Part shown: in pieces, positions 1-64,000 of the stretch
How positions within the stretch are numbered: the stretch's first letter is position 1
Layout of the letters: each line of letters opens with the position of its first letter
Source: Eubacterium sp.
Lineage (GTDB): Bacteria > Bacillota > Clostridia > Lachnospirales > Lachnospiraceae
Length of the DNA stretch: 64,000 bases
Direction: 5' to 3'
NCBI GenBank assembly: GCA_034089785.1
Contig: JAXDTV010000061.1
Span: 593-64,592, forward strand
The notes under the pieces: generated by a model
Databases searched by the model: none
Told to the model about the DNA's origin: nothing
The model's input: the letters and a program-made list of their open reading frames with translations, nothing else
Program-made: the position numbers and the translations under genes

Positions 1-358
1 ACACTGCTGTGTTCTTTTTCATGGAATCAATAACTTCTTTACTTCTTTTTCCTTTGCCGATCATACCGGTCTGTCCCAGATCCATCAACTGTGGAGCATA
101 CTTGTCCATACGGCTGCTGGTCGTTGGTCCTGCAGAACCTATCACCTGTCCCTCTCTGTTTGGCGTAGGTCCAAGATAATATATGATCTGGTCTTTTACA
201 TCAAAAGGTAATTCTTTCCCCTGAGAAAGTTCCTCTGTCATTCTTTTATGTGCAGCATCTCTGGCTGTATAGACAGTACCTGTAATATATACATAGTCTC
301 CCGCCTGTAACTGGCTTACCTTTTCCTTTGTCAGAGGTGTTTCAATATATTTGTCCAT
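1..358 (-). CDS. Fe-S hydro-lyase (class I fumarate hydratase / tartrate dehydratase family) beta subunit, N-terminal part; gene runs off the left edge
   Basis: The reverse complement of 356-358 is ATG. My translation is MDKYIETPLTKEKVSQLQAGDYVYITGTVYTARDAAHKRM...GPTTSSRMDKYAPQLMDLGQTGMIGKGKRS, which is typical of the beta subunit. It starts 15 nt after the alpha-subunit stop. Not in the ORF track because it is truncated. Confidence 0.85.
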   Translation of the reverse strand, partial: MDKYIETPLTKEKVSQLQAGDYVYITGTVYTARDAAHKRMTEELSQGKELPFDVKDQIIYYLGPTPNREGQVIGSAGPTTSSRMDKYAPQLMDLGQTGMIGKGKRSKEVIDSMKKNTAV

Positions 359-373
359 ACGGCTACAGCTCCT

Positions 374-1216
374 CTATAATGTTCTCTTTATGTGACGGTT
401 TACATGGCAGCAAATGTTGACAGCAACCGGCAGCCCTGCTATATGGGTAGGATATGTCTCTATGTTCAGCCCGATGGCTGTGACTCTTCCTCCTAATCCA
501 CCAGGTCCGATTCCCAGATCATTTACTTTTTCCAGCATTTCCTGTTCCAGTTCCTGCACATATGGTATATCGGAATGTGAATTTAGATCTCTCGCCAGTG
601 CTTTTTTGGCCAGCAGGGCGCATTTTTCAAAGGTTCCTCCGATTCCCACGCCTATAACCATAGGTGGGCATGCGTTGGGACCTGCTGCTTCTACTGTATC
701 CAAAATAGCCTTCTTCACTCCTTCTATACCGTCGGCCGGTTTTAGCATATAGATTTTACTCATATTTTCACTGCCAAAACCTTTTGGTGCTACGGTAATT
801 TCCAGGTTTTCTCCGGGAACTATTTCATAATGAATGATTCCCGGCGTATTATCCTTTGTGTTTTCTCTTAAAATCGGATCACCTACTACGGACTTGCGCA
901 GATATCCTTCCTGATATCCCTGGCGGATGCCTTCATTTACGGCGTCTTCAATAAAACCACCTTCAATATGAACATCCTGGCCTATCTTTAAAAATACTAC
1001 GGTCATTCCGGTATCCTGGCAGATCGGTATCTTATTTTTCCAGGCAATGTCCATATTTTTCTCCAGCTGATCCAATATCTGAGTTCCGATCTGGCTCTCT
1101 TCTTTTTCTTTTCCTGCAAGCAACGCTTCTTTTACATCATCTGATAATTTCACATTGACCTGCATACACATCTCTTTTATGTTTTTGGTTATTTCACTGG
1201 TATTAATCGTTCTCAT
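374..1216 (-). CDS. Fe-S hydro-lyase (class I fumarate hydratase / tartrate dehydratase family) alpha subunit
   Basis: ORF 374..1261 contains [15 protein letters not shown] and [13 protein letters not shown] motifs. The family-typical N-terminus [10 protein letters not shown] corresponds to the ATG at 1216; 1228 is an alternative start. Either start overlaps the gyrA stop. Confidence 0.9.
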
Positions 1217-3713
1217 GGGTCTGCTCATCACTCTCTTCTTCTTTGTCCGGCTGTTCCTCACGAACTTTTGCTATGCTGGCAATCTTGATATTCTTTGTGC
1301 TGTCAAGGTTCATAAGTTTCACACCGGATGTAACACGGCCAAGTGTGGAAATATCGTCTACATTAATGCGGATAATGATTCCTTCGTTGGTTATCAACAT
1401 TACTTCTGTGCCATCCTCTACCGCTTTGGCACCGACAACATCACCTGTTTTTTCGGTGATCTTATAACATTTAACACCTTTTCCACCACGATGCTGTACA
1501 GAAAAATCTTCTACGGCCGTTCTTTTTCCCATACCAAATTCTGATACGAGTAAAATATTTGGTCCCTGGGTGTCCATCTGCATGCCTACTACTTCATCTT
1601 CAAATCCAAGATTCATACCACGCACACCAATAGAAGTACGGCCGGTCGGACGCACATCTGTCTCTTTAAATCTGATACACATACCATGTTTTGTTACCAG
1701 GATAATGTCTTTTTCGTTATTGGTAACCTTTACTTCGATCAGCTCATCATCTTCTCTGAGATTGATAGCCTGAAGTCCTGTTTTTCTTATATTCTCATAT
1801 TCACTGATATGCGTTTTCTTTACTATACCGCTCTTGGTAGCCATGAAAAGATATTCTTCGTCGTTATATTCTTTGAGAGAAATAACGGCAGATATTTTTT
1901 CCTCCGGCATCAGCTGCAAAAGGTTCACGATTGCCGTTCCTCTGGATGTTCTGCCTGATTCCGGAATCTCGTAAGCCTTCATACGGTAAACTCTTCCCTT
2001 GTTGGTAAAGAACATAAGGTAATGATGGGTTGTAGCCATAAAAAGATTCTCAATATAATCATCTTCTATGGTCTGCATTCCCTTGATTCCCTTTCCGCCA
2101 CGATGCTGTGCGCGGAAATTGTCACTGCTCATTCTCTTGATATATCCCTTGTGGGTCATAGCGATAACAGTGTCTTCCACCGGAATAAGGTCCTCCATCG
2201 AAATATCAAACTCATCAAATCCGATCTGTGTTCTTCTTTCATCACCGTATTTGTCACGGATGGCAATGATTTCTTCTTTAATCACGCCTAAAAGCAATTT
2301 GCGGTCAGCTAAAATTGCCTTATAGTCAGCGATCTTCTTCATCAACTCGGCATATTCATTTTCCAGTTTTTCCCGTTCCAAACCTGTCAGTGCACGAAGA
2401 CGCATGTCTACAATTGCCTGTGCCTGTACATCATCCAGTTCAAAACGTTCTATCAAACGCTCTTTGGCAATGGCCGTACTCTGGGATCCACGAATGATCT
2501 GGATTACCTCATCAATGTTATCCAAAGCAATCAGTAATCCTTTCAAAATATGGGCTCTTTCTTCTGCTTTGTTCAGATCATATCTGGTACGGCGGGTCAC
2601 AACCTCTTCCTGATGTTTCAGATAATACTCTAACATCTGTAAAAGGTTCATAACAACCGGCTCATTGTTAACCAGGGCCAGCATATTTACACCAAATGTG
2701 TCCTGCATCTGGGTATGCTTATAAAGCTGATTCAATATTACATTCGCATTCACATCTTTTCTCAGCTCAATAACCACTCTCATTCCTTCACGGCTGGACT
2801 CATCCCTTATCTCCGTAATTCCATCGATACGCTTGTCCTTGTGAAGTTCCGCAATCTTTTCGATCAGTCTTGCTTTATTTACCATGTAAGGAAGTTCTGT
2901 TACAACAATACGGTTTTTGCCGTTGTTCATAGGCTCGATATCCGTAACTGCCCTGACACGGATTTTACCATGTCCGGTACGGTATGCCTCCTCAATACCA
3001 CGGCGTCCCAAAATCGTTGCTCCTGTTGGAAAATCCGGTCCCTTGATGATCTCCATGATTTCTTCCAGGGTTGTATCTCTGTCTTCCTCAATCTGATTAT
3101 CAATGATCTTTACTACACCATTGATAGATTCTGTCAGATTATGCGGAGGAATATTGGTAGCCATACCTACAGCAATACCGGATGTACCATTTACAAGAAG
3201 ATTCGGAAAACGAGATGGCAGCACAACCGGCTCCTTCTCTGTTTCATCAAAGTTTGGCATAAAATCCACGGTATCTTTATTGATGTCAGACAACATCTCC
3301 ATGGAAATTTTAGACAGACGAGCCTCTGTATAACGCATGGCCGCTGCACCGTCTCCATCCACAGAACCAAAGTTACCGTGTCCGTCTACCAGCGGATAGC
3401 GGGTAGACCATTCCTGCGCCAGATTTACCAAGGCACCATAAATAGAACTGTCTCCATGTGGATGGTATTTACCCATGGTATCACCGACGATACGGGCACA
3501 TTTACGGTGTGGCTTGTCCGGTCCGTTGTTCAATTCGATCATAGCATATAAAATACGCCTCTGAACCGGTTTCATACCGTCTCTTACATCCGGCAGAGCA
3601 CGGGAGGCAATAACGGACATAGCATAATCTATATAAGATGTCTCCATTGTTTGTTTTAAGTCCACATCTTTTATGGCATCAAAACCATCTTTATCAAAGA
3701 TATTTTCATCCAT
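1203..3713 (-). CDS. gyrA: DNA gyrase subunit A
   Basis: 836-aa ORF with the [26 protein letters not shown] and GKYHPHGD motifs. It has C-terminal beta-pinwheel repeats and an acidic tail. Confidence 0.98.
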
Positions 3714-3726
3714 TCTTTACTCCTCC

Positions 3727-6723
<2,997 letters not shown>

Positions 6724-6727
<4 letters not shown>

Positions 6728-6936
6728 AAACTTGCAACCTTTACTTTCGTTCCTTCAAATTCAAACTCGTCTCCAGGGTGTAATTTTCTGCCTCTTCTCT
6801 CGTCAACTTCACCGTTTACGAGAACCAGGCCATCCTGGATCACCATTTTCGCCTCAACTCCGGAACCAACTAATCCAGCCAGCTTCATTGCCTGACCCAG
6901 TCGGATATACTCATCCTTTATCTTTATCTCTTCCAT
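6724..6936 (-). CDS. yaaA: S4-domain RNA-binding protein YaaA
   Basis: 70-aa ORF with an S4-like motif (IRLGQAMKLAGLVGSGVEAKMVI...VNGEVDERRGRKL). It lies between dnaN and recF as in Bacillus and Clostridia, with an ATGA overlap with recF. Confidence 0.85.
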
Positions 6937-6951
6937 GGTGTTCCTCCTGTT

Positions 6952-8052
6952 TTAATTCATATTGACAGGTAAAATCAGATAAATATAAGACTCTTCGTTG
7001 TTTTTTATAAAACAAGGTGCATTTGCATTAAACAAATACAAATAAACATCCTCGTCCTCAATTACCTTCAAAACATCAATAATATATTTTGGATTGAATG
7101 CAATGGTCAGATCTTTTCCCTCTTTTTCAATTAGGACTTCTTCATCCATCGAACCAATCTTTGTATTCATTTCCATCTTCATTTCGCCATCATGAATATT
7201 CAGAATAACCGGTTTTTTCTCCGCTTCTCTAAGAAGAAGAGTAGCACGGTCAATACATCCGTAAAAATCTTTTTTATTGATTTTTACTTTTGTCTCGTAA
7301 TTATTTTTCAGCATCTGGTCAATATTGTAAAAATTACCTTCGATCAAACGGGAAATAACTAATGTATCGTTAAACTCAAACAGTACATGGTTTTTGGAAA
7401 ATGAAATCGTGATCATATCTTCGGTTCCACCGTTTAAGATTTTGCTGATTTCATTTAATGTTTTACCAGGTATTACTACTTTGATGTGATCGTAACTTTC
7501 TTTCAGATGAACTTTACGGATTGAAACTCGTACCAGATCCAGAGAAGCAATCTTAAATTCATCCCCATTGATTTCAAACAGCTCACCGGTCAGGATCTTG
7601 TTGCTTTCGTTATCTGATATAGAAAAAATAGTCTGCTGGATCATCTCTTTCAGAGTAAACTGGGAGATCTCTATTTTGCTGTCTACTTCAATGTCAGGGA
7701 GCTTTGGAAATTCATCATTATCCATACCCGGAATACTGAACTTGCTGCGTCCGCAGAACAACAAAATATTATTCTGTTCATCTACTTCAAAATTAATATC
7801 TTCTTCCGGCAGACGGCGTACATATTCAGAAATCATTTTGGCATTCATTAAGATGACGCCAGGTTCCTGTACCTGGGCAGGTACCTTTGTCTCAATACCA
7901 AGCTGCATATCGTTTGTGGTCATTTTAATAAAATCATCTTTTGCTTCAATTACTACATAACCAAGGATAGGCATCGTTGTTTTTCCAGGAACAGCTTTCA
8001 GGGCAATATTGATACCATTGTTAAAGTCAGACTTCGTGCAGGTAAATTTCAT
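6952..8052 (-). CDS. dnaN: DNA polymerase III beta sliding clamp
   Basis: 366-aa ORF starting MKFTC...FNNGINIALKAV. It has the three-domain clamp length and lies immediately downstream of dnaA. Confidence 0.97.
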   Translation of the reverse strand: MKFTCTKSDFNNGINIALKAVPGKTTMPILGYVVIEAKDDFIKMTTNDMQLGIETKVPAQVQEPGVILMNAKMISEYVRRLPEEDINFEVDEQNNILLFCGRSKFSIPGMDNDEFPKLPDIEVDSKIEISQFTLKEMIQQTIFSISDNESNKILTGELFEINGDEFKIASLDLVRVSIRKVHLKESYDHIKVVIPGKTLNEISKILNGGTEDMITISFSKNHVLFEFNDTLVISRLIEGNFYNIDQMLKNNYETKVKINKKDFYGCIDRATLLLREAEKKPVILNIHDGEMKMEMNTKIGSMDEEVLIEKEGKDLTIAFNPKYIIDVLKVIEDEDVYLYLFNANAPCFIKNNEESYIYLILPVNMN

Positions 8053-8304
8053 AATGTGAATAACTCCTTTCAGTTCTATAAAAAAATAAATAATATTAAA
8101 AATTCAGAAGATATAGTATTAGGGGCGGTGGATTTGTTAGTAAGTCTTAGAGCCCCTGTAAAATCAGGCGTTAAAGCTGATTTCAAAAAGATAGGAAATT
8201 GTGGGTTAAGGTAAAGTGATATGGATAAAATAAATTAAAAAAAATCAATATCCATATAAAAACACAGGATGTCCACCGGTTAAACTAACCTTATCCACAA
8301 GATA
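8053..8304. promoter_or_regulatory. oriC segment in the dnaA-dnaN intergenic region (DnaA-box cluster plus AT-rich stretch)
   Basis: Perfect TTATCCACA at 8291-8299. One-mismatch boxes are TGTGAATAA at 8055-8063 and TATGGATAA at 8220-8228. Weaker two-mismatch sites are at 8200-8208 and 8248-8256. An AT-rich run lies at about 8081-8110. Two further one-mismatch boxes sit just inside the dnaA 3' end (8357-8365 and 8391-8399). Confidence 0.75.
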
Positions 8305-9669
8305 TTAAGGATTAATCTTCTTTTTTAGTATACTAAGGTTTTCTTGTAACTCTTTGTTATCCACTTTTAAGGTGTTAATTTTGTTGATAGCGTGGATAAC
8401 TGTCGTATGATTCCCTCTTTTCAGCTTTTCAGCGATTTCCTGTTGTGTAAGATTTGTTAATTCATCGCACAAATACATACATATCTGTCGAGGGTAAGCT
8501 AGATTTTTAGTTTTCTTGCTGGAGAGCAAAGCTTCTTTATCAATGTTAAAATGCTCTGCTACAATCTCGATAATGTACTCCGCTGTGATAACAGGTTTCT
8601 TGTCCGGAGAGATAAAATCCTTCAAAGCATTCTCTGCCTGCATTAAAGTAATAGGTTCATTCTTGAATTTGGAGTAAAGAATGATCTTATTATAAGCTCC
8701 CTCAAGATCTCGAATATTGGAACGGATATTCGTGGCAATGTATTCCAGAATCTCATTATCCAGTTTCAATTCAGATTCTTCCTGTTTGTTTTTCAAAATA
8801 GCCATGCTGGTTTCATAATCCGGCGGCTGGATATCGATGGTCATACCGGAATTAAACCGGGAACGATAACGCATATCCAACTGTTCCATCTGACTAGGTG
8901 GACGGTCACTGGATATAACAAGCTGTTTACCGGCCTGATATAAGGCTTCAAAGGTATTGAAAAACTCCAGCTGTGTGGCTTCTTTACCTATGATAAACTG
9001 AATATCATCTACCAGAAGCACATCTACATTTCGATATTTATTACGAAGATTGACGGTAGCAACGGTATCACCTTTCTGGTTATTGGCACGGATTGCTTCT
9101 ACCACATTAATAAGAAAATCCTCGCTGGTTGTATAAGTAACAGTCAGATTTGGGTGGTTTTCCAATATATAGCGGGCAATAGAATGCATCAAATGCGTTT
9201 TACCCATTCCGGGACCGGAATACAAAAACAAAGGATTGTAAATCTCTCCGGTTGGGTTTTCTGCTACGGCTACGGAAGCAGCGTAAGCGATATTGTTACT
9301 TCCACTTACTACGAAGGTATCAAATGAATGACCATTTTTTAGAAAAGGATACTTTTCCTCGATGGACACATTATTATAGGAAGAAACTCCTTTCGCAGGA
9401 TGATCCTGGATATAATCAAAAGCTACTGTAACCGCATTGCCCGTGATCACTTCGATGGATACTTCGAAGGGTACTTTGTACTTTTTTTTCAGAATACTCT
9501 GTGTATCTCCCTGTTTTTCTTTATCAATTCCAATGAGAAGAACACCTTTGTCATAAGAGATAATACTCAGTGGCAAGATCCAGGTGCGAAACAGGACATC
9601 GTTGATGTCAAATTCACTCTTCATATAATTGATAATTTTGTCCCAATTGTCTTTTATTTGGTTTATCAT
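8305..9669 (-). CDS. dnaA: Chromosomal replication initiator DnaA
   Basis: 454-aa ORF with the AAA+ Walker A GPGMGKTHL, the box VII region, and the C-terminal DnaA-box binding signature (R...QICMYLCDELT...IAEKL...NHTTVIHA). Confidence 0.98.
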   Translation of the reverse strand: MINQIKDNWDKIINYMKSEFDINDVLFRTWILPLSIISYDKGVLLIGIDKEKQGDTQSILKKKYKVPFEVSIEVITGNAVTVAFDYIQDHPAKGVSSYNNVSIEEKYPFLKNGHSFDTFVVSGSNNIAYAASVAVAENPTGEIYNPLFLYSGPGMGKTHLMHSIARYILENHPNLTVTYTTSEDFLINVVEAIRANNQKGDTVATVNLRNKYRNVDVLLVDDIQFIIGKEATQLEFFNTFEALYQAGKQLVISSDRPPSQMEQLDMRYRSRFNSGMTIDIQPPDYETSMAILKNKQEESELKLDNEILEYIATNIRSNIRDLEGAYNKIILYSKFKNEPITLMQAENALKDFISPDKKPVITAEYIIEIVAEHFNIDKEALLSSKKTKNLAYPRQICMYLCDELTNLTQQEIAEKLKRGNHTTVIHAINKINTLKVDNKELQENLSILKKKINP

Positions 9670-9806
9670 TCAAATTTCCTACCTTACTCTGTAAAAATTA
9701 AAATATGGCTAAAAACATACAGTATTATTCTACTACAAAATAGACTATAAATCAAATTTAATTACTATATTTTCTTATATAAATGTGGATAACTTAAAAG
9801 ATATGC
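9670..9806. promoter_or_regulatory. dnaA-upstream oriC / dnaA promoter segment
   Basis: Strongly AT-rich divergent intergenic region. It carries a perfect DnaA box, TGTGGATAA, at 9784-9792. Confidence 0.65.
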
Positions 9807-9835
9807 TTGACTATTAGAATAAATGATAATATAAT
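9807..9835 (+). promoter_or_regulatory. sigma-A type promoter of the rpmH-rnpA operon
   Basis: TTGACT (9807-9812), a 17-nt spacer, then TATAAT (9830-9835). It lies about 45 nt upstream of the rpmH ATG. Confidence 0.6.
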
Positions 9836-9882
9836 TAGGCTTGATACGGATTTTGATATTATTGTGAAGGAGGTGTATCGGG

Positions 9883-10017
9883 ATGAAAATGACATATCAG
9901 CCAAAAAAGAGACAGAGATCTAAAGTTCATGGCTTTCGTAAAAGAATGAGTACTGCAAATGGTAGAAAAGTACTCGCTAGAAGAAGAGCAAAGGGAAGAA
10001 AGAAATTATCTGCATAA
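9883..10017 (+). CDS. rpmH: 50S ribosomal protein L34
   Basis: Absent from the ORF track because it is under 60 aa. An AGGAGGT SD precedes the ATG at 9883. Translation: [44 protein letters not shown] (44 aa). Confidence 0.95.
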
Positions 10018-10106
10018 TCAGATGAATGGACAAGGTCAGAGTGACTCGGTCGGTGTTTTCTGGCAAGTCTTGTTCTGGCCTTTCTTCTTATAATGAAAGT
10101 AAAAGT

Positions 10107-10448
10107 ATGAAAAGACAGGTATTTGAGAAGCTGAGGCGAAATCCCGCATTTCAAAGGGTCTACAAAAACGGTAGATCCAGAGCTAATAAGTATTTGGTAA
10201 TGTATGTGAAAACAGGGGAGAGTGGTCCCAATCGTTACGGATTTTCTGTCAGTAAGAAAGTCGGTAACAGTGTTGTGCGTCATCACATTACCAGATTGTT
10301 GAGAGAATCCGTTCGTAAGAATGACGCATTGACAAAAGAGGGCAACCATATTGTGATTGTTGCCCGGAAGAGTATTAAAAATTGCAGTTATGAAATCGTA
10401 GACGGCGCAGTAATTCATTTATTAAAATTACATGGATTAGTGAAGTGA
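10107..10448 (+). CDS. rnpA: Ribonuclease P protein component
   Basis: Follows rpmH. Family-typical N-terminus [22 protein letters not shown], plus the RNR-like motif [23 protein letters not shown]. The 10026 start in the track adds an unsupported 27-aa extension. Confidence 0.9.
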
Positions 10449-10449
10449 T

Positions 10450-10671
10450 GTGATTATTTTGAAGAGAATTTTATTAGGGTTGTTACGCATATATCAAAAA
10501 TATATATCGCCAATGAAAAGAACACCTACATGTATTTATACTCCTTGTTGTTCTGAATATGCTGTTCAGGCAATTCGCAAGTATGGTGCAGGTAAAGGTG
10601 GTTTTTTGGCTGTAAAGAGAATTTTAAGATGCCATCCTTTTCACAAAGGCGGTTATGACCCTGTGCCGTAA
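10450..10671 (+). CDS. yidD: Membrane protein insertion efficiency factor YidD
   Basis: GTG start 1 nt after the rnpA stop. Carries the conserved YQKYISP...C.Y.P.CSEYA...G..KG..L...RI.RCHPF signature. Confidence 0.9.
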
Positions 10672-10691
10672 AGAGCAGGAGGATATTAATA

Positions 10692-11675
10692 TTGTTTAAT
10701 TGGTTATATACAATATTTGGTTTTATTCTGACTTACATTGATAAAGGTGTTTATCTTGTTTTTGGAATCCATAATACCGGTATTTGTATCATTTTATTTA
10801 CCCTTGTTGTTTATTTACTGATGTATCCGCTGAATGCAAAGCAGCAAAAATCTACCAGACTGATGAATAAGATTCAGCCTGAGATGAAGGAAATACAGAA
10901 AAAATACAAAGGCAAAAAAGATCAGGCGTCTCAGTTAAAGATGAATGAAGAGACACAGGCTCTTTATGCAAAGTATGGAATCAGTCCTTTCGGCGGATGT
11001 CTGCCAATGCTTGTAACACTTCCTATCATGTTGTGTCTGTATCGAGTAATCTACAGCATGAAAGAGTATGTGCCGGTATTGGGTACAGCAGAAGCATCCC
11101 GTTTTTTGTGGATGGATGTTTCCAAGACACCACTTGCTTTTTACCAGGAAGGTCATAAATTTGGTATTCTTGTATTTTTAGTGCCGATTTTGGCTATGGT
11201 TCTTCAGTTTATCAATACAAAAGTAATTCAGAGCGGAACCAATAATAACCAGGATGACAATCCTATGGGACAGTCCATGAAGATGATGAACTATTTCATG
11301 CCTATTATGTCCGGATTTTTCTGTCTTAGTTTGAACATCGGTATCGGTCTGTACTGGATCGTTGGTAGTTTGTTCCGTATTTTCCAGGCAATCTTTATTA
11401 ACCGCAAGATTGACAAGATTGATATGGATACGCTGGTAGAACAGAATAAAGAAAAAGCAGCTAAGAAGTCAGAAAAATTAAAAGAGCGCAACAAACAGAT
11501 GGAAGAGTATGCCCGTACAAGAACTTCATCTATTAAGTCAGCAAGTTCTTATAATAATCAGGATTCTTCCAAAGGTTCTGATCATAATAGTGCCCGCACT
11601 ACTTCAAATAAGAAGTATAAAGAAGGCAGTATTGCAAGTATTGCGCATATGTCTACAGATAAGAAGAAAGATTGA
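10692..11675 (+). CDS. yidC: Membrane insertase YidC/SpoIIIJ family
   Basis: TTG start 8 nt after a GGAGGA SD. Multi-TM protein with KMNEETQALYAKYGISPFGGCLPMLVTLPI, typical of the 60-kDa inner-membrane insertase core, plus a basic C-terminal tail. Confidence 0.92.
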   Translation: MFNWLYTIFGFILTYIDKGVYLVFGIHNTGICIILFTLVVYLLMYPLNAKQQKSTRLMNKIQPEMKEIQKKYKGKKDQASQLKMNEETQALYAKYGISPFGGCLPMLVTLPIMLCLYRVIYSMKEYVPVLGTAEASRFLWMDVSKTPLAFYQEGHKFGILVFLVPILAMVLQFINTKVIQSGTNNNQDDNPMGQSMKMMNYFMPIMSGFFCLSLNIGIGLYWIVGSLFRIFQAIFINRKIDKIDMDTLVEQNKEKAAKKSEKLKERNKQMEEYARTRTSSIKSASSYNNQDSSKGSDHNSARTTSNKKYKEGSIASIAHMSTDKKKD

Positions 11676-11697
11676 TTTTGTATTGGAGGAATGAAAA

Positions 11698-12426
11698 ATG
11701 GAAGATTGGAAAGAGTTTTCTGCAAAGACAGCAGATGAAGCTTTAACAAACGCTTTAATCCAATTAGAAACATCCAGCGATCAGATTGAATATGAAGTAA
11801 TCGAAGAAGAAAAAAGCGGTGTATTTGGTTTGTTTAGTAAGCCGGCTCGTATTCGCGTTCGTAAGAAAGAACAGGTCGTAGATCGTGTATATGATTTTTT
11901 GAACAGAACATTTGATGCTATGCATATTGAGGTTTCTATTTCTCATGAAATGGACGAGATTGAAAGTACTTTAAGCATTGAGTTAAAGGGAAATGACATG
12001 GGAATGCTCATCGGTAAACGAGGACAAACATTGGATTCCCTTCAGTATCTGACATCTCTGGTAGCTAACAAGAACTCTGACAAGTATGTAAAAATCAAGA
12101 TTGATACAGAAAATTATCGTCAGAGAAGAAAAGAAACCATTGAAAATCTTGCTAAGAATATGGCCAATAAAGTAAAGAAAACAGGTCGTCCTGCTTTTCT
12201 TGAGCCAATGAACCCTTATGAGAGACGCATCATTCATGCGGCACTGCAGCCGGATAAATATGTAGATACTCATAGTGAAGGAGATGAGCCACATCGTAAA
12301 GTGGTTATCACGCTGAACAGAGAATTTGCTTCGGAACTGCCTCGAAGAAATAATTATAAGAAGAGAAATAATTATTCAAGAGACCGCAGAAAACCATATG
12401 CAAATAGAGAGCAGAAGAGAGATTAG
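11698..12426 (+). CDS. jag: Jag/KhpB RNA-binding protein (Jag_N-KH-R3H)
   Basis: Has a KH-like GKRGQTLDSLQYL motif and the R3H motif YERRIIHAAL. It occupies the conserved position after yidC. Confidence 0.9.
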   Translation: MEDWKEFSAKTADEALTNALIQLETSSDQIEYEVIEEEKSGVFGLFSKPARIRVRKKEQVVDRVYDFLNRTFDAMHIEVSISHEMDEIESTLSIELKGNDMGMLIGKRGQTLDSLQYLTSLVANKNSDKYVKIKIDTENYRQRRKETIENLAKNMANKVKKTGRPAFLEPMNPYERRIIHAALQPDKYVDTHSEGDEPHRKVVITLNREFASELPRRNNYKKRNNYSRDRRKPYANREQKRD

Positions 12427-12430
12427 TGTG

Positions 12431-12467
12431 AAAGGCTGAATCTTAATTGGATTCGGCCTTTTTTTTC
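12431..12467 (+). terminator. Hairpin plus T-run between jag and mnmE (possible partial terminator)
   Basis: AGGCTGAATC-ttaattg-GATTCGGCCT followed by TTTTTTTT. Confidence 0.5.
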
Positions 12468-12483
12468 TGAAATCGGAGGTAAT

Positions 12484-13866
12484 ATGTTTTACGAAGATAC
12501 CATTGCTGCCATAGCCACTTCGTCCAAAGATGGCAGTATCAGTATTATCCGGATCAGTGGTCCGGAAGCAGTGAATATAGTAAGTAATTCTTTTGTTGGA
12601 AAAAGCGGAAAGAAGATTGACCTGACACAAAAGCAGAGCCATACCATTCATTTTGGATATATAAAAGATTCGGATGGAGAAGTGATCGATGAAGTAATTG
12701 TACTTTTGATGAAGACACCAAAAAGTTATACGATGGAGGATGTGGTGGAGGTACAGTGCCACGGAGGATCCTTTGTATGTCAGGTTTTGCTGGAACATTT
12801 TGTGAAAGAGGGAGTCCGTATTGCAGAGCCGGGAGAATTTACAAAAAGGGCATTTTTGAATGGAAGAATCGATCTGTCTCAGGCGGAATCTGTTATGGAT
12901 GTAATTCAGTCGGATAGTGAACTGGCACTGCACAATTCATTAAACCAGCTTCGGGGTGATATTAAAGTTGAAGTTGAAAAAATGAGAAAAGTGCTTTTGA
13001 CAGACATTGCTTTTGTTGAGGCGGCGCTGGATGATCCGGAACATTTATCTCTGGATGGATATGTGGATACGATACTGGATCATGCCAGACAATTACTGGA
13101 TCAGGTAGAGCATTTGCTGAAGAACAGTGAAAATGGAAAAATAATAAAAGAGGGAATCCAGACTGCGATTGTAGGAAAACCCAATGTAGGAAAGTCTTCT
13201 TTTTTGAATTGTATATTGAGAGAGGAGCGGGCTATCGTAACAGATATTGCCGGCACCACCAGAGATACATTGGAAGAAGAAGTCCGGATCGGCACCACCA
13301 GACTTCATTTGATCGATACGGCAGGAATTAGAAACACCGATAATCAGATCGAAAAAATAGGAATTGAAAAAGCAAAGAAATCCATAGAACAATGTGATTT
13401 TGTTATTTGTATCTTGGATGCCAGCCGTGAATTTGAGAGAGAAGATTATGAGGTGCTGGAACAGGCAAAGGATAAGCCCGGTGTTATATTGCTTAACAAA
13501 TGGGATCTGAAAAGTCAGTATAAAGAAGAGATTCCTTTTTCAGAACACAAGAAGGTCATGCCTTTTTCTGCCTTGCAGGGTCATGGATTAAAGGAACTGG
13601 AAGAGTACCTGAATGATCTTTTTATTAAAGACAGTATTGATTACAATGATAATATTTATATAACAAATATGCGGCATAAGCAGTCTTTGTATGATTGTAA
13701 AAACAGTCTTATGCAGCTGCTGGAGACGATTGAGGCCGGAATGCCGGAGGATCTTTTTACCATTGATATGCAAAATGCATATGAACAGCTTGGTTCGATC
13801 ATAGGTGAAACGATAGAAGATGATATTGTAGATAAGATCTTTAAAGATTTTTGTATGGGAAAATAA
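12484..13866 (+). CDS. mnmE: tRNA modification GTPase MnmE
   Basis: N-terminus DTIAAIAT, G-domain [17 protein letters not shown], and the C-terminal FCMGK motif. Confidence 0.97.
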
Positions 13867-13889
13867 ATTGTTTGGAGGAACGCAAGATT

Positions 13890-15755
13890 ATGAATCAGGA
13901 ATATGATGCGGTTGTTGTCGGTGCTGGTCATGCAGGTTGTGAAGCTGCACTGGCATTAGCAAGATTGTCTTTGAAAACAGTTATGTTTACAGTCAGTGTA
14001 GACAGTATAGCCATGATGCCATGTAATCCCAATGTAGGTGGAACTTCAAAAGGACATCTGGTAAGAGAGATTGATGCACTGGGCGGTGAAATGGGAAAAA
14101 ACATAGACCGGACTTTTATCCAGTCAAAAATGTTGAATAAGTCAAAAGGCCCTGCGGTACATTCTCTTCGTGCCCAGGCAGATAAACAGGAATACAGCAA
14201 GTCTATGAGAAAAGTTCTGGAACAGACAGAAAACCTGACAATACGCCAGGGAGAAGTAAATGAGATTCTTGTAGAAGATGGAAGAGTAGTAGGTGTGAAA
14301 ACTTACACGGGAGCTGTTTATTCTTGTAAGGTATGTGTGCTTTGTACGGGAACTTACCTGAATGCCAGATGTATCACCGGTAATATATCTGTGCATACAG
14401 GCCCTAACGGATTACAGGCTGCAACACATCTGACGGATTCACTGGAAAAACTGGGAATCGAGATGCGTCGTTTTAAAACAGGAACGCCTGCCAGAATTGA
14501 TGGAAGTACCATTGATTATTCTAAAATGGAACCTCAATATGGAGATGAGAAGATCGTACCTTTTTCTTTTACCAACACATCGGATTCAGTTCAGAGAGAG
14601 CAAGTAAAATGCTATCTTACTTATACGAATGAGAAAACTCATGAAATCATCCGTAATAATCTGGATCGATCACCTTTGTACTCCGGATATATCAAAGGAA
14701 CCGGGCCAAGATATTGTCCTTCAATCGAGGATAAGGTTGTGCGGTTTGCGGATAAAAACAGACATCAGGTATTTATCGAACCGGAAGGAAATTATACCAA
14801 TGAAATGTATGTAGGTGGAATGTCCAGTTCCCTGCCGGAAGATGTCCAGTTTGATATGTATCATTCTGTACCTGGATTGGAACACGCCAAAATTGTGAGA
14901 AATGCTTACGCCATTGAATATGACTGTATCAATTCACTGGAACTGTTGCCGTCCTTGGAATTGAAAAAAGTGAATGGTCTTTTTAGTGCAGGACAGGCAA
15001 ACGGCAGTTCCGGATATGAAGAAGCTGCAGCCCAGGGATTGATCGCCGGGATCAATGCAGCACGAAAAGTGAAAGAAAAGGATCCGTTAATACTGGACCG
15101 GTCTCAGGGATACATCGGTGTATTGATCGATGATCTTGTTACAAAGGGTACCAATGAACCTTATCGTATGATGACATCCAGAGCAGAGTATCGTCTTTTG
15201 TTAAGACAGGATAATGCAGATGAAAGACTGACACCTATCGGTTATGAAATGGGACTGATCGATGAAGAAAGATATGAAAAGTTTAAAGAAAAATATAGAT
15301 GTATCAAAGAAGAAGTACAGCGTGTCAAAAACTCCTATGTAGGAAACAGTGACAAGGTTCAGAATCTATTGAAAGAACATAACAGTACGGAATTAGTCAG
15401 TGGTATATCCCTGGCTGAACTGATCAAAAGGCCAGAATTAAATTATGATATTTTAAAAGAAATAGATACTGGTCGACCAGAACTTTCAGAAGAAATCTGC
15501 AATGAAGTAAATATCGTATTGAAATATGAAGGATATATTGCGCGACAGCAAAAGCAAGTTGAACAGTTTCATAAATTAGAAAAGAAGAAGATTCCAGCAA
15601 ACATTGATTATGATAAAGTACGTTCACTGCGGCTGGAAGCAATTCAAAAACTGAAGGAGATTAAGCCTGAATCCATTGGACAGGCTTCACGAATCAGTGG
15701 TGTTTCCCCTTCTGATATTTCAGTATTATTAGTTTATCTGGAACAGTTTAAGTAA
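13890..15755 (+). CDS. mnmG: tRNA uridine 5-carboxymethylaminomethyl modification enzyme MnmG (GidA)
   Basis: A GGAGGA SD precedes the ATG at 13890. Starts with the FAD motif [16 protein letters not shown]. The track start at 13851 would overlap mnmE and has no SD. Confidence 0.97.
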
Positions 15756-15773
15756 GATAGGAAAGGATCATAA

Positions 15774-16481
15774 ATGATTAGAAATATATTTGCAAATCAT
15801 GGGATTACTATAACCGAAGATCAGGAACAGAAATTAAATCAATATTATGATTTACTGATTGACTGGAATAATAAAATAAATCTGACATCTATTGTAGAAT
15901 ATGAGGAAGTTATCTGGAAACATTTTTTGGATTCCGCTTTTTTTGTTCTGTGTGATAAAGTGAATTTAAAAGAAACAAAGAGTGTTCTTGATTTAGGAAC
16001 AGGAGCAGGTTTTCCGGGAATGGTGCTGGCTATTCTTTGTCCTGATTACAAGTTTGTTCTGGCGGATTCACTGAATAAAAGAATTGAATTTTTGAAGGTC
16101 GTTATTGATACATTGAAACTTCATAATGTATCAGTAATCCACGGAAGAGCAGAAGAATTGGGACAGGATGAAAAGTTCAGAAATCAGTTTGATTATGTAG
16201 TATCCAGAGCAGTTGCTGAACTGCCGGTTTTATTGGAATATTGTATTCCTTTTGTGAAAAAAGGTGGATATTTTATTTCTTATAAAAGCAGAAAACTGAG
16301 TGAAGAAATAGAAAATGCAAAAAATGCTTTGAATGTGCTGTATACAAAATATGATCAAAAGTATAAGTATGAACTGGAATACGATCATAGTGAAAGGTAT
16401 CTTGTCTTTTTTGAATGTATGGATGAAACAGATCCAAAGTATCCAAGAAAACCTAAAAAAATAAAAACAAATCCACTGTAA
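15774..16481 (+). CDS. rsmG: 16S rRNA (guanine527-N7)-methyltransferase RsmG (GidB)
   Basis: SAM motif DLGTGAGFPG. It occupies the conserved position after mnmG. Confidence 0.95.
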   Translation: MIRNIFANHGITITEDQEQKLNQYYDLLIDWNNKINLTSIVEYEEVIWKHFLDSAFFVLCDKVNLKETKSVLDLGTGAGFPGMVLAILCPDYKFVLADSLNKRIEFLKVVIDTLKLHNVSVIHGRAEELGQDEKFRNQFDYVVSRAVAELPVLLEYCIPFVKKGGYFISYKSRKLSEEIENAKNALNVLYTKYDQKYKYELEYDHSERYLVFFECMDETDPKYPRKPKKIKTNPL

Positions 16482-16482
16482 A

Positions 16483-16498
16483 TGTTTCATGTGAAACA
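16483..16498. promoter_or_regulatory. parS centromere-like site (copy 1)
   Basis: TGTTTCATGTGAAACA differs at one position from the Firmicute parS consensus TGTTNCACGTGAAACA. It starts 2 nt after the rsmG stop. Confidence 0.85.
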
Positions 16499-16519
16499 TC
16501 TGCGGAGAAAAAATAATAA

Positions 16520-16535
16520 TGTTTCATGTGAAACA
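16520..16535. promoter_or_regulatory. parS centromere-like site (copy 2)
   Basis: The identical 16-mer TGTTTCATGTGAAACA lies 37 nt downstream of copy 1, upstream of parA. Confidence 0.85.
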
Positions 16536-16619
16536 ATTTTAAAATAACATGAGTTTCTATAGAAATTATATTCTAATAGTGCTATAATTAAGAAATGAGA
16601 ATATTTATTGGAGGGAATT

Positions 16620-17384
16620 ATGAGTGAAATAATGACCATTGCTAATCAGAAAGGTGGAGTTGGTAAAACAACTACCACAATTAATTTAGCAGCCGCATTG
16701 GCAGAAAAAGGGAAGAAGGTCCTGGTCATTGATATGGATCCACAGGGAAACACTTCCAGTGGATTGGGAATTGACAAGGATGAACTGGATACAACGGTAT
16801 ACCAGTTAATGATAGGAGATAATACATTTGAAGAATGTGTTCAGAAAGATGTATTTGAAAATCTGGATGTATTGGCAGCAAATGTGAATCTGGCAGGAAT
16901 CGAAATTGAAACAATGGATATGGAGGATCGAAATTATATTCTTCATGATATTATTGAAAAAATAAAAGATCAATATGATTATATTATTATAGATTGTCCG
17001 CCATCTTTGAATGCATTGACCATCAATGCCATGACAACAGCCGATTCTGTTTTGGTTCCGATTCAGTGTGAGTATTATGCATTGGAAGGTTTGAGCCAGC
17101 TTATTTATACAATTGATCTGGTAAAGGAAAGATTGAATCCAAAACTTGTTATCAATGGTGTTGTGTTTACTATGTATGATGTGAGAACAAATCTTTCCAT
17201 GCAGGTAATTGAAAATGTAAGAAACAATCTGAATCAGACTATTTATGATACGATCATTCCAAGAGGTGTTCGTTTGGCAGAAGCACCAAGTCATGGATTG
17301 CCAATTACAAAATATGATAGAAGATCAGCCGGTGCCCAGGCATATCTGGCATTAGCAGATGAAGTAATAGAAAGGAGCAAGTAA
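16620..17384 (+). CDS. soj: Chromosome partitioning ATPase ParA/Soj
   Basis: A GGAGGG SD precedes the ATG at 16620. Carries the deviant Walker [12 protein letters not shown]. Confidence 0.95.
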
Positions 17385-17386
17385 AA

Positions 17387-18271
17387 ATGGCATCAAAGGG
17401 ATTAGGTAAAGGCCTGGATTCAATGATTCCGCCTAAAAGAACTGCCAGAGCGCAGGCACAGGCTTCTGTGGCAGATAAAAATGTAAATAAATCCGGAGAA
17501 GTAATTTTAAAGATAAATGATGTTGAACCAAATAAAAACCAGCCAAGAAGAACTTTTAATGAAGATTCTTTGATCGAGTTAAGTGAATCAATTAAGCAGC
17601 ATGGCATTGTTCAGCCATTGGTTGTTGCAAAACAAAAAGATTATTATGAAATCATCGCCGGAGAGAGAAGATGGCGTGCCGCTAAAATAGCCGGATTAAA
17701 AGAAGTACCGGTAATCATTAAAGATTATTCACCGCAGGAAATTATGGAAGTGGCTCTGATAGAAAATATCCAGCGTGAGGACTTAAATCCGATTGAAGAG
17801 GCAAAGGCTTATAAAAATCTGATTGATGAATATAATCTGAAGCAGGATCAGGTGGCTGAGAAAGTTTCAAAGAGCAGAACGGCTGTAACAAATGCTCTGC
17901 GATTGTTGAAACTAGATGACCGTGTACAGGAAATGCTTATTAACGAAAGTATATCCAGCGGTCATGCCAGAGCATTGCTTGGATTGGATGATACAGAAAA
18001 GCAGTATAATATTGCTATGCAGATTTTCGATGAAAAATTAAGCGTTCGCGAGACAGAAAAACTGGTAAAACAGATCAATCGTCCAGAGCAGCCGCCTAAA
18101 CCGAAAAAAGAATTAAAAAATGACTTTGTGTACCGTGATATTGAAGAAAAACTGAAAGAAAAAATTGGTACGAAAGTAAAAATCAATCGCAAGACAGAAG
18201 AAAAAGGAAAAATTGAGATTGAGTATTATTCACCGGAAGAACTTGAAAAAATTCTGGCATATTTCAAATAG
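17387..18271 (+). CDS. spo0J: Chromosome partitioning protein ParB/Spo0J
   Basis: ParB box GERRWRAAKIAGL and an HTH region (QDQVAEKVSKSRTAVTNALRLL). Confidence 0.95.
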   Translation: MASKGLGKGLDSMIPPKRTARAQAQASVADKNVNKSGEVILKINDVEPNKNQPRRTFNEDSLIELSESIKQHGIVQPLVVAKQKDYYEIIAGERRWRAAKIAGLKEVPVIIKDYSPQEIMEVALIENIQREDLNPIEEAKAYKNLIDEYNLKQDQVAEKVSKSRTAVTNALRLLKLDDRVQEMLINESISSGHARALLGLDDTEKQYNIAMQIFDEKLSVRETEKLVKQINRPEQPPKPKKELKNDFVYRDIEEKLKEKIGTKVKINRKTEEKGKIEIEYYSPEELEKILAYFK

Positions 18272-18297
18272 AACATATGTTTGATAGGAGGATAAAA

Positions 18298-18798
18298 ATG
18301 TTTAAGTTTGCAGACATGGGATTAGAAGTGGACATCGTTGTACTGGGAATTGCTGTACTTGTCGTTATTTTGTTTATTATGAGTATTGTGATATTATCCA
18401 AGTGCAGTTCCTTAAAACGCCGATATGAGGCATTTATGGCTGATTCAGATGGAAAGTCTTTGGAGGATGCCTTTAGTAAGAAGTTTGAAAATATGGAGTA
18501 CATCAATGGTAAATTAACAGAGATTGATAGCCACTTGAAAGAGCTGGATCTTGACCTGTTAAAAACATATCAGAAGGTGGGTATCGTAAAATATGACGCC
18601 TTCAAAGAAATTGGTGGTACACTGAGTTTTGTATTGACATTGCTGACAAAAGATAACGATGGATTTATATTAAACTCCATGCACAGCAATAGTGAAGGCT
18701 GCTATACTTACATCAAAGAAGTTAAGTCAGGAGAAGTATTTGTTGCTTTATCAGAAGAAGAAATACAGTCTTTGGAAATGGCTAAGAAATGTGAGTAA
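18298..18798 (+). CDS. DUF4446 family membrane-anchored protein
   Basis: An AGGAGGA SD precedes the ATG at 18298. It has one N-terminal TM helix and follows parB, as is commonly seen in Clostridia. Confidence 0.8.
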   Translation: MFKFADMGLEVDIVVLGIAVLVVILFIMSIVILSKCSSLKRRYEAFMADSDGKSLEDAFSKKFENMEYINGKLTEIDSHLKELDLDLLKTYQKVGIVKYDAFKEIGGTLSFVLTLLTKDNDGFILNSMHSNSEGCYTYIKEVKSGEVFVALSEEEIQSLEMAKKCE

Positions 18799-18810
18799 GA
18801 ATAATGTTAA

Positions 18811-18834
18811 AGGGCGACGATGATTCGCCGCCCT
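18811..18834 (+). terminator. Hairpin after the DUF4446 gene (weak terminator candidate)
   Basis: AGGGCGACGA-tgat-TCGCCGCCCT with one mismatch. There is no clean T-run after it. Confidence 0.4.
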
Positions 18835-18914
18835 CTAGTTAGAAAATTTATTAAATCCATAAAAAAAAAGCCCTCACCCAGCAGTTGCAGGTCTGCCAAA
18901 CAAGGACTCGGGAG

Positions 18915-18987
18915 TACGCCATTGGGGGCTCGAACCCCAGACACCCTGATTAAGAGTCAGGTGCTCTACCAACTGAGCTAATGGCGC
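18915..18987 (-). tRNA. tRNA-Lys (anticodon CTT)
   Basis: Minus-strand sequence: GCGCCATTAGCTCAGTTGGTAGAGCACCTGACTCTTAATCAGGGTGTCTGGGGTTCGAGCCCCCAATGGCGTA. It folds as a cloverleaf with anticodon loop CTCTTAA and T-loop TTCGAGC. CCA is not encoded. A GC-rich hairpin and T-run follow on the minus strand (about 18860-18912). Confidence 0.93.
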
Positions 18988-19008
18988 TTAACGATTAACG
19001 CAATATTT

Positions 19009-19037
19009 ATTATATTACAAAGTATGATAAAATGCAA
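19009..19037 (-). promoter_or_regulatory. sigma-A type promoter of tRNA-Lys
   Basis: On the minus strand: TTGCAT (19037-19032), a 17-nt spacer, then TATAAT (19014-19009). It lies about 20 nt upstream of the tRNA 5' end. Confidence 0.6.
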
Positions 19038-19071
19038 GTATTATTTCAAAAAAATTTAAATTGGAGGAATC

Positions 19072-20238
19072 ATGGAAGAAAAAAGAAGCAAAATCAAAGA
19101 TTTATTAAAGGGAATTTTATCAAATGGTGGTTATGTGATTGGTCTGGTATTTATAAGCACACTGATCATAGTGGCTGTCATTAACCTGGGAACAACCATT
19201 GACATAATAGGAAGATTTTTGGCTGTTGTAGCACCGTTTATATTTGGATTTTTCTTTGCTTATCTGATCCGTCCTATTGTTGTGACACTGGAAAAGCCGT
19301 TGAATAAGATAAAAAAAGGTAAGGGTGAAAAAATAAAGAGGGTGATCAGTATTGTGGTTGCTTATCTGATCGTGATTGGTGCATTGACCATCATCATTGT
19401 ATATATTTTCCCTCAGATGAAAAACAGTGTAAAAGATATAGGCAATTCTGTAAAGAATGGATACAATTATGTAACAAACCACCTGGATGAAATGAATGCA
19501 ATGATACCAATTATCAACCTTGGAAATGTAATTGAGTATATTCAGAACAATCTTATCGACAAATTAATGTCCAATAGTGGAACAATTGTGCCTTTTGTGT
19601 ATCGTTTTTCATCTTCTGTGTTGACAAGTCTGTATAATATATTTATGGGACTGGTCATCTCCATCTACATGATCATCGATGGAAAGAAACTGAAAAATTC
19701 TATTAAGCGTATCATTTATGCTGTTTCACCAATTGAAAAAGCACCGGCAATCTGCAAAACCATCAGTAAGTGTAATCATATTTTTAATGGATTTTTGTTC
19801 GGAAAAGCAGTAGATTCCCTGATCATTGGTATTTTATGTTTTATTGCCATGAGTATTCTGCAGCTGCCGTACTCACTTTTATTAAGTGTGATTGTAGGAA
19901 TTACCAACATGATCCCATACTTTGGACCGATCATTGGTGCGATACCGGGATTTGTTATTTACTTGTTTATAGATCCTAAATTATCCCTGATCTTTGCCAT
20001 TATGATCCTGATCCTGCAGCAGTTTGACGGATTATATCTGGGACCTAAGATCCTAGGTGATCTGACAGGAATCAAACCATTGTGGGTTATTTTTGGAATT
20101 GTGATCGGCGGCGCTTATTTTGGAGCCATCGGAATGTTCTTAGGTGTACCTACAGTCGCCGTAATTATGTATCTGGCGGATCTTTTTATCGAGAGCAAGT
20201 TGAAAAAGAAGAAAATCGACTTACCGGATATGAAGTAA
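19072..20238 (+). CDS. AI-2E family transporter (PerM/YtvI-like permease)
   Basis: 388-aa polytopic membrane protein with the family motif GITNMIPYFGPIIGAIPG. Confidence 0.85.
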   Translation: MEEKRSKIKDLLKGILSNGGYVIGLVFISTLIIVAVINLGTTIDIIGRFLAVVAPFIFGFFFAYLIRPIVVTLEKPLNKIKKGKGEKIKRVISIVVAYLIVIGALTIIIVYIFPQMKNSVKDIGNSVKNGYNYVTNHLDEMNAMIPIINLGNVIEYIQNNLIDKLMSNSGTIVPFVYRFSSSVLTSLYNIFMGLVISIYMIIDGKKLKNSIKRIIYAVSPIEKAPAICKTISKCNHIFNGFLFGKAVDSLIIGILCFIAMSILQLPYSLLLSVIVGITNMIPYFGPIIGAIPGFVIYLFIDPKLSLIFAIMILILQQFDGLYLGPKILGDLTGIKPLWVIFGIVIGGAYFGAIGMFLGVPTVAVIMYLADLFIESKLKKKKIDLPDMK

Positions 20239-20346
20239 TTTTTTGATGGACAGGAGATTAAGGTAAAGCCGGTTGATTTTTTTCTGGCAGCAAAGGTTGA
20301 TCCGCTTCCGGAAAAAATTACTGCATGGTGGTCTGGACATGAAAAT

Positions 20347-20380
20347 TCCCCCTTTTTCACAGTATATGAAAAGAGGGGGA
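20347..20380. terminator. Hairpin between the convergent AI-2E and trmB genes
   Basis: TCCCCCTTTTTCA-cagtata-TGAAAAGAGGGGGA with one bulge. The flanking T/A runs are weak. Confidence 0.45.
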
Positions 20381-20402
20381 GTATGTTACTTCCTTATTAT
20401 TA

Positions 20403-21044
20403 CTAACGGGAAATTTTAAAACGGCAGATTGGCTTCCCTTCGGCAACAAAACGGCTTTCATATTCTGTCATGATATTGCCGGGAAGATATTCACTGTTGT
20501 GAAGATCGTAAGTCAGCTCGTCGATGTGCCACAGGTTACTTTCTTCCACGGATTCCACGGAAAAGTCAAAAAGAGGCCGGTTGTCTGTTTTAAACTGAAT
20601 GTAACCTTTTTTTGCCAAAATAATATGATACAATGCCAGAAAATTAGGACTTGTAAGACGCCTTTTGGCATGCCGGTCTTTCGGCCAGGGATCTGAAAAA
20701 TTCAGGTAGATCCGGTCTACTTCTTCCGGGTCAAAAATATCCAGCAGATATTTGGCATCAAAGCGGATGAAGTACAGATTGTTTAAGTCGGTCTGTTCTC
20801 TTCGTTCCAGAGCACGGTACAAAACACTGGAGTACATTTCAATACCGATGTAGTTGATATCTGGATTTTTTTCTGCTAACTGGTGGATAAACTGTCCTTT
20901 TCCCATACCGATCTCGATATGAAGAGGATTGCGGTTGTTGAACAGTTTTTCACGCCAGATTCCTTTATAAGCTTCAGGTTCATGTACAACATAGGGACTT
21001 GCGTCAATAAATTCTTTGGAACCTTTTACATTTCGTAATCTCAT
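20403..21044 (-). CDS. trmB: tRNA (guanine46-N7)-methyltransferase TrmB
   Basis: Begins MRLRNVKG. Contains IEIGMGKGQF, NFSDPWPK and RHAKRRL motifs. Confidence 0.93.
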   Translation of the reverse strand: MRLRNVKGSKEFIDASPYVVHEPEAYKGIWREKLFNNRNPLHIEIGMGKGQFIHQLAEKNPDINYIGIEMYSSVLYRALERREQTDLNNLYFIRFDAKYLLDIFDPEEVDRIYLNFSDPWPKDRHAKRRLTSPNFLALYHIILAKKGYIQFKTDNRPLFDFSVESVEESNLWHIDELTYDLHNSEYLPGNIMTEYESRFVAEGKPICRFKISR

Positions 21045-21173
21045 GATTGTATCACCATTCCTTTTTGTAATGTTAATAATGTAACATATATGGGGAAAAA
21101 AGAAAATAGGTTATTGGAAAAAAGCACAAAATCGTGTATAGTAGATAATAGAAAGTTTTTGGAGGACATTAGA

Positions 21174-22553
21174 ATGAATAAGTTAAAAAGATACTTAAGC
21201 GGACTGGCGTTTCTTGCCCTGGCGGTTGTTTTTTCAGGGGGAGGCATCCAGGCGAAGGCCATGAAACTGTCGGCGGAGTCGGCTGTAGTTATGGATGTTC
21301 AGTCAGGAGCCATTTTGTATCAGAAAAATATGGACAAGCAGGAGTATCCGGCCAGTATCACCAAGGTTATGACGGCTATGCTGGCAATCGAAAATTCATC
21401 TTTGGATGAGGTGGTTACCTATTCTGCCAAGGCACTGCAGCTGGAGAGCGGGGCTTCCAATATCCAGTTGAAAAAAGGTGAAAAGATTACCATGGAAGAG
21501 AGTCTGTATGCGATTCTTCTTATGTCAGCCAATGAGGCGTGCAACGGTGTGGCAGAGCATATTGCTGGAAGCACGGATAATTATGTGAAAATGATGAATA
21601 ACCGGGCGAAAGAACTTGGATGTACCGGTACTCATTTTGCCAATACCAACGGGTTGTGGCAGAAAGATCATTATACAACGGCCCATGATATGGCGTTGAT
21701 CGCCAGAGCAGCCTACAAAAATCCTACTTTTGCAAAAATTACCGGAACAAAGCGTTATAACATTCCTAAGACGAACAAAAGTAAGACAGGACATGCTCTT
21801 CACAATCATCATCAGATGCTTTTGGCCGGCACTCATCCACAGTATGTGTATGAATACTGCGTGGGAGGAAAGACCGGATATACCAGCAAATGCCGTTATA
21901 CATTGATTACCTATGCCAAGAAAAATGGTATGACCCTTGTTTCTGTTGTAATGAGAGCAGATTCACCGTGGGATACAAACAACGAATATACAGATACCAT
22001 TAAGCTGTTAAATACTACATTTGAAAAGTATAAAAGATACAATATACAAGATGATGCTGTGAAAGAGATCAACAACAATTATCTCTTTACAAAATTCAGT
22101 CCGTTTTTCAACAGTAACAACAGTCCACTTACCATTGACAGTGATGCAGGCGTCATGCTTCCAAAGGGAGTAGACATCAGTAAGACCCAGAAGAAGATCA
22201 CCATGAATGAAAATTCATCCAAGATGGTGGATGGAAAGAAAGTGATCGGACATATCAGTTATACATATAACGGAAAAGAAATCGGTGGTTCGGATATTTA
22301 TTACGCCAAACCGACTGTGGCATCTTTGAACGACAGTATTGATATGGCGGACTGGTTTACAGAAGCTGTGGAGACGGCCAACAAAGAGCCATTCCAATGG
22401 AAGAGATTGGCTGTGATCCTGATTCTGGTCGTGGTGATCCTCATTGTGGTACTTTATATCATACAGAGAATGAGAGCGGAAAGAGAGCAGCGGCAGAGGA
22501 GAAAGAGATACCGCAGAACGAGAAAATCATATAATAAAAACAGAAAATATTAA
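21174..22553 (+). CDS. D-alanyl-D-alanine carboxypeptidase (PBP5/DacB-type serine peptidase S11)
   Basis: A GGAGGA SD precedes the ATG at 21174, and there is a signal peptide. Motifs are SxxK (SITK), SxN (SANE) and KTG (GGKTGYT). It ends in a C-terminal TM anchor and a basic tail. Confidence 0.9.
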   Translation: MNKLKRYLSGLAFLALAVVFSGGGIQAKAMKLSAESAVVMDVQSGAILYQKNMDKQEYPASITKVMTAMLAIENSSLDEVVTYSAKALQLESGASNIQLKKGEKITMEESLYAILLMSANEACNGVAEHIAGSTDNYVKMMNNRAKELGCTGTHFANTNGLWQKDHYTTAHDMALIARAAYKNPTFAKITGTKRYNIPKTNKSKTGHALHNHHQMLLAGTHPQYVYEYCVGGKTGYTSKCRYTLITYAKKNGMTLVSVVMRADSPWDTNNEYTDTIKLLNTTFEKYKRYNIQDDAVKEINNNYLFTKFSPFFNSNNSPLTIDSDAGVMLPKGVDISKTQKKITMNENSSKMVDGKKVIGHISYTYNGKEIGGSDIYYAKPTVASLNDSIDMADWFTEAVETANKEPFQWKRLAVILILVVVILIVVLYIIQRMRAEREQRQRRKRYRRTRKSYNKNRKY

Positions 22554-22566
22554 AAGAAAAAGGAAT

Positions 22567-22601
22567 TCCTGATAATGGGAATTCCTTTTTGAATGTTACC
22601 T
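22567..22601. terminator. Bidirectional rho-independent terminator (dac / tyrS)
   Basis: AAAA-AGGAATTCC-tgataatg-GGAATTCCT-TTTTT, a perfect 9-bp stem with an A-run and a T-run on either side. Confidence 0.8.
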
Positions 22602-22607
22602 TGTGAT

Positions 22608-23825
22608 TTATTTTAAAATCTTGCGGAAGTTTTTCTTTCCTTTTTTCAATACCATGTCTTCTGCAAAATCATCAGCCGAATAAGTTGTCTTGATGTCTGT
22701 GACTTTTTCACCATTCACACTGACACCGCCCTGCTGTACAGCTCGTCTTGCTTCTGATTTGGATGGTACCAGACCGGATACATACAGAAGAGAAAGAATA
22801 TCGATGGATCCATCGGTAAGATCCTCATCCTTTAATGTATAACTAGGCATGTTGGCAGCATTTCCGCTGGAGAACAATGCTTTGGCAGCATCTCTGGCTT
22901 TTACAGCTTCTTCTTCACCATGAACCAGATTGGTAAGTTCGTAAGCAAGGATTTCTTTGGCTTTGTTTAACTGGCTGCCCTCCCAGGATTCCATTTCCTG
23001 AATCTGCTCCAAAGGAAGGAAAGTAAGCATCTTGAGGCATTTGATCACATCACCATCATCTACATTGCGCCAGTACTGGAAGAACTCAAAAGGAGTTGTT
23101 TTCTCAGGATCCAGCCATACAGCACCTTTCTGAGTTTTACCCATTTTCTTGCCTTCGGAATTTAACAAAAGGTTGATCGTCATGGCATGAGCATCTTTGC
23201 CCAGTTTGCGGCGGATCAACTCAGTGCCCCCTAACATGTTGCTCCACTGATCGTCTCCACCAAATTCCAGGTTACATCCGTACTTTTCATAGAGAGCCAT
23301 AAAGTCGTAACTCTGCATGATCATGTAGTTAAACTCAAGAAAGCTTAATCCTTTTTCCATTCTCTGCTTGTAGCACTCTGCGGAAAGCATACGGTTTACG
23401 CTGAAGTGAGATCCCACATCACGGATAAATTCAATATAATTCAGATCTAAAAGCCAGTCTGCATTGTTTACCATCAATGCTTTATCATCTGAAAAGTCGA
23501 TGAAGCGGCTCATCTGCTTTTTGAAACACTCACAGTTGTGTTCAATGGTTTCTCTTGTCATCATCTGGCGCATATCGGTACGGCCGGATGGATCACCGAT
23601 CATGGCGGTACCGCCACCAATCAGTGCGATGGGTTTATTGCCAGCCATCTGAAGGCGTTTCATGAGGCACAATGCCATAAAGTGGCCTACATGAAGACTG
23701 TCAGCGGTTGGATCGAAGCCTATATAGAATACTGCTTTACCTGCATTTATCAGTTTTTTGATTTCTTCTTCATTAGTTACCTGGGCGATGAGACCGCGGG
23801 CTACTAATTCGTCATACAATTCCAT
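22608..23825 (-). CDS. tyrS: Tyrosine--tRNA ligase
   Basis: HIGH motif (SLHVGH), KMSKS-like motif (KMGKT), and a C-terminal S4 domain. Confidence 0.97.
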
Positions 23826-23885
23826 CTTTTTTCTCCTTTATATTATTTTGGCAGCGGGATTTTCCCTAAAAACATACCTTTTTTC

Positions 23886-23914
23886 ATTATATGGGATGGA
23901 AAAATGTTTGTCAA
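23886..23914 (-). promoter_or_regulatory. Consensus sigma-A promoter of tyrS
   Basis: On the minus strand: TTGACA (23914-23909), a 17-nt spacer, then TATAAT (23891-23886). This leaves only about 55 nt of leader. Confidence 0.7.
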
Positions 23915-23932
23915 GAAACGGATGTGTTTTCC

Positions 23933-23961
23933 TTGAAAAATGGCTTGTTTCTATTTATAAT
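23933..23961 (+). promoter_or_regulatory. sigma-A type promoter of the GGDEF-like gene / murI
   Basis: TTGAAA (23933-23938), a 17-nt spacer, then TATAAT (23956-23961). Confidence 0.6.
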
Positions 23962-23992
23962 AGAAAGGTAGATGAGGATATGAGGTATAGAA

Positions 23993-25492
23993 ATGAAAAA
24001 TATATTTATTGTTGTTTTATGGATCCTCGCTTTTTCACTGATTGCCTGCTATATGGCCATACGAAAGAAAAAGTCTGAGGTTAAAAAACTGACACAGATC
24101 CTTTTACTGGCAACGGCTCTGACAGAGATTGTGTTTTCTGTGACTTTCTTTAATTACAGTCCATTGGTGATCGATCTGGCTTTTGGATTATATTTGTCCT
24201 GTGTGGACTGGCTTTTGTATATATTGATGATGTATACAAAAACATATACAAAAGTATTCAATGAGATAAAATTTGTCCGCTGTGGAATGATCGTGTTTTG
24301 TCTTCTGGATTCGATTTCCATGATTGCTAACTGTTTTTTACATCACAGTTTCACTCTGCATCCGGTGACTTTTTTGAATCAACCCTATTATGTAATCGGA
24401 GAGAGAACGCCGTTTTTTATCGTTCATGTGATCTTTGTGGATGTGTGGATCTTTGCTATCTTGCTGGGATATGTGTTTAAGACCATGCGGGTGGCCAGCA
24501 TGTACAAGTGTAAATATTACCCGGTGATGATCCTGACTATCACGATCATTATTGCCAGTGCTTACTTTGAGTTCAGCAGTATTCCGGTGGACTTTTCGGT
24601 GATCGTATATGCGCTGGCTGCGCTGACTCTGTGCTGGTTTTCCATGTATGTCATACCACAGGATCTTGTATACAATGCGTTTTCTTTTGTGATCAATGAT
24701 TATAATGATGGTATTATGTGCTTCGATAACGAGGACCAGTGTATTTACATTAACGATATTATGAGTGGATATATCTGTGTGAGAGAAGAGGAAAAGGAAC
24801 TGATTCATCAAAATTTTCAGGAATGGAAAAAAGAGCATCTGACTGCAGATAAAAAGTATCTTTCCTGGGAGCAGATCGAGGTAATAGACGGAGAGCGTCG
24901 TTTGTTTGAGCATAACTATAGGAAACTTTATGATAAAAGGGGGCGTTACATCGGATGTTATTTTGCTTTGAAAGATAAGTCTGTACTGTTAGAACAGCTG
25001 AGAAAAGAACATTACCGTGTGACTCACGATTCCCTCACGGATATCTATAATGAGCAGCAGTTTTATGAGGTGACCCAGGATAAACTGGAACCGGGGAAAG
25101 ATTACTTTATGGTTTGCTTTAACATTGATGATTTTAAAAAGTATAATCATATCTGTGGCAGAGAAAAAGGAGACGAAGTGCTGCGTGTGTTGTCTATGTT
25201 GCTGCGCAAAAATAAGGAACGCCTGGTTACTTACGGCAGGCTGCGTGAGGATAAGTTCGTGTTTGCCCTGAAACGGGATGAACTGGATTTTTCTTATATG
25301 GAAAAGCAATTGGAGAGAATTCAGCAGCGGTTTGGCACGGAGGATGATGCTCCGTTACATATTTATGTTGGAGTTTACCCGATAGAGGATCCGGGGGAAA
25401 AAGTGGAGTCGATGTGCCGCAAGGCGGAATGGGTGTCTCACGCAGAAAATAAACAGGATCATACAATGACAAGTTATTACCAGGAGGACTAA
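23993..25492 (+). CDS. Membrane sensor protein: N-terminal multi-TM (7TM-like) domain, PAS-like linker, C-terminal degenerate GGDEF domain
   Basis: About 7 hydrophobic helices in the first 215 aa or so. The C-terminal THDSLTDIYNEQQF...FNIDDFKKYNHICGREKGDEVL...YGRLREDKFVFAL matches the GGDEF fold. The signature reads REDKF instead of GG(D/E)EF. Confidence 0.8.
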   Translation: MKNIFIVVLWILAFSLIACYMAIRKKKSEVKKLTQILLLATALTEIVFSVTFFNYSPLVIDLAFGLYLSCVDWLLYILMMYTKTYTKVFNEIKFVRCGMIVFCLLDSISMIANCFLHHSFTLHPVTFLNQPYYVIGERTPFFIVHVIFVDVWIFAILLGYVFKTMRVASMYKCKYYPVMILTITIIIASAYFEFSSIPVDFSVIVYALAALTLCWFSMYVIPQDLVYNAFSFVINDYNDGIMCFDNEDQCIYINDIMSGYICVREEEKELIHQNFQEWKKEHLTADKKYLSWEQIEVIDGERRLFEHNYRKLYDKRGRYIGCYFALKDKSVLLEQLRKEHYRVTHDSLTDIYNEQQFYEVTQDKLEPGKDYFMVCFNIDDFKKYNHICGREKGDEVLRVLSMLLRKNKERLVTYGRLREDKFVFALKRDELDFSYMEKQLERIQQRFGTEDDAPLHIYVGVYPIEDPGEKVESMCRKAEWVSHAENKQDHTMTSYYQED

Positions 25493-25496
25493 TACA

Positions 25497-26285
25497 ATGG
25501 AAATAGAAAAAAATCTGCCCATCGGATTTATGGATTCCGGTCTGGGAGGACTGAGTGTTTTGAAGGAAGCACTTCGTGTTATGCCTTATGAGGATTTTAT
25601 CTATTATGGAGACTCTGCCCATGCACCTTATGGTACCAAAGAGCCGGAGCAGATCAGAGAACTTACGTTTCATGTGGTGGAGCATTTGCTGGACCGGGGA
25701 ATCAAAGGGCTTGCTATTGCCTGTAATACGGCTACCAGTGCGGCAGTGCGTTATCTGCGGCAGATGTATCCGGATCTTCCTCTGGTAGGTATCGAACCGG
25801 CCATCAAACCGGCGGTAGAAAGTAGTCATGGGGGCACTATATTGGTTATGGCCACGCCTATGACCATTCAGCAGGAAAAATTTCAGAAACTTTTGGCTAT
25901 ATACAGACAGAATTCAAAGATTGTGCCGGTGCCTTGCAAGGGATTGATGGAGTTTGTGGAAAAAGGGGATCTGGATGGCAAATTTTTAGATGAGTATTTT
26001 ACAGAGCATCTTCTGCCATACTTAACAGAGGATACCGAGACGATTGTTCTTGGATGTACTCACTATCCGTTTTTGCGGCCGCATTTGAGAGAATTTCTGG
26101 GAAATGAAAATATATCGTTGATTGACGGAAGTCTGGGAACAGCCAGGGAACTGAAACGGCGGATCCGGGAGAAAGGGCTTTTGCAGGAAGAAGAGCGGGA
26201 GAGAAGTGTGGTGATTGAAAACTCACTGCAGGATGATCAGATGATCGAGAGAAGTTACCGCCTGCTGCAGGCACCGATCAACTGA
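25497..26285 (+). CDS. murI: Glutamate racemase
   Basis: Contains IGFMDSGLGGLSV, ACNTAT and LGCTHYP motifs. Confidence 0.95.
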   Translation: MEIEKNLPIGFMDSGLGGLSVLKEALRVMPYEDFIYYGDSAHAPYGTKEPEQIRELTFHVVEHLLDRGIKGLAIACNTATSAAVRYLRQMYPDLPLVGIEPAIKPAVESSHGGTILVMATPMTIQQEKFQKLLAIYRQNSKIVPVPCKGLMEFVEKGDLDGKFLDEYFTEHLLPYLTEDTETIVLGCTHYPFLRPHLREFLGNENISLIDGSLGTARELKRRIREKGLLQEEERERSVVIENSLQDDQMIERSYRLLQAPIN

Positions 26286-26335
26286 TAAAAGAAAAAGGCG
26301 TCTTACGAGACGCCCAGAACTAAGGTGTTATGAGA

Positions 26336-26369
26336 AAATCAACGATGGCGTCATTGATTTCTATTTTTT
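26336..26369 (+). terminator. Terminator candidate after murI
   Basis: AAATCAACGA-tggcg-TCATTGATTT followed by cTATTTTTT. A second GC hairpin, GGCGTCT-tacg-AGACGCC, lies at 26297-26314. Confidence 0.5.
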
Positions 26370-26550
26370 ATCAGCATTTGTGACTTGATGATTCGCTGAA
26401 GATCATCAACAGTCATTATCATAAACGGTATGTCGGCAGAAGTCAAGGGGATAACAGCAACACAAAAGAGTATATATTTTTTGTGTAAAAAACTTAATTT
26501 TAATGGGAAAAAGACAAATAAACTTAATTTAATAAAGGGGAATAAAGATT

Positions 26551-27003
26551 TTGAATATATTAGGACTGGACAAAATAGACCGCAGGATCATGGAGATTTT
26601 GCAGCAGGATGCGAGAACACCAATAAAAGACATTGCCAAAGAAGTATTTTTGACATCTCCGGCCGTGTCGGCCCGGATCAACCGGCTGGTGGAAGAAGGG
26701 TATATCGTGGGATTTCATGCGGAGATCAATCCGAAAAAGCTGGGCTACCACATCAAGGCGTTCATCAACCTGGAAGTGCAGCCGGAGGATAAAAGCGAAT
26801 TTTATCCGTATATAGAAAAATGTCCTAATGTGATTGAGTGTAACTGTGTCACCGGAGATTATTCCATGATCCTGGAAGTGCAGTTTCCATCTACTACCGA
26901 CCTGGATCAGTTCATTGGAGAACTGCAGGAGTTTGGCAGAACGAAAACATTGATCGTGTTTTCTACCAATGTGGAGCACAGAGGGGTCTGGGTGCAGGAG
27001 TAA
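26551..27003 (+). CDS. Lrp/AsnC family transcriptional regulator
   Basis: TTG start after an AAGGGGAA SD. Has LDKIDRRIMEILQQDARTPIKDIAKEVFLTSPAVSARINRLVEEGYI (HTH) followed by an RAM/AsnC_trans_reg domain. Confidence 0.9.
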   Translation: MNILGLDKIDRRIMEILQQDARTPIKDIAKEVFLTSPAVSARINRLVEEGYIVGFHAEINPKKLGYHIKAFINLEVQPEDKSEFYPYIEKCPNVIECNCVTGDYSMILEVQFPSTTDLDQFIGELQEFGRTKTLIVFSTNVEHRGVWVQE

Positions 27004-27009
27004 ACAGTT

Positions 27010-27083
27010 AAAAGAAGTTCATTCGTTGGAGACGGGAAACGCTTCGCGTTTAAGTCTCCAGCCGAATGGAACTTCTTTTTTTA
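27010..27083. repeat. 74-nt long-hairpin repeat, copy A (terminator-like, A-run/T-run flanked)
   Basis: AAAAGAAGTTCATTCGTTGGAGACGGGAAACGCTTCGCGTTTAAGTCTCCAGCCGAATGGAACTTCTTTTTTTA. It is identical over all 74 nt to 31163-31236. It folds into a nearly continuous stem of about 30 bp with an inner AAACGC/GCGTTT stem. Confidence 0.9.
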
Positions 27084-27241
27084 TGGAAAAGGGGGACAGA
27101 ATTAATGAATTATAATATACAAAAATAATATAATGATAAAATATAACTAACAAAATTAACAAATAATATTGACGAAAAAACAAAGAAATGATAACATAAA
27201 TATTGTAAGTGATGATGCGTATTAAACATGGAGGGAGCAAA

Positions 27242-28177
27242 ATGAGCAGAGCAATACATATCAGAAAAATTATAACATTCTTAGTTATCATGACATTCTT
27301 TTTAACAGCGTGTTCCGCTGATTCTCTTGTAGAAATAGAAAACAAAGATGTGCAATTCCAGGAAGTAAATAAACAATTGAAAGATTTAAAACAGATTAAG
27401 GTAAAGGGTATGGATGACAATCAGATGGAAAAAATGAGACAGATTGTTTACCAAAATTATTTCCGTCGTCGAGAAGACGTAAAACATCAGGAAAAGAAAG
27501 GTACTAACGCAGAGGGTACAATTGTGTACAAATCAGACGATATGTATCAGTTACTGGAATGGGGAGTCAATGGTTTTTATTTTCACGGTGATTTTTTTGG
27601 AGAGGGTTACAAGTACAAAGGAACAGACGATACGGTAATCGAAAAAGAAACCGAACTTTTATTAAAGCGTCTAGGTCTGAATTACAACGATAAAAACAAT
27701 GGTTATGCCATCGGTAAAAAAATGATTCAAGGAGATAACAGTGTAGAGGTTCATTTGAAAAAATATATAAAAGGAAAAGAAATATCATTAGCATCGGTAG
27801 ATAGGGGTGAATTACCGAGTATGGATTCCATAAATATTATATTTGGAGATAATCAGGTTATTGGCATTGATGTGAGCAGATTGACAGAGACAGTTGAAGT
27901 GAAGAACCTTAAGGAAGATGCACTGGTAAATAACGCGGACAAAGCATACAAACTTATGACCAGTTTTGTCAATGAAGCCTATGGATTGGAAAAAAGAACT
28001 ATGGATACAGTATGGGTTTCGTATACCATGAAAGAAGAGGACAATGGTATTTTCACAATGAGACCGGTGGTGGATTTCTATGACAAAGGTTTTATAGGAC
28101 GGATTATACAGGTTGATGTGTGCACAAAAGGAGTGGAGTCAGCTTTGTGGGCCAGTCCAACAAGTTTGGAACAGTAA
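27242..28177 (+). CDS. Putative lipoprotein of unknown function
   Basis: A GGAGGGAG SD precedes the ATG at 27242. It has a signal peptide with the lipobox FFLTAC. I recognise no domain. Confidence 0.7.
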   Translation: MSRAIHIRKIITFLVIMTFFLTACSADSLVEIENKDVQFQEVNKQLKDLKQIKVKGMDDNQMEKMRQIVYQNYFRRREDVKHQEKKGTNAEGTIVYKSDDMYQLLEWGVNGFYFHGDFFGEGYKYKGTDDTVIEKETELLLKRLGLNYNDKNNGYAIGKKMIQGDNSVEVHLKKYIKGKEISLASVDRGELPSMDSINIIFGDNQVIGIDVSRLTETVEVKNLKEDALVNNADKAYKLMTSFVNEAYGLEKRTMDTVWVSYTMKEEDNGIFTMRPVVDFYDKGFIGRIIQVDVCTKGVESALWASPTSLEQ

Positions 28178-28193
28178 TGAGGGGGGATTTAAT

Positions 28194-28994
28194 TTGCTAA
28201 GGACAGAGTTAAAAAAGATTATTTTTTCACCGCAGTACATTATTTGTGTTGTTGTACTGTTCGTGTTGTTAATGGTTGGAACGGTAGGATTCTGGTCACA
28301 GAAACTGGGTGACCAGACTATTTCCATGATTGCGCATTTTTTCAATGCCTGGGATACATTTGGGCATGTGTGCATTGTTGTGCCGCTGCTGGCAGCGGTT
28401 CCGGTTACTTTTCTTCTGCATGACGAGTTGAACAGTGGATATATTCATTTTTCCCTTATTCGTGCCGGAAAGAAAAAGTATATTTTTGTGAAGTTAATTG
28501 CCGGCATATTGTCGGGAATGTTAATGGTTTTGACAGCGGAGGTATTATTTACAGTTACTTTGATCGTGCTGACACCGGGAGAGATCAATTTTTTGGATCA
28601 GCAGAATCTTCTGGGAGAGGATTCCTGTTTTTATCTGGATCTGGTAAGGAGTGGCAATGGATATATTGCTTACATTATCTGGTCGTTACTTGCCGGGTTG
28701 TATGGTGCGGTTTTTTCAGCTATGGCAGTGGCATGCAGTGCTGTGGCAAAAAACAAATATGTGGCTGCTGTGATACCTTTTATCATATTTTTGCTGGTGG
28801 AGAATCTACTCTTTTCCATGATGTACATACCAAAGGTGATCCGGGTTGGATTTGAGGCTATTTTTTACCCTTATATGCTCACGGATTGGCTCAGTGGAAT
28901 TCCGACATCGGTGTGTGACGCGCTGATATGGATACTGGCAAGTGCAGTGCTATTCTGGTTTGTAGTTCAACGCAGAGTGAAAGGGAAGGGGTGA
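28194..28994 (+). CDS. ABC-2-type permease-like membrane protein (paralog 1)
   Basis: TTG at 28194 after a GAGGGGGGA SD. The N-terminus LLRTELKKIIFSPQY is typical of ABC-2 / lantibiotic-immunity-type permeases. It has about 6 TM segments. Confidence 0.7.
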   Translation: MLRTELKKIIFSPQYIICVVVLFVLLMVGTVGFWSQKLGDQTISMIAHFFNAWDTFGHVCIVVPLLAAVPVTFLLHDELNSGYIHFSLIRAGKKKYIFVKLIAGILSGMLMVLTAEVLFTVTLIVLTPGEINFLDQQNLLGEDSCFYLDLVRSGNGYIAYIIWSLLAGLYGAVFSAMAVACSAVAKNKYVAAVIPFIIFLLVENLLFSMMYIPKVIRVGFEAIFYPYMLTDWLSGIPTSVCDALIWILASAVLFWFVVQRRVKGKG

Positions 28995-29000
28995 GAAAAT

Positions 29001-29777
29001 ATGCTAAAATTGTTAAAGAGGAATATAGTAAAGCGTTTTATATCCTGGAAAACTATTGTGCTGATGATTGTGGGCCTGGGAACGATGTTTACCTGTTATC
29101 AGCATGTACCGGGCAGGAATGGGATACACTTTTCGTATTTGATTCTGGAAGGACCGTTTGCTGTGTTTTATCAGGTGGTTTCGCCCCAAAATTCTACCTT
29201 GATCGCATCGGTTTTACTGGCAATCATGATTTTATATTTTATGGAATCTCCTATTATTAACCAGGATGACCGTTTTTTCATTATAAGGACTGGAAAAAAG
29301 CCGTGGATCATAACGGAAATGATCGGCATTTTGTGCAGCAGTGTCATCTGGATCCTCCTTATCAACATAATGGGATGCATATCCAGTTATAACCATATGG
29401 ACTGGGCGGATTATCATATTTATACGAGTAACATGAAATGTATGCTCATATATCTGTTGGCATATACTTGTATCGGTCTGCTGATCCTATTGTTCCACCT
29501 GCTGAACATAAAAGCACTGGGAACGGCTGTGATGGTTACACTGTTTTTGCTGGAAAATTTTATTTTAGATGTCCTGCCTAACAATATTAGTGTGTTCAGT
29601 GACAGCGCGGACAGCGGGAAAATTCTGTCTGTGATAAAAAAGTTTACATTCATGAACCGGATGGAAAATGGATATATGGGAGATAGTTTTCTCACCAGTA
29701 TTTTGTATTTTGGAATTATCATAGTTGTATTGGTGCAGTTGAATCTGACTTATGCGGGGAAACATGAAATTGGGTAA
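29001..29777 (+). CDS. Polytopic membrane protein, permease-like (paralog 2)
   Basis: 258-aa multi-TM ORF starting 6 nt after the previous gene, with the N-terminus MLKLLKRNIVKRF. Confidence 0.65.
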   Translation: MLKLLKRNIVKRFISWKTIVLMIVGLGTMFTCYQHVPGRNGIHFSYLILEGPFAVFYQVVSPQNSTLIASVLLAIMILYFMESPIINQDDRFFIIRTGKKPWIITEMIGILCSSVIWILLINIMGCISSYNHMDWADYHIYTSNMKCMLIYLLAYTCIGLLILLFHLLNIKALGTAVMVTLFLLENFILDVLPNNISVFSDSADSGKILSVIKKFTFMNRMENGYMGDSFLTSILYFGIIIVVLVQLNLTYAGKHEIG

Positions 29778-30498
29778 AAAAGGAAATTATGTAGTTAATA
29801 TCATCTTGGTGGCATGTGTGTATGCTGTCATATTTGCTCTTTGCAAACTGGATGTTAAGGATTATGCAAAGTCATATCAGGATATAGAAGAGTTATTGTG
29901 TGCTGTATCCGGGTTCAGGATGACGGATCTGCCTATGGATATCCAGGGACAGATGATAAAGTGGATGCTGTCTCTTTCAGTGGTTTACATATTGGTGGGG
30001 AGAGACATTTATGATCCGTTGAATCATTTGAAATACATTGCAATGGTCCGCTATGGTTCGTACCGGAGATTTTACCAGACTCTTATGAATAAGACAGTGG
30101 TAAATACTCTTTTGTATGGCGTTTGCGGAGCAGGGATAACATATGTGTTGTATCTACTTGGAGGAAACGGGCAGGTAAGTGCAGCAGTATTTATAAAAAT
30201 GAGTATGATCTATATTTTACAGCTGATACTGTTATGTCTCCTGCAGACAGTCTGTATGATCTTGTTTTCAGGGTATACAGCCAGTGTGCTGGTTCTGATC
30301 GCCTGGTTTGTGATGGTCCTGTGTGGTTCGTTCCTTGCAGGGGCTCACTGGCGGTGGCTGCCGGCAAACTGGGGAATGTACATGAGAAGGGCAGAGATAA
30401 CAGAAGGTGGTGTAACGGTGACAGCGTATTGCATAGAGAGTGTTCTGTGTGTGTTATTGTGGATCGTAGTACCACGGGTTATAAAAAGAGAAAAATAA
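29752..30498 (+). CDS. Polytopic membrane protein, permease-like (paralog 3)
   Basis: 248-aa multi-TM ORF overlapping the previous gene. An alternative ATG lies at 29764. Confidence 0.65.
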   Translation: MRGNMKLGKKGNYVVNIILVACVYAVIFALCKLDVKDYAKSYQDIEELLCAVSGFRMTDLPMDIQGQMIKWMLSLSVVYILVGRDIYDPLNHLKYIAMVRYGSYRRFYQTLMNKTVVNTLLYGVCGAGITYVLYLLGGNGQVSAAVFIKMSMIYILQLILLCLLQTVCMILFSGYTASVLVLIAWFVMVLCGSFLAGAHWRWLPANWGMYMRRAEITEGGVTVTAYCIESVLCVLLWIVVPRVIKREK

Positions 30499-30514
30499 GA
30501 AAGGGCGGTAGAAC

Positions 30515-31162
30515 ATGATAGAATTGACAAAAGTAACAAAAGCATTTAAAAATGAAGAGGTTTTGAAAGAAACAACCATTCAGTTTGAACAGGGTAAAAT
30601 TACAGGTATTGTAGGAAGAAACGGATCCGGAAAAACGGTTCTTATGAAAATTATCTGTGGTTTGCTGAAACCCACGACAGGAACGGTAGTGGTCAATGGA
30701 CAGCGGATCGGAAAAGATGTGGATTTTCCGGGGGATATTGGTATCATTATCGAAACACCGATTTTTGTGCCATATCAGTCTGCCATGACAAATTTAGAGA
30801 ATCTGGCAGCGATCCGCGGAAAAATCAAAGACGACCGCATCCGGGAAGTGATCCGGATGGTCGGTCTGAATCCGGATGACAAAAAGAGAGTAGGTAAATT
30901 CTCTCTGGGTATGCGGCAGCGTCTGGGAATCGCACAGGCAATCATGGAAGATCCTTCTTTGCTGGTGTTAGATGAGCCTATGAACGGACTGGACAAGGAC
31001 GGTGTAGAAGATATGCGCCAGTTGTTCAAGCAGTTGAAAGAAGAAGGAAAGACGATCCTGCTCTGCAGCCACAATGCAGAAGACATTGCTGTTTTGTGTG
31101 ATGAAGTGTACGAGATGGAAAAAGGAGAGATTAAAAAGGTTTTGCCTGAACAGGAAAATTAA
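30515..31162 (+). CDS. ABC transporter ATP-binding protein (ABC-2/DrrA-BcrA-like)
   Basis: Walker A GRNGSGKT, signature FSLGMRQR, and Walker B LLVLDEP. Confidence 0.92.
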   Translation: MIELTKVTKAFKNEEVLKETTIQFEQGKITGIVGRNGSGKTVLMKIICGLLKPTTGTVVVNGQRIGKDVDFPGDIGIIIETPIFVPYQSAMTNLENLAAIRGKIKDDRIREVIRMVGLNPDDKKRVGKFSLGMRQRLGIAQAIMEDPSLLVLDEPMNGLDKDGVEDMRQLFKQLKEEGKTILLCSHNAEDIAVLCDEVYEMEKGEIKKVLPEQEN

Positions 31163-31236
31163 AAAAGAAGTTCATTCGTTGGAGACGGGAAACGCTTCGC
31201 GTTTAAGTCTCCAGCCGAATGGAACTTCTTTTTTTA
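31163..31236. repeat. 74-nt long-hairpin repeat, copy B (bidirectional terminator between convergent ABC genes)
   Basis: Identical to 27010-27083. It begins right after the ATPase stop and overlaps the stop codon of the minus-strand exporter gene. Confidence 0.9.
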
Positions 31237-32997
31237 ATTAAGCTGGTAATACAACCCTTTTAGGTTCATAAGTTCTTCATGGGTGCCGGACTCGGCAATT
31301 CCTTTGTTGGCGATATAGAGGATCCGGTCGGCGTTGCGGATAGTGGAAAGCCGGTGGGCAACCATGAAGGCTGTTTTGTCCTTTAACATAATGTCAAGGG
31401 CTTCCTTGATCAGGATCTCTGTTTCGGTATCAATGGAACTGGTAGCCTCATCCAGAATGACGATGGATGGGTTCTTCAGCACGATGCGGGCAAAGGAGAT
31501 CAGCTGTTTTTCTCCGGCAGACAAACCGGCGCCTCGTTCATCTAATACATGATAATAGCCGTTTTTCAACTTCTGGATAAAGGAGTCGGCAAAAATCTTT
31601 TTGGCGGCTTCTATACATTCTTCGTCGGTTGCGTCCAACCGTCCATAGCGTATATTTTCCATTACAGTTCCATGGAAAATAAATGGATCCTGCATCAGCA
31701 CGCCTACCTCTTTGCGCAGGGATTGAATGGTCACATCCCGCACATCCCGGTCATCGATACACACACTTCCCTCTGCTACATCATAAAATCGTGTCAGCAT
31801 GTTGATAACAGTAGTTTTTCCGGCACCGGTAGGTCCTACTAAGGCAATGGTCTCACCCGGTTTTACATGAAGATCAAAATCCTGCAGGATCGGAACGCCT
31901 TCATCATAGCAGAAGGTTACATGGTTGAAATCCACCTTTCCTTTTACATGCTCCAGCGTTACGGCATTTTCTTTGTCCTCAATGTCTACCGGATGGTCGA
32001 TGGTATCAAAAACCTGCTCTAAGTTGGAGCTGACCTGTGCTAACTGCTGAATGATGATGGCAATCTGAGTCAGAGGACCGCTGAACTGTGTCATGTAAGA
32101 AGTAAAAGCAACTACAATACCGGCGTTTAAGTAACTGTTGCCCTGAAGCATCAGATACAGACTCAGGCCGTAGAGACACAGTGTACCCAGGTTCCAGAAA
32201 ATTTCTACGATAGGGGTATTTAATTCGTTGCGGTAAACGATCTTCATCCATTGTTTCACACTGGCATCGTGTACGATACCGTATGTTTCCTCCGAGCGGT
32301 CGCACTGGTTGTAACTTTTCACGATCTTTTCACCCATAATGGTTTCGATCAAAAAGGCACTCCGGTTGGACAGCTTGGCCCGGTGTCCCGCAAAGAGACG
32401 GCGGATGGAATAACGAAGTGTAAATACCAGCACCATCATAGGAATGACGGCTGCCAGCACTACAGCAGTCAAAACAGGACTAAGGCCTAACATGAAGAAA
32501 ATCACAATGATGATCTTCAAAATGTAAGTTATCAACAAAAGAAGGAAATTTGTGAAGAAATTGGCCAGATCATTGACATAATCGGTCACTCTTACAACGA
32601 TTTTTCCATCTGGTTTGGAGTCAAAGTAATCAAATGACAGCTGCTGCAGCCGGTAAAATGCATCCTGGCGGATCTTAGCAATCGCTTTGTGTCCCATAAC
32701 ACCCATAAGCCGCTGGTGGATCAGGGTAACTCCGATTTCCAGCACGGCCAGTGCGGCCATGCCACTGATAAGCAGTGCCAGGGTTTTGTACTCGTCTGAT
32801 ACCACAACCTGGTCAATGATGGTGCGGAGTAACAAAGGTGTGATCATGGCCGTCACAGAGGAGATGATCATGAGGATCAATACAAGGATCACCGTCTTTT
32901 TGTAAGGCATCATGTATTTAAGAATCCGCCCAAACTGATGGATATCTATCTTTCGTTCAATCTCTTCATCCTGAAAATAGGTATTTCTTTTAGCCAA
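31234..32997 (-). CDS. ABC exporter, fused permease/ATPase (type I exporter half-transporter, MsbA/MdlB-like)
   Basis: Six-TM domain followed by an NBD (GPTGAGKTT, LSAGEKQL, ILDEATS). I chose the TTG at 32997 because it is preceded by GGGAGGTGA. The track start is the TTG at 33024. Confidence 0.9.
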   Translation of the reverse strand: MAKRNTYFQDEEIERKIDIHQFGRILKYMMPYKKTVILVLILMIISSVTAMITPLLLRTIIDQVVVSDEYKTLALLISGMAALAVLEIGVTLIHQRLMGVMGHKAIAKIRQDAFYRLQQLSFDYFDSKPDGKIVVRVTDYVNDLANFFTNFLLLLITYILKIIIVIFFMLGLSPVLTAVVLAAVIPMMVLVFTLRYSIRRLFAGHRAKLSNRSAFLIETIMGEKIVKSYNQCDRSEETYGIVHDASVKQWMKIVYRNELNTPIVEIFWNLGTLCLYGLSLYLMLQGNSYLNAGIVVAFTSYMTQFSGPLTQIAIIIQQLAQVSSNLEQVFDTIDHPVDIEDKENAVTLEHVKGKVDFNHVTFCYDEGVPILQDFDLHVKPGETIALVGPTGAGKTTVINMLTRFYDVAEGSVCIDDRDVRDVTIQSLRKEVGVLMQDPFIFHGTVMENIRYGRLDATDEECIEAAKKIFADSFIQKLKNGYYHVLDERGAGLSAGEKQLISFARIVLKNPSIVILDEATSSIDTETEILIKEALDIMLKDKTAFMVAHRLSTIRNADRILYIANKGIAESGTHEELMNLKGLYYQLN

Positions 32998-34816
32998 GAG
33001 TCTCACCTCCCTCGATGTGGTCAAAGTCTACTACAGACGCCTTCTGCGCTTCCTGTGTGTGGTATACTTTGGCAAAATGTCCGTCTAGTTTCATCAATTC
33101 ATCAAAGGTACCACGCTCTACGATCTTTCCTTCCGAGAGGTAAATGATCTCGTCACAGTCCATAACAGAAGTCATGCGGTGGGCGGAGATGATCAGGGTC
33201 TTGTCATTGTAGTGTTCTTTGATGCTTGCCAGAAGTTTTTTCTCTGTATCCATATCCAGAGCAGAGGTGGAATCATCCAGGATCAGGACCGGAGAATTTT
33301 TTAACAAAGCTCTGGCAATGGAAACACGCTGTTTCTGGCCACCGGAGATACCTAATCCCCGTTCACCTACAATGGTTTCATAGCCGTCATCCAACTGCTG
33401 GATGAAGCTGTCTGCCTGGGCGTGGAGAGCACAGCGGTACATGGTTTCTTCGTCTGCTTCCGGATCTGCGTAGTCAATGTTGGATTCAATGGTATTACTG
33501 AACAAAAATACATCCTGAAATACATAGGCAAACTGGCTCCGGAGGGATTCCAGGCGGCAGTCTTTTATATCAACGCCATTGATGGTGATAGAACCGCCGG
33601 TCGTATCATGAATGCGGATCAGAGACTCTAACAATACACTTTTTCCGCTTCCTGTTCCGCCTACAACACCTATTTTTTTGCCGGCAGGAATGGACAGGCA
33701 GATGTCATCTAAAATCTTCTGGTCATCCAGTTCAATGGTTACATGGTTAAAGTTGATATCTGGTTTTTCGGTGGATGAAATTTCTTTGGTTCCGTCAGGG
33801 ATCCGGGATTCGCATGCCATGAAATTCATCATTTTCTGTCCGGATACCAGCTGCTGCTGCATCTGGAAGATCATGTTGTTGATCATGGTAATGTAGTTCA
33901 TGATCTTCAGGATATAGTCCGCACAGGCCACCAGAAATCCTACCCGCACATAGCCTTTCATAACCAGAAGGGCGCTGACACCGATACTTCCGATATAGGC
34001 AAACTGAATGATACACTTAAACACGGCATCAAAGTTAGCGGACAGTTTTACCTGCTTTACATAGGCATCCTTCAACTGGTCGTTGGAATGATCAAATTTG
34101 CTTCGTTCCTGTTCTTCATTGGTAAAAGAACGGACCAGGCGGACGGCCTCTATGTTTTCCTGTACCGTCAGGTTCATTTCACTGTTTCGCTGGCGGATCT
34201 CCCGGAAGTTCAGCATGGCTTTTTTCTTAAACTTAACTAACGCTGCGAAAAATACCGGAATCATAATGACCGGGATGATCAGCAGGTACAAGTTAATGGT
34301 TGCCAGCAGAATGACGGCCACAATAAGTACAAAAATACTGTCAAAGATATTAGGAATGATACGACAAAACATATCTTTGAACATAATGGTGTCGGAACTT
34401 AAAGTAGTCAGAAGTTCACCGGTGTTGTACTGGGAGATGGTGGCACTGTCCAAAGTCATAAGTTTATGAAATGTGGCAATACGCATATCCGTCTCCATGC
34501 GGAGACCCAGTTTCTGGTTGAGAATGTTTTTTACATAAACAAGGATCAGCTTAGTTAAAAGCAGGGTGCCGAATAAAATGGCCAAATGCCAGAATAAATT
34601 CATGGTATGAGGGGCACCGTATTTGCCTGACAGCATGAAAGAAAAAATGTTATCCTGTTGGATCTTGCTGTCTTTTATTACATAATCTACAAACAAGGCA
34701 GTGATCATTGGCAGCAGAAGATCTGCTGTCAATGCCAGGCCGCTCATAAGTTTTGCCAGAATGGACAAAGCCAGGTTCCTTTTCCAGTAGTGGAACCCAA
34801 ATTTAATTACATCCAT
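32990..34816 (-). CDS. ABC exporter, fused permease/ATPase (heterodimer partner)
   Basis: TMD plus NBD (GGTGSGKS, ISGGQKQR, ILDDSTS). It is translationally coupled to the downstream half-transporter. Confidence 0.92.
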   Translation of the reverse strand: MDVIKFGFHYWKRNLALSILAKLMSGLALTADLLLPMITALFVDYVIKDSKIQQDNIFSFMLSGKYGAPHTMNLFWHLAILFGTLLLTKLILVYVKNILNQKLGLRMETDMRIATFHKLMTLDSATISQYNTGELLTTLSSDTIMFKDMFCRIIPNIFDSIFVLIVAVILLATINLYLLIIPVIMIPVFFAALVKFKKKAMLNFREIRQRNSEMNLTVQENIEAVRLVRSFTNEEQERSKFDHSNDQLKDAYVKQVKLSANFDAVFKCIIQFAYIGSIGVSALLVMKGYVRVGFLVACADYILKIMNYITMINNMIFQMQQQLVSGQKMMNFMACESRIPDGTKEISSTEKPDINFNHVTIELDDQKILDDICLSIPAGKKIGVVGGTGSGKSVLLESLIRIHDTTGGSITINGVDIKDCRLESLRSQFAYVFQDVFLFSNTIESNIDYADPEADEETMYRCALHAQADSFIQQLDDGYETIVGERGLGISGGQKQRVSIARALLKNSPVLILDDSTSALDMDTEKKLLASIKEHYNDKTLIISAHRMTSVMDCDEIIYLSEGKIVERGTFDELMKLDGHFAKVYHTQEAQKASVVDFDHIEGGETLG

Positions 34817-34823
34817 AATTGTT

Positions 34824-37295
34824 TTACTCCTTAACTGCTAATGTAGCAGGTGGTTTGGAAAGGATACCATAAACAGGAACAATACTGATGAAGATATGGA
34901 CTGCATAGATGCAGACTAACAAAAGCAGTATGCTCCACCATGGGAAGTTCATGCTGATCTGGAGGGATGGGATGGAACTGATGAATTTGATCACACCACT
35001 GGTTACCAGCACAGCAGGCAGAGAAGTGTAACTGGTCATCAGGACCATTTCCAGCATATAAGCTTTCAAGATGCTGCCACGGGAAATTCCGATCAGGCGG
35101 TAAACCGTCAGTTCTTCGCTTCGGGATACCGCATTGGACTTGATGGTAAAGTATACCATGATCATGGAGATCAGCATAATGACAAGAGTAATAAGCTGTT
35201 TCGCATCCATATCCACGGAATGTTGTTCTTTGTATTCTTTTATTTCTGTTTCGGAAGGAATGGAAAGAGTCATTTCAAATCCTACCATGGCTCCTTTTCC
35301 CAATGCTTTTAATTGTTTTATGGTTTCAGCCGGATTATCTGTGTAAAGCCGGCATGTTTTGTTTTCAACGACCATGCTGTTTAAAGCGGTCTGAGCTCCT
35401 TTATCTGTCAGTACATAACTGTAATCTACATCATCCGGAAAGGTTCCGGCAATGGTATAGGAATTGGAATTCGTAGAATCACCGGAATCATCGATGTATT
35501 CCAGTCCAATGCCATACTGGTCGCCTACTTTCAGGTCGGCGGATTCCATGAATCCTTTTCTCAGAAGGATTTCGTTGTCTTTTAGTTTTACATCGGTGTA
35601 ACCTTTCAGTCCTTCTGCTTCCAGTTCACTGACGGTGGCAAGAGAAATACCTTTGGCGGCATTCAGTCCCAGAAGCAGAGTCTGACTGCCGAAAATATCC
35701 GGTTCTTTCGTATCACTGATACCTACAATGGTCAGCTGTATATCATAGGAACCGATCTTTATCTTGCATCCAAGGTAGGATTCCAGAGAGTCGTGGAGCA
35801 TGGACACAGCACCGTTGGAATTTTGTGCCCGCTCTAACAGTTCTTTGTCAATGACCACCTCGGAGCGTTTTTTCGGCATTTTGCCGTAGATGAGTTTGTT
35901 TTTATCCAGATGTTCTTTCGTGACAAAACTGTATTTTTCAATCATCTGGGTCAGTTTTGGCAGCTGTTTGTAGCCACTTCCTACCAGGTAGATACTGACG
36001 GACGGTAAAAAAGCCATATCGCCGTATTTTCCACTGGAAAGGTCTTTGGTCACATAGTTGTTAATGGCATCCATATCCTCATAGGACAGCCTTAGGTTGG
36101 ATTTGGTAAAGTCCAGGTTTACATAGTGGGAATCAGTGCCCCGGATACGGGTGTCATCGGTGATGCGGCTGTCTGCAAACTGTGCTGTGGTAATGGAAAG
36201 CAGCACTGCCGTTACCAGGAGGATACCGATCACAAAGGCTTGTTTTTTACCCATCATCCGTATGTTTTCCATGGCCATATGCCAGATCTCCCGCAGTGGA
36301 AGACGAGACTTTCCTTTACTCTTCATTTTAGAAAGGTGATAGTCAAAATTGGCCACATCCTCCAAGTTGATGTGAGGCCGTTCCTCATCTCGGATCTCCA
36401 CGCCGTTTTCCACACCCTCGATCAGGATGTTGTATGGCATATTGTTCTGGATGTAAAGTTTGTCGTCTTTCCAGGCAAGAGTCAGTTCGATCTTCTTTGG
36501 CTCCTCGTTCTTTGGGAAAAACATATGGAACTGTCCCATGTCGCTTTCCAGGCTGGAGGAGTTCATTTCTTTTAAGTAAATATTGGAATCGTCGCTTCGC
36601 TCATAAGAATCCAGAGGGATGTTCTTTTCATCCCGGACTACCTTGCCGTCACAGATCTCAATAATGCGGTCTGCGAAGAAATGGGCAATCCTTTTTTCGT
36701 GGGTTACCAGCAGTACCAGACATTCTTTGGAAATATTTTTCAGAATGCTCATGGTACGGAGAGTGTTTTCTTCATCCAGGTTGCCGGTAGGCTCGTCGGC
36801 AAAGATCACATCCGGGGATTTTACCAAAGCTCTGGCAATGGAAACACGCTGTTTCTGGCCGCCGGAGAGTTTGGAAACTTGTTTTTTCTTGTATTTGGAA
36901 ATACCAAGCACATCTAATACATAGTCAATCCGCTCTTCCTTTTCTTCCTCGCTGATATCGTAGCGGTTCAGAGCCAGGCGGATATTGTAAGCTACCGTGT
37001 AATCCTGCAGCAGGTAGTAGTTCTGGAACACATAGTCAAAATGATCGTTCCGGATAGGCTCCATAACTTTAGGATTGTAATTTTTGATGGTTTTTCCATC
37101 AATGTCAATGACGCCGCCGGAAAAAGTATCAATACCACCGATGGTATTTAACAGAGTGGTTTTTCCGGAGCCACTTTCGCCCAAGATACATACAAGGCCG
37201 GTGTTTCCAAGCTCCAGGTTGATGTCATTTAAAACATGCTGTTCATTTTTTCGGCCCTTATTATAGAATTTATGTAAGTTTGTTATTTTAATCAT
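34824..37295 (-). CDS. MacB-like ABC transporter, N-terminal ATPase fused to an FtsX-type permease with a large extracytoplasmic domain
   Basis: NBD ([28 protein letters not shown]), one TM, an extracellular region of about 300 aa, and three C-terminal TMs of FtsX type. Confidence 0.88.
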
Positions 37296-39526
37296 GAATT
37301 CAACCGTCCTTTCAAAATGCGATTAAAGGATCCTACTGTCAAGAGGATCAGCAGGATGTTGTAGAGGATAAAAAGGATATAAGTAAGTGGGGAATAATAC
37401 CACATGATATCCTCAACAATACTAACTCCTGCCAGACGCAGAATCCACATAATTACAATAGTTACAAGAACGGCAATGGCCGTATATAAAAGCATCTCAA
37501 AATAACTGATAGAGCGGATGATACGCATCTTCATTCCGATGAATTTCAGCACAAAATAATCTTTGATCCGGATCTTCATTAAGGAGCGCAGGATCAGGAT
37601 TTCAGCAAACAGGATTGCTAACAGTCCGAAAGCGGAAATACAGATGATGATAAGACGCTGGTTTACCAGATCTTCCTTATATTCTGTAGCACTGACGCGG
37701 AATGTGCTGATGGCATCATACCCAAGTTTATTTAATTTTTTGATCACAGAATCGGTGACAGCATAACTGGCGATATAAACAGAAGCCTGGTCACTGTTTT
37801 TAGTGTAGTAGCGATCGAAAAATTCCTGGCTGACTTCCATAATGCCGGCCGTGTATTCGTGAAAACTGCCGTCAATGCTGACAGTACCAGTCTGGATTTC
37901 GCCAATTTCTTTACCCTGATCGTCTTTTTCCTGATATGTAAATTCAGTCTCACCGGAAGGCTTCTCTTCCAGTTTCCCGGAAATACGGACGGTATTGCCT
38001 TCAAGGTCGTCGGCAATTACCGGGATCAGGTCCGGTTTGCATTTGTAATCTTCCAGTGATTCGTCGTAGGAATACAACAGGCGGTATATACCGGAGTCGA
38101 CCCGCATGGAAAGCATGCGGCACATATCTTTGGAGAAATAAACCTGGTCAGACGGTTCTTTCAACAGACCTACGACCTTTAATTTGGCTCCGTAATACTG
38201 GTCATTTCCCCAGATATTATGGGACTTAAAGTAGGTCATGATCTCCTGGCCGTATTTACTTCCGCTTTGAGAGTATAAAACAATCTCATTCCGGGACTTT
38301 GGAAGGCGTCCTTTGGAAAGGTCGGCTTCCGTAATACAGTCTGTGGACTGCATCAGCCGTTTTTCATTCAAAAACTGAACGGAAGTTGCTACTTTATCGC
38401 TGTCCCAGGACTGGGCATAAAGATATTTGTAATCAAAGCCCTCATCCATGTAGAAATTGATATCGTTTGCCAGGTCGCAGGTATCGACTTTGGCTACACC
38501 GGACAGTTTGGAAATCGCTTCCTTGTCTTCCTTTACAATGTCTTTTCCGTCTTTTCTCTTTATCACCAGACGGGTATCGTCTTCCCGGTAGAAAGTATCC
38601 TGGGAATACTGCCTGGTAGCGTAGTCATCTTTGTGCATAAACAGTTCTCCGATAAAGAGAAATGATACGCTGGAGATGATCAGAAGAAATACGATAAACA
38701 AAGCAGCTCTTGCCTTCTGAGTCTGGAAGTTACGGCGGGCAAACAAACCGGCGATCTGGTTCTGACGCTTGAAGGTAACGGCTTTGTGTTCTGGTGCCGG
38801 AATCGGTTCTTTGAAAGAATCGGATTCCTCTTCCCGGGAGTTTACCGGCACATCCGATATGATCTGTCCGTCATGAACCCGGACCTTTCTTGTTACATAA
38901 GGTTCTGCCTGATCGTAGTTGTGGGTGACCATGATCACCAGTTTGTCTTTGGAAAGTTCTTTTAAAAGCTGTATGATCTGGTTACCTGTCTCGCTGTCCA
39001 GGTTGCCGGTAGGCTCATCTGCAACGATGATCTCTGTGTTTTTGGCAAGAGCTCTGGCAATGGATAATCGCTGTTTCTGGCCGCTGGAAAGTTCTGAAGC
39101 ACGGTGGGTTTCATAACCAGCCAGACCTACCTGAGCCAGATATTTCATAGCTGTCTCTCTGGCATCTTTTTTCTCAACGCCAAGGATCAAAAGAGCACTC
39201 ATCACATTGTCCAGTGCGGTGTAGTGTCCTACCAGACTGTAGTCCTGGAAAATATATCCGATCTTATTGCGGCGGAATGCTTCCCAGTCCTGATCGTCAT
39301 ACTGAAAAGTAGGTTCTCCATCTACGAACATTTCCCCTTCATCGAAAGTGTCCATACCGCCGATGATATTGAGCAGTGTGGATTTACCACTGCCGCTTTC
39401 ACCGGTAATGGCTACAAATTCGCCCATGGAAAATTCCAGATTGATCTTTCTCAGTGCTTGAGTTACTGCTGTTTCCGAGTAATAACTTTTACTGATATTT
39501 TGTAGTCTAATTTTTACTTGTTCCAT
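37292..39526 (-). CDS. MacB-like ABC transporter, ATPase-FtsX fusion (paralog)
   Basis: Same architecture ([28 protein letters not shown]). It has an ATGA overlap with the downstream paralog. Confidence 0.88.
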   Translation of the reverse strand: MEQVKIRLQNISKSYYSETAVTQALRKINLEFSMGEFVAITGESGSGKSTLLNIIGGMDTFDEGEMFVDGEPTFQYDDQDWEAFRRNKIGYIFQDYSLVGHYTALDNVMSALLILGVEKKDARETAMKYLAQVGLAGYETHRASELSSGQKQRLSIARALAKNTEIIVADEPTGNLDSETGNQIIQLLKELSKDKLVIMVTHNYDQAEPYVTRKVRVHDGQIISDVPVNSREEESDSFKEPIPAPEHKAVTFKRQNQIAGLFARRNFQTQKARAALFIVFLLIISSVSFLFIGELFMHKDDYATRQYSQDTFYREDDTRLVIKRKDGKDIVKEDKEAISKLSGVAKVDTCDLANDINFYMDEGFDYKYLYAQSWDSDKVATSVQFLNEKRLMQSTDCITEADLSKGRLPKSRNEIVLYSQSGSKYGQEIMTYFKSHNIWGNDQYYGAKLKVVGLLKEPSDQVYFSKDMCRMLSMRVDSGIYRLLYSYDESLEDYKCKPDLIPVIADDLEGNTVRISGKLEEKPSGETEFTYQEKDDQGKEIGEIQTGTVSIDGSFHEYTAGIMEVSQEFFDRYYTKNSDQASVYIASYAVTDSVIKKLNKLGYDAISTFRVSATEYKEDLVNQRLIIICISAFGLLAILFAEILILRSLMKIRIKDYFVLKFIGMKMRIIRSISYFEMLLYTAIAVLVTIVIMWILRLAGVSIVEDIMWYYSPLTYILFILYNILLILLTVGSFNRILKGRLNS

Positions 39527-39579
39527 GATAAACCTCGATTCTATCGTTTTTACTACTTATATATTAAGCCAGTGGATCG

Positions 39580-40557
39580 TTAGCCGACATGGCGGCTGAA
39601 TGGCTTAAATCCCAGGATTTTTTCGATTTCTTCCAGCGCGTCGGCAGGGATCTTGAATCCAGCAGCGGCTAAGTTGTTCTCTAACTGGGATGGTTTGCTG
39701 GCACCGGTGATGACGCTGCTGATGCAGTCTTTCCGAAGGATCCAGGCAAGTGCCAGAACGGACATATTGGTTCCTAGTTCTGCGGCAATGGCAGACAGGG
39801 CTTCTACTTTGTCCAGATTTTCATCGGTGAGCAGGGCATTTACCTGTTTGTCAGCCTGATGGGTGGCGCGGGATCCTTCCGGATAAGGCTGGCCTTTTTT
39901 ATATTTGCCGGTCAGCAGTCCCTGTGCCAAAGGCGAAAACGGTGTAATGCCGATTCCATTTTTTTCACAGATGTCCATCAATTCATGTTCAATATAACGG
40001 TCCATCATGTTATATTGAGGCTGAATGACGGTCAGTGGGTGCAGGCCGTATTTTTCAATGATGGCCTGGGCTTTTTCAATGCGGGCACCGCCCCATTCTT
40101 CGCTGACACCGTAGTAGAGGATCTTACCCTGATCCACCAGAGCACTCAGCGCACGCAGTGTCTCTTCCATAGGAGTGGTAGGATCAAAACGGTGACAATA
40201 ATACAGGTCGATGTAGTCCAGTCCCATGTTTTTCAAAGAACGGTCTGCATTTTCAAAAATATGCTTTCTGGACAGACCCCATTCATTGACACCGGGTCCG
40301 GTTGGGAAAAAGACTTTGCTGGAAACCACATAAGAACTACGATGGTAGTCTTTTAAAACGCGTCCCAGGAATTTTTCCGCTTCACCACCACTGTAGGCAT
40401 CTGCACAGTCAAAAAAATTGACTCCCTGGTCATAAGCCAGGCGGATGGTTTCTTCTGCGATACGGGCTTTCTCGCTGCCCGCCAGATCGGTCATCCAGCT
40501 TCCCACAGCAATCTCGCTGACTTTCAGGCCGGATGCACCAACATTACGATACTCCAT
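39580..40557 (-). CDS. Aldo/keto reductase
   Basis: MEYRNVGASGLKVSEIAVGSW, FFDCADAYSGGEAE and HRFD motifs, plus the C-terminal ITGASKPSQLENN. Confidence 0.93.
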   Translation of the reverse strand: MEYRNVGASGLKVSEIAVGSWMTDLAGSEKARIAEETIRLAYDQGVNFFDCADAYSGGEAEKFLGRVLKDYHRSSYVVSSKVFFPTGPGVNEWGLSRKHIFENADRSLKNMGLDYIDLYYCHRFDPTTPMEETLRALSALVDQGKILYYGVSEEWGGARIEKAQAIIEKYGLHPLTVIQPQYNMMDRYIEHELMDICEKNGIGITPFSPLAQGLLTGKYKKGQPYPEGSRATHQADKQVNALLTDENLDKVEALSAIAAELGTNMSVLALAWILRKDCISSVITGASKPSQLENNLAAAGFKIPADALEEIEKILGFKPFSRHVG

Positions 40558-40623
40558 AAGTTACACCTCCGTTTTTATTCCCTCGAATTTATCATGGACA
40601 GAAGACGGATCTTCTGTTTACAA

Positions 40624-40654
40624 ATTCTAATGCTTCAAGTATACTTGAAGTCAA
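40624..40654 (-). promoter_or_regulatory. MerR-type promoter/operator driving the aldo/keto reductase
   Basis: On the minus strand: TTGACT (40654-40649), a 19-nt spacer, then TAGAAT (40629-40624). The perfect 18-bp palindrome CTTCAAGTATACTTGAAG (40633-40650) fills the spacer and overlaps two bases of the -35 hexamer. Confidence 0.75.
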
Positions 40655-40716
40655 TAGGGAATTAAAAATTTTTCTCGGAATTTTTCCGATACCCTCCCCA
40701 AAGAAAGGATGATGGG

Positions 40717-41124
40717 ATGAAAACATACAACATACGGGAAATAGGACAGATTTTTGATGTACCATCCTCTACACTCCGTTATTATGAAGAATTAGGGATT
40801 CTTCCGGAAGTGAAGAGAGATGAACACAAACAAAGAGTCTATACAGATGAACATATAGACAGACTGCAGGCTATTACCTGTTTTAAACGCACCGGGCTTC
40901 CTATGTCTAAAATCCATGACTTCTTTGAATACGCAGAAAATCTGCGGGATAATATTGATAAAGTGGTAGACATGATGGAAGACCACGAAAAGTACATCGT
41001 AGATCAAATGGAAAAAATGCAACAGGACCTGGATCATATAAGACAGAAAGTCCGCTTTTACAATGGAATCAAAAAAGCCATTGAAAAGGATGAACCATGG
41101 CCCTGCTTTGATGATTTTCAGTGA
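40717..41124 (+). CDS. MerR family transcriptional regulator
   Basis: N-terminal HTH YNIREIGQIFDVPSSTLRYYEELGILPEVKRDEHKQRVYTDEHIDRL followed by a coiled-coil dimerisation helix. Confidence 0.9.
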   Translation: MKTYNIREIGQIFDVPSSTLRYYEELGILPEVKRDEHKQRVYTDEHIDRLQAITCFKRTGLPMSKIHDFFEYAENLRDNIDKVVDMMEDHEKYIVDQMEKMQQDLDHIRQKVRFYNGIKKAIEKDEPWPCFDDFQ

Positions 41125-41543
41125 TCGTTCAGGTTATGACAGGCTTTGTCCATGAGAGAAAAAAACTGGTCTTTTTCTTCCTGGGAAAAATTCGACAGGG
41201 TGAGTGTTTCCAGTTTGTCCATCTCATCATGGACTTTTTCTGCAATGTTTCTTCCGGTTGATGTCAGGCAGATCTGAAATGCCCGTTTTCCGTTGGATAG
41301 TTGTGTTTTCTTCCTCTTTACAAGGTTTTTTTTCTCCATATTGTTTAATAAAATAGTCATAGAAGCAGGCGAAATTTTGCAAAACTCGGCCAGGTCTTTC
41401 TGCAGCCAGCCATCCTCTGCAAGCAGTATGTAAAGGATCTTAGGCTGGGCATCTGAAATGCCAAGAGTGGTGAAAATCTCCCTGCTCTTTTTTGCGTGGG
41501 CTGCGGACAACTCAAGCAAAGATAAAAAGAACAGTTTGTTCAT
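41118..41543 (-). CDS. MarR family transcriptional regulator
   Basis: Winged-helix region PKILYILLAEDGWLQKDLAEFCKISPASMTILLNNMEKKNLVKR. Confidence 0.88.
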   Translation of the reverse strand: MNKLFFLSLLELSAAHAKKSREIFTTLGISDAQPKILYILLAEDGWLQKDLAEFCKISPASMTILLNNMEKKNLVKRKKTQLSNGKRAFQICLTSTGRNIAEKVHDEMDKLETLTLSNFSQEEKDQFFSLMDKACHNLNDH

Positions 41544-41581
41544 TGTAAGTTTCCCCTCCTTACAATCAAAGAGATGTTTCT

Positions 41582-41616
41582 AAAAAGGACATTCCCCTCT
41601 CAATTATGTCCTTTTT
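41582..41616. promoter_or_regulatory. Inverted repeat upstream of the MarR gene (candidate operator or hairpin)
   Basis: AAAAAGGACAT-N13-ATGTCCTTTTT, located 39 nt upstream of the MarR start codon. Confidence 0.4.
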
Positions 41617-41772
41617 AACACCATAATTTGATTTCTAATTTATATTTTAATCTATGGCTTGGGAGTGTGTCAAGAATACCTTGGTTTTTTTGCAAATTTC
41701 TTCTTATATTTATGGTTGAATCAAAATTTTTGTAGTATAATGAGGGGCAAAAGACAGAAAGAAGGAAAGATT

Positions 41773-42537
41773 ATGAAGGCAAATTATCATACGCATACAA
41801 AGCGGTGCGGCCACGCATCGGGAGAAGATAGAGAATATGTAGAAAGTGCCATTGAGGCAGGACTTGAGGTGCTGGGATTTGCGGATCACTGTCCGTTTGT
41901 GTATCCGGATGGTTATGTGTCGGGGATTCGGCTGACACCGGCGGAGGTAGATGGGTATTTTGCTTCGCTGGAGGGACTGAAAAAAGAGTATGAAAAAGAG
42001 ATCCGGATCTACATAGGATTTGAGGCAGAGTATCTGCCGGCATTGATCGAAAAGCAGAAAGAACTGCTTTCCGGTTACCCTCTGGATTACATGATCCAGG
42101 GACAGCATTTTCTGGGACCGGACAAGGAGCAGGTATATGTGGGACATCCGTTCGAAGAGGAGGCTTATCTGGCGGAGTACGCCCGTCTGGCTATTGAGGG
42201 AATCAAATCCGGGGACTATTTGTATCTGGCGCATCCGGATCTTCCTCATTTTCTGGGTGACGATGAGACATACCGCCAGTATATGCTGCCGGTATGTGAA
42301 GCATTGAAGGAAAAGAACAAGCCGGCAGAGATCAATATACTGGGACTTGCGGATCAGAGACACTATCCGGTGGACCGCTTCTGGAAACTGGCAAAAGAAG
42401 TGGGAGTTACAGCTGTTTTGGGCGTGGATGCTCATTCACCGGCGCAGCTTTTGAACCGGGAAGGGATTAAACAAGGAGAGCAGTGGGCCGAAAAGTACGG
42501 TATCACGCTGTTGGAGAAAATGCCGGAACTGGCGTAG
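41773..42537 (+). CDS. PHP-family histidinol-phosphatase-like protein (HisJ/HisK family)
   Basis: A GAAGGAAAG SD precedes the ATG at 41773. The N-terminus MKANYHTHTKRCGHA is the typical PHP metal-binding motif, and GFADHCPF is present. Confidence 0.85.
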   Translation: MKANYHTHTKRCGHASGEDREYVESAIEAGLEVLGFADHCPFVYPDGYVSGIRLTPAEVDGYFASLEGLKKEYEKEIRIYIGFEAEYLPALIEKQKELLSGYPLDYMIQGQHFLGPDKEQVYVGHPFEEEAYLAEYARLAIEGIKSGDYLYLAHPDLPHFLGDDETYRQYMLPVCEALKEKNKPAEINILGLADQRHYPVDRFWKLAKEVGVTAVLGVDAHSPAQLLNREGIKQGEQWAEKYGITLLEKMPELA

Positions 42538-42549
42538 AAGGAGGGAAAA

Positions 42550-43458
42550 ATGGGACAGATTTTGATCGGAGTATTATCCGGGGTGGTCACGGCCGTGATC
42601 CTGGGATTTTGTTTTTACCACAAGATAGAAAGTGCTATGGAGCAGAAGATGCACAAATATGCAGAGGCTTTGCTTAAATTCCAGCAAAACCAGGGGGTGC
42701 AGCAGACAAAAGAAATGGCAGCCATCTCCGGAAAGGTGCAGCAGCTGGGGGCCGGTGTGGATCAGATCGGGAAGGCTCTTTCCAATGTAAAGACAAGAGG
42801 TATCTATGGAGAGTGGCAGTTAGGCTCTCTGATGGAGCAGCTTCTGCGGCCGGAACAGTATGAGACAGAATGTATGGTGATCCCGGGAAGCAGCAAGCGG
42901 GTAGAATATGCGGTAAAAATGCCGGGAAAGAACCAGCAGATCGTGTACCTGCCTATTGATTCCAAGTTCCCACTGGATGCCTATATGCAGTTAATGGAAG
43001 CCAGACAGGAAGGGGAAGACATGGCGGCGGACGCACTGGATCTGTTTAAAAGCCGTGTGAAACGCTTTGCCAAAGAGGTTCATGACAAGTACATCATGCC
43101 GCCTTACACAACGGATTTTGCTATTTTATTTTTCCCTTTTGAAGGGGTATATACGGAAGTGCTCCAGACCGGCATCATAGAGGAACTGATGGTGAAGTAC
43201 CGGGTCACTGTGGCAGGACCAAGCACCCTGGGAGCCATACTGAATGGCCTTCAGGTAGGGTTCCGCAGTGTGGCACTGGATGAAAAGACGGAAGAAGTGC
43301 GTAGGGCACTTTCAGGAGCCGGTGAGGAAGTGAAGCGATTTGAGGCCTGCCTTTTGGATCTTCAGAAGCGTCTGGATCAAAGTAACAAGGAGTTGGAGCA
43401 GTTAATGGGGGTGCGCCTTAGAAAATTAAAGAAAAAACTGGAATTTTTTGACTCATAA
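42550..43458 (+). CDS. rmuC: DNA recombination protein RmuC (short form)
   Basis: N-terminal TM/coiled coil, then RmuC core motifs (VEYAVKMPG...VYLPIDSKFPLDAY, FAILFFPFEGVY). Confidence 0.85.
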   Translation: MGQILIGVLSGVVTAVILGFCFYHKIESAMEQKMHKYAEALLKFQQNQGVQQTKEMAAISGKVQQLGAGVDQIGKALSNVKTRGIYGEWQLGSLMEQLLRPEQYETECMVIPGSSKRVEYAVKMPGKNQQIVYLPIDSKFPLDAYMQLMEARQEGEDMAADALDLFKSRVKRFAKEVHDKYIMPPYTTDFAILFFPFEGVYTEVLQTGIIEELMVKYRVTVAGPSTLGAILNGLQVGFRSVALDEKTEEVRRALSGAGEEVKRFEACLLDLQKRLDQSNKELEQLMGVRLRKLKKKLEFFDS

Positions 43459-43460
43459 AA

Positions 43461-43489
43461 TTGACAAAAACCAGGAATCGTGCTATAAA
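43461..43489 (+). promoter_or_regulatory. sigma-A type promoter of the pantothenate/CoA operon
   Basis: TTGACA (43461-43466), a 17-nt spacer, then TATAAA (43484-43489). Confidence 0.6.
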
Positions 43490-43560
43490 TTCATGAGAGC
43501 GGTATTCATAGGAAACTGCATCCGATGAAAATGTGTTGTCACAGCTTAGGAGGTGATAAC

Positions 43561-44433
43561 ATGCAAATAGGAATAATTGGTGCCGGAAAAGTTGGCTGTT
43601 CTGTAGGAAAATACTTACAGGAAAACGATGCCTTGAGAAAAGCCGGTTACCATATTACCGGGTATGCCGGCAGAAGGAAAGAAAGCGTGGAAGAAGCTGC
43701 GACTTTTACAGGGACGACACCCTTTTATCTGCTGTCAGAATTCGTTGAAAAAAATGATATGATCTGTATTGCCACACCGGACTCACAGATAGAGAAGGTG
43801 TGGGAAGAGGTATGTAAATTTTCTCTTGAGGGAAAGATTGTTTGTCATTTTAGTGGCTCATTATCATCTGATCTTTTTACAGGACGGGAAAAGAAAGGCG
43901 TAAGTGCCTGCTCCGTTCATCCTATGTATGCGTTCAGCAACCGATTTACCAGTTATGAACAACTAAATACAGTAAAACTCACCATAGAGGGCGATCCGGA
44001 GGCCGTTGCCGTTTTTCGTGAAATCTGGAATTTGTGTGGCAACGAGACCGGTGTGATAGTTACGGATAAAAAAATGCAGTATCATGCTGCAGCTGCCATA
44101 GCCAGCAATCTTATGATCGGTCTGTATGCAAAAAGTGTCAGGCTGCTGGAAAACTGTGGTTTTGAAGGGGAAAAAGCAGAGAACTTTTTACGCCCGCTGG
44201 TAGAGAACAATATCCGCAAAATGCTGGAATCATCACCGGAAGAAGCGCTCAGCGGCCCGGTGGAGAGAAATGATGTGGAGACGGTGCAGAAACATCTGCA
44301 GATACTGCAGGGAAGTGACCGGACTGCGTATCTGGCTTTGTCGGAAGAGGTCCTTTCTGTGGCAAAGAAGAAGAATCCACAGCGGGACTACAAGGAACTG
44401 GAACGATTGTTAAGAGAGGACAGGGGACAATAA
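43561..44433 (+). CDS. Rossmann-fold + DUF2520 oxidoreductase, putative PanG-type ketopantoate reductase
   Basis: An AGGAGGTGA SD precedes the ATG at 43561. Carries the dinucleotide motif IGIIGAGKVG and a C-terminal DUF2520-like region (SGPVERNDVETVQKHL). It is the first gene of the panBCD cluster. Confidence 0.7.
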   Translation: MQIGIIGAGKVGCSVGKYLQENDALRKAGYHITGYAGRRKESVEEAATFTGTTPFYLLSEFVEKNDMICIATPDSQIEKVWEEVCKFSLEGKIVCHFSGSLSSDLFTGREKKGVSACSVHPMYAFSNRFTSYEQLNTVKLTIEGDPEAVAVFREIWNLCGNETGVIVTDKKMQYHAAAAIASNLMIGLYAKSVRLLENCGFEGEKAENFLRPLVENNIRKMLESSPEEALSGPVERNDVETVQKHLQILQGSDRTAYLALSEEVLSVAKKKNPQRDYKELERLLREDRGQ

Positions 44434-44487
44434 GACAGCCCCGGATCAAAAAGGGTGTGAAACATCGCAACCCACAGGAGGTAAAAC

Positions 44488-45315
44488 ATGAAGAATACAG
44501 TGATCACTTTGCAGCAAATGAAAGAACAGGGACAAAAGATTTCCATGCTGACAGCTTATGATTATTCTACAGCCAAGCTGGAGGATGAGGCCGGGGTCAA
44601 CATGATCCTGGTAGGAGATTCCCTGGGAAATGTTATATTAGGATATGAGGATACTATTTCTGTTACGATGGAGGATATGATCCACCATGGAGCGGCGGTA
44701 TCCAGAGGTGCGAAAAATGCCATGGTTGTTATCGACCTTCCATTTATGTCTTACCAGACTTCCGTATATGATGCGGTAGTAAACGCCGGCCGTCTGATGA
44801 AAGAAGGAAGAGGCGGTGCCGTGAAACTGGAAGGGGGCAAAGAAGTGTGTCCACAGATCAAGGCAATCGTAGACGCAGGAATCCCGGTGTGTGCCCACCT
44901 GGGTCTGACACCACAGTCCATCAACGCATTTGGCGGATTTAAGGTACAGGGTAAATCCGAAGAGGCTGCCCGCAAGATCTTGGAAGATGCCAAAGCCGTA
45001 GAAGAAGCAGGAGCTTTTGCCGTGGTGCTGGAGGGAATCCCATCCAAACTGGCAGCCCTTGTGACAAAAGAACTGACCATTCCTACCATCGGGATCGGAG
45101 CCGGAAGAGACTGTGACGGACAGGTGCTTGTGTACCAGGATCTGCTGGGAATGTTTACGGATTTCACACCGAAGTTTGTAAAACGGTATGCCAACATAGG
45201 CGAAGTGATGAAGAACGCGTTCAAACAGTATTTTGAAGAGATTCAGTCCGGTGTGTTTCCGGGAGAAGAAAACCAGTATTCCATCGATGATGAAATTATA
45301 GAAAAATTATACTAG
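44488..45315 (+). CDS. panB: 3-methyl-2-oxobutanoate hydroxymethyltransferase
   Basis: Contains [22 protein letters not shown] and HLGLTPQS motifs. Confidence 0.96.
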
Positions 45316-45333
45316 AAGAATGGAGATAGAACG

Positions 45334-46179
45334 ATGAAAATTGTATCGACAGTAGAACAGGTAAGAGAAGAAGTAAAAAAATGGAGACAGCAGGGACTGA
45401 CCGTAGGACTTGTACCTACCATGGGATATCTGCATGAAGGACATAAAAGCCTGATTGATAAGGCAGTTGCCCAGAATGATAAAGTGGTTGTCAGCGTGTT
45501 TGTCAATCCTATCCAGTTTGGTCCTACAGAAGATCTGGCTACTTATCCGAGAGATCTGGAAAGAGATGCCGCTCTTTGCGAAGATGCCGGTGCTGCCCTT
45601 ATTTTCCATCCGGAAAAAGAGGATATGTATTTTGATGATTTTTGCACTTACATCGATATGGACGGACTTACCAAAGGCCTTTGTGGCAAAACAAGACCGA
45701 CCCATTTCAGGGGTGTGTGCACCGTAGTAGGAAAACTGTTTAATATTGTTCATCCAGACCGCGCTTATTTTGGACAAAAGGATGCACAGCAGCTGGCTGT
45801 CGTAAGAAGAATGGTAAGAGATCTGAACTTTGACCTTGAGATCGTAGGCTGCCCGATCATCCGGGAGGAAGACGGACTGGCAAAGAGTTCCAGAAACACA
45901 TATCTGTCAGAAGAAGAGAGACAGGCAGCCGTGATCCTTCACAAAGGCCTGGTAAAGGGTGAGGAAATGGTGCGTGCCGGCGAAAAAGATGTGAAAAAAG
46001 TGCTGAATGCCATTACAGAGATCATTGAGTCCGAACCACTGGCCCGGATTGATTATGTAGAGGCTGTTGATTTTGATAATATTGAGACGATTGACACCAT
46101 TGAAGGAAGTGTTCTGGTGGCAGTGGCCGTTTATATTGGAAAAACCCGTCTCATCGATAACTTTATTGTAGGTTTATAA
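45334..46179 (+). CDS. panC: Pantoate--beta-alanine ligase
   Basis: Contains [26 protein letters not shown] and SSRN motifs. Confidence 0.96.
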
Positions 46180-46190
46180 GGAGGAAAACA

Positions 46191-46577
46191 ATGACGATTC
46201 AGATGTTAAAAGGAAAGATCCACCGTGCTGTGGTAGTGCAGGCAGAACTGAACTATGTAGGAAGTATCACGGTTGATCCGGAACTGATGGACGCAGCCGG
46301 AATTTATGAATATGAAAAAGTACAGATCGTAGATGTGGAAAACGGAAGCCGTTTTGAGACTTATACCATTGCCGGAGAGCCGGGAAGTGGTATGATCTGC
46401 CTGAACGGGGCAGCAGCCCGCCAGGTTCTTACGGGAGACCATGTGATTATTATGAGTTATTGTGATCTGACACCGGAAGAAGCCAAAAACCACAAACCGT
46501 CGGTTGTTTTTGTGGACGAGAAAAATCACATCAAGCGGGTTGCCAGTTATGAAAAACATGGTGAACTCTCAGATTGA
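46191..46577 (+). CDS. panD: Aspartate 1-decarboxylase (pyruvoyl-dependent)
   Basis: Begins [25 protein letters not shown], with the self-cleavage G-S site in YVGSIT. Confidence 0.96.
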
Positions 46578-46604
46578 TCACAGCCAGAGAGGAAGTAAAA
46601 TCTT

Positions 46605-47804
46605 ATGTTAGAAGGAAAAACCGTTGTTTTGGGCGTTACCGGCAGTATTGCGGCTTATAAGATCGCCAATCTTACCAGTATGTTAGTAAAACTGCATGCG
46701 GATGTCCATGTGTTGATGACGAAAAATGCAACGAATTTTATCAATCCCATTACGTTTGAAACTCTTACCAATCATAAATGTCTGGTAGATACATTTGATC
46801 GGAATTTTAACTACAATATTGAGCATGTGGCTCTGGGTGATAAGGCAGATGTGGTGTTAGTGGCACCGGCTTCTGCCAATGTCATCGCCAAGATGGCTCA
46901 CGGCATTGCAGACGATATGCTGACTACCACGGTACTTGCCTGCCGCTGCAAGAAGATCGTAGCACCGGCCATGAACACCAATATGTATGACAATCCGGTT
47001 ACCCAGGATAATCTGGAGATCCTGCGCCGTTATGGCATGGAAGTGATCGAACCGGATACAGGGCGACTGGCCTGCAACACAGTAGGTAAGGGCAAAATGC
47101 CATCGGAAGAGGTGCTTTTGGCACATATTTTACAGGAAATCCAGTACGAAAAAGATCTGGCAGGTAGAAAGGTTCTTATTACAGCCGGAGCCACCAGAGA
47201 AGCCATTGATCCGGTGCGCTATATTACCAATCATTCCACCGGCAAAATGGGATATGCGCTGGCCACAGTCGCTGCCAGACGGGGAGCCAAAGTAACGCTG
47301 GTCAGCGGCGTGACGAACCTGGAAGTGCCTCTTGGCGTGGACTATGTACCGGTAGAAAGTGCAGAAGATATGTTTGAGGCTGTAAAAAAAGCAGCACCGG
47401 AACAGGATATCGTGATCAAATCCGCTGCGGTGGCAGATTATACACCTGTATCTACCGCTGAGGAAAAGATCAAGAAAAAAGAAGGGGCGGCTTCCATTGA
47501 GCTGAAACCTACCCAGGATATTTTGAAGTGGCTGGGAGAACATAAAACCCAGGGACAGATCTTGTGCGGATTTTCCATGGAAACAGAAAATATGCTGGAA
47601 AATTCACAGAAGAAACTGGAAAAGAAAAAGGCAGATATGATCGTTGCCAACAACCTGAAGGTGGAAGGTGCCGGATTTGGTACAGATACCAATGTGGTGA
47701 CTTTGATCACGGACAAGGGGGCAAAAGAACTGCCAAAGATGACCAAGGAAGAAGTAGCAGTGGAGATTTTCAATGAAATCGTAAAAATTTCTTCCCATTG
47801 TTAG
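46605..47804 (+). CDS. coaBC: Bifunctional phosphopantothenoylcysteine decarboxylase / phosphopantothenate--cysteine ligase
   Basis: N-terminal flavoprotein domain (VLGVTGSIAAYK, PAMNTNM) and C-terminal CoaB domain (ITAGATREAIDPVRYITNHSTGKMG). Confidence 0.95.
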   Translation: MLEGKTVVLGVTGSIAAYKIANLTSMLVKLHADVHVLMTKNATNFINPITFETLTNHKCLVDTFDRNFNYNIEHVALGDKADVVLVAPASANVIAKMAHGIADDMLTTTVLACRCKKIVAPAMNTNMYDNPVTQDNLEILRRYGMEVIEPDTGRLACNTVGKGKMPSEEVLLAHILQEIQYEKDLAGRKVLITAGATREAIDPVRYITNHSTGKMGYALATVAARRGAKVTLVSGVTNLEVPLGVDYVPVESAEDMFEAVKKAAPEQDIVIKSAAVADYTPVSTAEEKIKKKEGAASIELKPTQDILKWLGEHKTQGQILCGFSMETENMLENSQKKLEKKKADMIVANNLKVEGAGFGTDTNVVTLITDKGAKELPKMTKEEVAVEIFNEIVKISSHC

Positions 47805-47867
47805 TATGAAATGCCAGATTTTTGCATATACTAAAGATAGCGCGTGAGTCGTTTCTCTTGGCAAAAA

Positions 47868-47896
47868 TTGACAAAAATCATATATTGTGGTATGCT
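47868..47896 (+). promoter_or_regulatory. sigma-A type promoter of veg
   Basis: TTGACA (47868-47873), a 17-nt spacer ending in TGg, then TATGCT (47891-47896). Confidence 0.65.
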
Positions 47897-47946
47897 GTCA
47901 TAGGAACTACTACATGTCGTTGTAACGATTTTGGAGGTATATGATT

Positions 47947-48183
47947 ATGGCAACTGCAACTGTAGGTCATGTACGGCAGGCTGTTGCGAAACACATTGGA
48001 CGCAAGGTGGAAATTCGCAGTAACCTGGGCCGGCACAAATATGATGTAACAAAGGGAACTATTAAAGAGACTTATCCGGGAATTTTCCTGGTACAGTTAG
48101 ACGGGACAGAAGAGGGAGGAAGAACTGTATCATACAGTTATGCGGATGTGATCGCAAGAGATGTACAGCTTACCCTCTGCTAG
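47947..48183 (+). CDS. veg: Veg protein (biofilm-formation stimulator family, DUF1021)
   Basis: GGAGGT lies 8 nt before the ATG at 47947. MATATVGHVRQAVAKHIGRKVEIRSNLGRHKYDVTKGTIKETYPGIFLVQL...VSYSYADV resembles B. subtilis Veg. Confidence 0.88.
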   Translation: MATATVGHVRQAVAKHIGRKVEIRSNLGRHKYDVTKGTIKETYPGIFLVQLDGTEEGGRTVSYSYADVIARDVQLTLC

Positions 48184-48192
48184 ACCAGACGG

Positions 48193-48265
48193 AAAAAGAA
48201 GTTCATTCCTGTGGAGAAAAGATGGCGCACTGCGTCAGCGGCTCCCGGTGGATGGACTTTTTTTT
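48193..48265 (+). terminator. Long-hairpin terminator after veg, diverged relative of the 74-nt repeat
   Basis: AAAAAGAAGTTCATTCCTGTGGAG...CTCCCGGTGGATGGACTTTTTTTTT. It shares the AAAAGAAGTTCATTC 5' end and the overall architecture with 27010-27083. Confidence 0.7.
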
Positions 48266-48321
48266 ATTGTCTGAATAAAAGACCGTATTTTGGGAAACCT
48301 CTTAAAAAGAGGTGATGATGT

Positions 48322-48771
48322 TTGAGTAAGAAATTTTTGACGGCTGTTCTGGCTGCAGGGATTTTGTGGATGGTGGTGCTGGGACAGGTGTTCTGCACCA
48401 GGATCTGGGTGGCAAAAAAGGGGCTGACCCAGGCTTTTACGGGAAATAATATGGTGGTCATGCAGGAAACAAAACAGGATTTGTATGGAAATGAATATAT
48501 AGAGGGAACCTGTCAGGGAAAACTGTCTTCCGGAGAGGCGAAGGAACTGGCACAGAAAATGATGCAGCAGCTTGGAGGCACGGTGCTCATGGATTCCAAG
48601 GGCATCTGGGAAAAGGATGCTTTTGTGGCTTATGGCTACACAAATGGCATCAAAAAAGCCAGGAAGATTGGTGGAACCTGGCTAAATCTAACTGTGTCTT
48701 TTCGATATAATGCGGAGAAAGATGAAACAAGGATCCTGTTTGGAAGTCCTTTGATCAATGTGGATTTCTAA
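48322..48771 (+). CDS. Small secreted/membrane-anchored protein of unknown function (possibly YwmB-like)
   Basis: TTG start after an AGAGGTGA SD, with an N-terminal hydrophobic signal/anchor (FLTAVLAAGILWMVVLG). The family assignment is only tentative. Confidence 0.55.
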   Translation: MSKKFLTAVLAAGILWMVVLGQVFCTRIWVAKKGLTQAFTGNNMVVMQETKQDLYGNEYIEGTCQGKLSSGEAKELAQKMMQQLGGTVLMDSKGIWEKDAFVAYGYTNGIKKARKIGGTWLNLTVSFRYNAEKDETRILFGSPLINVDF

Positions 48772-48774
48772 CGA

Positions 48775-49716
48775 TCAAAGGCTTCCCAGGCTCCGCAATA
48801 AAAAGATCCATCCCGTAAGAGTAACGGAGGATAACAAGGTAGTAAGAACGATGACGCTGGAAGTCAGCAGGGCATCGTTCTTTGTGTTTTTTGCCATAAT
48901 ATAGCAGGACACGGTAGTAGGGGAACCCAGCATGATCAGAATAGCCATCAGTTCCTGATTGTGGTAGCCAAAGTACAGTGCCAGCGGCAAGAACAGAGCC
49001 GGTAGAAGCAGTAATTTGATACCACTGGCGATCAAAGTCGGTTTCAGTTTCTGAATGGCTTTGCGGCCTTCAAAGGTAGCTCCGATGGAAATCAGTGCCA
49101 GCGGTGTGGCTGTATTTCCGATGGATGTAAGTGCTTTGTCCACAAAGGCCGGAAACTGGATATGGAAAAAGGCAAAAGGAAGAGAAATCAGGATGCCAAG
49201 GAGGATAGGGTTCTTAAAAATGTTGATAACCGTAGTTTTTACATCCGGTTTCTGTCCATTGTTGTCTCCTTTTAAGGTCAGGATCACGACGGCAAAAATG
49301 TTAAACAGCGGTACGGCACCCAGGATCATCAAGGGTGCCAGACCGGTGCTGTCGTACATATTGTTGATAAAAGCCAGACCCAGGATCGCAGCACTGCTTC
49401 GGTAGGAAGCCTGGATAAATGCGCCCTGTTCCTCTTTGTTTTTCATGAAAATACTGGTAAAGAACCAGATGGCGGAGATAGAGACAAGCGTTACTACAAA
49501 ACAGAATAAAACATATCCGCCATTAAAATCTTTGCTAAGATCATTGGCTGTCAGATCTTTGAATAAAAGAACCGGCAGTGCCACAACAAAAACAAAACGA
49601 TCTACCACTTTTGTAAAAGGCAGGTCAATGATCTTTAGTTTGATCAGGACTTTACCAAGTAAGATCATGAGAAAGATTGGCAAAGTTGCATTGAGACTGT
49701 ATATAAAATTGTCCAT
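48775..49716 (-). CDS. AEC (auxin efflux carrier) family permease
   Basis: 313-aa protein of about 10 TMs. The N-terminus MDNFIYSLNATLPIFLMILLG is typical of the family. Confidence 0.88.
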   Translation of the reverse strand: MDNFIYSLNATLPIFLMILLGKVLIKLKIIDLPFTKVVDRFVFVVALPVLLFKDLTANDLSKDFNGGYVLFCFVVTLVSISAIWFFTSIFMKNKEEQGAFIQASYRSSAAILGLAFINNMYDSTGLAPLMILGAVPLFNIFAVVILTLKGDNNGQKPDVKTTVINIFKNPILLGILISLPFAFFHIQFPAFVDKALTSIGNTATPLALISIGATFEGRKAIQKLKPTLIASGIKLLLLPALFLPLALYFGYHNQELMAILIMLGSPTTVSCYIMAKNTKNDALLTSSVIVLTTLLSSVTLTGWIFLLRSLGSL

Positions 49717-49749
49717 GGTGTCTTCCTTTTTGTGTTTTTATAATGGGTC

Positions 49750-51402
49750 CTACAGTTTGAAGAATGTCATAGCTTCGGCAATATCTTCGGAGATGTTTTT
49801 CAGGTCTTTTGCCGTGTCTGACATGACATTAATGGTACTGTTTAACTCTTCCATGGAGGCTGTTGTCTCTTCGGCAAAGGATGCATTTTCCTCTGAAATA
49901 GCAGACAGATTGGAAATGACATCATTGATCTGTGCTCTTGCGTTGTCGCAGGAATCCGCATCGCCTTTGATGAGTTTTGTATTATCTTTGGAACGGTCAA
50001 TTCCTTTTTCGACATCCACAAAGCTTGTTGTGGTGTCATTTAATTTTGACTGCTGGTCTCTTACAAGAGTCTTTGTTTCCTCCATGGCACGTATGGTTTC
50101 GGACGCTTCTTTTTGTAAAGTTTCGATCACGGACTGGATCTCGCTGGCTGCTTCGTCAGACTGTGTGGCAAGTGTCTGGATTTCAGATGCAACAACGGCA
50201 AAGCCCTTTCCGGCTTCTCCGGCTCTTGCTGCTTCAATGGATGCATTCAGAGCAAGAAGGCTTGTCTGGCTGGTAATGTTTGTGATGAGCTCAGTAGCCT
50301 TGCTGATCTGTTCAACAGACAGATTGGTTATATCCAGCTGTTTGGCGATCCGTTTGATAGCCTCGGTAGTTTTGTCATTGGATTCATTCAATTCCTTCAT
50401 GGTGTAACTGGACCGGCCTTCTGCTTCAGACATAATATGTGCGGTATTGGTCAATTCACCTACATTGGATACGATGTTTTCAATGATAGTACCCATGTTG
50501 CCGATTTCCTGGGAAGCAGTCTGGATCTCTTCTGCCTGGGAAACAGCACCTTTTGAAATATCTTCGATGGCAGTATTGATCTCATCAGATGCTTTGTTTG
50601 ACTGATCTGCCATGGCGTCCAGATTGGTGCCGGCTTCATTCAGGATGAGGCTGCTTTGTTTTAATTTTTCAATGATGGAACGCAGTTCTTCGATCAGTAA
50701 CGCCACGGCTCGTCCCATGGTACCCAGTTCATCACGACGCTTTAACAGTTTTGGTGAAACGGTAGCGGTTAATTCACCTTTTGCCAGCTGGGAGACAGCG
50801 TTCTCCGTTTCAGTCAGCCGTTTGCTGATGGAAATAGATACCCAGAGTCCAAAGGCAATGGCAATCAGCAGGACAACGACAGCACCTGCCAGGATCACTT
50901 TTACCCTTGCGGCTACAAAGTCCTGAATATCGGCTTTTGGCACACCGGCAAACACAATACCGATTACGGAACCATCTGTGTTTTTTAATGGGCCATATAC
51001 GGCAATATAGGGTTTTCCGTTGAGAGTTAAGGATTTGTTTTCATAAAGGTTTCCATTTTGGACTTCCGTCCATACCTCAGGGGCAACTTCGGTTCCTACG
51101 AGACGCTTGTTGGTAGCTTCGTCTACAAAGGAAGTTGCTTTTCTTACATTGCCATAACATACGGTGACATCGCAGTCGTATCCATCGGTGAAACCATCAA
51201 TCATAGCTTCATCTTTTGTGATGTTATAATCGCCTTTCATCAGATCACCGTCAGCGTTTAAGGAATAATCTCCGTCTGCCACATGACCTACGCCTGTCTC
51301 AACAGACTTTACAAGGTACTTCATGGAGTCAACGCTTTCTGATACCATACCTTCATTCAGGCTGTTTACCGAAATAAGGACTAAAACGACGGTAACCAGC
51401 AC
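49750..51402 (-). CDS. Methyl-accepting chemotaxis protein (extracellular Cache-like sensor, HAMP, MA signalling domain); N-terminus interrupted, see findings
   Basis: Highly conserved MA hairpin ([33 protein letters not shown]). The track start at 51402 is a GTG in the middle of TM1. The in-frame reading continues upstream to an SD+ATG at 51480 but is blocked by a TAG at codon 2. Confidence 0.9.
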
Positions 51403-51585
51403 AACCGGCAGAATCGCCAGCAGGAGCAGTTCGGTCCGGATGAACCTTTGTCTTGTTTTTTTAGGATTTGTTTTCTACATAGTATATCATTCCCCCTCGT
51501 TTGGAACTATTTGTGTATAATTATACTATTTATAAGAGGTTCTATCAAGGGGTGACGGGGAATCGATGGGAGTTTTTTAGCGTCC

Positions 51586-51724
51586 GTAATGTGGCAGAAA
51601 AATTTGCGTTCCGTGGGTCACTTCCGCTAGTTAAGTGCGTAACGGTATGAGGCACTGTGAATACCAGTGCCTCATACCGACGCACTTAAAACCCACTTCA
51701 CGCAAAATTATTCTGCCACATTAC
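51586..51724. repeat. Long imperfect palindrome 1 (about 139 nt, MITE-like or structured-RNA-like)
   Basis: The left arm GTAATGTGGCAGAAAAATTTGCGT..GTGGGT..TTAAGTGCG..CGGTATGAGGCACTG pairs with the right arm CAGTGCCTCATACCG..CGCACTTAA..ACCCAC..ACGCAAAATTATTCTGCCACATTAC. The loop is tgaatac. The left arm carries an extra 12 nt. Confidence 0.85.
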
Positions 51725-51852
51725 TGCAATGCTTAAAAGACTCCCAGAAGTCCCCCGCCACAAGAGATAAAAATTTGGTATATTGGTAGAAGTATACCAC
51801 GACTGTACTTGGGGGAGGAGGATTATAGCATGGCAGACTTGGAGAATATTCT

Positions 51853-51990
51853 ATCCGGCACAGGAAAAAAATTGCGTGGAGTGAGTACAAACACGCAAGT
51901 GTCAGATTTGCGTAGTTTGCAAATCGACACTTCTGCGCGTTTGTCGTAGCGAAAGCGCTCACGAAACGCAAACTTTTTCCTGCGCCGGAT
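51853..51990. repeat. Long imperfect palindrome 2 (about 138 nt), related to palindrome 1
   Basis: The left arm ATCCGGCACAGGAAAAAAATTGCGT..GTGAGT..ACAAACACGCAAGTGTCAGATTTGC pairs with the right arm GCAAATCGACACTTCTGCGCGTTTGT..CTCAC..ACGCAAACTTTTTCCTGCGCCGGAT. It shares the GGCA.AG.AAAAA.TTGCGT..GTG.GT motif with palindrome 1. Confidence 0.85.
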
Positions 51991-52101
51991 TGCATTCTTC
52001 CAGTTCTCCCAGCGAATCCCACCTTTACAACCTCCACCAAAACAGTTATAATAAAATCACATTAGCTATAAGAGCCGGTTACCGGCGGAACGGAGGAAAT
52101 T

Positions 52102-52797
52102 ATGTTAGAGCAGTTGAAAAAAGATGTATATGAAGCCAACATGGAACTTCAGGAAAAAGGAATGGTTATCTATACCTGGGGTAATGTAAGTGGAATTGAC
52201 AGAGAGCACAATTATGTAGTAATTAAGCCAAGTGGTGTTGAATATGATTTGTTGAAACCGGAAGATATGGTTGTAGTAGATTTTGATGGAAATGTAGTTG
52301 AAGGTAAGTACCGTCCATCTTCTGATACACCGACCCATATTGAGTTGTACAAAGCATATCCGGATTTGGCAGGTGTGGTACATACACATTCTACCTGGGC
52401 TGTTACATTTGCACAGGCAGGTATGGCAATTCCTGCTATGGGTACAACACACGCTGACTATTTCTACGGTGACATTCCATGCACCAGAGACTTGACAGCA
52501 GAGGAAATCAACTCAGATTATGAGAAAAACACCGGTGTTGTTATCATTGAGACCATCGGTGACAAAGATCCAATGGAAGTACCTGGAATCGTTGTTAAGA
52601 ATCACGGACCTTTTGCATGGGGTACATCACCAGCCAATGCCGTTTACAATGCAGTTGTACTTGACAAAGTAGCTGAGATGGCTCATCATACATTGACTTT
52701 GAATCCTAGAGTAGGTCGTGCACCACAGTATCTGATGGATAAACATTACTTCAGAAAACATGGTGCGAACGCATACTACGGACAGGACAACCTGTAA
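52102..52797 (+). CDS. araD: L-ribulose-5-phosphate 4-epimerase (class II aldolase fold)
   Basis: Near-collinear similarity to E. coli AraD as I recall it: [71 protein letters not shown]. Confidence 0.93.
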
Positions 52798-52817
52798 TAT
52801 AAGATCTGAAAAGCTAA

Positions 52818-52880
52818 GAAAAGCCTCTTTCCGGGAATCCCTGATGAGATGGGATCCCACGGAAAGGGGCTTATTTTTTA
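52818..52880. terminator. Bidirectional terminator (araD / ASST-N paralog)
   Basis: AAGCCTCTTTCCGGGAATCCC-tgatgagat-GGGATCCCACGGAAAGGGGCTT followed by ATTTTTT. Confidence 0.8.
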
Positions 52881-52897
52881 CTAAATTTTGAAATGTA

Positions 52898-54238
52898 TCA
52901 ACTCCGGCGCCTGGATAACATAACGGCGTCAGCAAGAACGGCCTGTTCGCCATTGACAAAACGCAGGATCAAAGAGTAGGTTCCGCTGTGGACCTCGGAC
53001 AGAGGAACGGCAACGGTGTAAGCTTCGGTTACTTCCGGTGTTTCTTTGTCGATATACGCTGAAAAATCCATCTGGAAAATAGCATCAAATTTGGTAAGCA
53101 GAATTTCCTGAATGATCTGCTGATGCATTGTCACTGACAGCGTGTCTCCCAGTAGTGTGATGCGGACACCATAATCTGTATAAAGAGCGTCTTTGGTGAT
53201 GGAGTCAGTGGTCTGGCTGGAGGCACCTTTGTGAAGTTTCGGACCAGTAAGCCAGCCCAGAGTAAGATACGTGTCGGGTGCCTGGTTAAACCGTTCACAG
53301 AATTCATCCAGTGTCAGATCTTTCAGCCTGTCAGCCATTTCCTCCAGAGTAAACAAAGGAATGCCTTCCGGAGCCACAGGAAAGTCAGCAAGAATCTTAG
53401 GAACTTCGCCGGTGGCTGCATTCATTTCCAGAATCGAATCTTCCTCCCGCAGAGCATGTTCGTGGCTCTGGATGTAAAAGACTTTCTCAGCCGGGGCATA
53501 ACTTAATTTGTCAATGCCGCTTCCAACGTAATAGGTACTGTAAGTAAAACCATAGAGGTCTACCACATGAAAATGGGTCGGTGCCTTGGAAAGGTAATTT
53601 GGCGTCATATAGACATTTTCCACAACGGCAAGAAACCCGTCAGAAAGGTCTGCTGTCTGATCCATAGAGGCAGGCAGATCCAGATAATAGCGGATGTCGC
53701 CGGCACGGTCTTTGACAGCCAGATAATGCAGAACATCATCCTGGTACAGATCATAAGGAAGGGATCCTGTGGTAACAATGATCTCTCTGGAAGCAGTTTC
53801 TGTCTCTGTTTCATCCAGAAGGGACACGGTGATCCGGTTCGCCTCCCCGGCATACAGTCCGAAAACCGGAACAACATGGACGGTGGTTTCTTCTGTCAAA
53901 GTACGGGAAAAAGAGTTTTCCTCCTGGTGGCCGTGAACTGTATAAGATACATGGCACGGCGTCTCACTGTGAAATACGATTAGCGCAAACAAAGGAGCTC
54001 GTCCAAAAGGATTCAAAAGAACTTTAGGATTGTCCAGTGTCAGGGAAAGATCCGGCAGATACGCACGCAAATCCATATATCCCTTTCTTGCCTGTTCCGT
54101 ATAAGGAATGTTTGTTTCAAAAATACTTTCTACAGACTGGTTCAGTCTAAGGCGGTTTAAACTCATAAAATCAATCTTAAGTGGGGACAGATGTGCGCTG
54201 GCCCATGACTTAAGTTTTGATGTCATAGTTTCAATCAT
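52898..54238 (-). CDS. Arylsulfotransferase N-terminal-domain protein lacking the recognisable catalytic propeller motifs (ASST paralog, function unknown)
   Basis: TTGGAGA lies 6 nt before the ATG at 54238. LNPFGRAPLFALIVFHSETPCHVSYTVHG...VHVVPVFGLYAGEANRITVSLLDE aligns with VNPYGEAPLTALVLFETKKACRIRVTVIG...KHRVPVLGLYPKRKNPVRIELLDE of the 60500-62506 protein. I could not find the downstream W.H.NS / QQHS / FDNHW motifs. Confidence 0.7.
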   Translation of the reverse strand: MIETMTSKLKSWASAHLSPLKIDFMSLNRLRLNQSVESIFETNIPYTEQARKGYMDLRAYLPDLSLTLDNPKVLLNPFGRAPLFALIVFHSETPCHVSYTVHGHQEENSFSRTLTEETTVHVVPVFGLYAGEANRITVSLLDETETETASREIIVTTGSLPYDLYQDDVLHYLAVKDRAGDIRYYLDLPASMDQTADLSDGFLAVVENVYMTPNYLSKAPTHFHVVDLYGFTYSTYYVGSGIDKLSYAPAEKVFYIQSHEHALREEDSILEMNAATGEVPKILADFPVAPEGIPLFTLEEMADRLKDLTLDEFCERFNQAPDTYLTLGWLTGPKLHKGASSQTTDSITKDALYTDYGVRITLLGDTLSVTMHQQIIQEILLTKFDAIFQMDFSAYIDKETPEVTEAYTVAVPLSEVHSGTYSLILRFVNGEQAVLADAVMLSRRRS

Positions 54239-54433
54239 ACATAATCTCCAATCTTTATATAGTTTTTTATTCATATATCCGTTCAAAATCGGATTTGTTG
54301 ATTCGTTCTTAGCACAACAACTCAACCATATTATAATACCAAAACTGTGATAAATCCATGTTTTTTCTAATATTTATCATTTTATTGACAAAAAAATAGA
54401 CCATTTTTTGCGGTAAATAATAGGAAACAAGTT

Positions 54434-55750
54434 ATGATCTGGAGGATGAAAAGGTTGAAAAAGTTGAAAACATTGATTTTTTCTATGATAAAAGTGGGAT
54501 GTATGGGATTTGGGGGAGGCAATGCGCTGATCCCTGTCATTGAAGAAGAGGCGGTAAAAGACAAAAAACTGGTGTCCTGTCAGGAGTATGACCGGACCAT
54601 TCTGGCAGCCACCCTGACACCGGGGGCACTGCCGGTGGAGCTGGCGGCGGGGATCGGCTATGCATCCTGTGGAAAGAAAGGAATGGTAGCGGGAAGTGTG
54701 GCTATGGCACTGCCGGGAGCGTTGCTTACCATGCTTTTGCTTACGCTGATGGGACAGGCAGGAGAGGGAGTGCTGGAGCAGATCCAGTATGCATCGGTAG
54801 GAGTCACCGCTGTGATCATGTGCCTTTTGACCCAGTATATTCTGGAAACCATCAAGGGCTGCTACAATAAAGAAAAGAAGTGTCTGGCTCTTGTCAGTAT
54901 CCTGATTGTGTTCGCTTTGACAGGAGCAAAGACGGTGGCAAAAATAGCCGGATACAGTGGTGATCTGGTGCCTCGTTTTTCCACCATACAGATCCTTGTA
55001 CTGGCCATGGCGGGAAGTGCTGTGTACTCCTTGAAACGGAAAAAACCTAGAAAAAGTACGAGAAGGAAGCAAGGTCCGGCTAAAAGTATACTGGAAACAC
55101 TGGGCGTCTGGGTGGCGTTTGTGCTGGTGTTGTGGATCCCCGGCATGTATCTCTTTGGCAGCGACAGTGTGTGGTTTGGTCTGAAAGGCATTGTCTCTTC
55201 CCTTCTTTCTTTTGGCGGGGGAGATGCGTATCTGACCATTGCGGACGGAATGTTTGTACCGGATTACATAAGTACCAATGAGTTTTATAACCACCTGGTA
55301 CTGCTTGTAAATATATTGCCGGGATCCATTCTGTGCAAAACCATGACAGGAATCGGCTTTTTCTTCGGAAGCCAGCTGGGAGGTATGACAGGAGGAATCA
55401 GTCTGGCGCTTCTTGGATTTGGAGCCAGTGTGGCAGCTTCCGGCGGTGTGTTCCAGGTGATGTATCTGCTGGGAGACTGGCTTTCAGGAAAACGCATTTT
55501 TTATATTATCAAAAAAACACTGCGAATCGTGGTATCAGGTTTGCTGCTTACGGTAATGGCGTCTCTTATCTTTTCCAGTATGGAAATGAATGCCAATGAG
55601 GCCCTTCCACGGTGCACGGTTCTTTTGCTTACTTTGGGGATTTACGGTGTAAATCTCATCCTGCATCTTTGCTTCCGGTGCAGGACAAAGGTCCTTCTTT
55701 TTGTTTCTCTTTTGCTTTCTATGGGATTTTGTAATATACTAGGGGTATGA
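54434..55750 (+). CDS. CHR (chromate ion transporter) family protein, two-domain form
   Basis: 438-aa polytopic protein. One CHR signature is near the N-terminus (KVGCMGFGGGNALIPVIEEE) and a second lies in the C-terminal half (SFGGGDAYLTIADGMFV). Confidence 0.85.
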   Translation: MIWRMKRLKKLKTLIFSMIKVGCMGFGGGNALIPVIEEEAVKDKKLVSCQEYDRTILAATLTPGALPVELAAGIGYASCGKKGMVAGSVAMALPGALLTMLLLTLMGQAGEGVLEQIQYASVGVTAVIMCLLTQYILETIKGCYNKEKKCLALVSILIVFALTGAKTVAKIAGYSGDLVPRFSTIQILVLAMAGSAVYSLKRKKPRKSTRRKQGPAKSILETLGVWVAFVLVLWIPGMYLFGSDSVWFGLKGIVSSLLSFGGGDAYLTIADGMFVPDYISTNEFYNHLVLLVNILPGSILCKTMTGIGFFFGSQLGGMTGGISLALLGFGASVAASGGVFQVMYLLGDWLSGKRIFYIIKKTLRIVVSGLLLTVMASLIFSSMEMNANEALPRCTVLLLTLGIYGVNLILHLCFRCRTKVLLFVSLLLSMGFCNILGV

Positions 55751-55773
55751 CAAAAAGATGAGAGGTTAAAAAA

Positions 55774-56328
55774 ATGCATATCTGGAAACATTTTTCCACT
55801 ATTACGAGACATAGACACAAAGTGATCGTTCACTGCGCCAAAGCAGGAATTTTCTGGCAGGGGCTCAGGCACGATCTGTCCAAATATTCGCCTACGGAGT
55901 TTATCGCAGGGGCCAAGAACTATCTGGGGGACAAAAGCCCCAACGAAAAAGAGCGGGAGAGGTATGGCTTTTCCAGAGCCTGGCTGCATCACCAGGGACG
56001 GAACAAACACCATTTTGAGTACTGGGTGGATTACAGTCAGGAGTTAAACCGGAAAGAGCCCATAGAGATGCCTACCAAGTATCTGATCGAAATGTTCTGC
56101 GACCGGGTGGCGGCAAGTAAAATATATTATGGCAAGGATTATGACCAGGCCAAGCCGTTTGAATACTTTGATAAAGGACGGAAGCGCCGGTGGATGCATC
56201 CGGAGACATCCCGCAAATTAGAGGAACTCCTTGTGATGCTGCGGGACAAAGGGGAAGACGAGACTTTTTATTATATCAAGCATGTGGTAAAGGTGCAGGG
56301 AAAGAAGGACAAGGCTCATTGGAAGTAA
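55774..56328 (+). CDS. DUF5662-like protein (His/Asp-rich, possible metal-dependent hydrolase fold)
   Basis: 184-aa soluble ORF: WKHFSTITRHRHKVIVHCAKAGIFWQGLRHDLSKYSPTEF...AWLHHQGRNKHHFEYW. I recall this pattern from DUF5662 proteins, which are sometimes mislabelled as catalase. Confidence 0.7.
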   Translation: MHIWKHFSTITRHRHKVIVHCAKAGIFWQGLRHDLSKYSPTEFIAGAKNYLGDKSPNEKERERYGFSRAWLHHQGRNKHHFEYWVDYSQELNRKEPIEMPTKYLIEMFCDRVAASKIYYGKDYDQAKPFEYFDKGRKRRWMHPETSRKLEELLVMLRDKGEDETFYYIKHVVKVQGKKDKAHWK

Positions 56329-57677
56329 CGGATTTTAGCAAAGGCAGTGTAAAGAAAAATATAGTACGGCTGGCTGTGCCTATGACTCTGGCACAGCTTA
56401 TTAATGTGCTGTACAACATTGTGGACCGGATCTACATCGGCCGGCTGGAGCAGGGCAATGCCCTAGAACTCACAGGTCTGGGCGTATGTCTTCCGGTCAT
56501 TTCTATCATCATTGCATTTGCCAATCTGATCGGCATGGGTGGAGCCCCTCTTTTTTCCATACAGCGGGGGAAAAAGGATGACGAGGAAGCTGCCGGGATT
56601 CTGGGCAACTGCTTTATCATGCTCTTGTTATGCGGTGTTTTCCTGATGATGGTGATTCTGGCTGTCAAAAAGCCGGTGTTGTATTTGCTGGGGGCCAGTG
56701 ACCAGACTTATCTGTATGCGGACCAGTACCTGACCATCTATCTGTTTGGAACGGTGTTTGTGATGCTGAGTCTGGGACTAAATCAGTTTATCAGTGCCCA
56801 AGGATTTGGCACCACAGGAATGCTTACCATCGTCATCGGGGCAGGACTTAATATTGTGCTGGATCCTGTTTTTATTTACGGACTTCATATGGGAGTGCAG
56901 GGAGCCGCTGTGGCTACAGTGATCTCCCAGTTTGTTTCGGCGGTCTGGACCCTTCGTTTTCTTCTGGGAAAAAAGGCGGTGGTCCGGCTGCAGAAAAACT
57001 ATATGCCCCTGCAGAGAAAACGGATAGGCCGCATACTGGGACTGGGAGCCAGCAGTTTTACCATGGGAGTGACGAATTCCCTGGTGCAGATGGTATGTAA
57101 CGCCACCCTACAGACCATGGGCGGTGATATTTATGTGGGAGTTATGACCATTATCAATTCCATCCGGGAGGTGGCGCAGATGCCGGTGTCGGGCATCAGT
57201 GCAGGAGCACAGCCGGTTATGGGATATAATTATGGTGCAGGCAGATTTGACAGAGTAAAGGAAAGTATCCATTTTATGACTCTTACTTTGTTTGGTTATA
57301 CGGCCCTTGCCTGGGGCGTGATCTTTTTGTTCCCAAAATTCTTTTTGGGGATCTTTAGTACCGATGCATCGGTTATCAGTGCCGGTGTAAAATGTCTGCA
57401 TATTTATTTCTTTGGATTTTTTATGATGGCGCTGCAGTTTACCGGCCAGACAACGTTTACCGGCCTGGGATTGAGCCGCAGAGCGATCTTTTTTTCTATT
57501 TTCCGCAAGGTGATCATCGTGGTGCCTCTGACCCTGATCCTGCCCCATGTGGCAGGCCTTGGCGTCATGGGAGTTTTTCTGGCGGAACCAATCTCTAATT
57601 TCATTGGCGGCAGTGCCTGTTACGCTGTCATGTATTTTACTGTCCTCAAAAATGTCGAATTTGAAACAAAAAAATGA
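56319..57677 (+). CDS. MATE family efflux transporter
   Basis: The conserved MATE N-terminus DFSKGSVKKNIVRLAVPMTLAQLINVLYNIVDRIYIG requires a start upstream of it. The in-frame TTG at 56319, after GAAGGACAAGG, overlaps the DUF5662 stop by 10 nt. The protein has 12 TMs. Confidence 0.9.
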   Translation: MEVTDFSKGSVKKNIVRLAVPMTLAQLINVLYNIVDRIYIGRLEQGNALELTGLGVCLPVISIIIAFANLIGMGGAPLFSIQRGKKDDEEAAGILGNCFIMLLLCGVFLMMVILAVKKPVLYLLGASDQTYLYADQYLTIYLFGTVFVMLSLGLNQFISAQGFGTTGMLTIVIGAGLNIVLDPVFIYGLHMGVQGAAVATVISQFVSAVWTLRFLLGKKAVVRLQKNYMPLQRKRIGRILGLGASSFTMGVTNSLVQMVCNATLQTMGGDIYVGVMTIINSIREVAQMPVSGISAGAQPVMGYNYGAGRFDRVKESIHFMTLTLFGYTALAWGVIFLFPKFFLGIFSTDASVISAGVKCLHIYFFGFFMMALQFTGQTTFTGLGLSRRAIFFSIFRKVIIVVPLTLILPHVAGLGVMGVFLAEPISNFIGGSACYAVMYFTVLKNVEFETKK

Positions 57678-57746
57678 CAAAAACTCTTCGTATTCTTTCT
57701 ACAACGGCACGAGAAAGTGCCTTGTAAGAAAGGATGGTAAGAGAAA

Positions 57747-58628
57747 ATGGATCATTTGGACCTGTTGGAAAACAAAAGTGTTCACATATTAAGAGAAGCG
57801 TATAGTCAGTTAGGAAATCTATGCATGCTGTGGTCGATCGGAAAAGACTCAACGGTTCTTTTATGGCTGGCAAGGAAGGCTTTTTTTGGTCATGTACCCA
57901 TTCCTCTTGTGCATATAGATACTCATTTTAAAATCCCGGAGATGATTGAATACAGAGACCGTCTGGCAGCAGAATGGAATCTGGATATGATTTATGGAGA
58001 AAATACAGAGGCTTTGTCCTGCCATGCTACCTTCCCGGAAGGAAATGCGTCACATATTGACTGCTGTATGAAGTTAAAGACAGAAGCCCTGACCAATACA
58101 TTGAATGCGAAATGGCCGAGATATCGTTTTAACCATGAAAAGGGCATTTACGAAAAGGATACTCACTGTGAACCCTATACCGGCGTGATCGTAGGAGCCA
58201 GAGCGGATGAGGAAGGAAGCCGTTCCAAGGAGCGGTATTTTTCCCCGAGAGATAAGAACAACGACTGGGATGTAGGAGACCAGCCGCCGGAGTTCTGGAA
58301 TCAGTATAAGACGGACTGGGCACCAGGCACTCATGTGCGTGTGCATCCTCTCCTTGACTGGACGGAGTTAGATGTGTGGGAATACATTGAGAGGGAGAAT
58401 ATTCCGGTAGTTCCTTTGTACTTTGACCAGGGAAACGGAACACGCTATCGTTCTCTGGGATGCGGTCCTTGTACAACACCGGTACAGTCAACGGCTAAAA
58501 ATGTCCATGAAGTGATCGAAGAATTGAAAACCGGCAAATTTGCAAACATTGCAGAGCGCTCCGGCCGCGCCCAGGACAAAGAAGGCGGCGGTGGTTTGGA
58601 AGAACTTCGGCGAAACGGTTATATGTAA
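57747..58628 (+). CDS. cysD: Sulfate adenylyltransferase subunit 2
   Basis: PAPS-reductase-like ATP-PPase fold ([12 protein letters not shown]). CysD C-terminus [11 protein letters not shown]...[10 protein letters not shown]. Confidence 0.95.
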
Positions 58629-58646
58629 GGAGGTCTGGCTGACAAG

Positions 58647-60494
58647 ATGAAAAAAGAAGATATGAACATAGTAATTGTAGGACATGTGGATCACGGAAAA
58701 AGTACTTTGATGGGAAGACTTCTGGCAGATACAGATTCTCTGCCGGAGGGCAAGTTAGAGCAGGTAAAAGAGACTTGCCGGCGCAACGCCAAACCTTTTG
58801 AATATGCCTTTTTGCTGGATGCTTTGAAAGATGAGCAGGCTCAGGGGATTACCATTGATACGGCGCGTTGTTTTTTTAAGACGGAAAAAAGAGATTACAT
58901 TATTCTGGATGCACCGGGACATATTGAGTTTTTGAAAAATATGATCACAGGAGCTTCCAGAGCTGAGGCCGCACTTTTGATGATCGACGCCAAAGAGGGT
59001 GTTCAGGAGAATTCCAGACGCCACGCATATATGCTTTCTATGCTGGGAATCCACCAGATCGCCGTCGTTATCAACAAGATGGACCTGGTGGATTACAGCC
59101 AGGATGTGTATGAAAAAGTAAAGAACGAATATCTGGAGTTTCTGAAACAGATCCAGATTGAACCGAAATTTGTTCTCCCGGTCAGCTCTTTTATGGGAGA
59201 AAATATTGTGAAAAAAAGTGACAAAATGCCATGGTACCAGGGAGACTGTGTGCTGGAGGTACTGGATCATTTTGAGTGTGAAAAGCCTCATGAACACCAG
59301 GCCTTTCGTATGCCGGTACAGGATGTGTACAAGTTTACCGGCAACGGAGATGACCGGCGTATCGTGGCAGGTACGGTAGAGACCGGCAAAATCCGTCCCG
59401 GGGATGAGGTTGTCTTTTATCCATCCGGAAAACGAAGCCATGTAAAAAATATTGAGGTGTTCCACGCCGAAACGCCAAAAGAGGCAGTGCCGGGAATGGC
59501 TACAGGATTTACCCTGGAAGAGCAGATTTATATTAAACGAGGCGAACTGATGTGTATTGCAGGGCAGCAGGAGCCGAAAAAGGGAACTCGGATCCAGGCT
59601 AATCTGTTCTGGCTTGGCAGAGAAAATCTGGTAACAGGCAAATCCTACCTGTTGAAAATTGGCAGTGAAAAGGTGCGGATGGAAGTGGAGTCCATCCTTC
59701 GGGTCATTGATTCCTCTAACCTGAATTCCCAGGAGACAAAAGACTATGTAGGCAAAAATGAAGTGGCCCAGTGTGTGTTGAAAACAGACCGGCCTATTGC
59801 CTATGATGTGGTAAAAGATAATGCCGGTACCAGCCGGTTTGTCATTGTAGATGATTATGAGATCGCCGGCGGCGGTATCGTTACAGACCAGCTTCCGGAA
59901 ACACCGGCAAAGAATGAAAATGTTGTATGGCACGATGGCAAGGTTTCAAAACAGGAAACCCAGGCGGTGTTAGGACAGTCCGGACTGGTAGTCTGGTTTA
60001 CAGGGCTGTCGGGAGCCGGTAAATCTACGATTGCCGTGGAAGTTGAGAAGCAATTGATAGAGAGAAAGAGGGCATGCTACCGTCTGGACGGAGATAATCT
60101 GCGGTTTGGCATTAACTCGGACCTTGGTTTTACCGATGAGGACCGGCAGGAGAATGTGCGTCGTATCGCTGAGGTGGCGGCACTGTTCCAGGACGCAGGC
60201 ATGATCACCCTGGTATCCTGCATTTCACCATTCAGGGAAAAACGACAGTTTGCCAGAGAGCGGGTGCCGGAAGGCCGGTTTTTGGAAGTCTATGTAAAAG
60301 CAGATATCAACACCTGTATGGAGCGTGATCCGAAGGGATTGTACAAAAAGCAAATCCAGAATTTTACCGGAAAAGATTCTGCTTACGAAGAACCACACAA
60401 TCCGGAACTGGTGCTGGATACCGTAAATAAGACAGTAGAGGAATGTGCAGCAGAGGTATTAGACCAGATCCTATTATATGTAAGGGAGGAATAG
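58647..60494 (+). CDS. cysNC: Bifunctional sulfate adenylyltransferase subunit 1 (GTPase) / adenylyl-sulfate kinase
   Basis: N-terminal EF-Tu-like GTPase ([18 protein letters not shown]) fused to a C-terminal APS kinase ([22 protein letters not shown]). Confidence 0.95.
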
Positions 60495-60499
60495 TGTCC

Positions 60500-62506
60500 A
60501 TGAGTAAAATACAACGGGCATGGGACAAAGCATGGGAATGGGCAGATATAAAGTTCAGTAAAAAGATTCTTCTCAGCAAATTTGCAGAAGGCGGCACGCT
60601 GACTCAGTGGAAGGCGGAAAAACTGCAAAAAAGGGTAAAAGAAATGTGGCAGGAGCAGCAAAAGGCACAGTTTTTGTGGAAAAAGACCAATGTGCCCGTG
60701 TTGCCTGTGCCGGCATTGAAATCCCGCTGTGTGGATGCCTGCCTGGAAGAGATCCTGCAAAGTGGCAGATATCAGTTTCCGAATCTGTTTATGATGGTAA
60801 ATCCATATGGGGAGGCACCGCTGACAGCCCTTGTTTTATTTGAGACGAAAAAGGCCTGCAGGATCCGGGTAACGGTGATCGGTAAAAGTGCCTGCACGGA
60901 TTTTTCCTATGAACTGCCGGAGCAGAAAAAGCATCGTGTGCCGGTTCTTGGCCTGTATCCTAAGCGGAAAAATCCGGTGCGGATCGAGCTGCTGGATGAA
61001 CAAGGACAGATGACGGACAGCCGTATTGTGGAGATCCGCACCAGGGCACTGCCGAGAGATCTGCGAGGCGTGGTAGAAGTGAAGAAAATGGATAAAAAGC
61101 CTGCTTTTAAAAACATCCTGATTACCGGAGGGGTGAATTTGAAGAGCATGGTGTTTGACCGTCAGGGAGAGATTCGTTATTATCTGCGCAGGCAGGTAAA
61201 GGGATATGGTATTTTCCCAACAGAAAAAGGTCATTTTGTCTATATGGAAAAGGCCATGTGCAACACGACCTGGACCAATCCCCAGTGTGCCGTGTATGAA
61301 GACATGGATTATCTGGGAAGGATCCACAAGACATTTCTGACAGATAACGGACTGCATCATACGGTGGAAGCAAAACAGGGGGGCAACCTTCTGGTGGGAA
61401 CCAATACCGTAGGGACACAGTATTGCGAGGATGCCATGGAAGAAATTGACTGCAACACCGGAGAGGTAGTGTGGCAGCTGCATTTTGAGGATTTATTTGG
61501 CGGGGCTCACCAGGATATTACAGACTGGGCCCACATTAATTCAGCCCAGTATGATCCGGCTTCGCACAGCATGCTTTGTTCCCTGCGGAATGTACACGGA
61601 GTTGTATGCGTAGACTATGACACCAGGGAATTAAAATGGATCTTGTCGGACCCTGCGTTCTGGCAGGGAACACCGGTGGAAGACAAGGTACTGAAACCAG
61701 AGGGGGAAATACCTTGGTTTTATCAGCAGCATTCCGCGTTCTGGATGGAGGAAGATCTGGATGGAAATCCGGATACAAGGCAGATGATCCTGTTTGATAA
61801 CCATTGGGAAAAACGACGCCATGCGCCATCCTTTGACGGTGATATGAAACACAGCTATATATCGATTTATTCCATCAACGAAAAAGAGCGTACCGTATCC
61901 TTGTGGAAACGATTCCCATGCCGCAAATCCAAGATCCGCGGAAACGGTATTTATGTGGCAGACCGTCACAGATTGTATTCGATGGAAGGAGCTTTTGCCA
62001 AGAAGTACGAAGATGCAGTAGGCGGCGTGTATGAATATGACTACGATACCGGGAAAAAGGTAAGCGAGATCCTGATCAAACCGGGATTTTTCAGAGCGTA
62101 TGAATTCAAGCCGGAGATGGAAGATCTGTGCCAGCCTCAAAACCAGGAAACACCTTATCTTTTGGGACAGCTGAAAAGACCCCATGTGTTGACAGAAGAA
62201 GAGAAAGAAAAAGTGTCCTTTGAAGGCAGCGGACGGATCCTGAAAAGCATTTTGAAATACCAGATGCGGGAAAGCTGTTTCTTCGTAAGGGAATTAGATC
62301 ATGAGTTAAAAGATGTATATTTCCATGGGAAAAAACATGACTACGGCATTAACTTTGAAGACACAGAGCAGGTGTACGGTGCATATTTTGGAGGCAGCCA
62401 GCATTATCTGTGTATCCAGCTGGATCAACTGCCAAAAGACCGATATGAGATTTATGTAAGATATAAAGATGAATTTGGAAAGACAGGGAAGTATATATCC
62501 CTGTAA
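60500..62506 (+). CDS. Arylsulfotransferase (ASST) family protein, no signal peptide
   Basis: GGGAGGA lies 9 nt before the ATG at 60500. It has the ASST N-domain (VNPYGEAPLTALVLFE) and propeller motifs (DWAHINSAQYDP, WFYQQHSAFW, ILFDNHWEKRR). The N-terminal 80 aa or so are hydrophilic and helical, with no hydrophobic leader. Confidence 0.85.
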   Translation: MSKIQRAWDKAWEWADIKFSKKILLSKFAEGGTLTQWKAEKLQKRVKEMWQEQQKAQFLWKKTNVPVLPVPALKSRCVDACLEEILQSGRYQFPNLFMMVNPYGEAPLTALVLFETKKACRIRVTVIGKSACTDFSYELPEQKKHRVPVLGLYPKRKNPVRIELLDEQGQMTDSRIVEIRTRALPRDLRGVVEVKKMDKKPAFKNILITGGVNLKSMVFDRQGEIRYYLRRQVKGYGIFPTEKGHFVYMEKAMCNTTWTNPQCAVYEDMDYLGRIHKTFLTDNGLHHTVEAKQGGNLLVGTNTVGTQYCEDAMEEIDCNTGEVVWQLHFEDLFGGAHQDITDWAHINSAQYDPASHSMLCSLRNVHGVVCVDYDTRELKWILSDPAFWQGTPVEDKVLKPEGEIPWFYQQHSAFWMEEDLDGNPDTRQMILFDNHWEKRRHAPSFDGDMKHSYISIYSINEKERTVSLWKRFPCRKSKIRGNGIYVADRHRLYSMEGAFAKKYEDAVGGVYEYDYDTGKKVSEILIKPGFFRAYEFKPEMEDLCQPQNQETPYLLGQLKRPHVLTEEEKEKVSFEGSGRILKSILKYQMRESCFFVRELDHELKDVYFHGKKHDYGINFEDTEQVYGAYFGGSQHYLCIQLDQLPKDRYEIYVRYKDEFGKTGKYISL

Positions 62507-62510
62507 TATG

Positions 62511-62587
62511 AAAAAAAATAACCAATCAGCGAAAAACATTGATTCGCGAAGCGAATCCCCGTTTTGAGTCGATTGGTTATTTTTTTA
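62511..62587. terminator. Bidirectional compound terminator (ASST operon / symporter)
   Basis: The outer stem AATAACCAATC...GATTGGTTATT is flanked by A8 and T7 runs. The inner perfect hairpin is GATTCGC-gaa-GCGAATC. Confidence 0.75.
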
Positions 62588-62595
62588 TAATAATA

Positions 62596-64000
62596 CTACT
62601 CCGTATATTCATTCACCTTTTGATACTCATCCAGAATCTCCTGTGACGGTGCCTTGGTCAGCAGGCTGACAACAAAGATACAGGCAAGGCTTAAGAAGAA
62701 TCCGATAAGGAGGGAGTAGATACCGGTTGTATCATACAGTGTTTTTCCACCGACGATCGGTAAGTAATCCCATACGATAACAAACAGACCACCGGAGACG
62801 ATACCGGCTACGGCACCAGGAAGATTAGTCCGCTTCCAGAAGAGGGAACATACAACCAACGGGCCGAATGCGGAGCCAAGACCGGCCCAGGCGTCGGATA
62901 CCAGATTCATGATGCTGCTGTCTGGATTCCAGGCAATCAAGGCTGCTAAAACAGCTACTACAAGTACCGTCATACGGGTTACAAGCAAAACTTTTTTATC
63001 CTTAGCATCCGGTTTCAGGATGTTTTTATAGATATCCTTGGATACAGAGGAAGCACAGACTAACAACTGGGAATCCGCTGTAGACATAACGGCTGCCAGG
63101 ATTCCGCAGAGGAACAGACCGCCGATAAAGACCACCAGACCATTGCCTGAGAAAATGGTTTTGATCATGGAGATAAATACAGTCTCTTCAGATCCATTTG
63201 CCAGAGCCGGTACCAGATAAGCACGGCCTACCACACCAATGAAGCAGGCTGCAAATAAGGACAGGGCAATCCAGACAATAGCGATCTTGCTGGATTTTTT
63301 CAGTTCTTTTTCGCTCTTAACAGCCATAAAACGCACCAGGATATGAGGCATTCCGCAGTATCCAAGACCCCAGGCAATATCGGAGATAATGCTGACAAAA
63401 GAGAGTTTGTTGCCTTCCATGTCATAGAACAGATTCAGATAATAGTCTGAATTTGTGACACCGGATGCTGTCAGTGCATTGGTAAAATCACCGGATACAG
63501 CTGCGTAGGCAAAGATCGGTACGATCAGAAGGCCCACTAACATCATCATTCCCTGGATGAAATCCGTCGTACAGACTGCCAGAAATCCTCCCATAAAGGT
63601 ATAGAGAAGGATAACAGCGGCACCGATCAAAAGAGAAACATGATAATCAATACCAAATACTGTGTTAAACAATTTACCGCCGGATGCCAGGGCAGAGGCA
63701 GTATAAACAAGGAAAAAGATAACGATCACAACAGAAGAGATTCCTAACAACAATTTCTTCTTATCGTGGAAACGATTCTGGAAAAACTCAGGAAGAGTCA
63801 GTGAATTGTTGGCCACGATGGTGTAGCGGCGCAGCCTTTTAGAAATCAGGAGCCAGTTTAAAACGGTTCCGATGAAAAGACCGATACCTATCCAGGCTTT
63901 ACCGGTTCCTGCTACATAGATAGAACCGGGCAGACCCATCAAGAGCCATCCACTCATATCAGAAGCCTGGGCAGAGAGGGCGGCAACCCATCCGTTTAGT
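62596..64000 (-). CDS. putP: Sodium:solute symporter (SSS) family, PutP-like; N-terminus lies beyond the right edge
   Basis: Contains SDMSGWLLMGLPG and NSLTLPEFFQNRF motifs. The reading frame stays open upstream of the first ATG (…LNGWVAALSAQASDMSGW) to position 64000. Confidence 0.9.
   Translation of the reverse strand, partial: LNGWVAALSAQASDMSGWLLMGLPGSIYVAGTGKAWIGIGLFIGTVLNWLLISKRLRRYTIVANNSLTLPEFFQNRFHDKKKLLLGISSVVIVIFFLVYTASALASGGKLFNTVFGIDYHVSLLIGAAVILLYTFMGGFLAVCTTDFIQGMMMLVGLLIVPIFAYAAVSGDFTNALTASGVTNSDYYLNLFYDMEGNKLSFVSIISDIAWGLGYCGMPHILVRFMAVKSEKELKKSSKIAIVWIALSLFAACFIGVVGRAYLVPALANGSEETVFISMIKTIFSGNGLVVFIGGLFLCGILAAVMSTADSQLLVCASSVSKDIYKNILKPDAKDKKVLLVTRMTVLVVAVLAALIAWNPDSSIMNLVSDAWAGLGSAFGPLVVCSLFWKRTNLPGAVAGIVSGGLFVIVWDYLPIVGGKTLYDTTGIYSLLIGFFLSLACIFVVSLLTKAPSQEILDEYQKVNEYTE

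Follow-up and report, generated by a model that had tools for sequence, protein, structure and literature searches.

A proposed sulfate-activation and sulfotransfer module with a cytoplasmic ASST-like protein encoded behind APS kinase in Eubacterium sp.

Introduction

Why should a gene for a member of the ASST family, whose classical enzymes are exported and whose tested ones are PAPS-independent, lie at the end of a gene cluster that makes PAPS? The question is raised by a 64,000-nucleotide stretch of a Eubacterium sp. contig (hereafter the window), which carries a sulfate-activation and sulfotransfer module made up of cysD, cysN and cysC followed by a gene for a cytoplasmic ASST beta-propeller protein. 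An earlier note on this DNA had called the coupling of an ASST to PAPS synthesis unexpected, and we found it to be both conserved and recurrent in independent gene orders.

Results

Layout of the six-gene locus

The module lies within six co-directional genes, in the order CHR, DUF5662, MATE, cysD, cysN-cysC and ASST-like, with a strong bidirectional terminator at the end. ORFs and profile matches agreed with the earlier note on the gene coordinates and on the intergenic gaps (23, -10, 69, 18 and 5 nt, from ORF coordinates).

52898-54325, - strand: ASSTup, a 475-aa paralogue of the ASST-like protein (PF17425 and weak PF05935)
54309-54337, + strand: promoter-like site 5' of the CHR gene, TTAGCA-17-TATAAT (consensus scan only, 10/12 positions)
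54434-55750, + strand: CHR gene (PF02417, 1.9e-30, 106.6 bits)
55774-56328, + strand: DUF5662 gene (PF18907, 1.7e-41)
56319-57677, + strand: MATE gene (PF01554, 6.7e-45; TIGR00797, 196 bits, cut-off 147)
57747-58628, + strand: cysD (PF01507; NF003587, 350.5 bits, cut-off 195)
58647-60494, + strand: cysN-cysC, 615 aa (TIGR02034, 364.6 against 336.1; apsK TIGR00455, 228.5 against 138.7)
60500-62506, + strand: ASST-like gene, 668 aa (PF17425 and PF05935, 2.8e-49)
62512-62586, bidirectional: intrinsic terminator, a hairpin set between an A-run and a U-run

The terminator (-32.5 kcal/mol, z = -8.1; 0/200 shuffles fold as well) separates the ASST-like gene from a convergent SSF symporter gene, and it is the only strong one of the operon, as the earlier note had said; terminator-like matches inside the operon were weak and in no excess over shuffled sequence (17 against 13.2 +/- 4.3). 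A consensus scan of the 69-nt gap between MATE and cysD gave no site comparable to the promoter-like one upstream of CHR, and no riboswitch, including S-box and T-box elements, was found. MATE begins with a TTG at 56319, a start that may be off by a few codons. The ribosome-binding site of the ASST-like gene, AGGGAGGA, lies within the final codons of cysNC, and the ASST-like gene, which follows cysD, cysN and cysC in the conserved core described below, is translationally coupled. None of the six proteins matched Sulfotransfer_1-5 at E <= 0.01, and cysH, sulfite reductase, cysK and cysE were absent among 40 large ORFs elsewhere in the window, a scan which skipped ORFs overlapping a scanned ORF on the other strand or in another frame. 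Both results bear out the earlier claims that the six products include no canonical sulfotransferase and that the window holds no cysH, sulfite reductase or cysteine synthase.

Sulfate-activation genes

CysD, the small subunit of ATP sulfurylase, is 88-100% identical across related loci. The product of 58647-60494 is CysN, the GTPase subunit of the same enzyme, fused to a canonical CysC APS kinase domain which keeps the P-loop GLSGAGKST and the LDGDN motif. To our knowledge, PAPS is the sole product of APS kinase. The C-terminal part of the fusion shares 68-69% identity with the CysC of relatives, in which CysC is a protein of its own and the 595-aa CysN ends in a degenerate kinase-like tail. 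By these comparisons, the NodQ-like fusion to which the earlier note pointed is derived: cysN and cysC were joined in frame recently and in one lineage, and the fusion is peculiar to the window's species group.

Fold, active site and localisation of the ASST-like protein

The ASST-like protein consists of a ~95-aa N-terminal extension, an Ig-like domain, a 6-bladed beta-propeller and a ~130-aa C-terminal beta domain. Its AF2 model (pLDDT 86.8) gave E. coli AssT (3ELQ, 5e-26) and then Cpz4 (9KF4) as the top Foldseek matches; no NCBIfam model matched the protein, and no PAPS-binding motif or domain was identified in it. The residues H286, H345, N347, R363 and H411 are invariant; their counterparts in EcAST are His252, His356, Asn358, Arg374 and His436. 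The catalytic residues are all invariant in the window protein and 25 aligned close relatives despite overall identities of 41-64% (one copy at 96%), which indicates selection for catalysis. R480 aligns to Thr501 of E. coli AssT, a sulfuryl-coordinating residue, and R439 is conserved too, both positions being drawn from alignments at 25-35% identity. The subfamily has no hydrophobic N-terminal segment (KD12 <= 1.9, against > 2.4 in secreted relatives), the absence of a signal peptide being judged by hydrophobicity window and not by SignalP. The signature HHNRH|HRRR was found in 26/26 cysC-linked proteins and 0/13 secreted representatives. On these sequence characters the protein belongs to a cytoplasmic subfamily of its own, in which one active-site residue is changed; the earlier label of ASST overlooked both of these features.

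With the exported ASSTs (EcAST 3ELQ, BvASST and the Eubacterium A-44 AST) the window protein shares the Pfam domains PF17425 and PF05935, the Ig-like beta-sandwich and 6-bladed propeller fold and the sulfohistidine set. It differs from them in having neither a signal nor a lipoprotein peptide, in the extra N-terminal region, which is basic, and in an invariant Arg in place of Thr501, with R439 conserved, at ~20% identity. Its gene stands behind cysC, whereas theirs adjoin dsbA or dsbL/I.

Catalytically dead paralogues

ASSTup, overlooked in the earlier note, is transcribed divergently from the operon and is truncated, lacking H286, H345, R363 and the entire H411 region; it is intact in 10 related loci. 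A similar 476-aa gene lies directly 3' of cysC in locus L121, and in clade A6 a full-length ASST-like gene that has lost the catalytic histidines lies directly 5' of cysD-cysNC-cysQ-CHR. As dead genes such as ASSTup and those of clade A6 are found at cys genes, cys linkage alone need not imply sulfotransfer.

A conserved core smaller than the operon

An APS-kinase gene was found immediately 5' of the ASST-like gene in 42 of the 44 assessable species-level related genomes, the 45 related loci coming mostly from one group of related Clostridia. In 40 loci cysC is stand-alone, 3-42 nt from the ASST-like gene, and in the window, L001 and L004 it is fused to cysN. The cysD-cysN pair accompanies them in 32 loci and is missing from 10, where cysC-ASST has neither cysD nor cysN directly upstream. 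The linkage is kept though ASST identity drops to 42-57% and the flanking genes vary by lineage. What stays constant is cysC-ASST, to which cysD-cysN may or may not be added; this core is smaller than the six genes that had been proposed as one dedicated system.

The remaining three genes fared differently. MATE was present in only 9/45 related loci, all of one lineage, and is better seen as a lineage-specific neighbour, possibly a product exporter, than as the module part it had been thought to be. DUF5662 (an all-alpha model without a PDB match) belongs to a family of >8000 homologues found in unrelated contexts elsewhere, so that, contrary to its earlier placing in the system, it is probably a bystander, albeit within the same transcription unit. 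The CHR protein is divergent (TIGR00937, 67.7 bits against a cut-off of 171.7), and its homologues (33-43% identity) adjoin cysD-cysNC in L056 and cysQ in L132, L133 and L137. As CHR recurs with cys genes in three arrangements, it is probably part of the sulfate module and a candidate sulfate importer; the involvement of CHR suggested earlier is supported to that extent, with substrate and direction of transport still presumed.

Linkage in distant relatives

A survey of gene neighbourhoods for cysD/cysNC with ASST genes, as the earlier note had suggested, revealed recurrent linkage in several arrangements. At 25-38% identity, ASST-like genes are tied to cysD/N/C, CHR and cysQ in other gene orders:

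L056: cysD-cysNC-CHR-RR-HK-ASST
L116: HK-ASST-cysD-cysNC
L078: ASST-cysD
L121: cysD-cysN-cysC-shortASST-...-ASST
six loci: ASSTlike-cysD-cysNC-cysQ-CHR, the cysQ gene being seen in four (L133, L137, L138 and L141)

The cysQ of the last arrangement scored 243.7 bits with TIGR01331 (cut-off 228.8). Among dereplicated metagenome copies, 12/13 with R480 were cys-linked, compared with 0/22 catalytic copies without R480 (Fisher's exact p = 1.6e-8) and 0/21 secreted copies (p = 3e-8). Close orthologues of the window cysD-cysN pair occur with aprA and an Rrf2 regulator and without cysC; as these assimilatory orthologues do without it, the presence of cysC suggests that PAPS serves some purpose besides APS reduction. 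No canonical sulfotransferase, phenol-carrier or PKS gene was found in the window or among the neighbours examined in L133, L113, L116, L121 and L056, which favours use of PAPS by the ASST-like protein itself.

Discussion

We put at about 0.5 the probability that the ASST-like enzyme takes its sulfuryl group directly from PAPS. Sulfate would enter the cell, the divergent CHR transporter being the candidate importer; CysD/CysN would convert it to APS and the CysC domain to PAPS; PAPS (possibly APS in some relatives) would then place its sulfuryl group on His411, giving the sulfohistidine intermediate typical of ASSTs, from which it would pass to a cytoplasmic acceptor whose existence and nature we infer. 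In the window's lineage the product may be exported by the MATE pump, and ASSTup may act as a non-catalytic partner. Against a direct donor role of PAPS, which is only proposed for the window protein, counts the PAPS independence of all biochemically tested ASSTs: PAPS neither sulfonated BvASST nor gave product with it, and was not used by the Eubacterium A-44 enzyme. We found no paper describing PAPS-using cytoplasmic ASST-like enzymes, and non-exported ASST relatives in gut bacteria may form a class of sulfotransferases that use PAPS and have been overlooked.

CysD and a CysN-CysC fusion that provide PAPS specifically for a sulfotransferase are familiar from NodP/NodQ with NodH in Sinorhizobium and from CysDNC with Stf in mycobacteria; the window's fusion differs in being recent and lineage-specific and in having a partner transferase of another fold. 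The same logic is seen in a gut commensal, in Bacteroides BT_0411-BT_0416, with a putative sulfate importer, cysD/N/C and one transferase, but there BtSULT is a canonical PAPS-dependent cholesterol sulfotransferase with a proven substrate, in place of an ASST-fold protein. The ten loci with cysC-ASST only are paralleled in saccharomicin biosynthesis, where Sam35 (CysC), encoded beside the sulfotransferase Sam10 without cysD or cysN, raises the PAPS supply and so provides a precedent for a stand-alone cysC serving a sulfotransferase, although Sam10 has the canonical 5'-PSB/3'-PB sulfotransferase fold.

Cpz4/LipB is likewise an ASST-fold enzyme that works within the cell, in a pathway whose sulfate comes in the end from PAPS, and it is the model for an indirect, caprazamycin-like route in which a canonical sulfotransferase encoded elsewhere uses PAPS to sulfate a phenolic carrier and a PAPS-independent ASST-like enzyme moves the sulfate to the final acceptor. 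The physiological role of Cpz4, an ASST-type enzyme, is established; it ranks second among the structural matches to the window protein, at ~14% identity, and it is cited with Cpz8 (a PAPS-dependent sulfotransferase) and Cpz6 (a type III PKS) as a two-step sulfation system for liponucleoside antibiotics (Tang et al. 2013). Rejection of PAPS by the tested ASSTs and the full conservation of the aryl-sulfate catalytic set would also suit such a relay. The window protein, by contrast, has no Cpz8-like sulfotransferase or PKS encoded nearby and does not lie in a recognisable biosynthetic gene cluster. We regard the relay as unlikely: neither a Sulfotransfer-family gene nor a PKS or other carrier-forming gene was found in the window or among the neighbours examined at the five distant loci named above, the minimal conserved unit is just cysC and ASST, and the cytoplasmic clade departs from classical ASSTs at the sulfuryl-coordinating Thr501, now Arg. 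Just as unlikely, with all its variants taken jointly, is a role in sulfur assimilation, in which cysDN(C) would serve assimilation and the ASST-like protein would feed it from imported host or dietary aryl sulfates, by freeing sulfate, by sulfurylating PAP/AMP to PAPS/APS or by passing the PAPS sulfuryl group to a thiol towards sulfite. Aryl sulfates are known ASST donors and occur in the gut, a catalytic HRRR-type ASST gene lies two genes 5' of aprA-cysD-cysN-Rrf2, without cysC, in L111, L113, L120 and L122, PAPS reduction would account equally well for cysQ in the L133-type cassette, and two-component sensors directly 5' of the ASST-like genes in L056 and L116, and flanking them in L059 and L060/61, suggest induction by an external compound. 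Yet cysC, not cysDN, is the tightest partner and persists with ASST where cysDN is missing, a pattern left unexplained by salvage of free sulfate; hydrolysis of the donor does not occur in classical ASSTs; and it would cost energy to make a phosphosulfate anhydride from ordinary aryl sulfates. Among the ORFs scanned in the window and in the related loci examined, cysH, sir and cysK did not turn up, and no S-box or T-box element was found.

Somewhat less probable still is that the cytoplasmic ASST-like proteins mainly bind or regulate, for example as APS or PAPS sensors or as CysDNC scaffolds. Dead ASST-like proteins are indeed kept in cys clusters (ASSTup, the 476-aa gene of L121 and clade A6), and the degenerate kinase-like domain of the relatives' CysN suggests that pseudo-enzymes are common in the cys system, but no catalytic residue has changed in the window's downstream copy or in any of the 25 close relatives aligned with it, as expected under selection for catalysis. 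A single ancestral adjacency, passed on without functional meaning, could explain many of the 45 loci, which come mostly from one Clostridia group. Such inherited synteny is a very unlikely reading, because the adjacency is kept where both flanks have changed and where cysDN has been lost, turns up again at 25-38% identity in no fewer than four other gene orders, and is missing from all 21 of the dereplicated secreted copies.

Organisation of the gene run

As the earlier note had claimed, six co-directional open reading frames were found on the plus strand, and their assignments to CHR (PF02417), DUF5662, MatE, CysD, CysN-CysC and ASST were upheld, as were the intergenic distances (23 nt, a 10-nt overlap, 69, 18 and 5 nt). 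A further gene that the note had not listed, encoding a truncated ASST paralogue, lies directly upstream. The features referred to here are:

52898-54325, minus strand: truncated ASST paralogue (475 aa), directly upstream of the six-gene run
54434-62506, plus strand: six-gene run CHR, DUF5662, MATE, cysD, cysN-cysC (cysNC), ASST-like
55774-56328, plus strand: DUF5662 gene
58647-60494, plus strand: cysNC fusion gene
60500-62506, plus strand: ASST-like gene
62512-62586: 75-nt hairpin after the last gene

The final codons of cysNC contain the Shine-Dalgarno sequence (AGGGAGGA) of the ASST-like gene, 5 nt before its ATG. The strong terminator reported after the last gene was confirmed as a hairpin with an A-run and a U-run at its flanks; with a folding energy of -32.5 kcal/mol (z = -8.1), it is a strong bidirectional terminator, common to the ASST-like gene and a convergent SSF symporter gene.

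The absence of a canonical sulfotransferase among the six products was borne out, with no match to a Sulfotransfer family at E <= 0.01, and the upstream paralogue gave none at that threshold either; the canonical alpha/beta fold with 5'-PSB and 3'-PB motifs was likewise not found in the six operon proteins or the paralogue. Nor did the 40 large ORFs scanned across the rest of the window include cysH, sulfite reductase or cysteine synthase, in agreement with the note. Riboswitch or T-box control, which would point to assimilation, was discarded after an Rfam scan of the window returned neither; its sole match was a tRNA gene (18915-18987, minus strand).

Fold, active site and location of the ASST-like protein

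The 668-aa ASST-like protein matched PF17425 (64 bits) and PF05935 (168.5 bits), each above its cut-off. Its AlphaFold2 model (pLDDT 86.8, pTM 0.86) comprises a helical N-terminal extension of ~95 residues, an Ig-like domain, a propeller and an extra C-terminal beta domain, and the best Foldseek matches were E. coli AssT (EcAST; 3ELQ, E 5e-26, ~20% identity) and 4P04 (both at E of ~1e-25), followed by Cpz4, the ASST-type enzyme of two-step caprazamycin sulfation. The protein is thus predicted by the model to have the N-terminal Ig-like beta-sandwich and six-bladed beta-propeller of the family.

We took the EcAST active-site residues from the July 2026 review, which lists His436 (the sulfohistidine), His252, His356, Asn358, Arg374 and Thr501. 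In a profile alignment H411, H286, H345, N347 and R363 of the window protein align to the first five of these, and all five are invariant in 26 homologues, so the ping-pong machinery is intact. Thr501, which coordinates the sulfuryl group and is described as conserved in all published ASTs, corresponds to an invariant arginine, R480, in both HMMER profile and MAFFT alignments, and R439 is likewise conserved; position 480 is T or S in the secreted relatives.

In a hydrophobicity scan neither the window protein nor any of 25 close homologues had a hydrophobic stretch at the N-terminus, which is strongly basic, and the same test clearly flagged the signal and lipoprotein peptides of other family members. 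The window protein thus appears to lack the export peptide of EcAST-type enzymes, and should therefore stay in the cytoplasm, the site of PAPS synthesis.

The conserved unit among related genomes

A degenerate-pattern scan, taking one genome per species, gave 45 related loci from Clostridia named Eubacterium, Roseburia, Lachnoclostridium and Lachnospiraceae, with isolates such as E. xylanophilum ATCC 35991 and Clostridium sp. AF37-5 among them, and gene orders were derived by clustering all of their ORFs. The nearest genome was Clostridium sp. CAG:167 (ASST protein 96% identical), a species seen again in human-gut metagenome contigs (L062-L065).

Directly 5' of the ASST-like gene, at gaps of 3-42 nt, 40 loci carry a stand-alone gene of ~195 aa that encodes a canonical APS kinase (PF01583, 3e-62; TIGR00455, 239 bits). 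In the window, L001 and L004 the kinase is instead fused to cysN; it is absent only from L028 and L033, and L040 starts at a contig edge and is not assessable. The cysD-cysN pair precedes cysC in 32 loci; in ten, neither cysD nor cysN lies directly 5' of cysC-ASST. The flanks vary by lineage, one group having AraD, the dead (truncated) ASST paralogue, an Na/Ala symporter, CHR, DUF5662 and MATE, and another RadA or SpmAB with a small membrane protein; CHR occurred in 8, MATE in 9 and DUF5662 in 14 of the 45. The six-gene string that the note had treated as the unit is therefore not conserved: because cysC-ASST is kept while its flanks change, the selected unit is cysC-ASST, usually with cysD-cysN. 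CysD is 88-100% identical across the loci and the ASST-like protein only 42-57%. Two genomes (L039:9860-11886 and L045) have the ASST-like gene broken into two ORFs, which reflects a frameshift, a pseudogene or misassembly.

The sulfate-activation proteins of the window passed curated models for ATP sulfurylase CysD/CysN and APS kinase CysC and retain their nucleotide-binding motifs, including LDGDN. CysD belongs to the PAPS_reduct family (NF003587, 350.5 bits; cut-off 195), and the 615-aa CysN-CysC scored 364.6 bits with TIGR02034 (cut-off 336.1) and 228.5 bits with the apsK model TIGR00455 (cut-off 138.7). The CysN of most relatives (~595 aa; e.g. L003:7546-9333, L035:7500-9290) ends in an APS-kinase-like but degenerate tail, with the P-loop GPDGTGKK, no LDGDN and an apsK score of 40 bits (cut-off 138.7), and a real CysC is encoded alongside. 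In this the tail is reminiscent of fungal ATP sulfurylases, whose kinase-like domain is allosteric. At 58647-60494 the CysN core is followed without a break by sequence that shares 68-69% identity with the stand-alone CysC of relatives; this is an in-frame joining by which the pseudo-kinase tail was lost. The NodP/NodQ-type arrangement proposed earlier thus holds in form, but the joining is recent and derived in the window lineage.

Linkage to sulfate activation across the wider family

Scanning 1.84 billion representatives in full with HMMER brought up 1625 relatives at E <= 0.001, of which 251 had E <= 1e-30, and we viewed the neighbourhoods of distant members together with 80 metagenome loci from a scan seeded with alignment A5. 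Three kinds of family member were seen. Secreted or lipoprotein copies, with T or S at position 480, never had cys genes nearby and were often in tandem (2-4 genes); such arrays of two to four paralogues recur in many gut contigs among L079-L129 (e.g. L106:5507-14682). Cytoplasmic catalytic copies, with the signature HHNRH (window positions 286, 345, 347, 363, 411) and HRRR (366, 439, 440, 480), were repeatedly tied to sulfate activation in varied gene orders, so that the linkage of cysD/cysNC to an ASST-type gene that the earlier note saw recurs in several arrangements of distant members. The third kind is a full-length, catalytically degenerate clade in which His286, His345 and His411 are replaced, and which still aligned to A1 by hhalign (probability 100, 25% identity).

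Gene orders joining ASST-like genes to sulfate-activation genes in distant members and metagenome loci
L056: cysD-cysNC-CHR-RR-HK-ASST; organism of 32% GC, four shared proteins 33-38% identical to those of the window
L116: HK-ASST-cysD-cysNC
L078: ASST-cysD
L121: cysD-cysN-cysC-shortASST-(peptidase)-ASST
L111, L113, L120, L122: ASST-fn3-aprA-cysD-cysN-Rrf2 (e.g. L113:13459-18764)
L132, L133, L137, L138, L139, L141: ASST-like (catalytic histidines lost)-cysD-cysNC-cysQ-CHR, a conserved five-gene cassette of human-gut metagenomes (e.g. L133:9845-17020)

The degenerate copies head operons for making PAPS and disposing of PAP, and lie 14-17 nt 5' of cysD-cysNC-cysQ-CHR in most of the six cassette loci (165 nt in L138); cysQ was visible in four of the six and passed the CysQ equivalog (243.7 bits against 228.8). 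In the four aprA loci, where the aprA-like product (NF005331, 957 bits) is the alpha subunit of an adenylyl-sulfate reductase, aprA-cysD-cysN-Rrf2 has no cysC and seems to serve assimilatory APS reduction.

Once copies had been dereplicated at 90% identity, cys linkage was counted for 12 of the 13 cytoplasmic R480 catalytic copies, 3 of the 4 degenerate copies and 0 of the 21 secreted copies. It differed significantly between copies with no signal and secreted copies (Fisher's exact test, p = 3e-8) and between R480 and non-R480 catalytic copies (p = 1.6e-8). We consider it very probable, at roughly 85%, that this cytoplasmic ASST subfamily is linked to sulfate activation.

The sulfuryl donor

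The cytoplasmic ASST-like enzyme would take the sulfuryl group directly from PAPS (or APS), a mechanism that we infer and to which we give even odds. PAPS is to our knowledge the only product of APS kinase, and it is favoured as donor because this kinase is the tightest partner of the ASST-like gene and is kept where cysDN is absent. The same choice is supported by the precedent of Sam35, where a cluster-encoded CysC alone serves a sulfotransferase, by the arrangements examined, none of which encodes a canonical sulfotransferase or an enzyme forming a carrier close by, and by the arginines that replace the Thr/Ser of exported aryl-sulfate users, which would fit a more anionic donor. A further argument for PAPS is that close orthologues of the window cysD-cysN pair occur with AprA and an Rrf2 regulator, and without cysC, in clusters of apparently assimilatory type, so cysC marks a demand for PAPS beyond that of assimilation. 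Against direct PAPS donation stand the aprA-linked catalytic copies, which have no cysC, and the dead paralogues, which mean that cys linkage alone is no proof of sulfotransfer; in addition, every ASST assayed so far rejects PAPS, the negative results in the literature being for exported ASSTs only.

A two-step relay like that of caprazamycin would agree with this rejection of PAPS and with Cpz4 being among the nearest structural matches, but is unlikely, given that no PAPS-dependent sulfotransferase or type III PKS was found in the window or in the annotated related loci. Unlikely to a similar degree is a role in salvage or assimilation, which the aprA clusters would suit. The dead paralogues would fit a purely regulatory role, which we regard as improbable for proteins whose catalytic residues are invariant, and chance synteny is very improbable. 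Returning to direct donation from PAPS or APS, it is just short of an even bet that the cytoplasmic HRRR ASST-like proteins form a third mechanistic class of activated-sulfate sulfotransferase: a beta-propeller passing sulfate from PAPS/APS through a histidine to the acceptor, widespread in gut Clostridia, missed by Sulfotransfer_1-5 surveys, and with the recurring dead paralogues as dedicated partner subunits.

Accessory genes and leads to the acceptor

The CHR protein matched PF02417 in two stretches (106.6 bits), scored 67.7 bits with the chromate-efflux model TIGR00937 (cut-off 171.7) and reached ~56 bits against 250 for the ChrA and ChrB equivalogs; by these scores it is a divergent subfamily member, far under the chromate-efflux cut-off. 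CHR probably belongs to the module, since it was found with cys genes in three arrangements, and it is a plausible candidate sulfate importer, as chromate, an analogue of sulfate, enters via sulfate systems. MATE is confined to one lineage, and it is only suggested here that it exports the product.

DUF5662 is a bystander: it belongs to a huge family with unrelated neighbourhoods, its PDB sequence matches were noise, and a hidden PAP phosphatase or sulfotransferase was rejected when its AF2 model (pLDDT 81) gave no significant PDB match. We found no paper naming DUF5662. This small Clostridia protein is very widespread and strongly conserved (65-70% identity across many taxa), has an all-alpha predicted fold with a group of invariant histidines (H6, H13, H15, H33, H72, H73, H79 and H80), and seems to be a metal-binding protein; in some records it is called 'catalase'.

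Some cytoplasmic HRRR copies, single or in tandem pairs, lie inside or beside teichoic-acid-type clusters (L052:423-4397, L053:10-11267, L054) with a TagD-like cytidylyltransferase, TagF-like glycerophosphotransferases, a TagGH-like ABC exporter and a HAD phosphatase, which hints at cell-wall polymer modification by part of the family. Pairs of an OmpR-type response regulator and a HAMP-HisKA kinase adjoin ASST-like genes at L056:4775-6953, L116:27-1355, L059:9144-11302 and L060/L061, the ASST-like copy being cytoplasmic HRRR in L060/L061 and of lipoprotein type in L059; their presence in several unrelated contigs suggests that ASST-like expression is induced by an external signal. How fast the enzyme evolves, which sensors of the two-component type lie beside ASST-like genes, and the finding of relatives within clusters for cell-wall polymers offer leads to the acceptor, not evidence.

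Relation to known systems

The window protein shares PF17425 and PF05935, the fold and the five catalytic residues with EcAST, but not Thr501 or the export peptide. The layout of CHR, cysD, cysNC and ASST-like is that of Bacteroides BT_0411-0416, where a putative sulfate transporter, cysD/N/C and a single transferase are adjacent, and it is repeated in L056 and in the L133-type cassettes (the latter adding cysQ), although the transferase family differs. Cpz-type systems combine an ASST-type enzyme with a PAPS-dependent sulfotransferase and a type III PKS, neither of which is in the window. Sam10 and Nbc48 were considered as PAPS-using ASST-type enzymes and set aside, both being canonical sulfotransferases, as was ErSULT of E. 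ramulus, an unrelated Sulfotransfer_3 enzyme.

Our literature search found no paper on ASST genes linked to cysC/cysDN or on a cytoplasmic ASST subfamily. ASSTs are generally regarded as exported enzymes that do not use PAPS: the July 2026 review describes all bacterial ASTs as PAPS-independent and their physiological roles as poorly understood, a December 2025 study states that physiological ASST donors are unknown, and a July 2026 survey of gut sulfotransferases covered the Sulfotransfer_1-5 Pfam families only. If PAPS is the donor, these proteins would be PAPS-dependent sulfotransferases of a new mechanistic class, and if a cytoplasmic subfamily is wired to APS kinase, ASST-fold enzymes would gain a defined physiological donor. 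Abundant gut Clostridia would then be a source, so far overlooked, of sulfated metabolites (phenols, steroids, peptides or cell-wall polymers), and the enzyme a new scaffold for biocatalytic sulfation; the 90% cluster of the window protein alone holds 685 member sequences.

Other features of the window

A PHP-domain protein (41659-42537) was considered as a pAp phosphatase and rejected, its closest PDB relatives being histidinol phosphatases. The replication-origin region lies within 1-18800, with dnaA, dnaN, recF, gyrB and gyrA on the minus strand (1203-9669), yidC, jag, mnmE, mnmG, rsmG, parA and parB on the plus strand (10692-18271) and a switch in the sign of GC skew at ~8-10 kb, which places the sulfation module ~45-52 kb from oriC on the leading strand. 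Four consecutive co-directional ORFs at 27209-31162 (322, 293, 258 and 248 aa) had no Pfam match at E <= 1e-5; they are followed by an ABC ATPase gene and, downstream on the opposite strand (31234-39526), by four large ABC-type genes.
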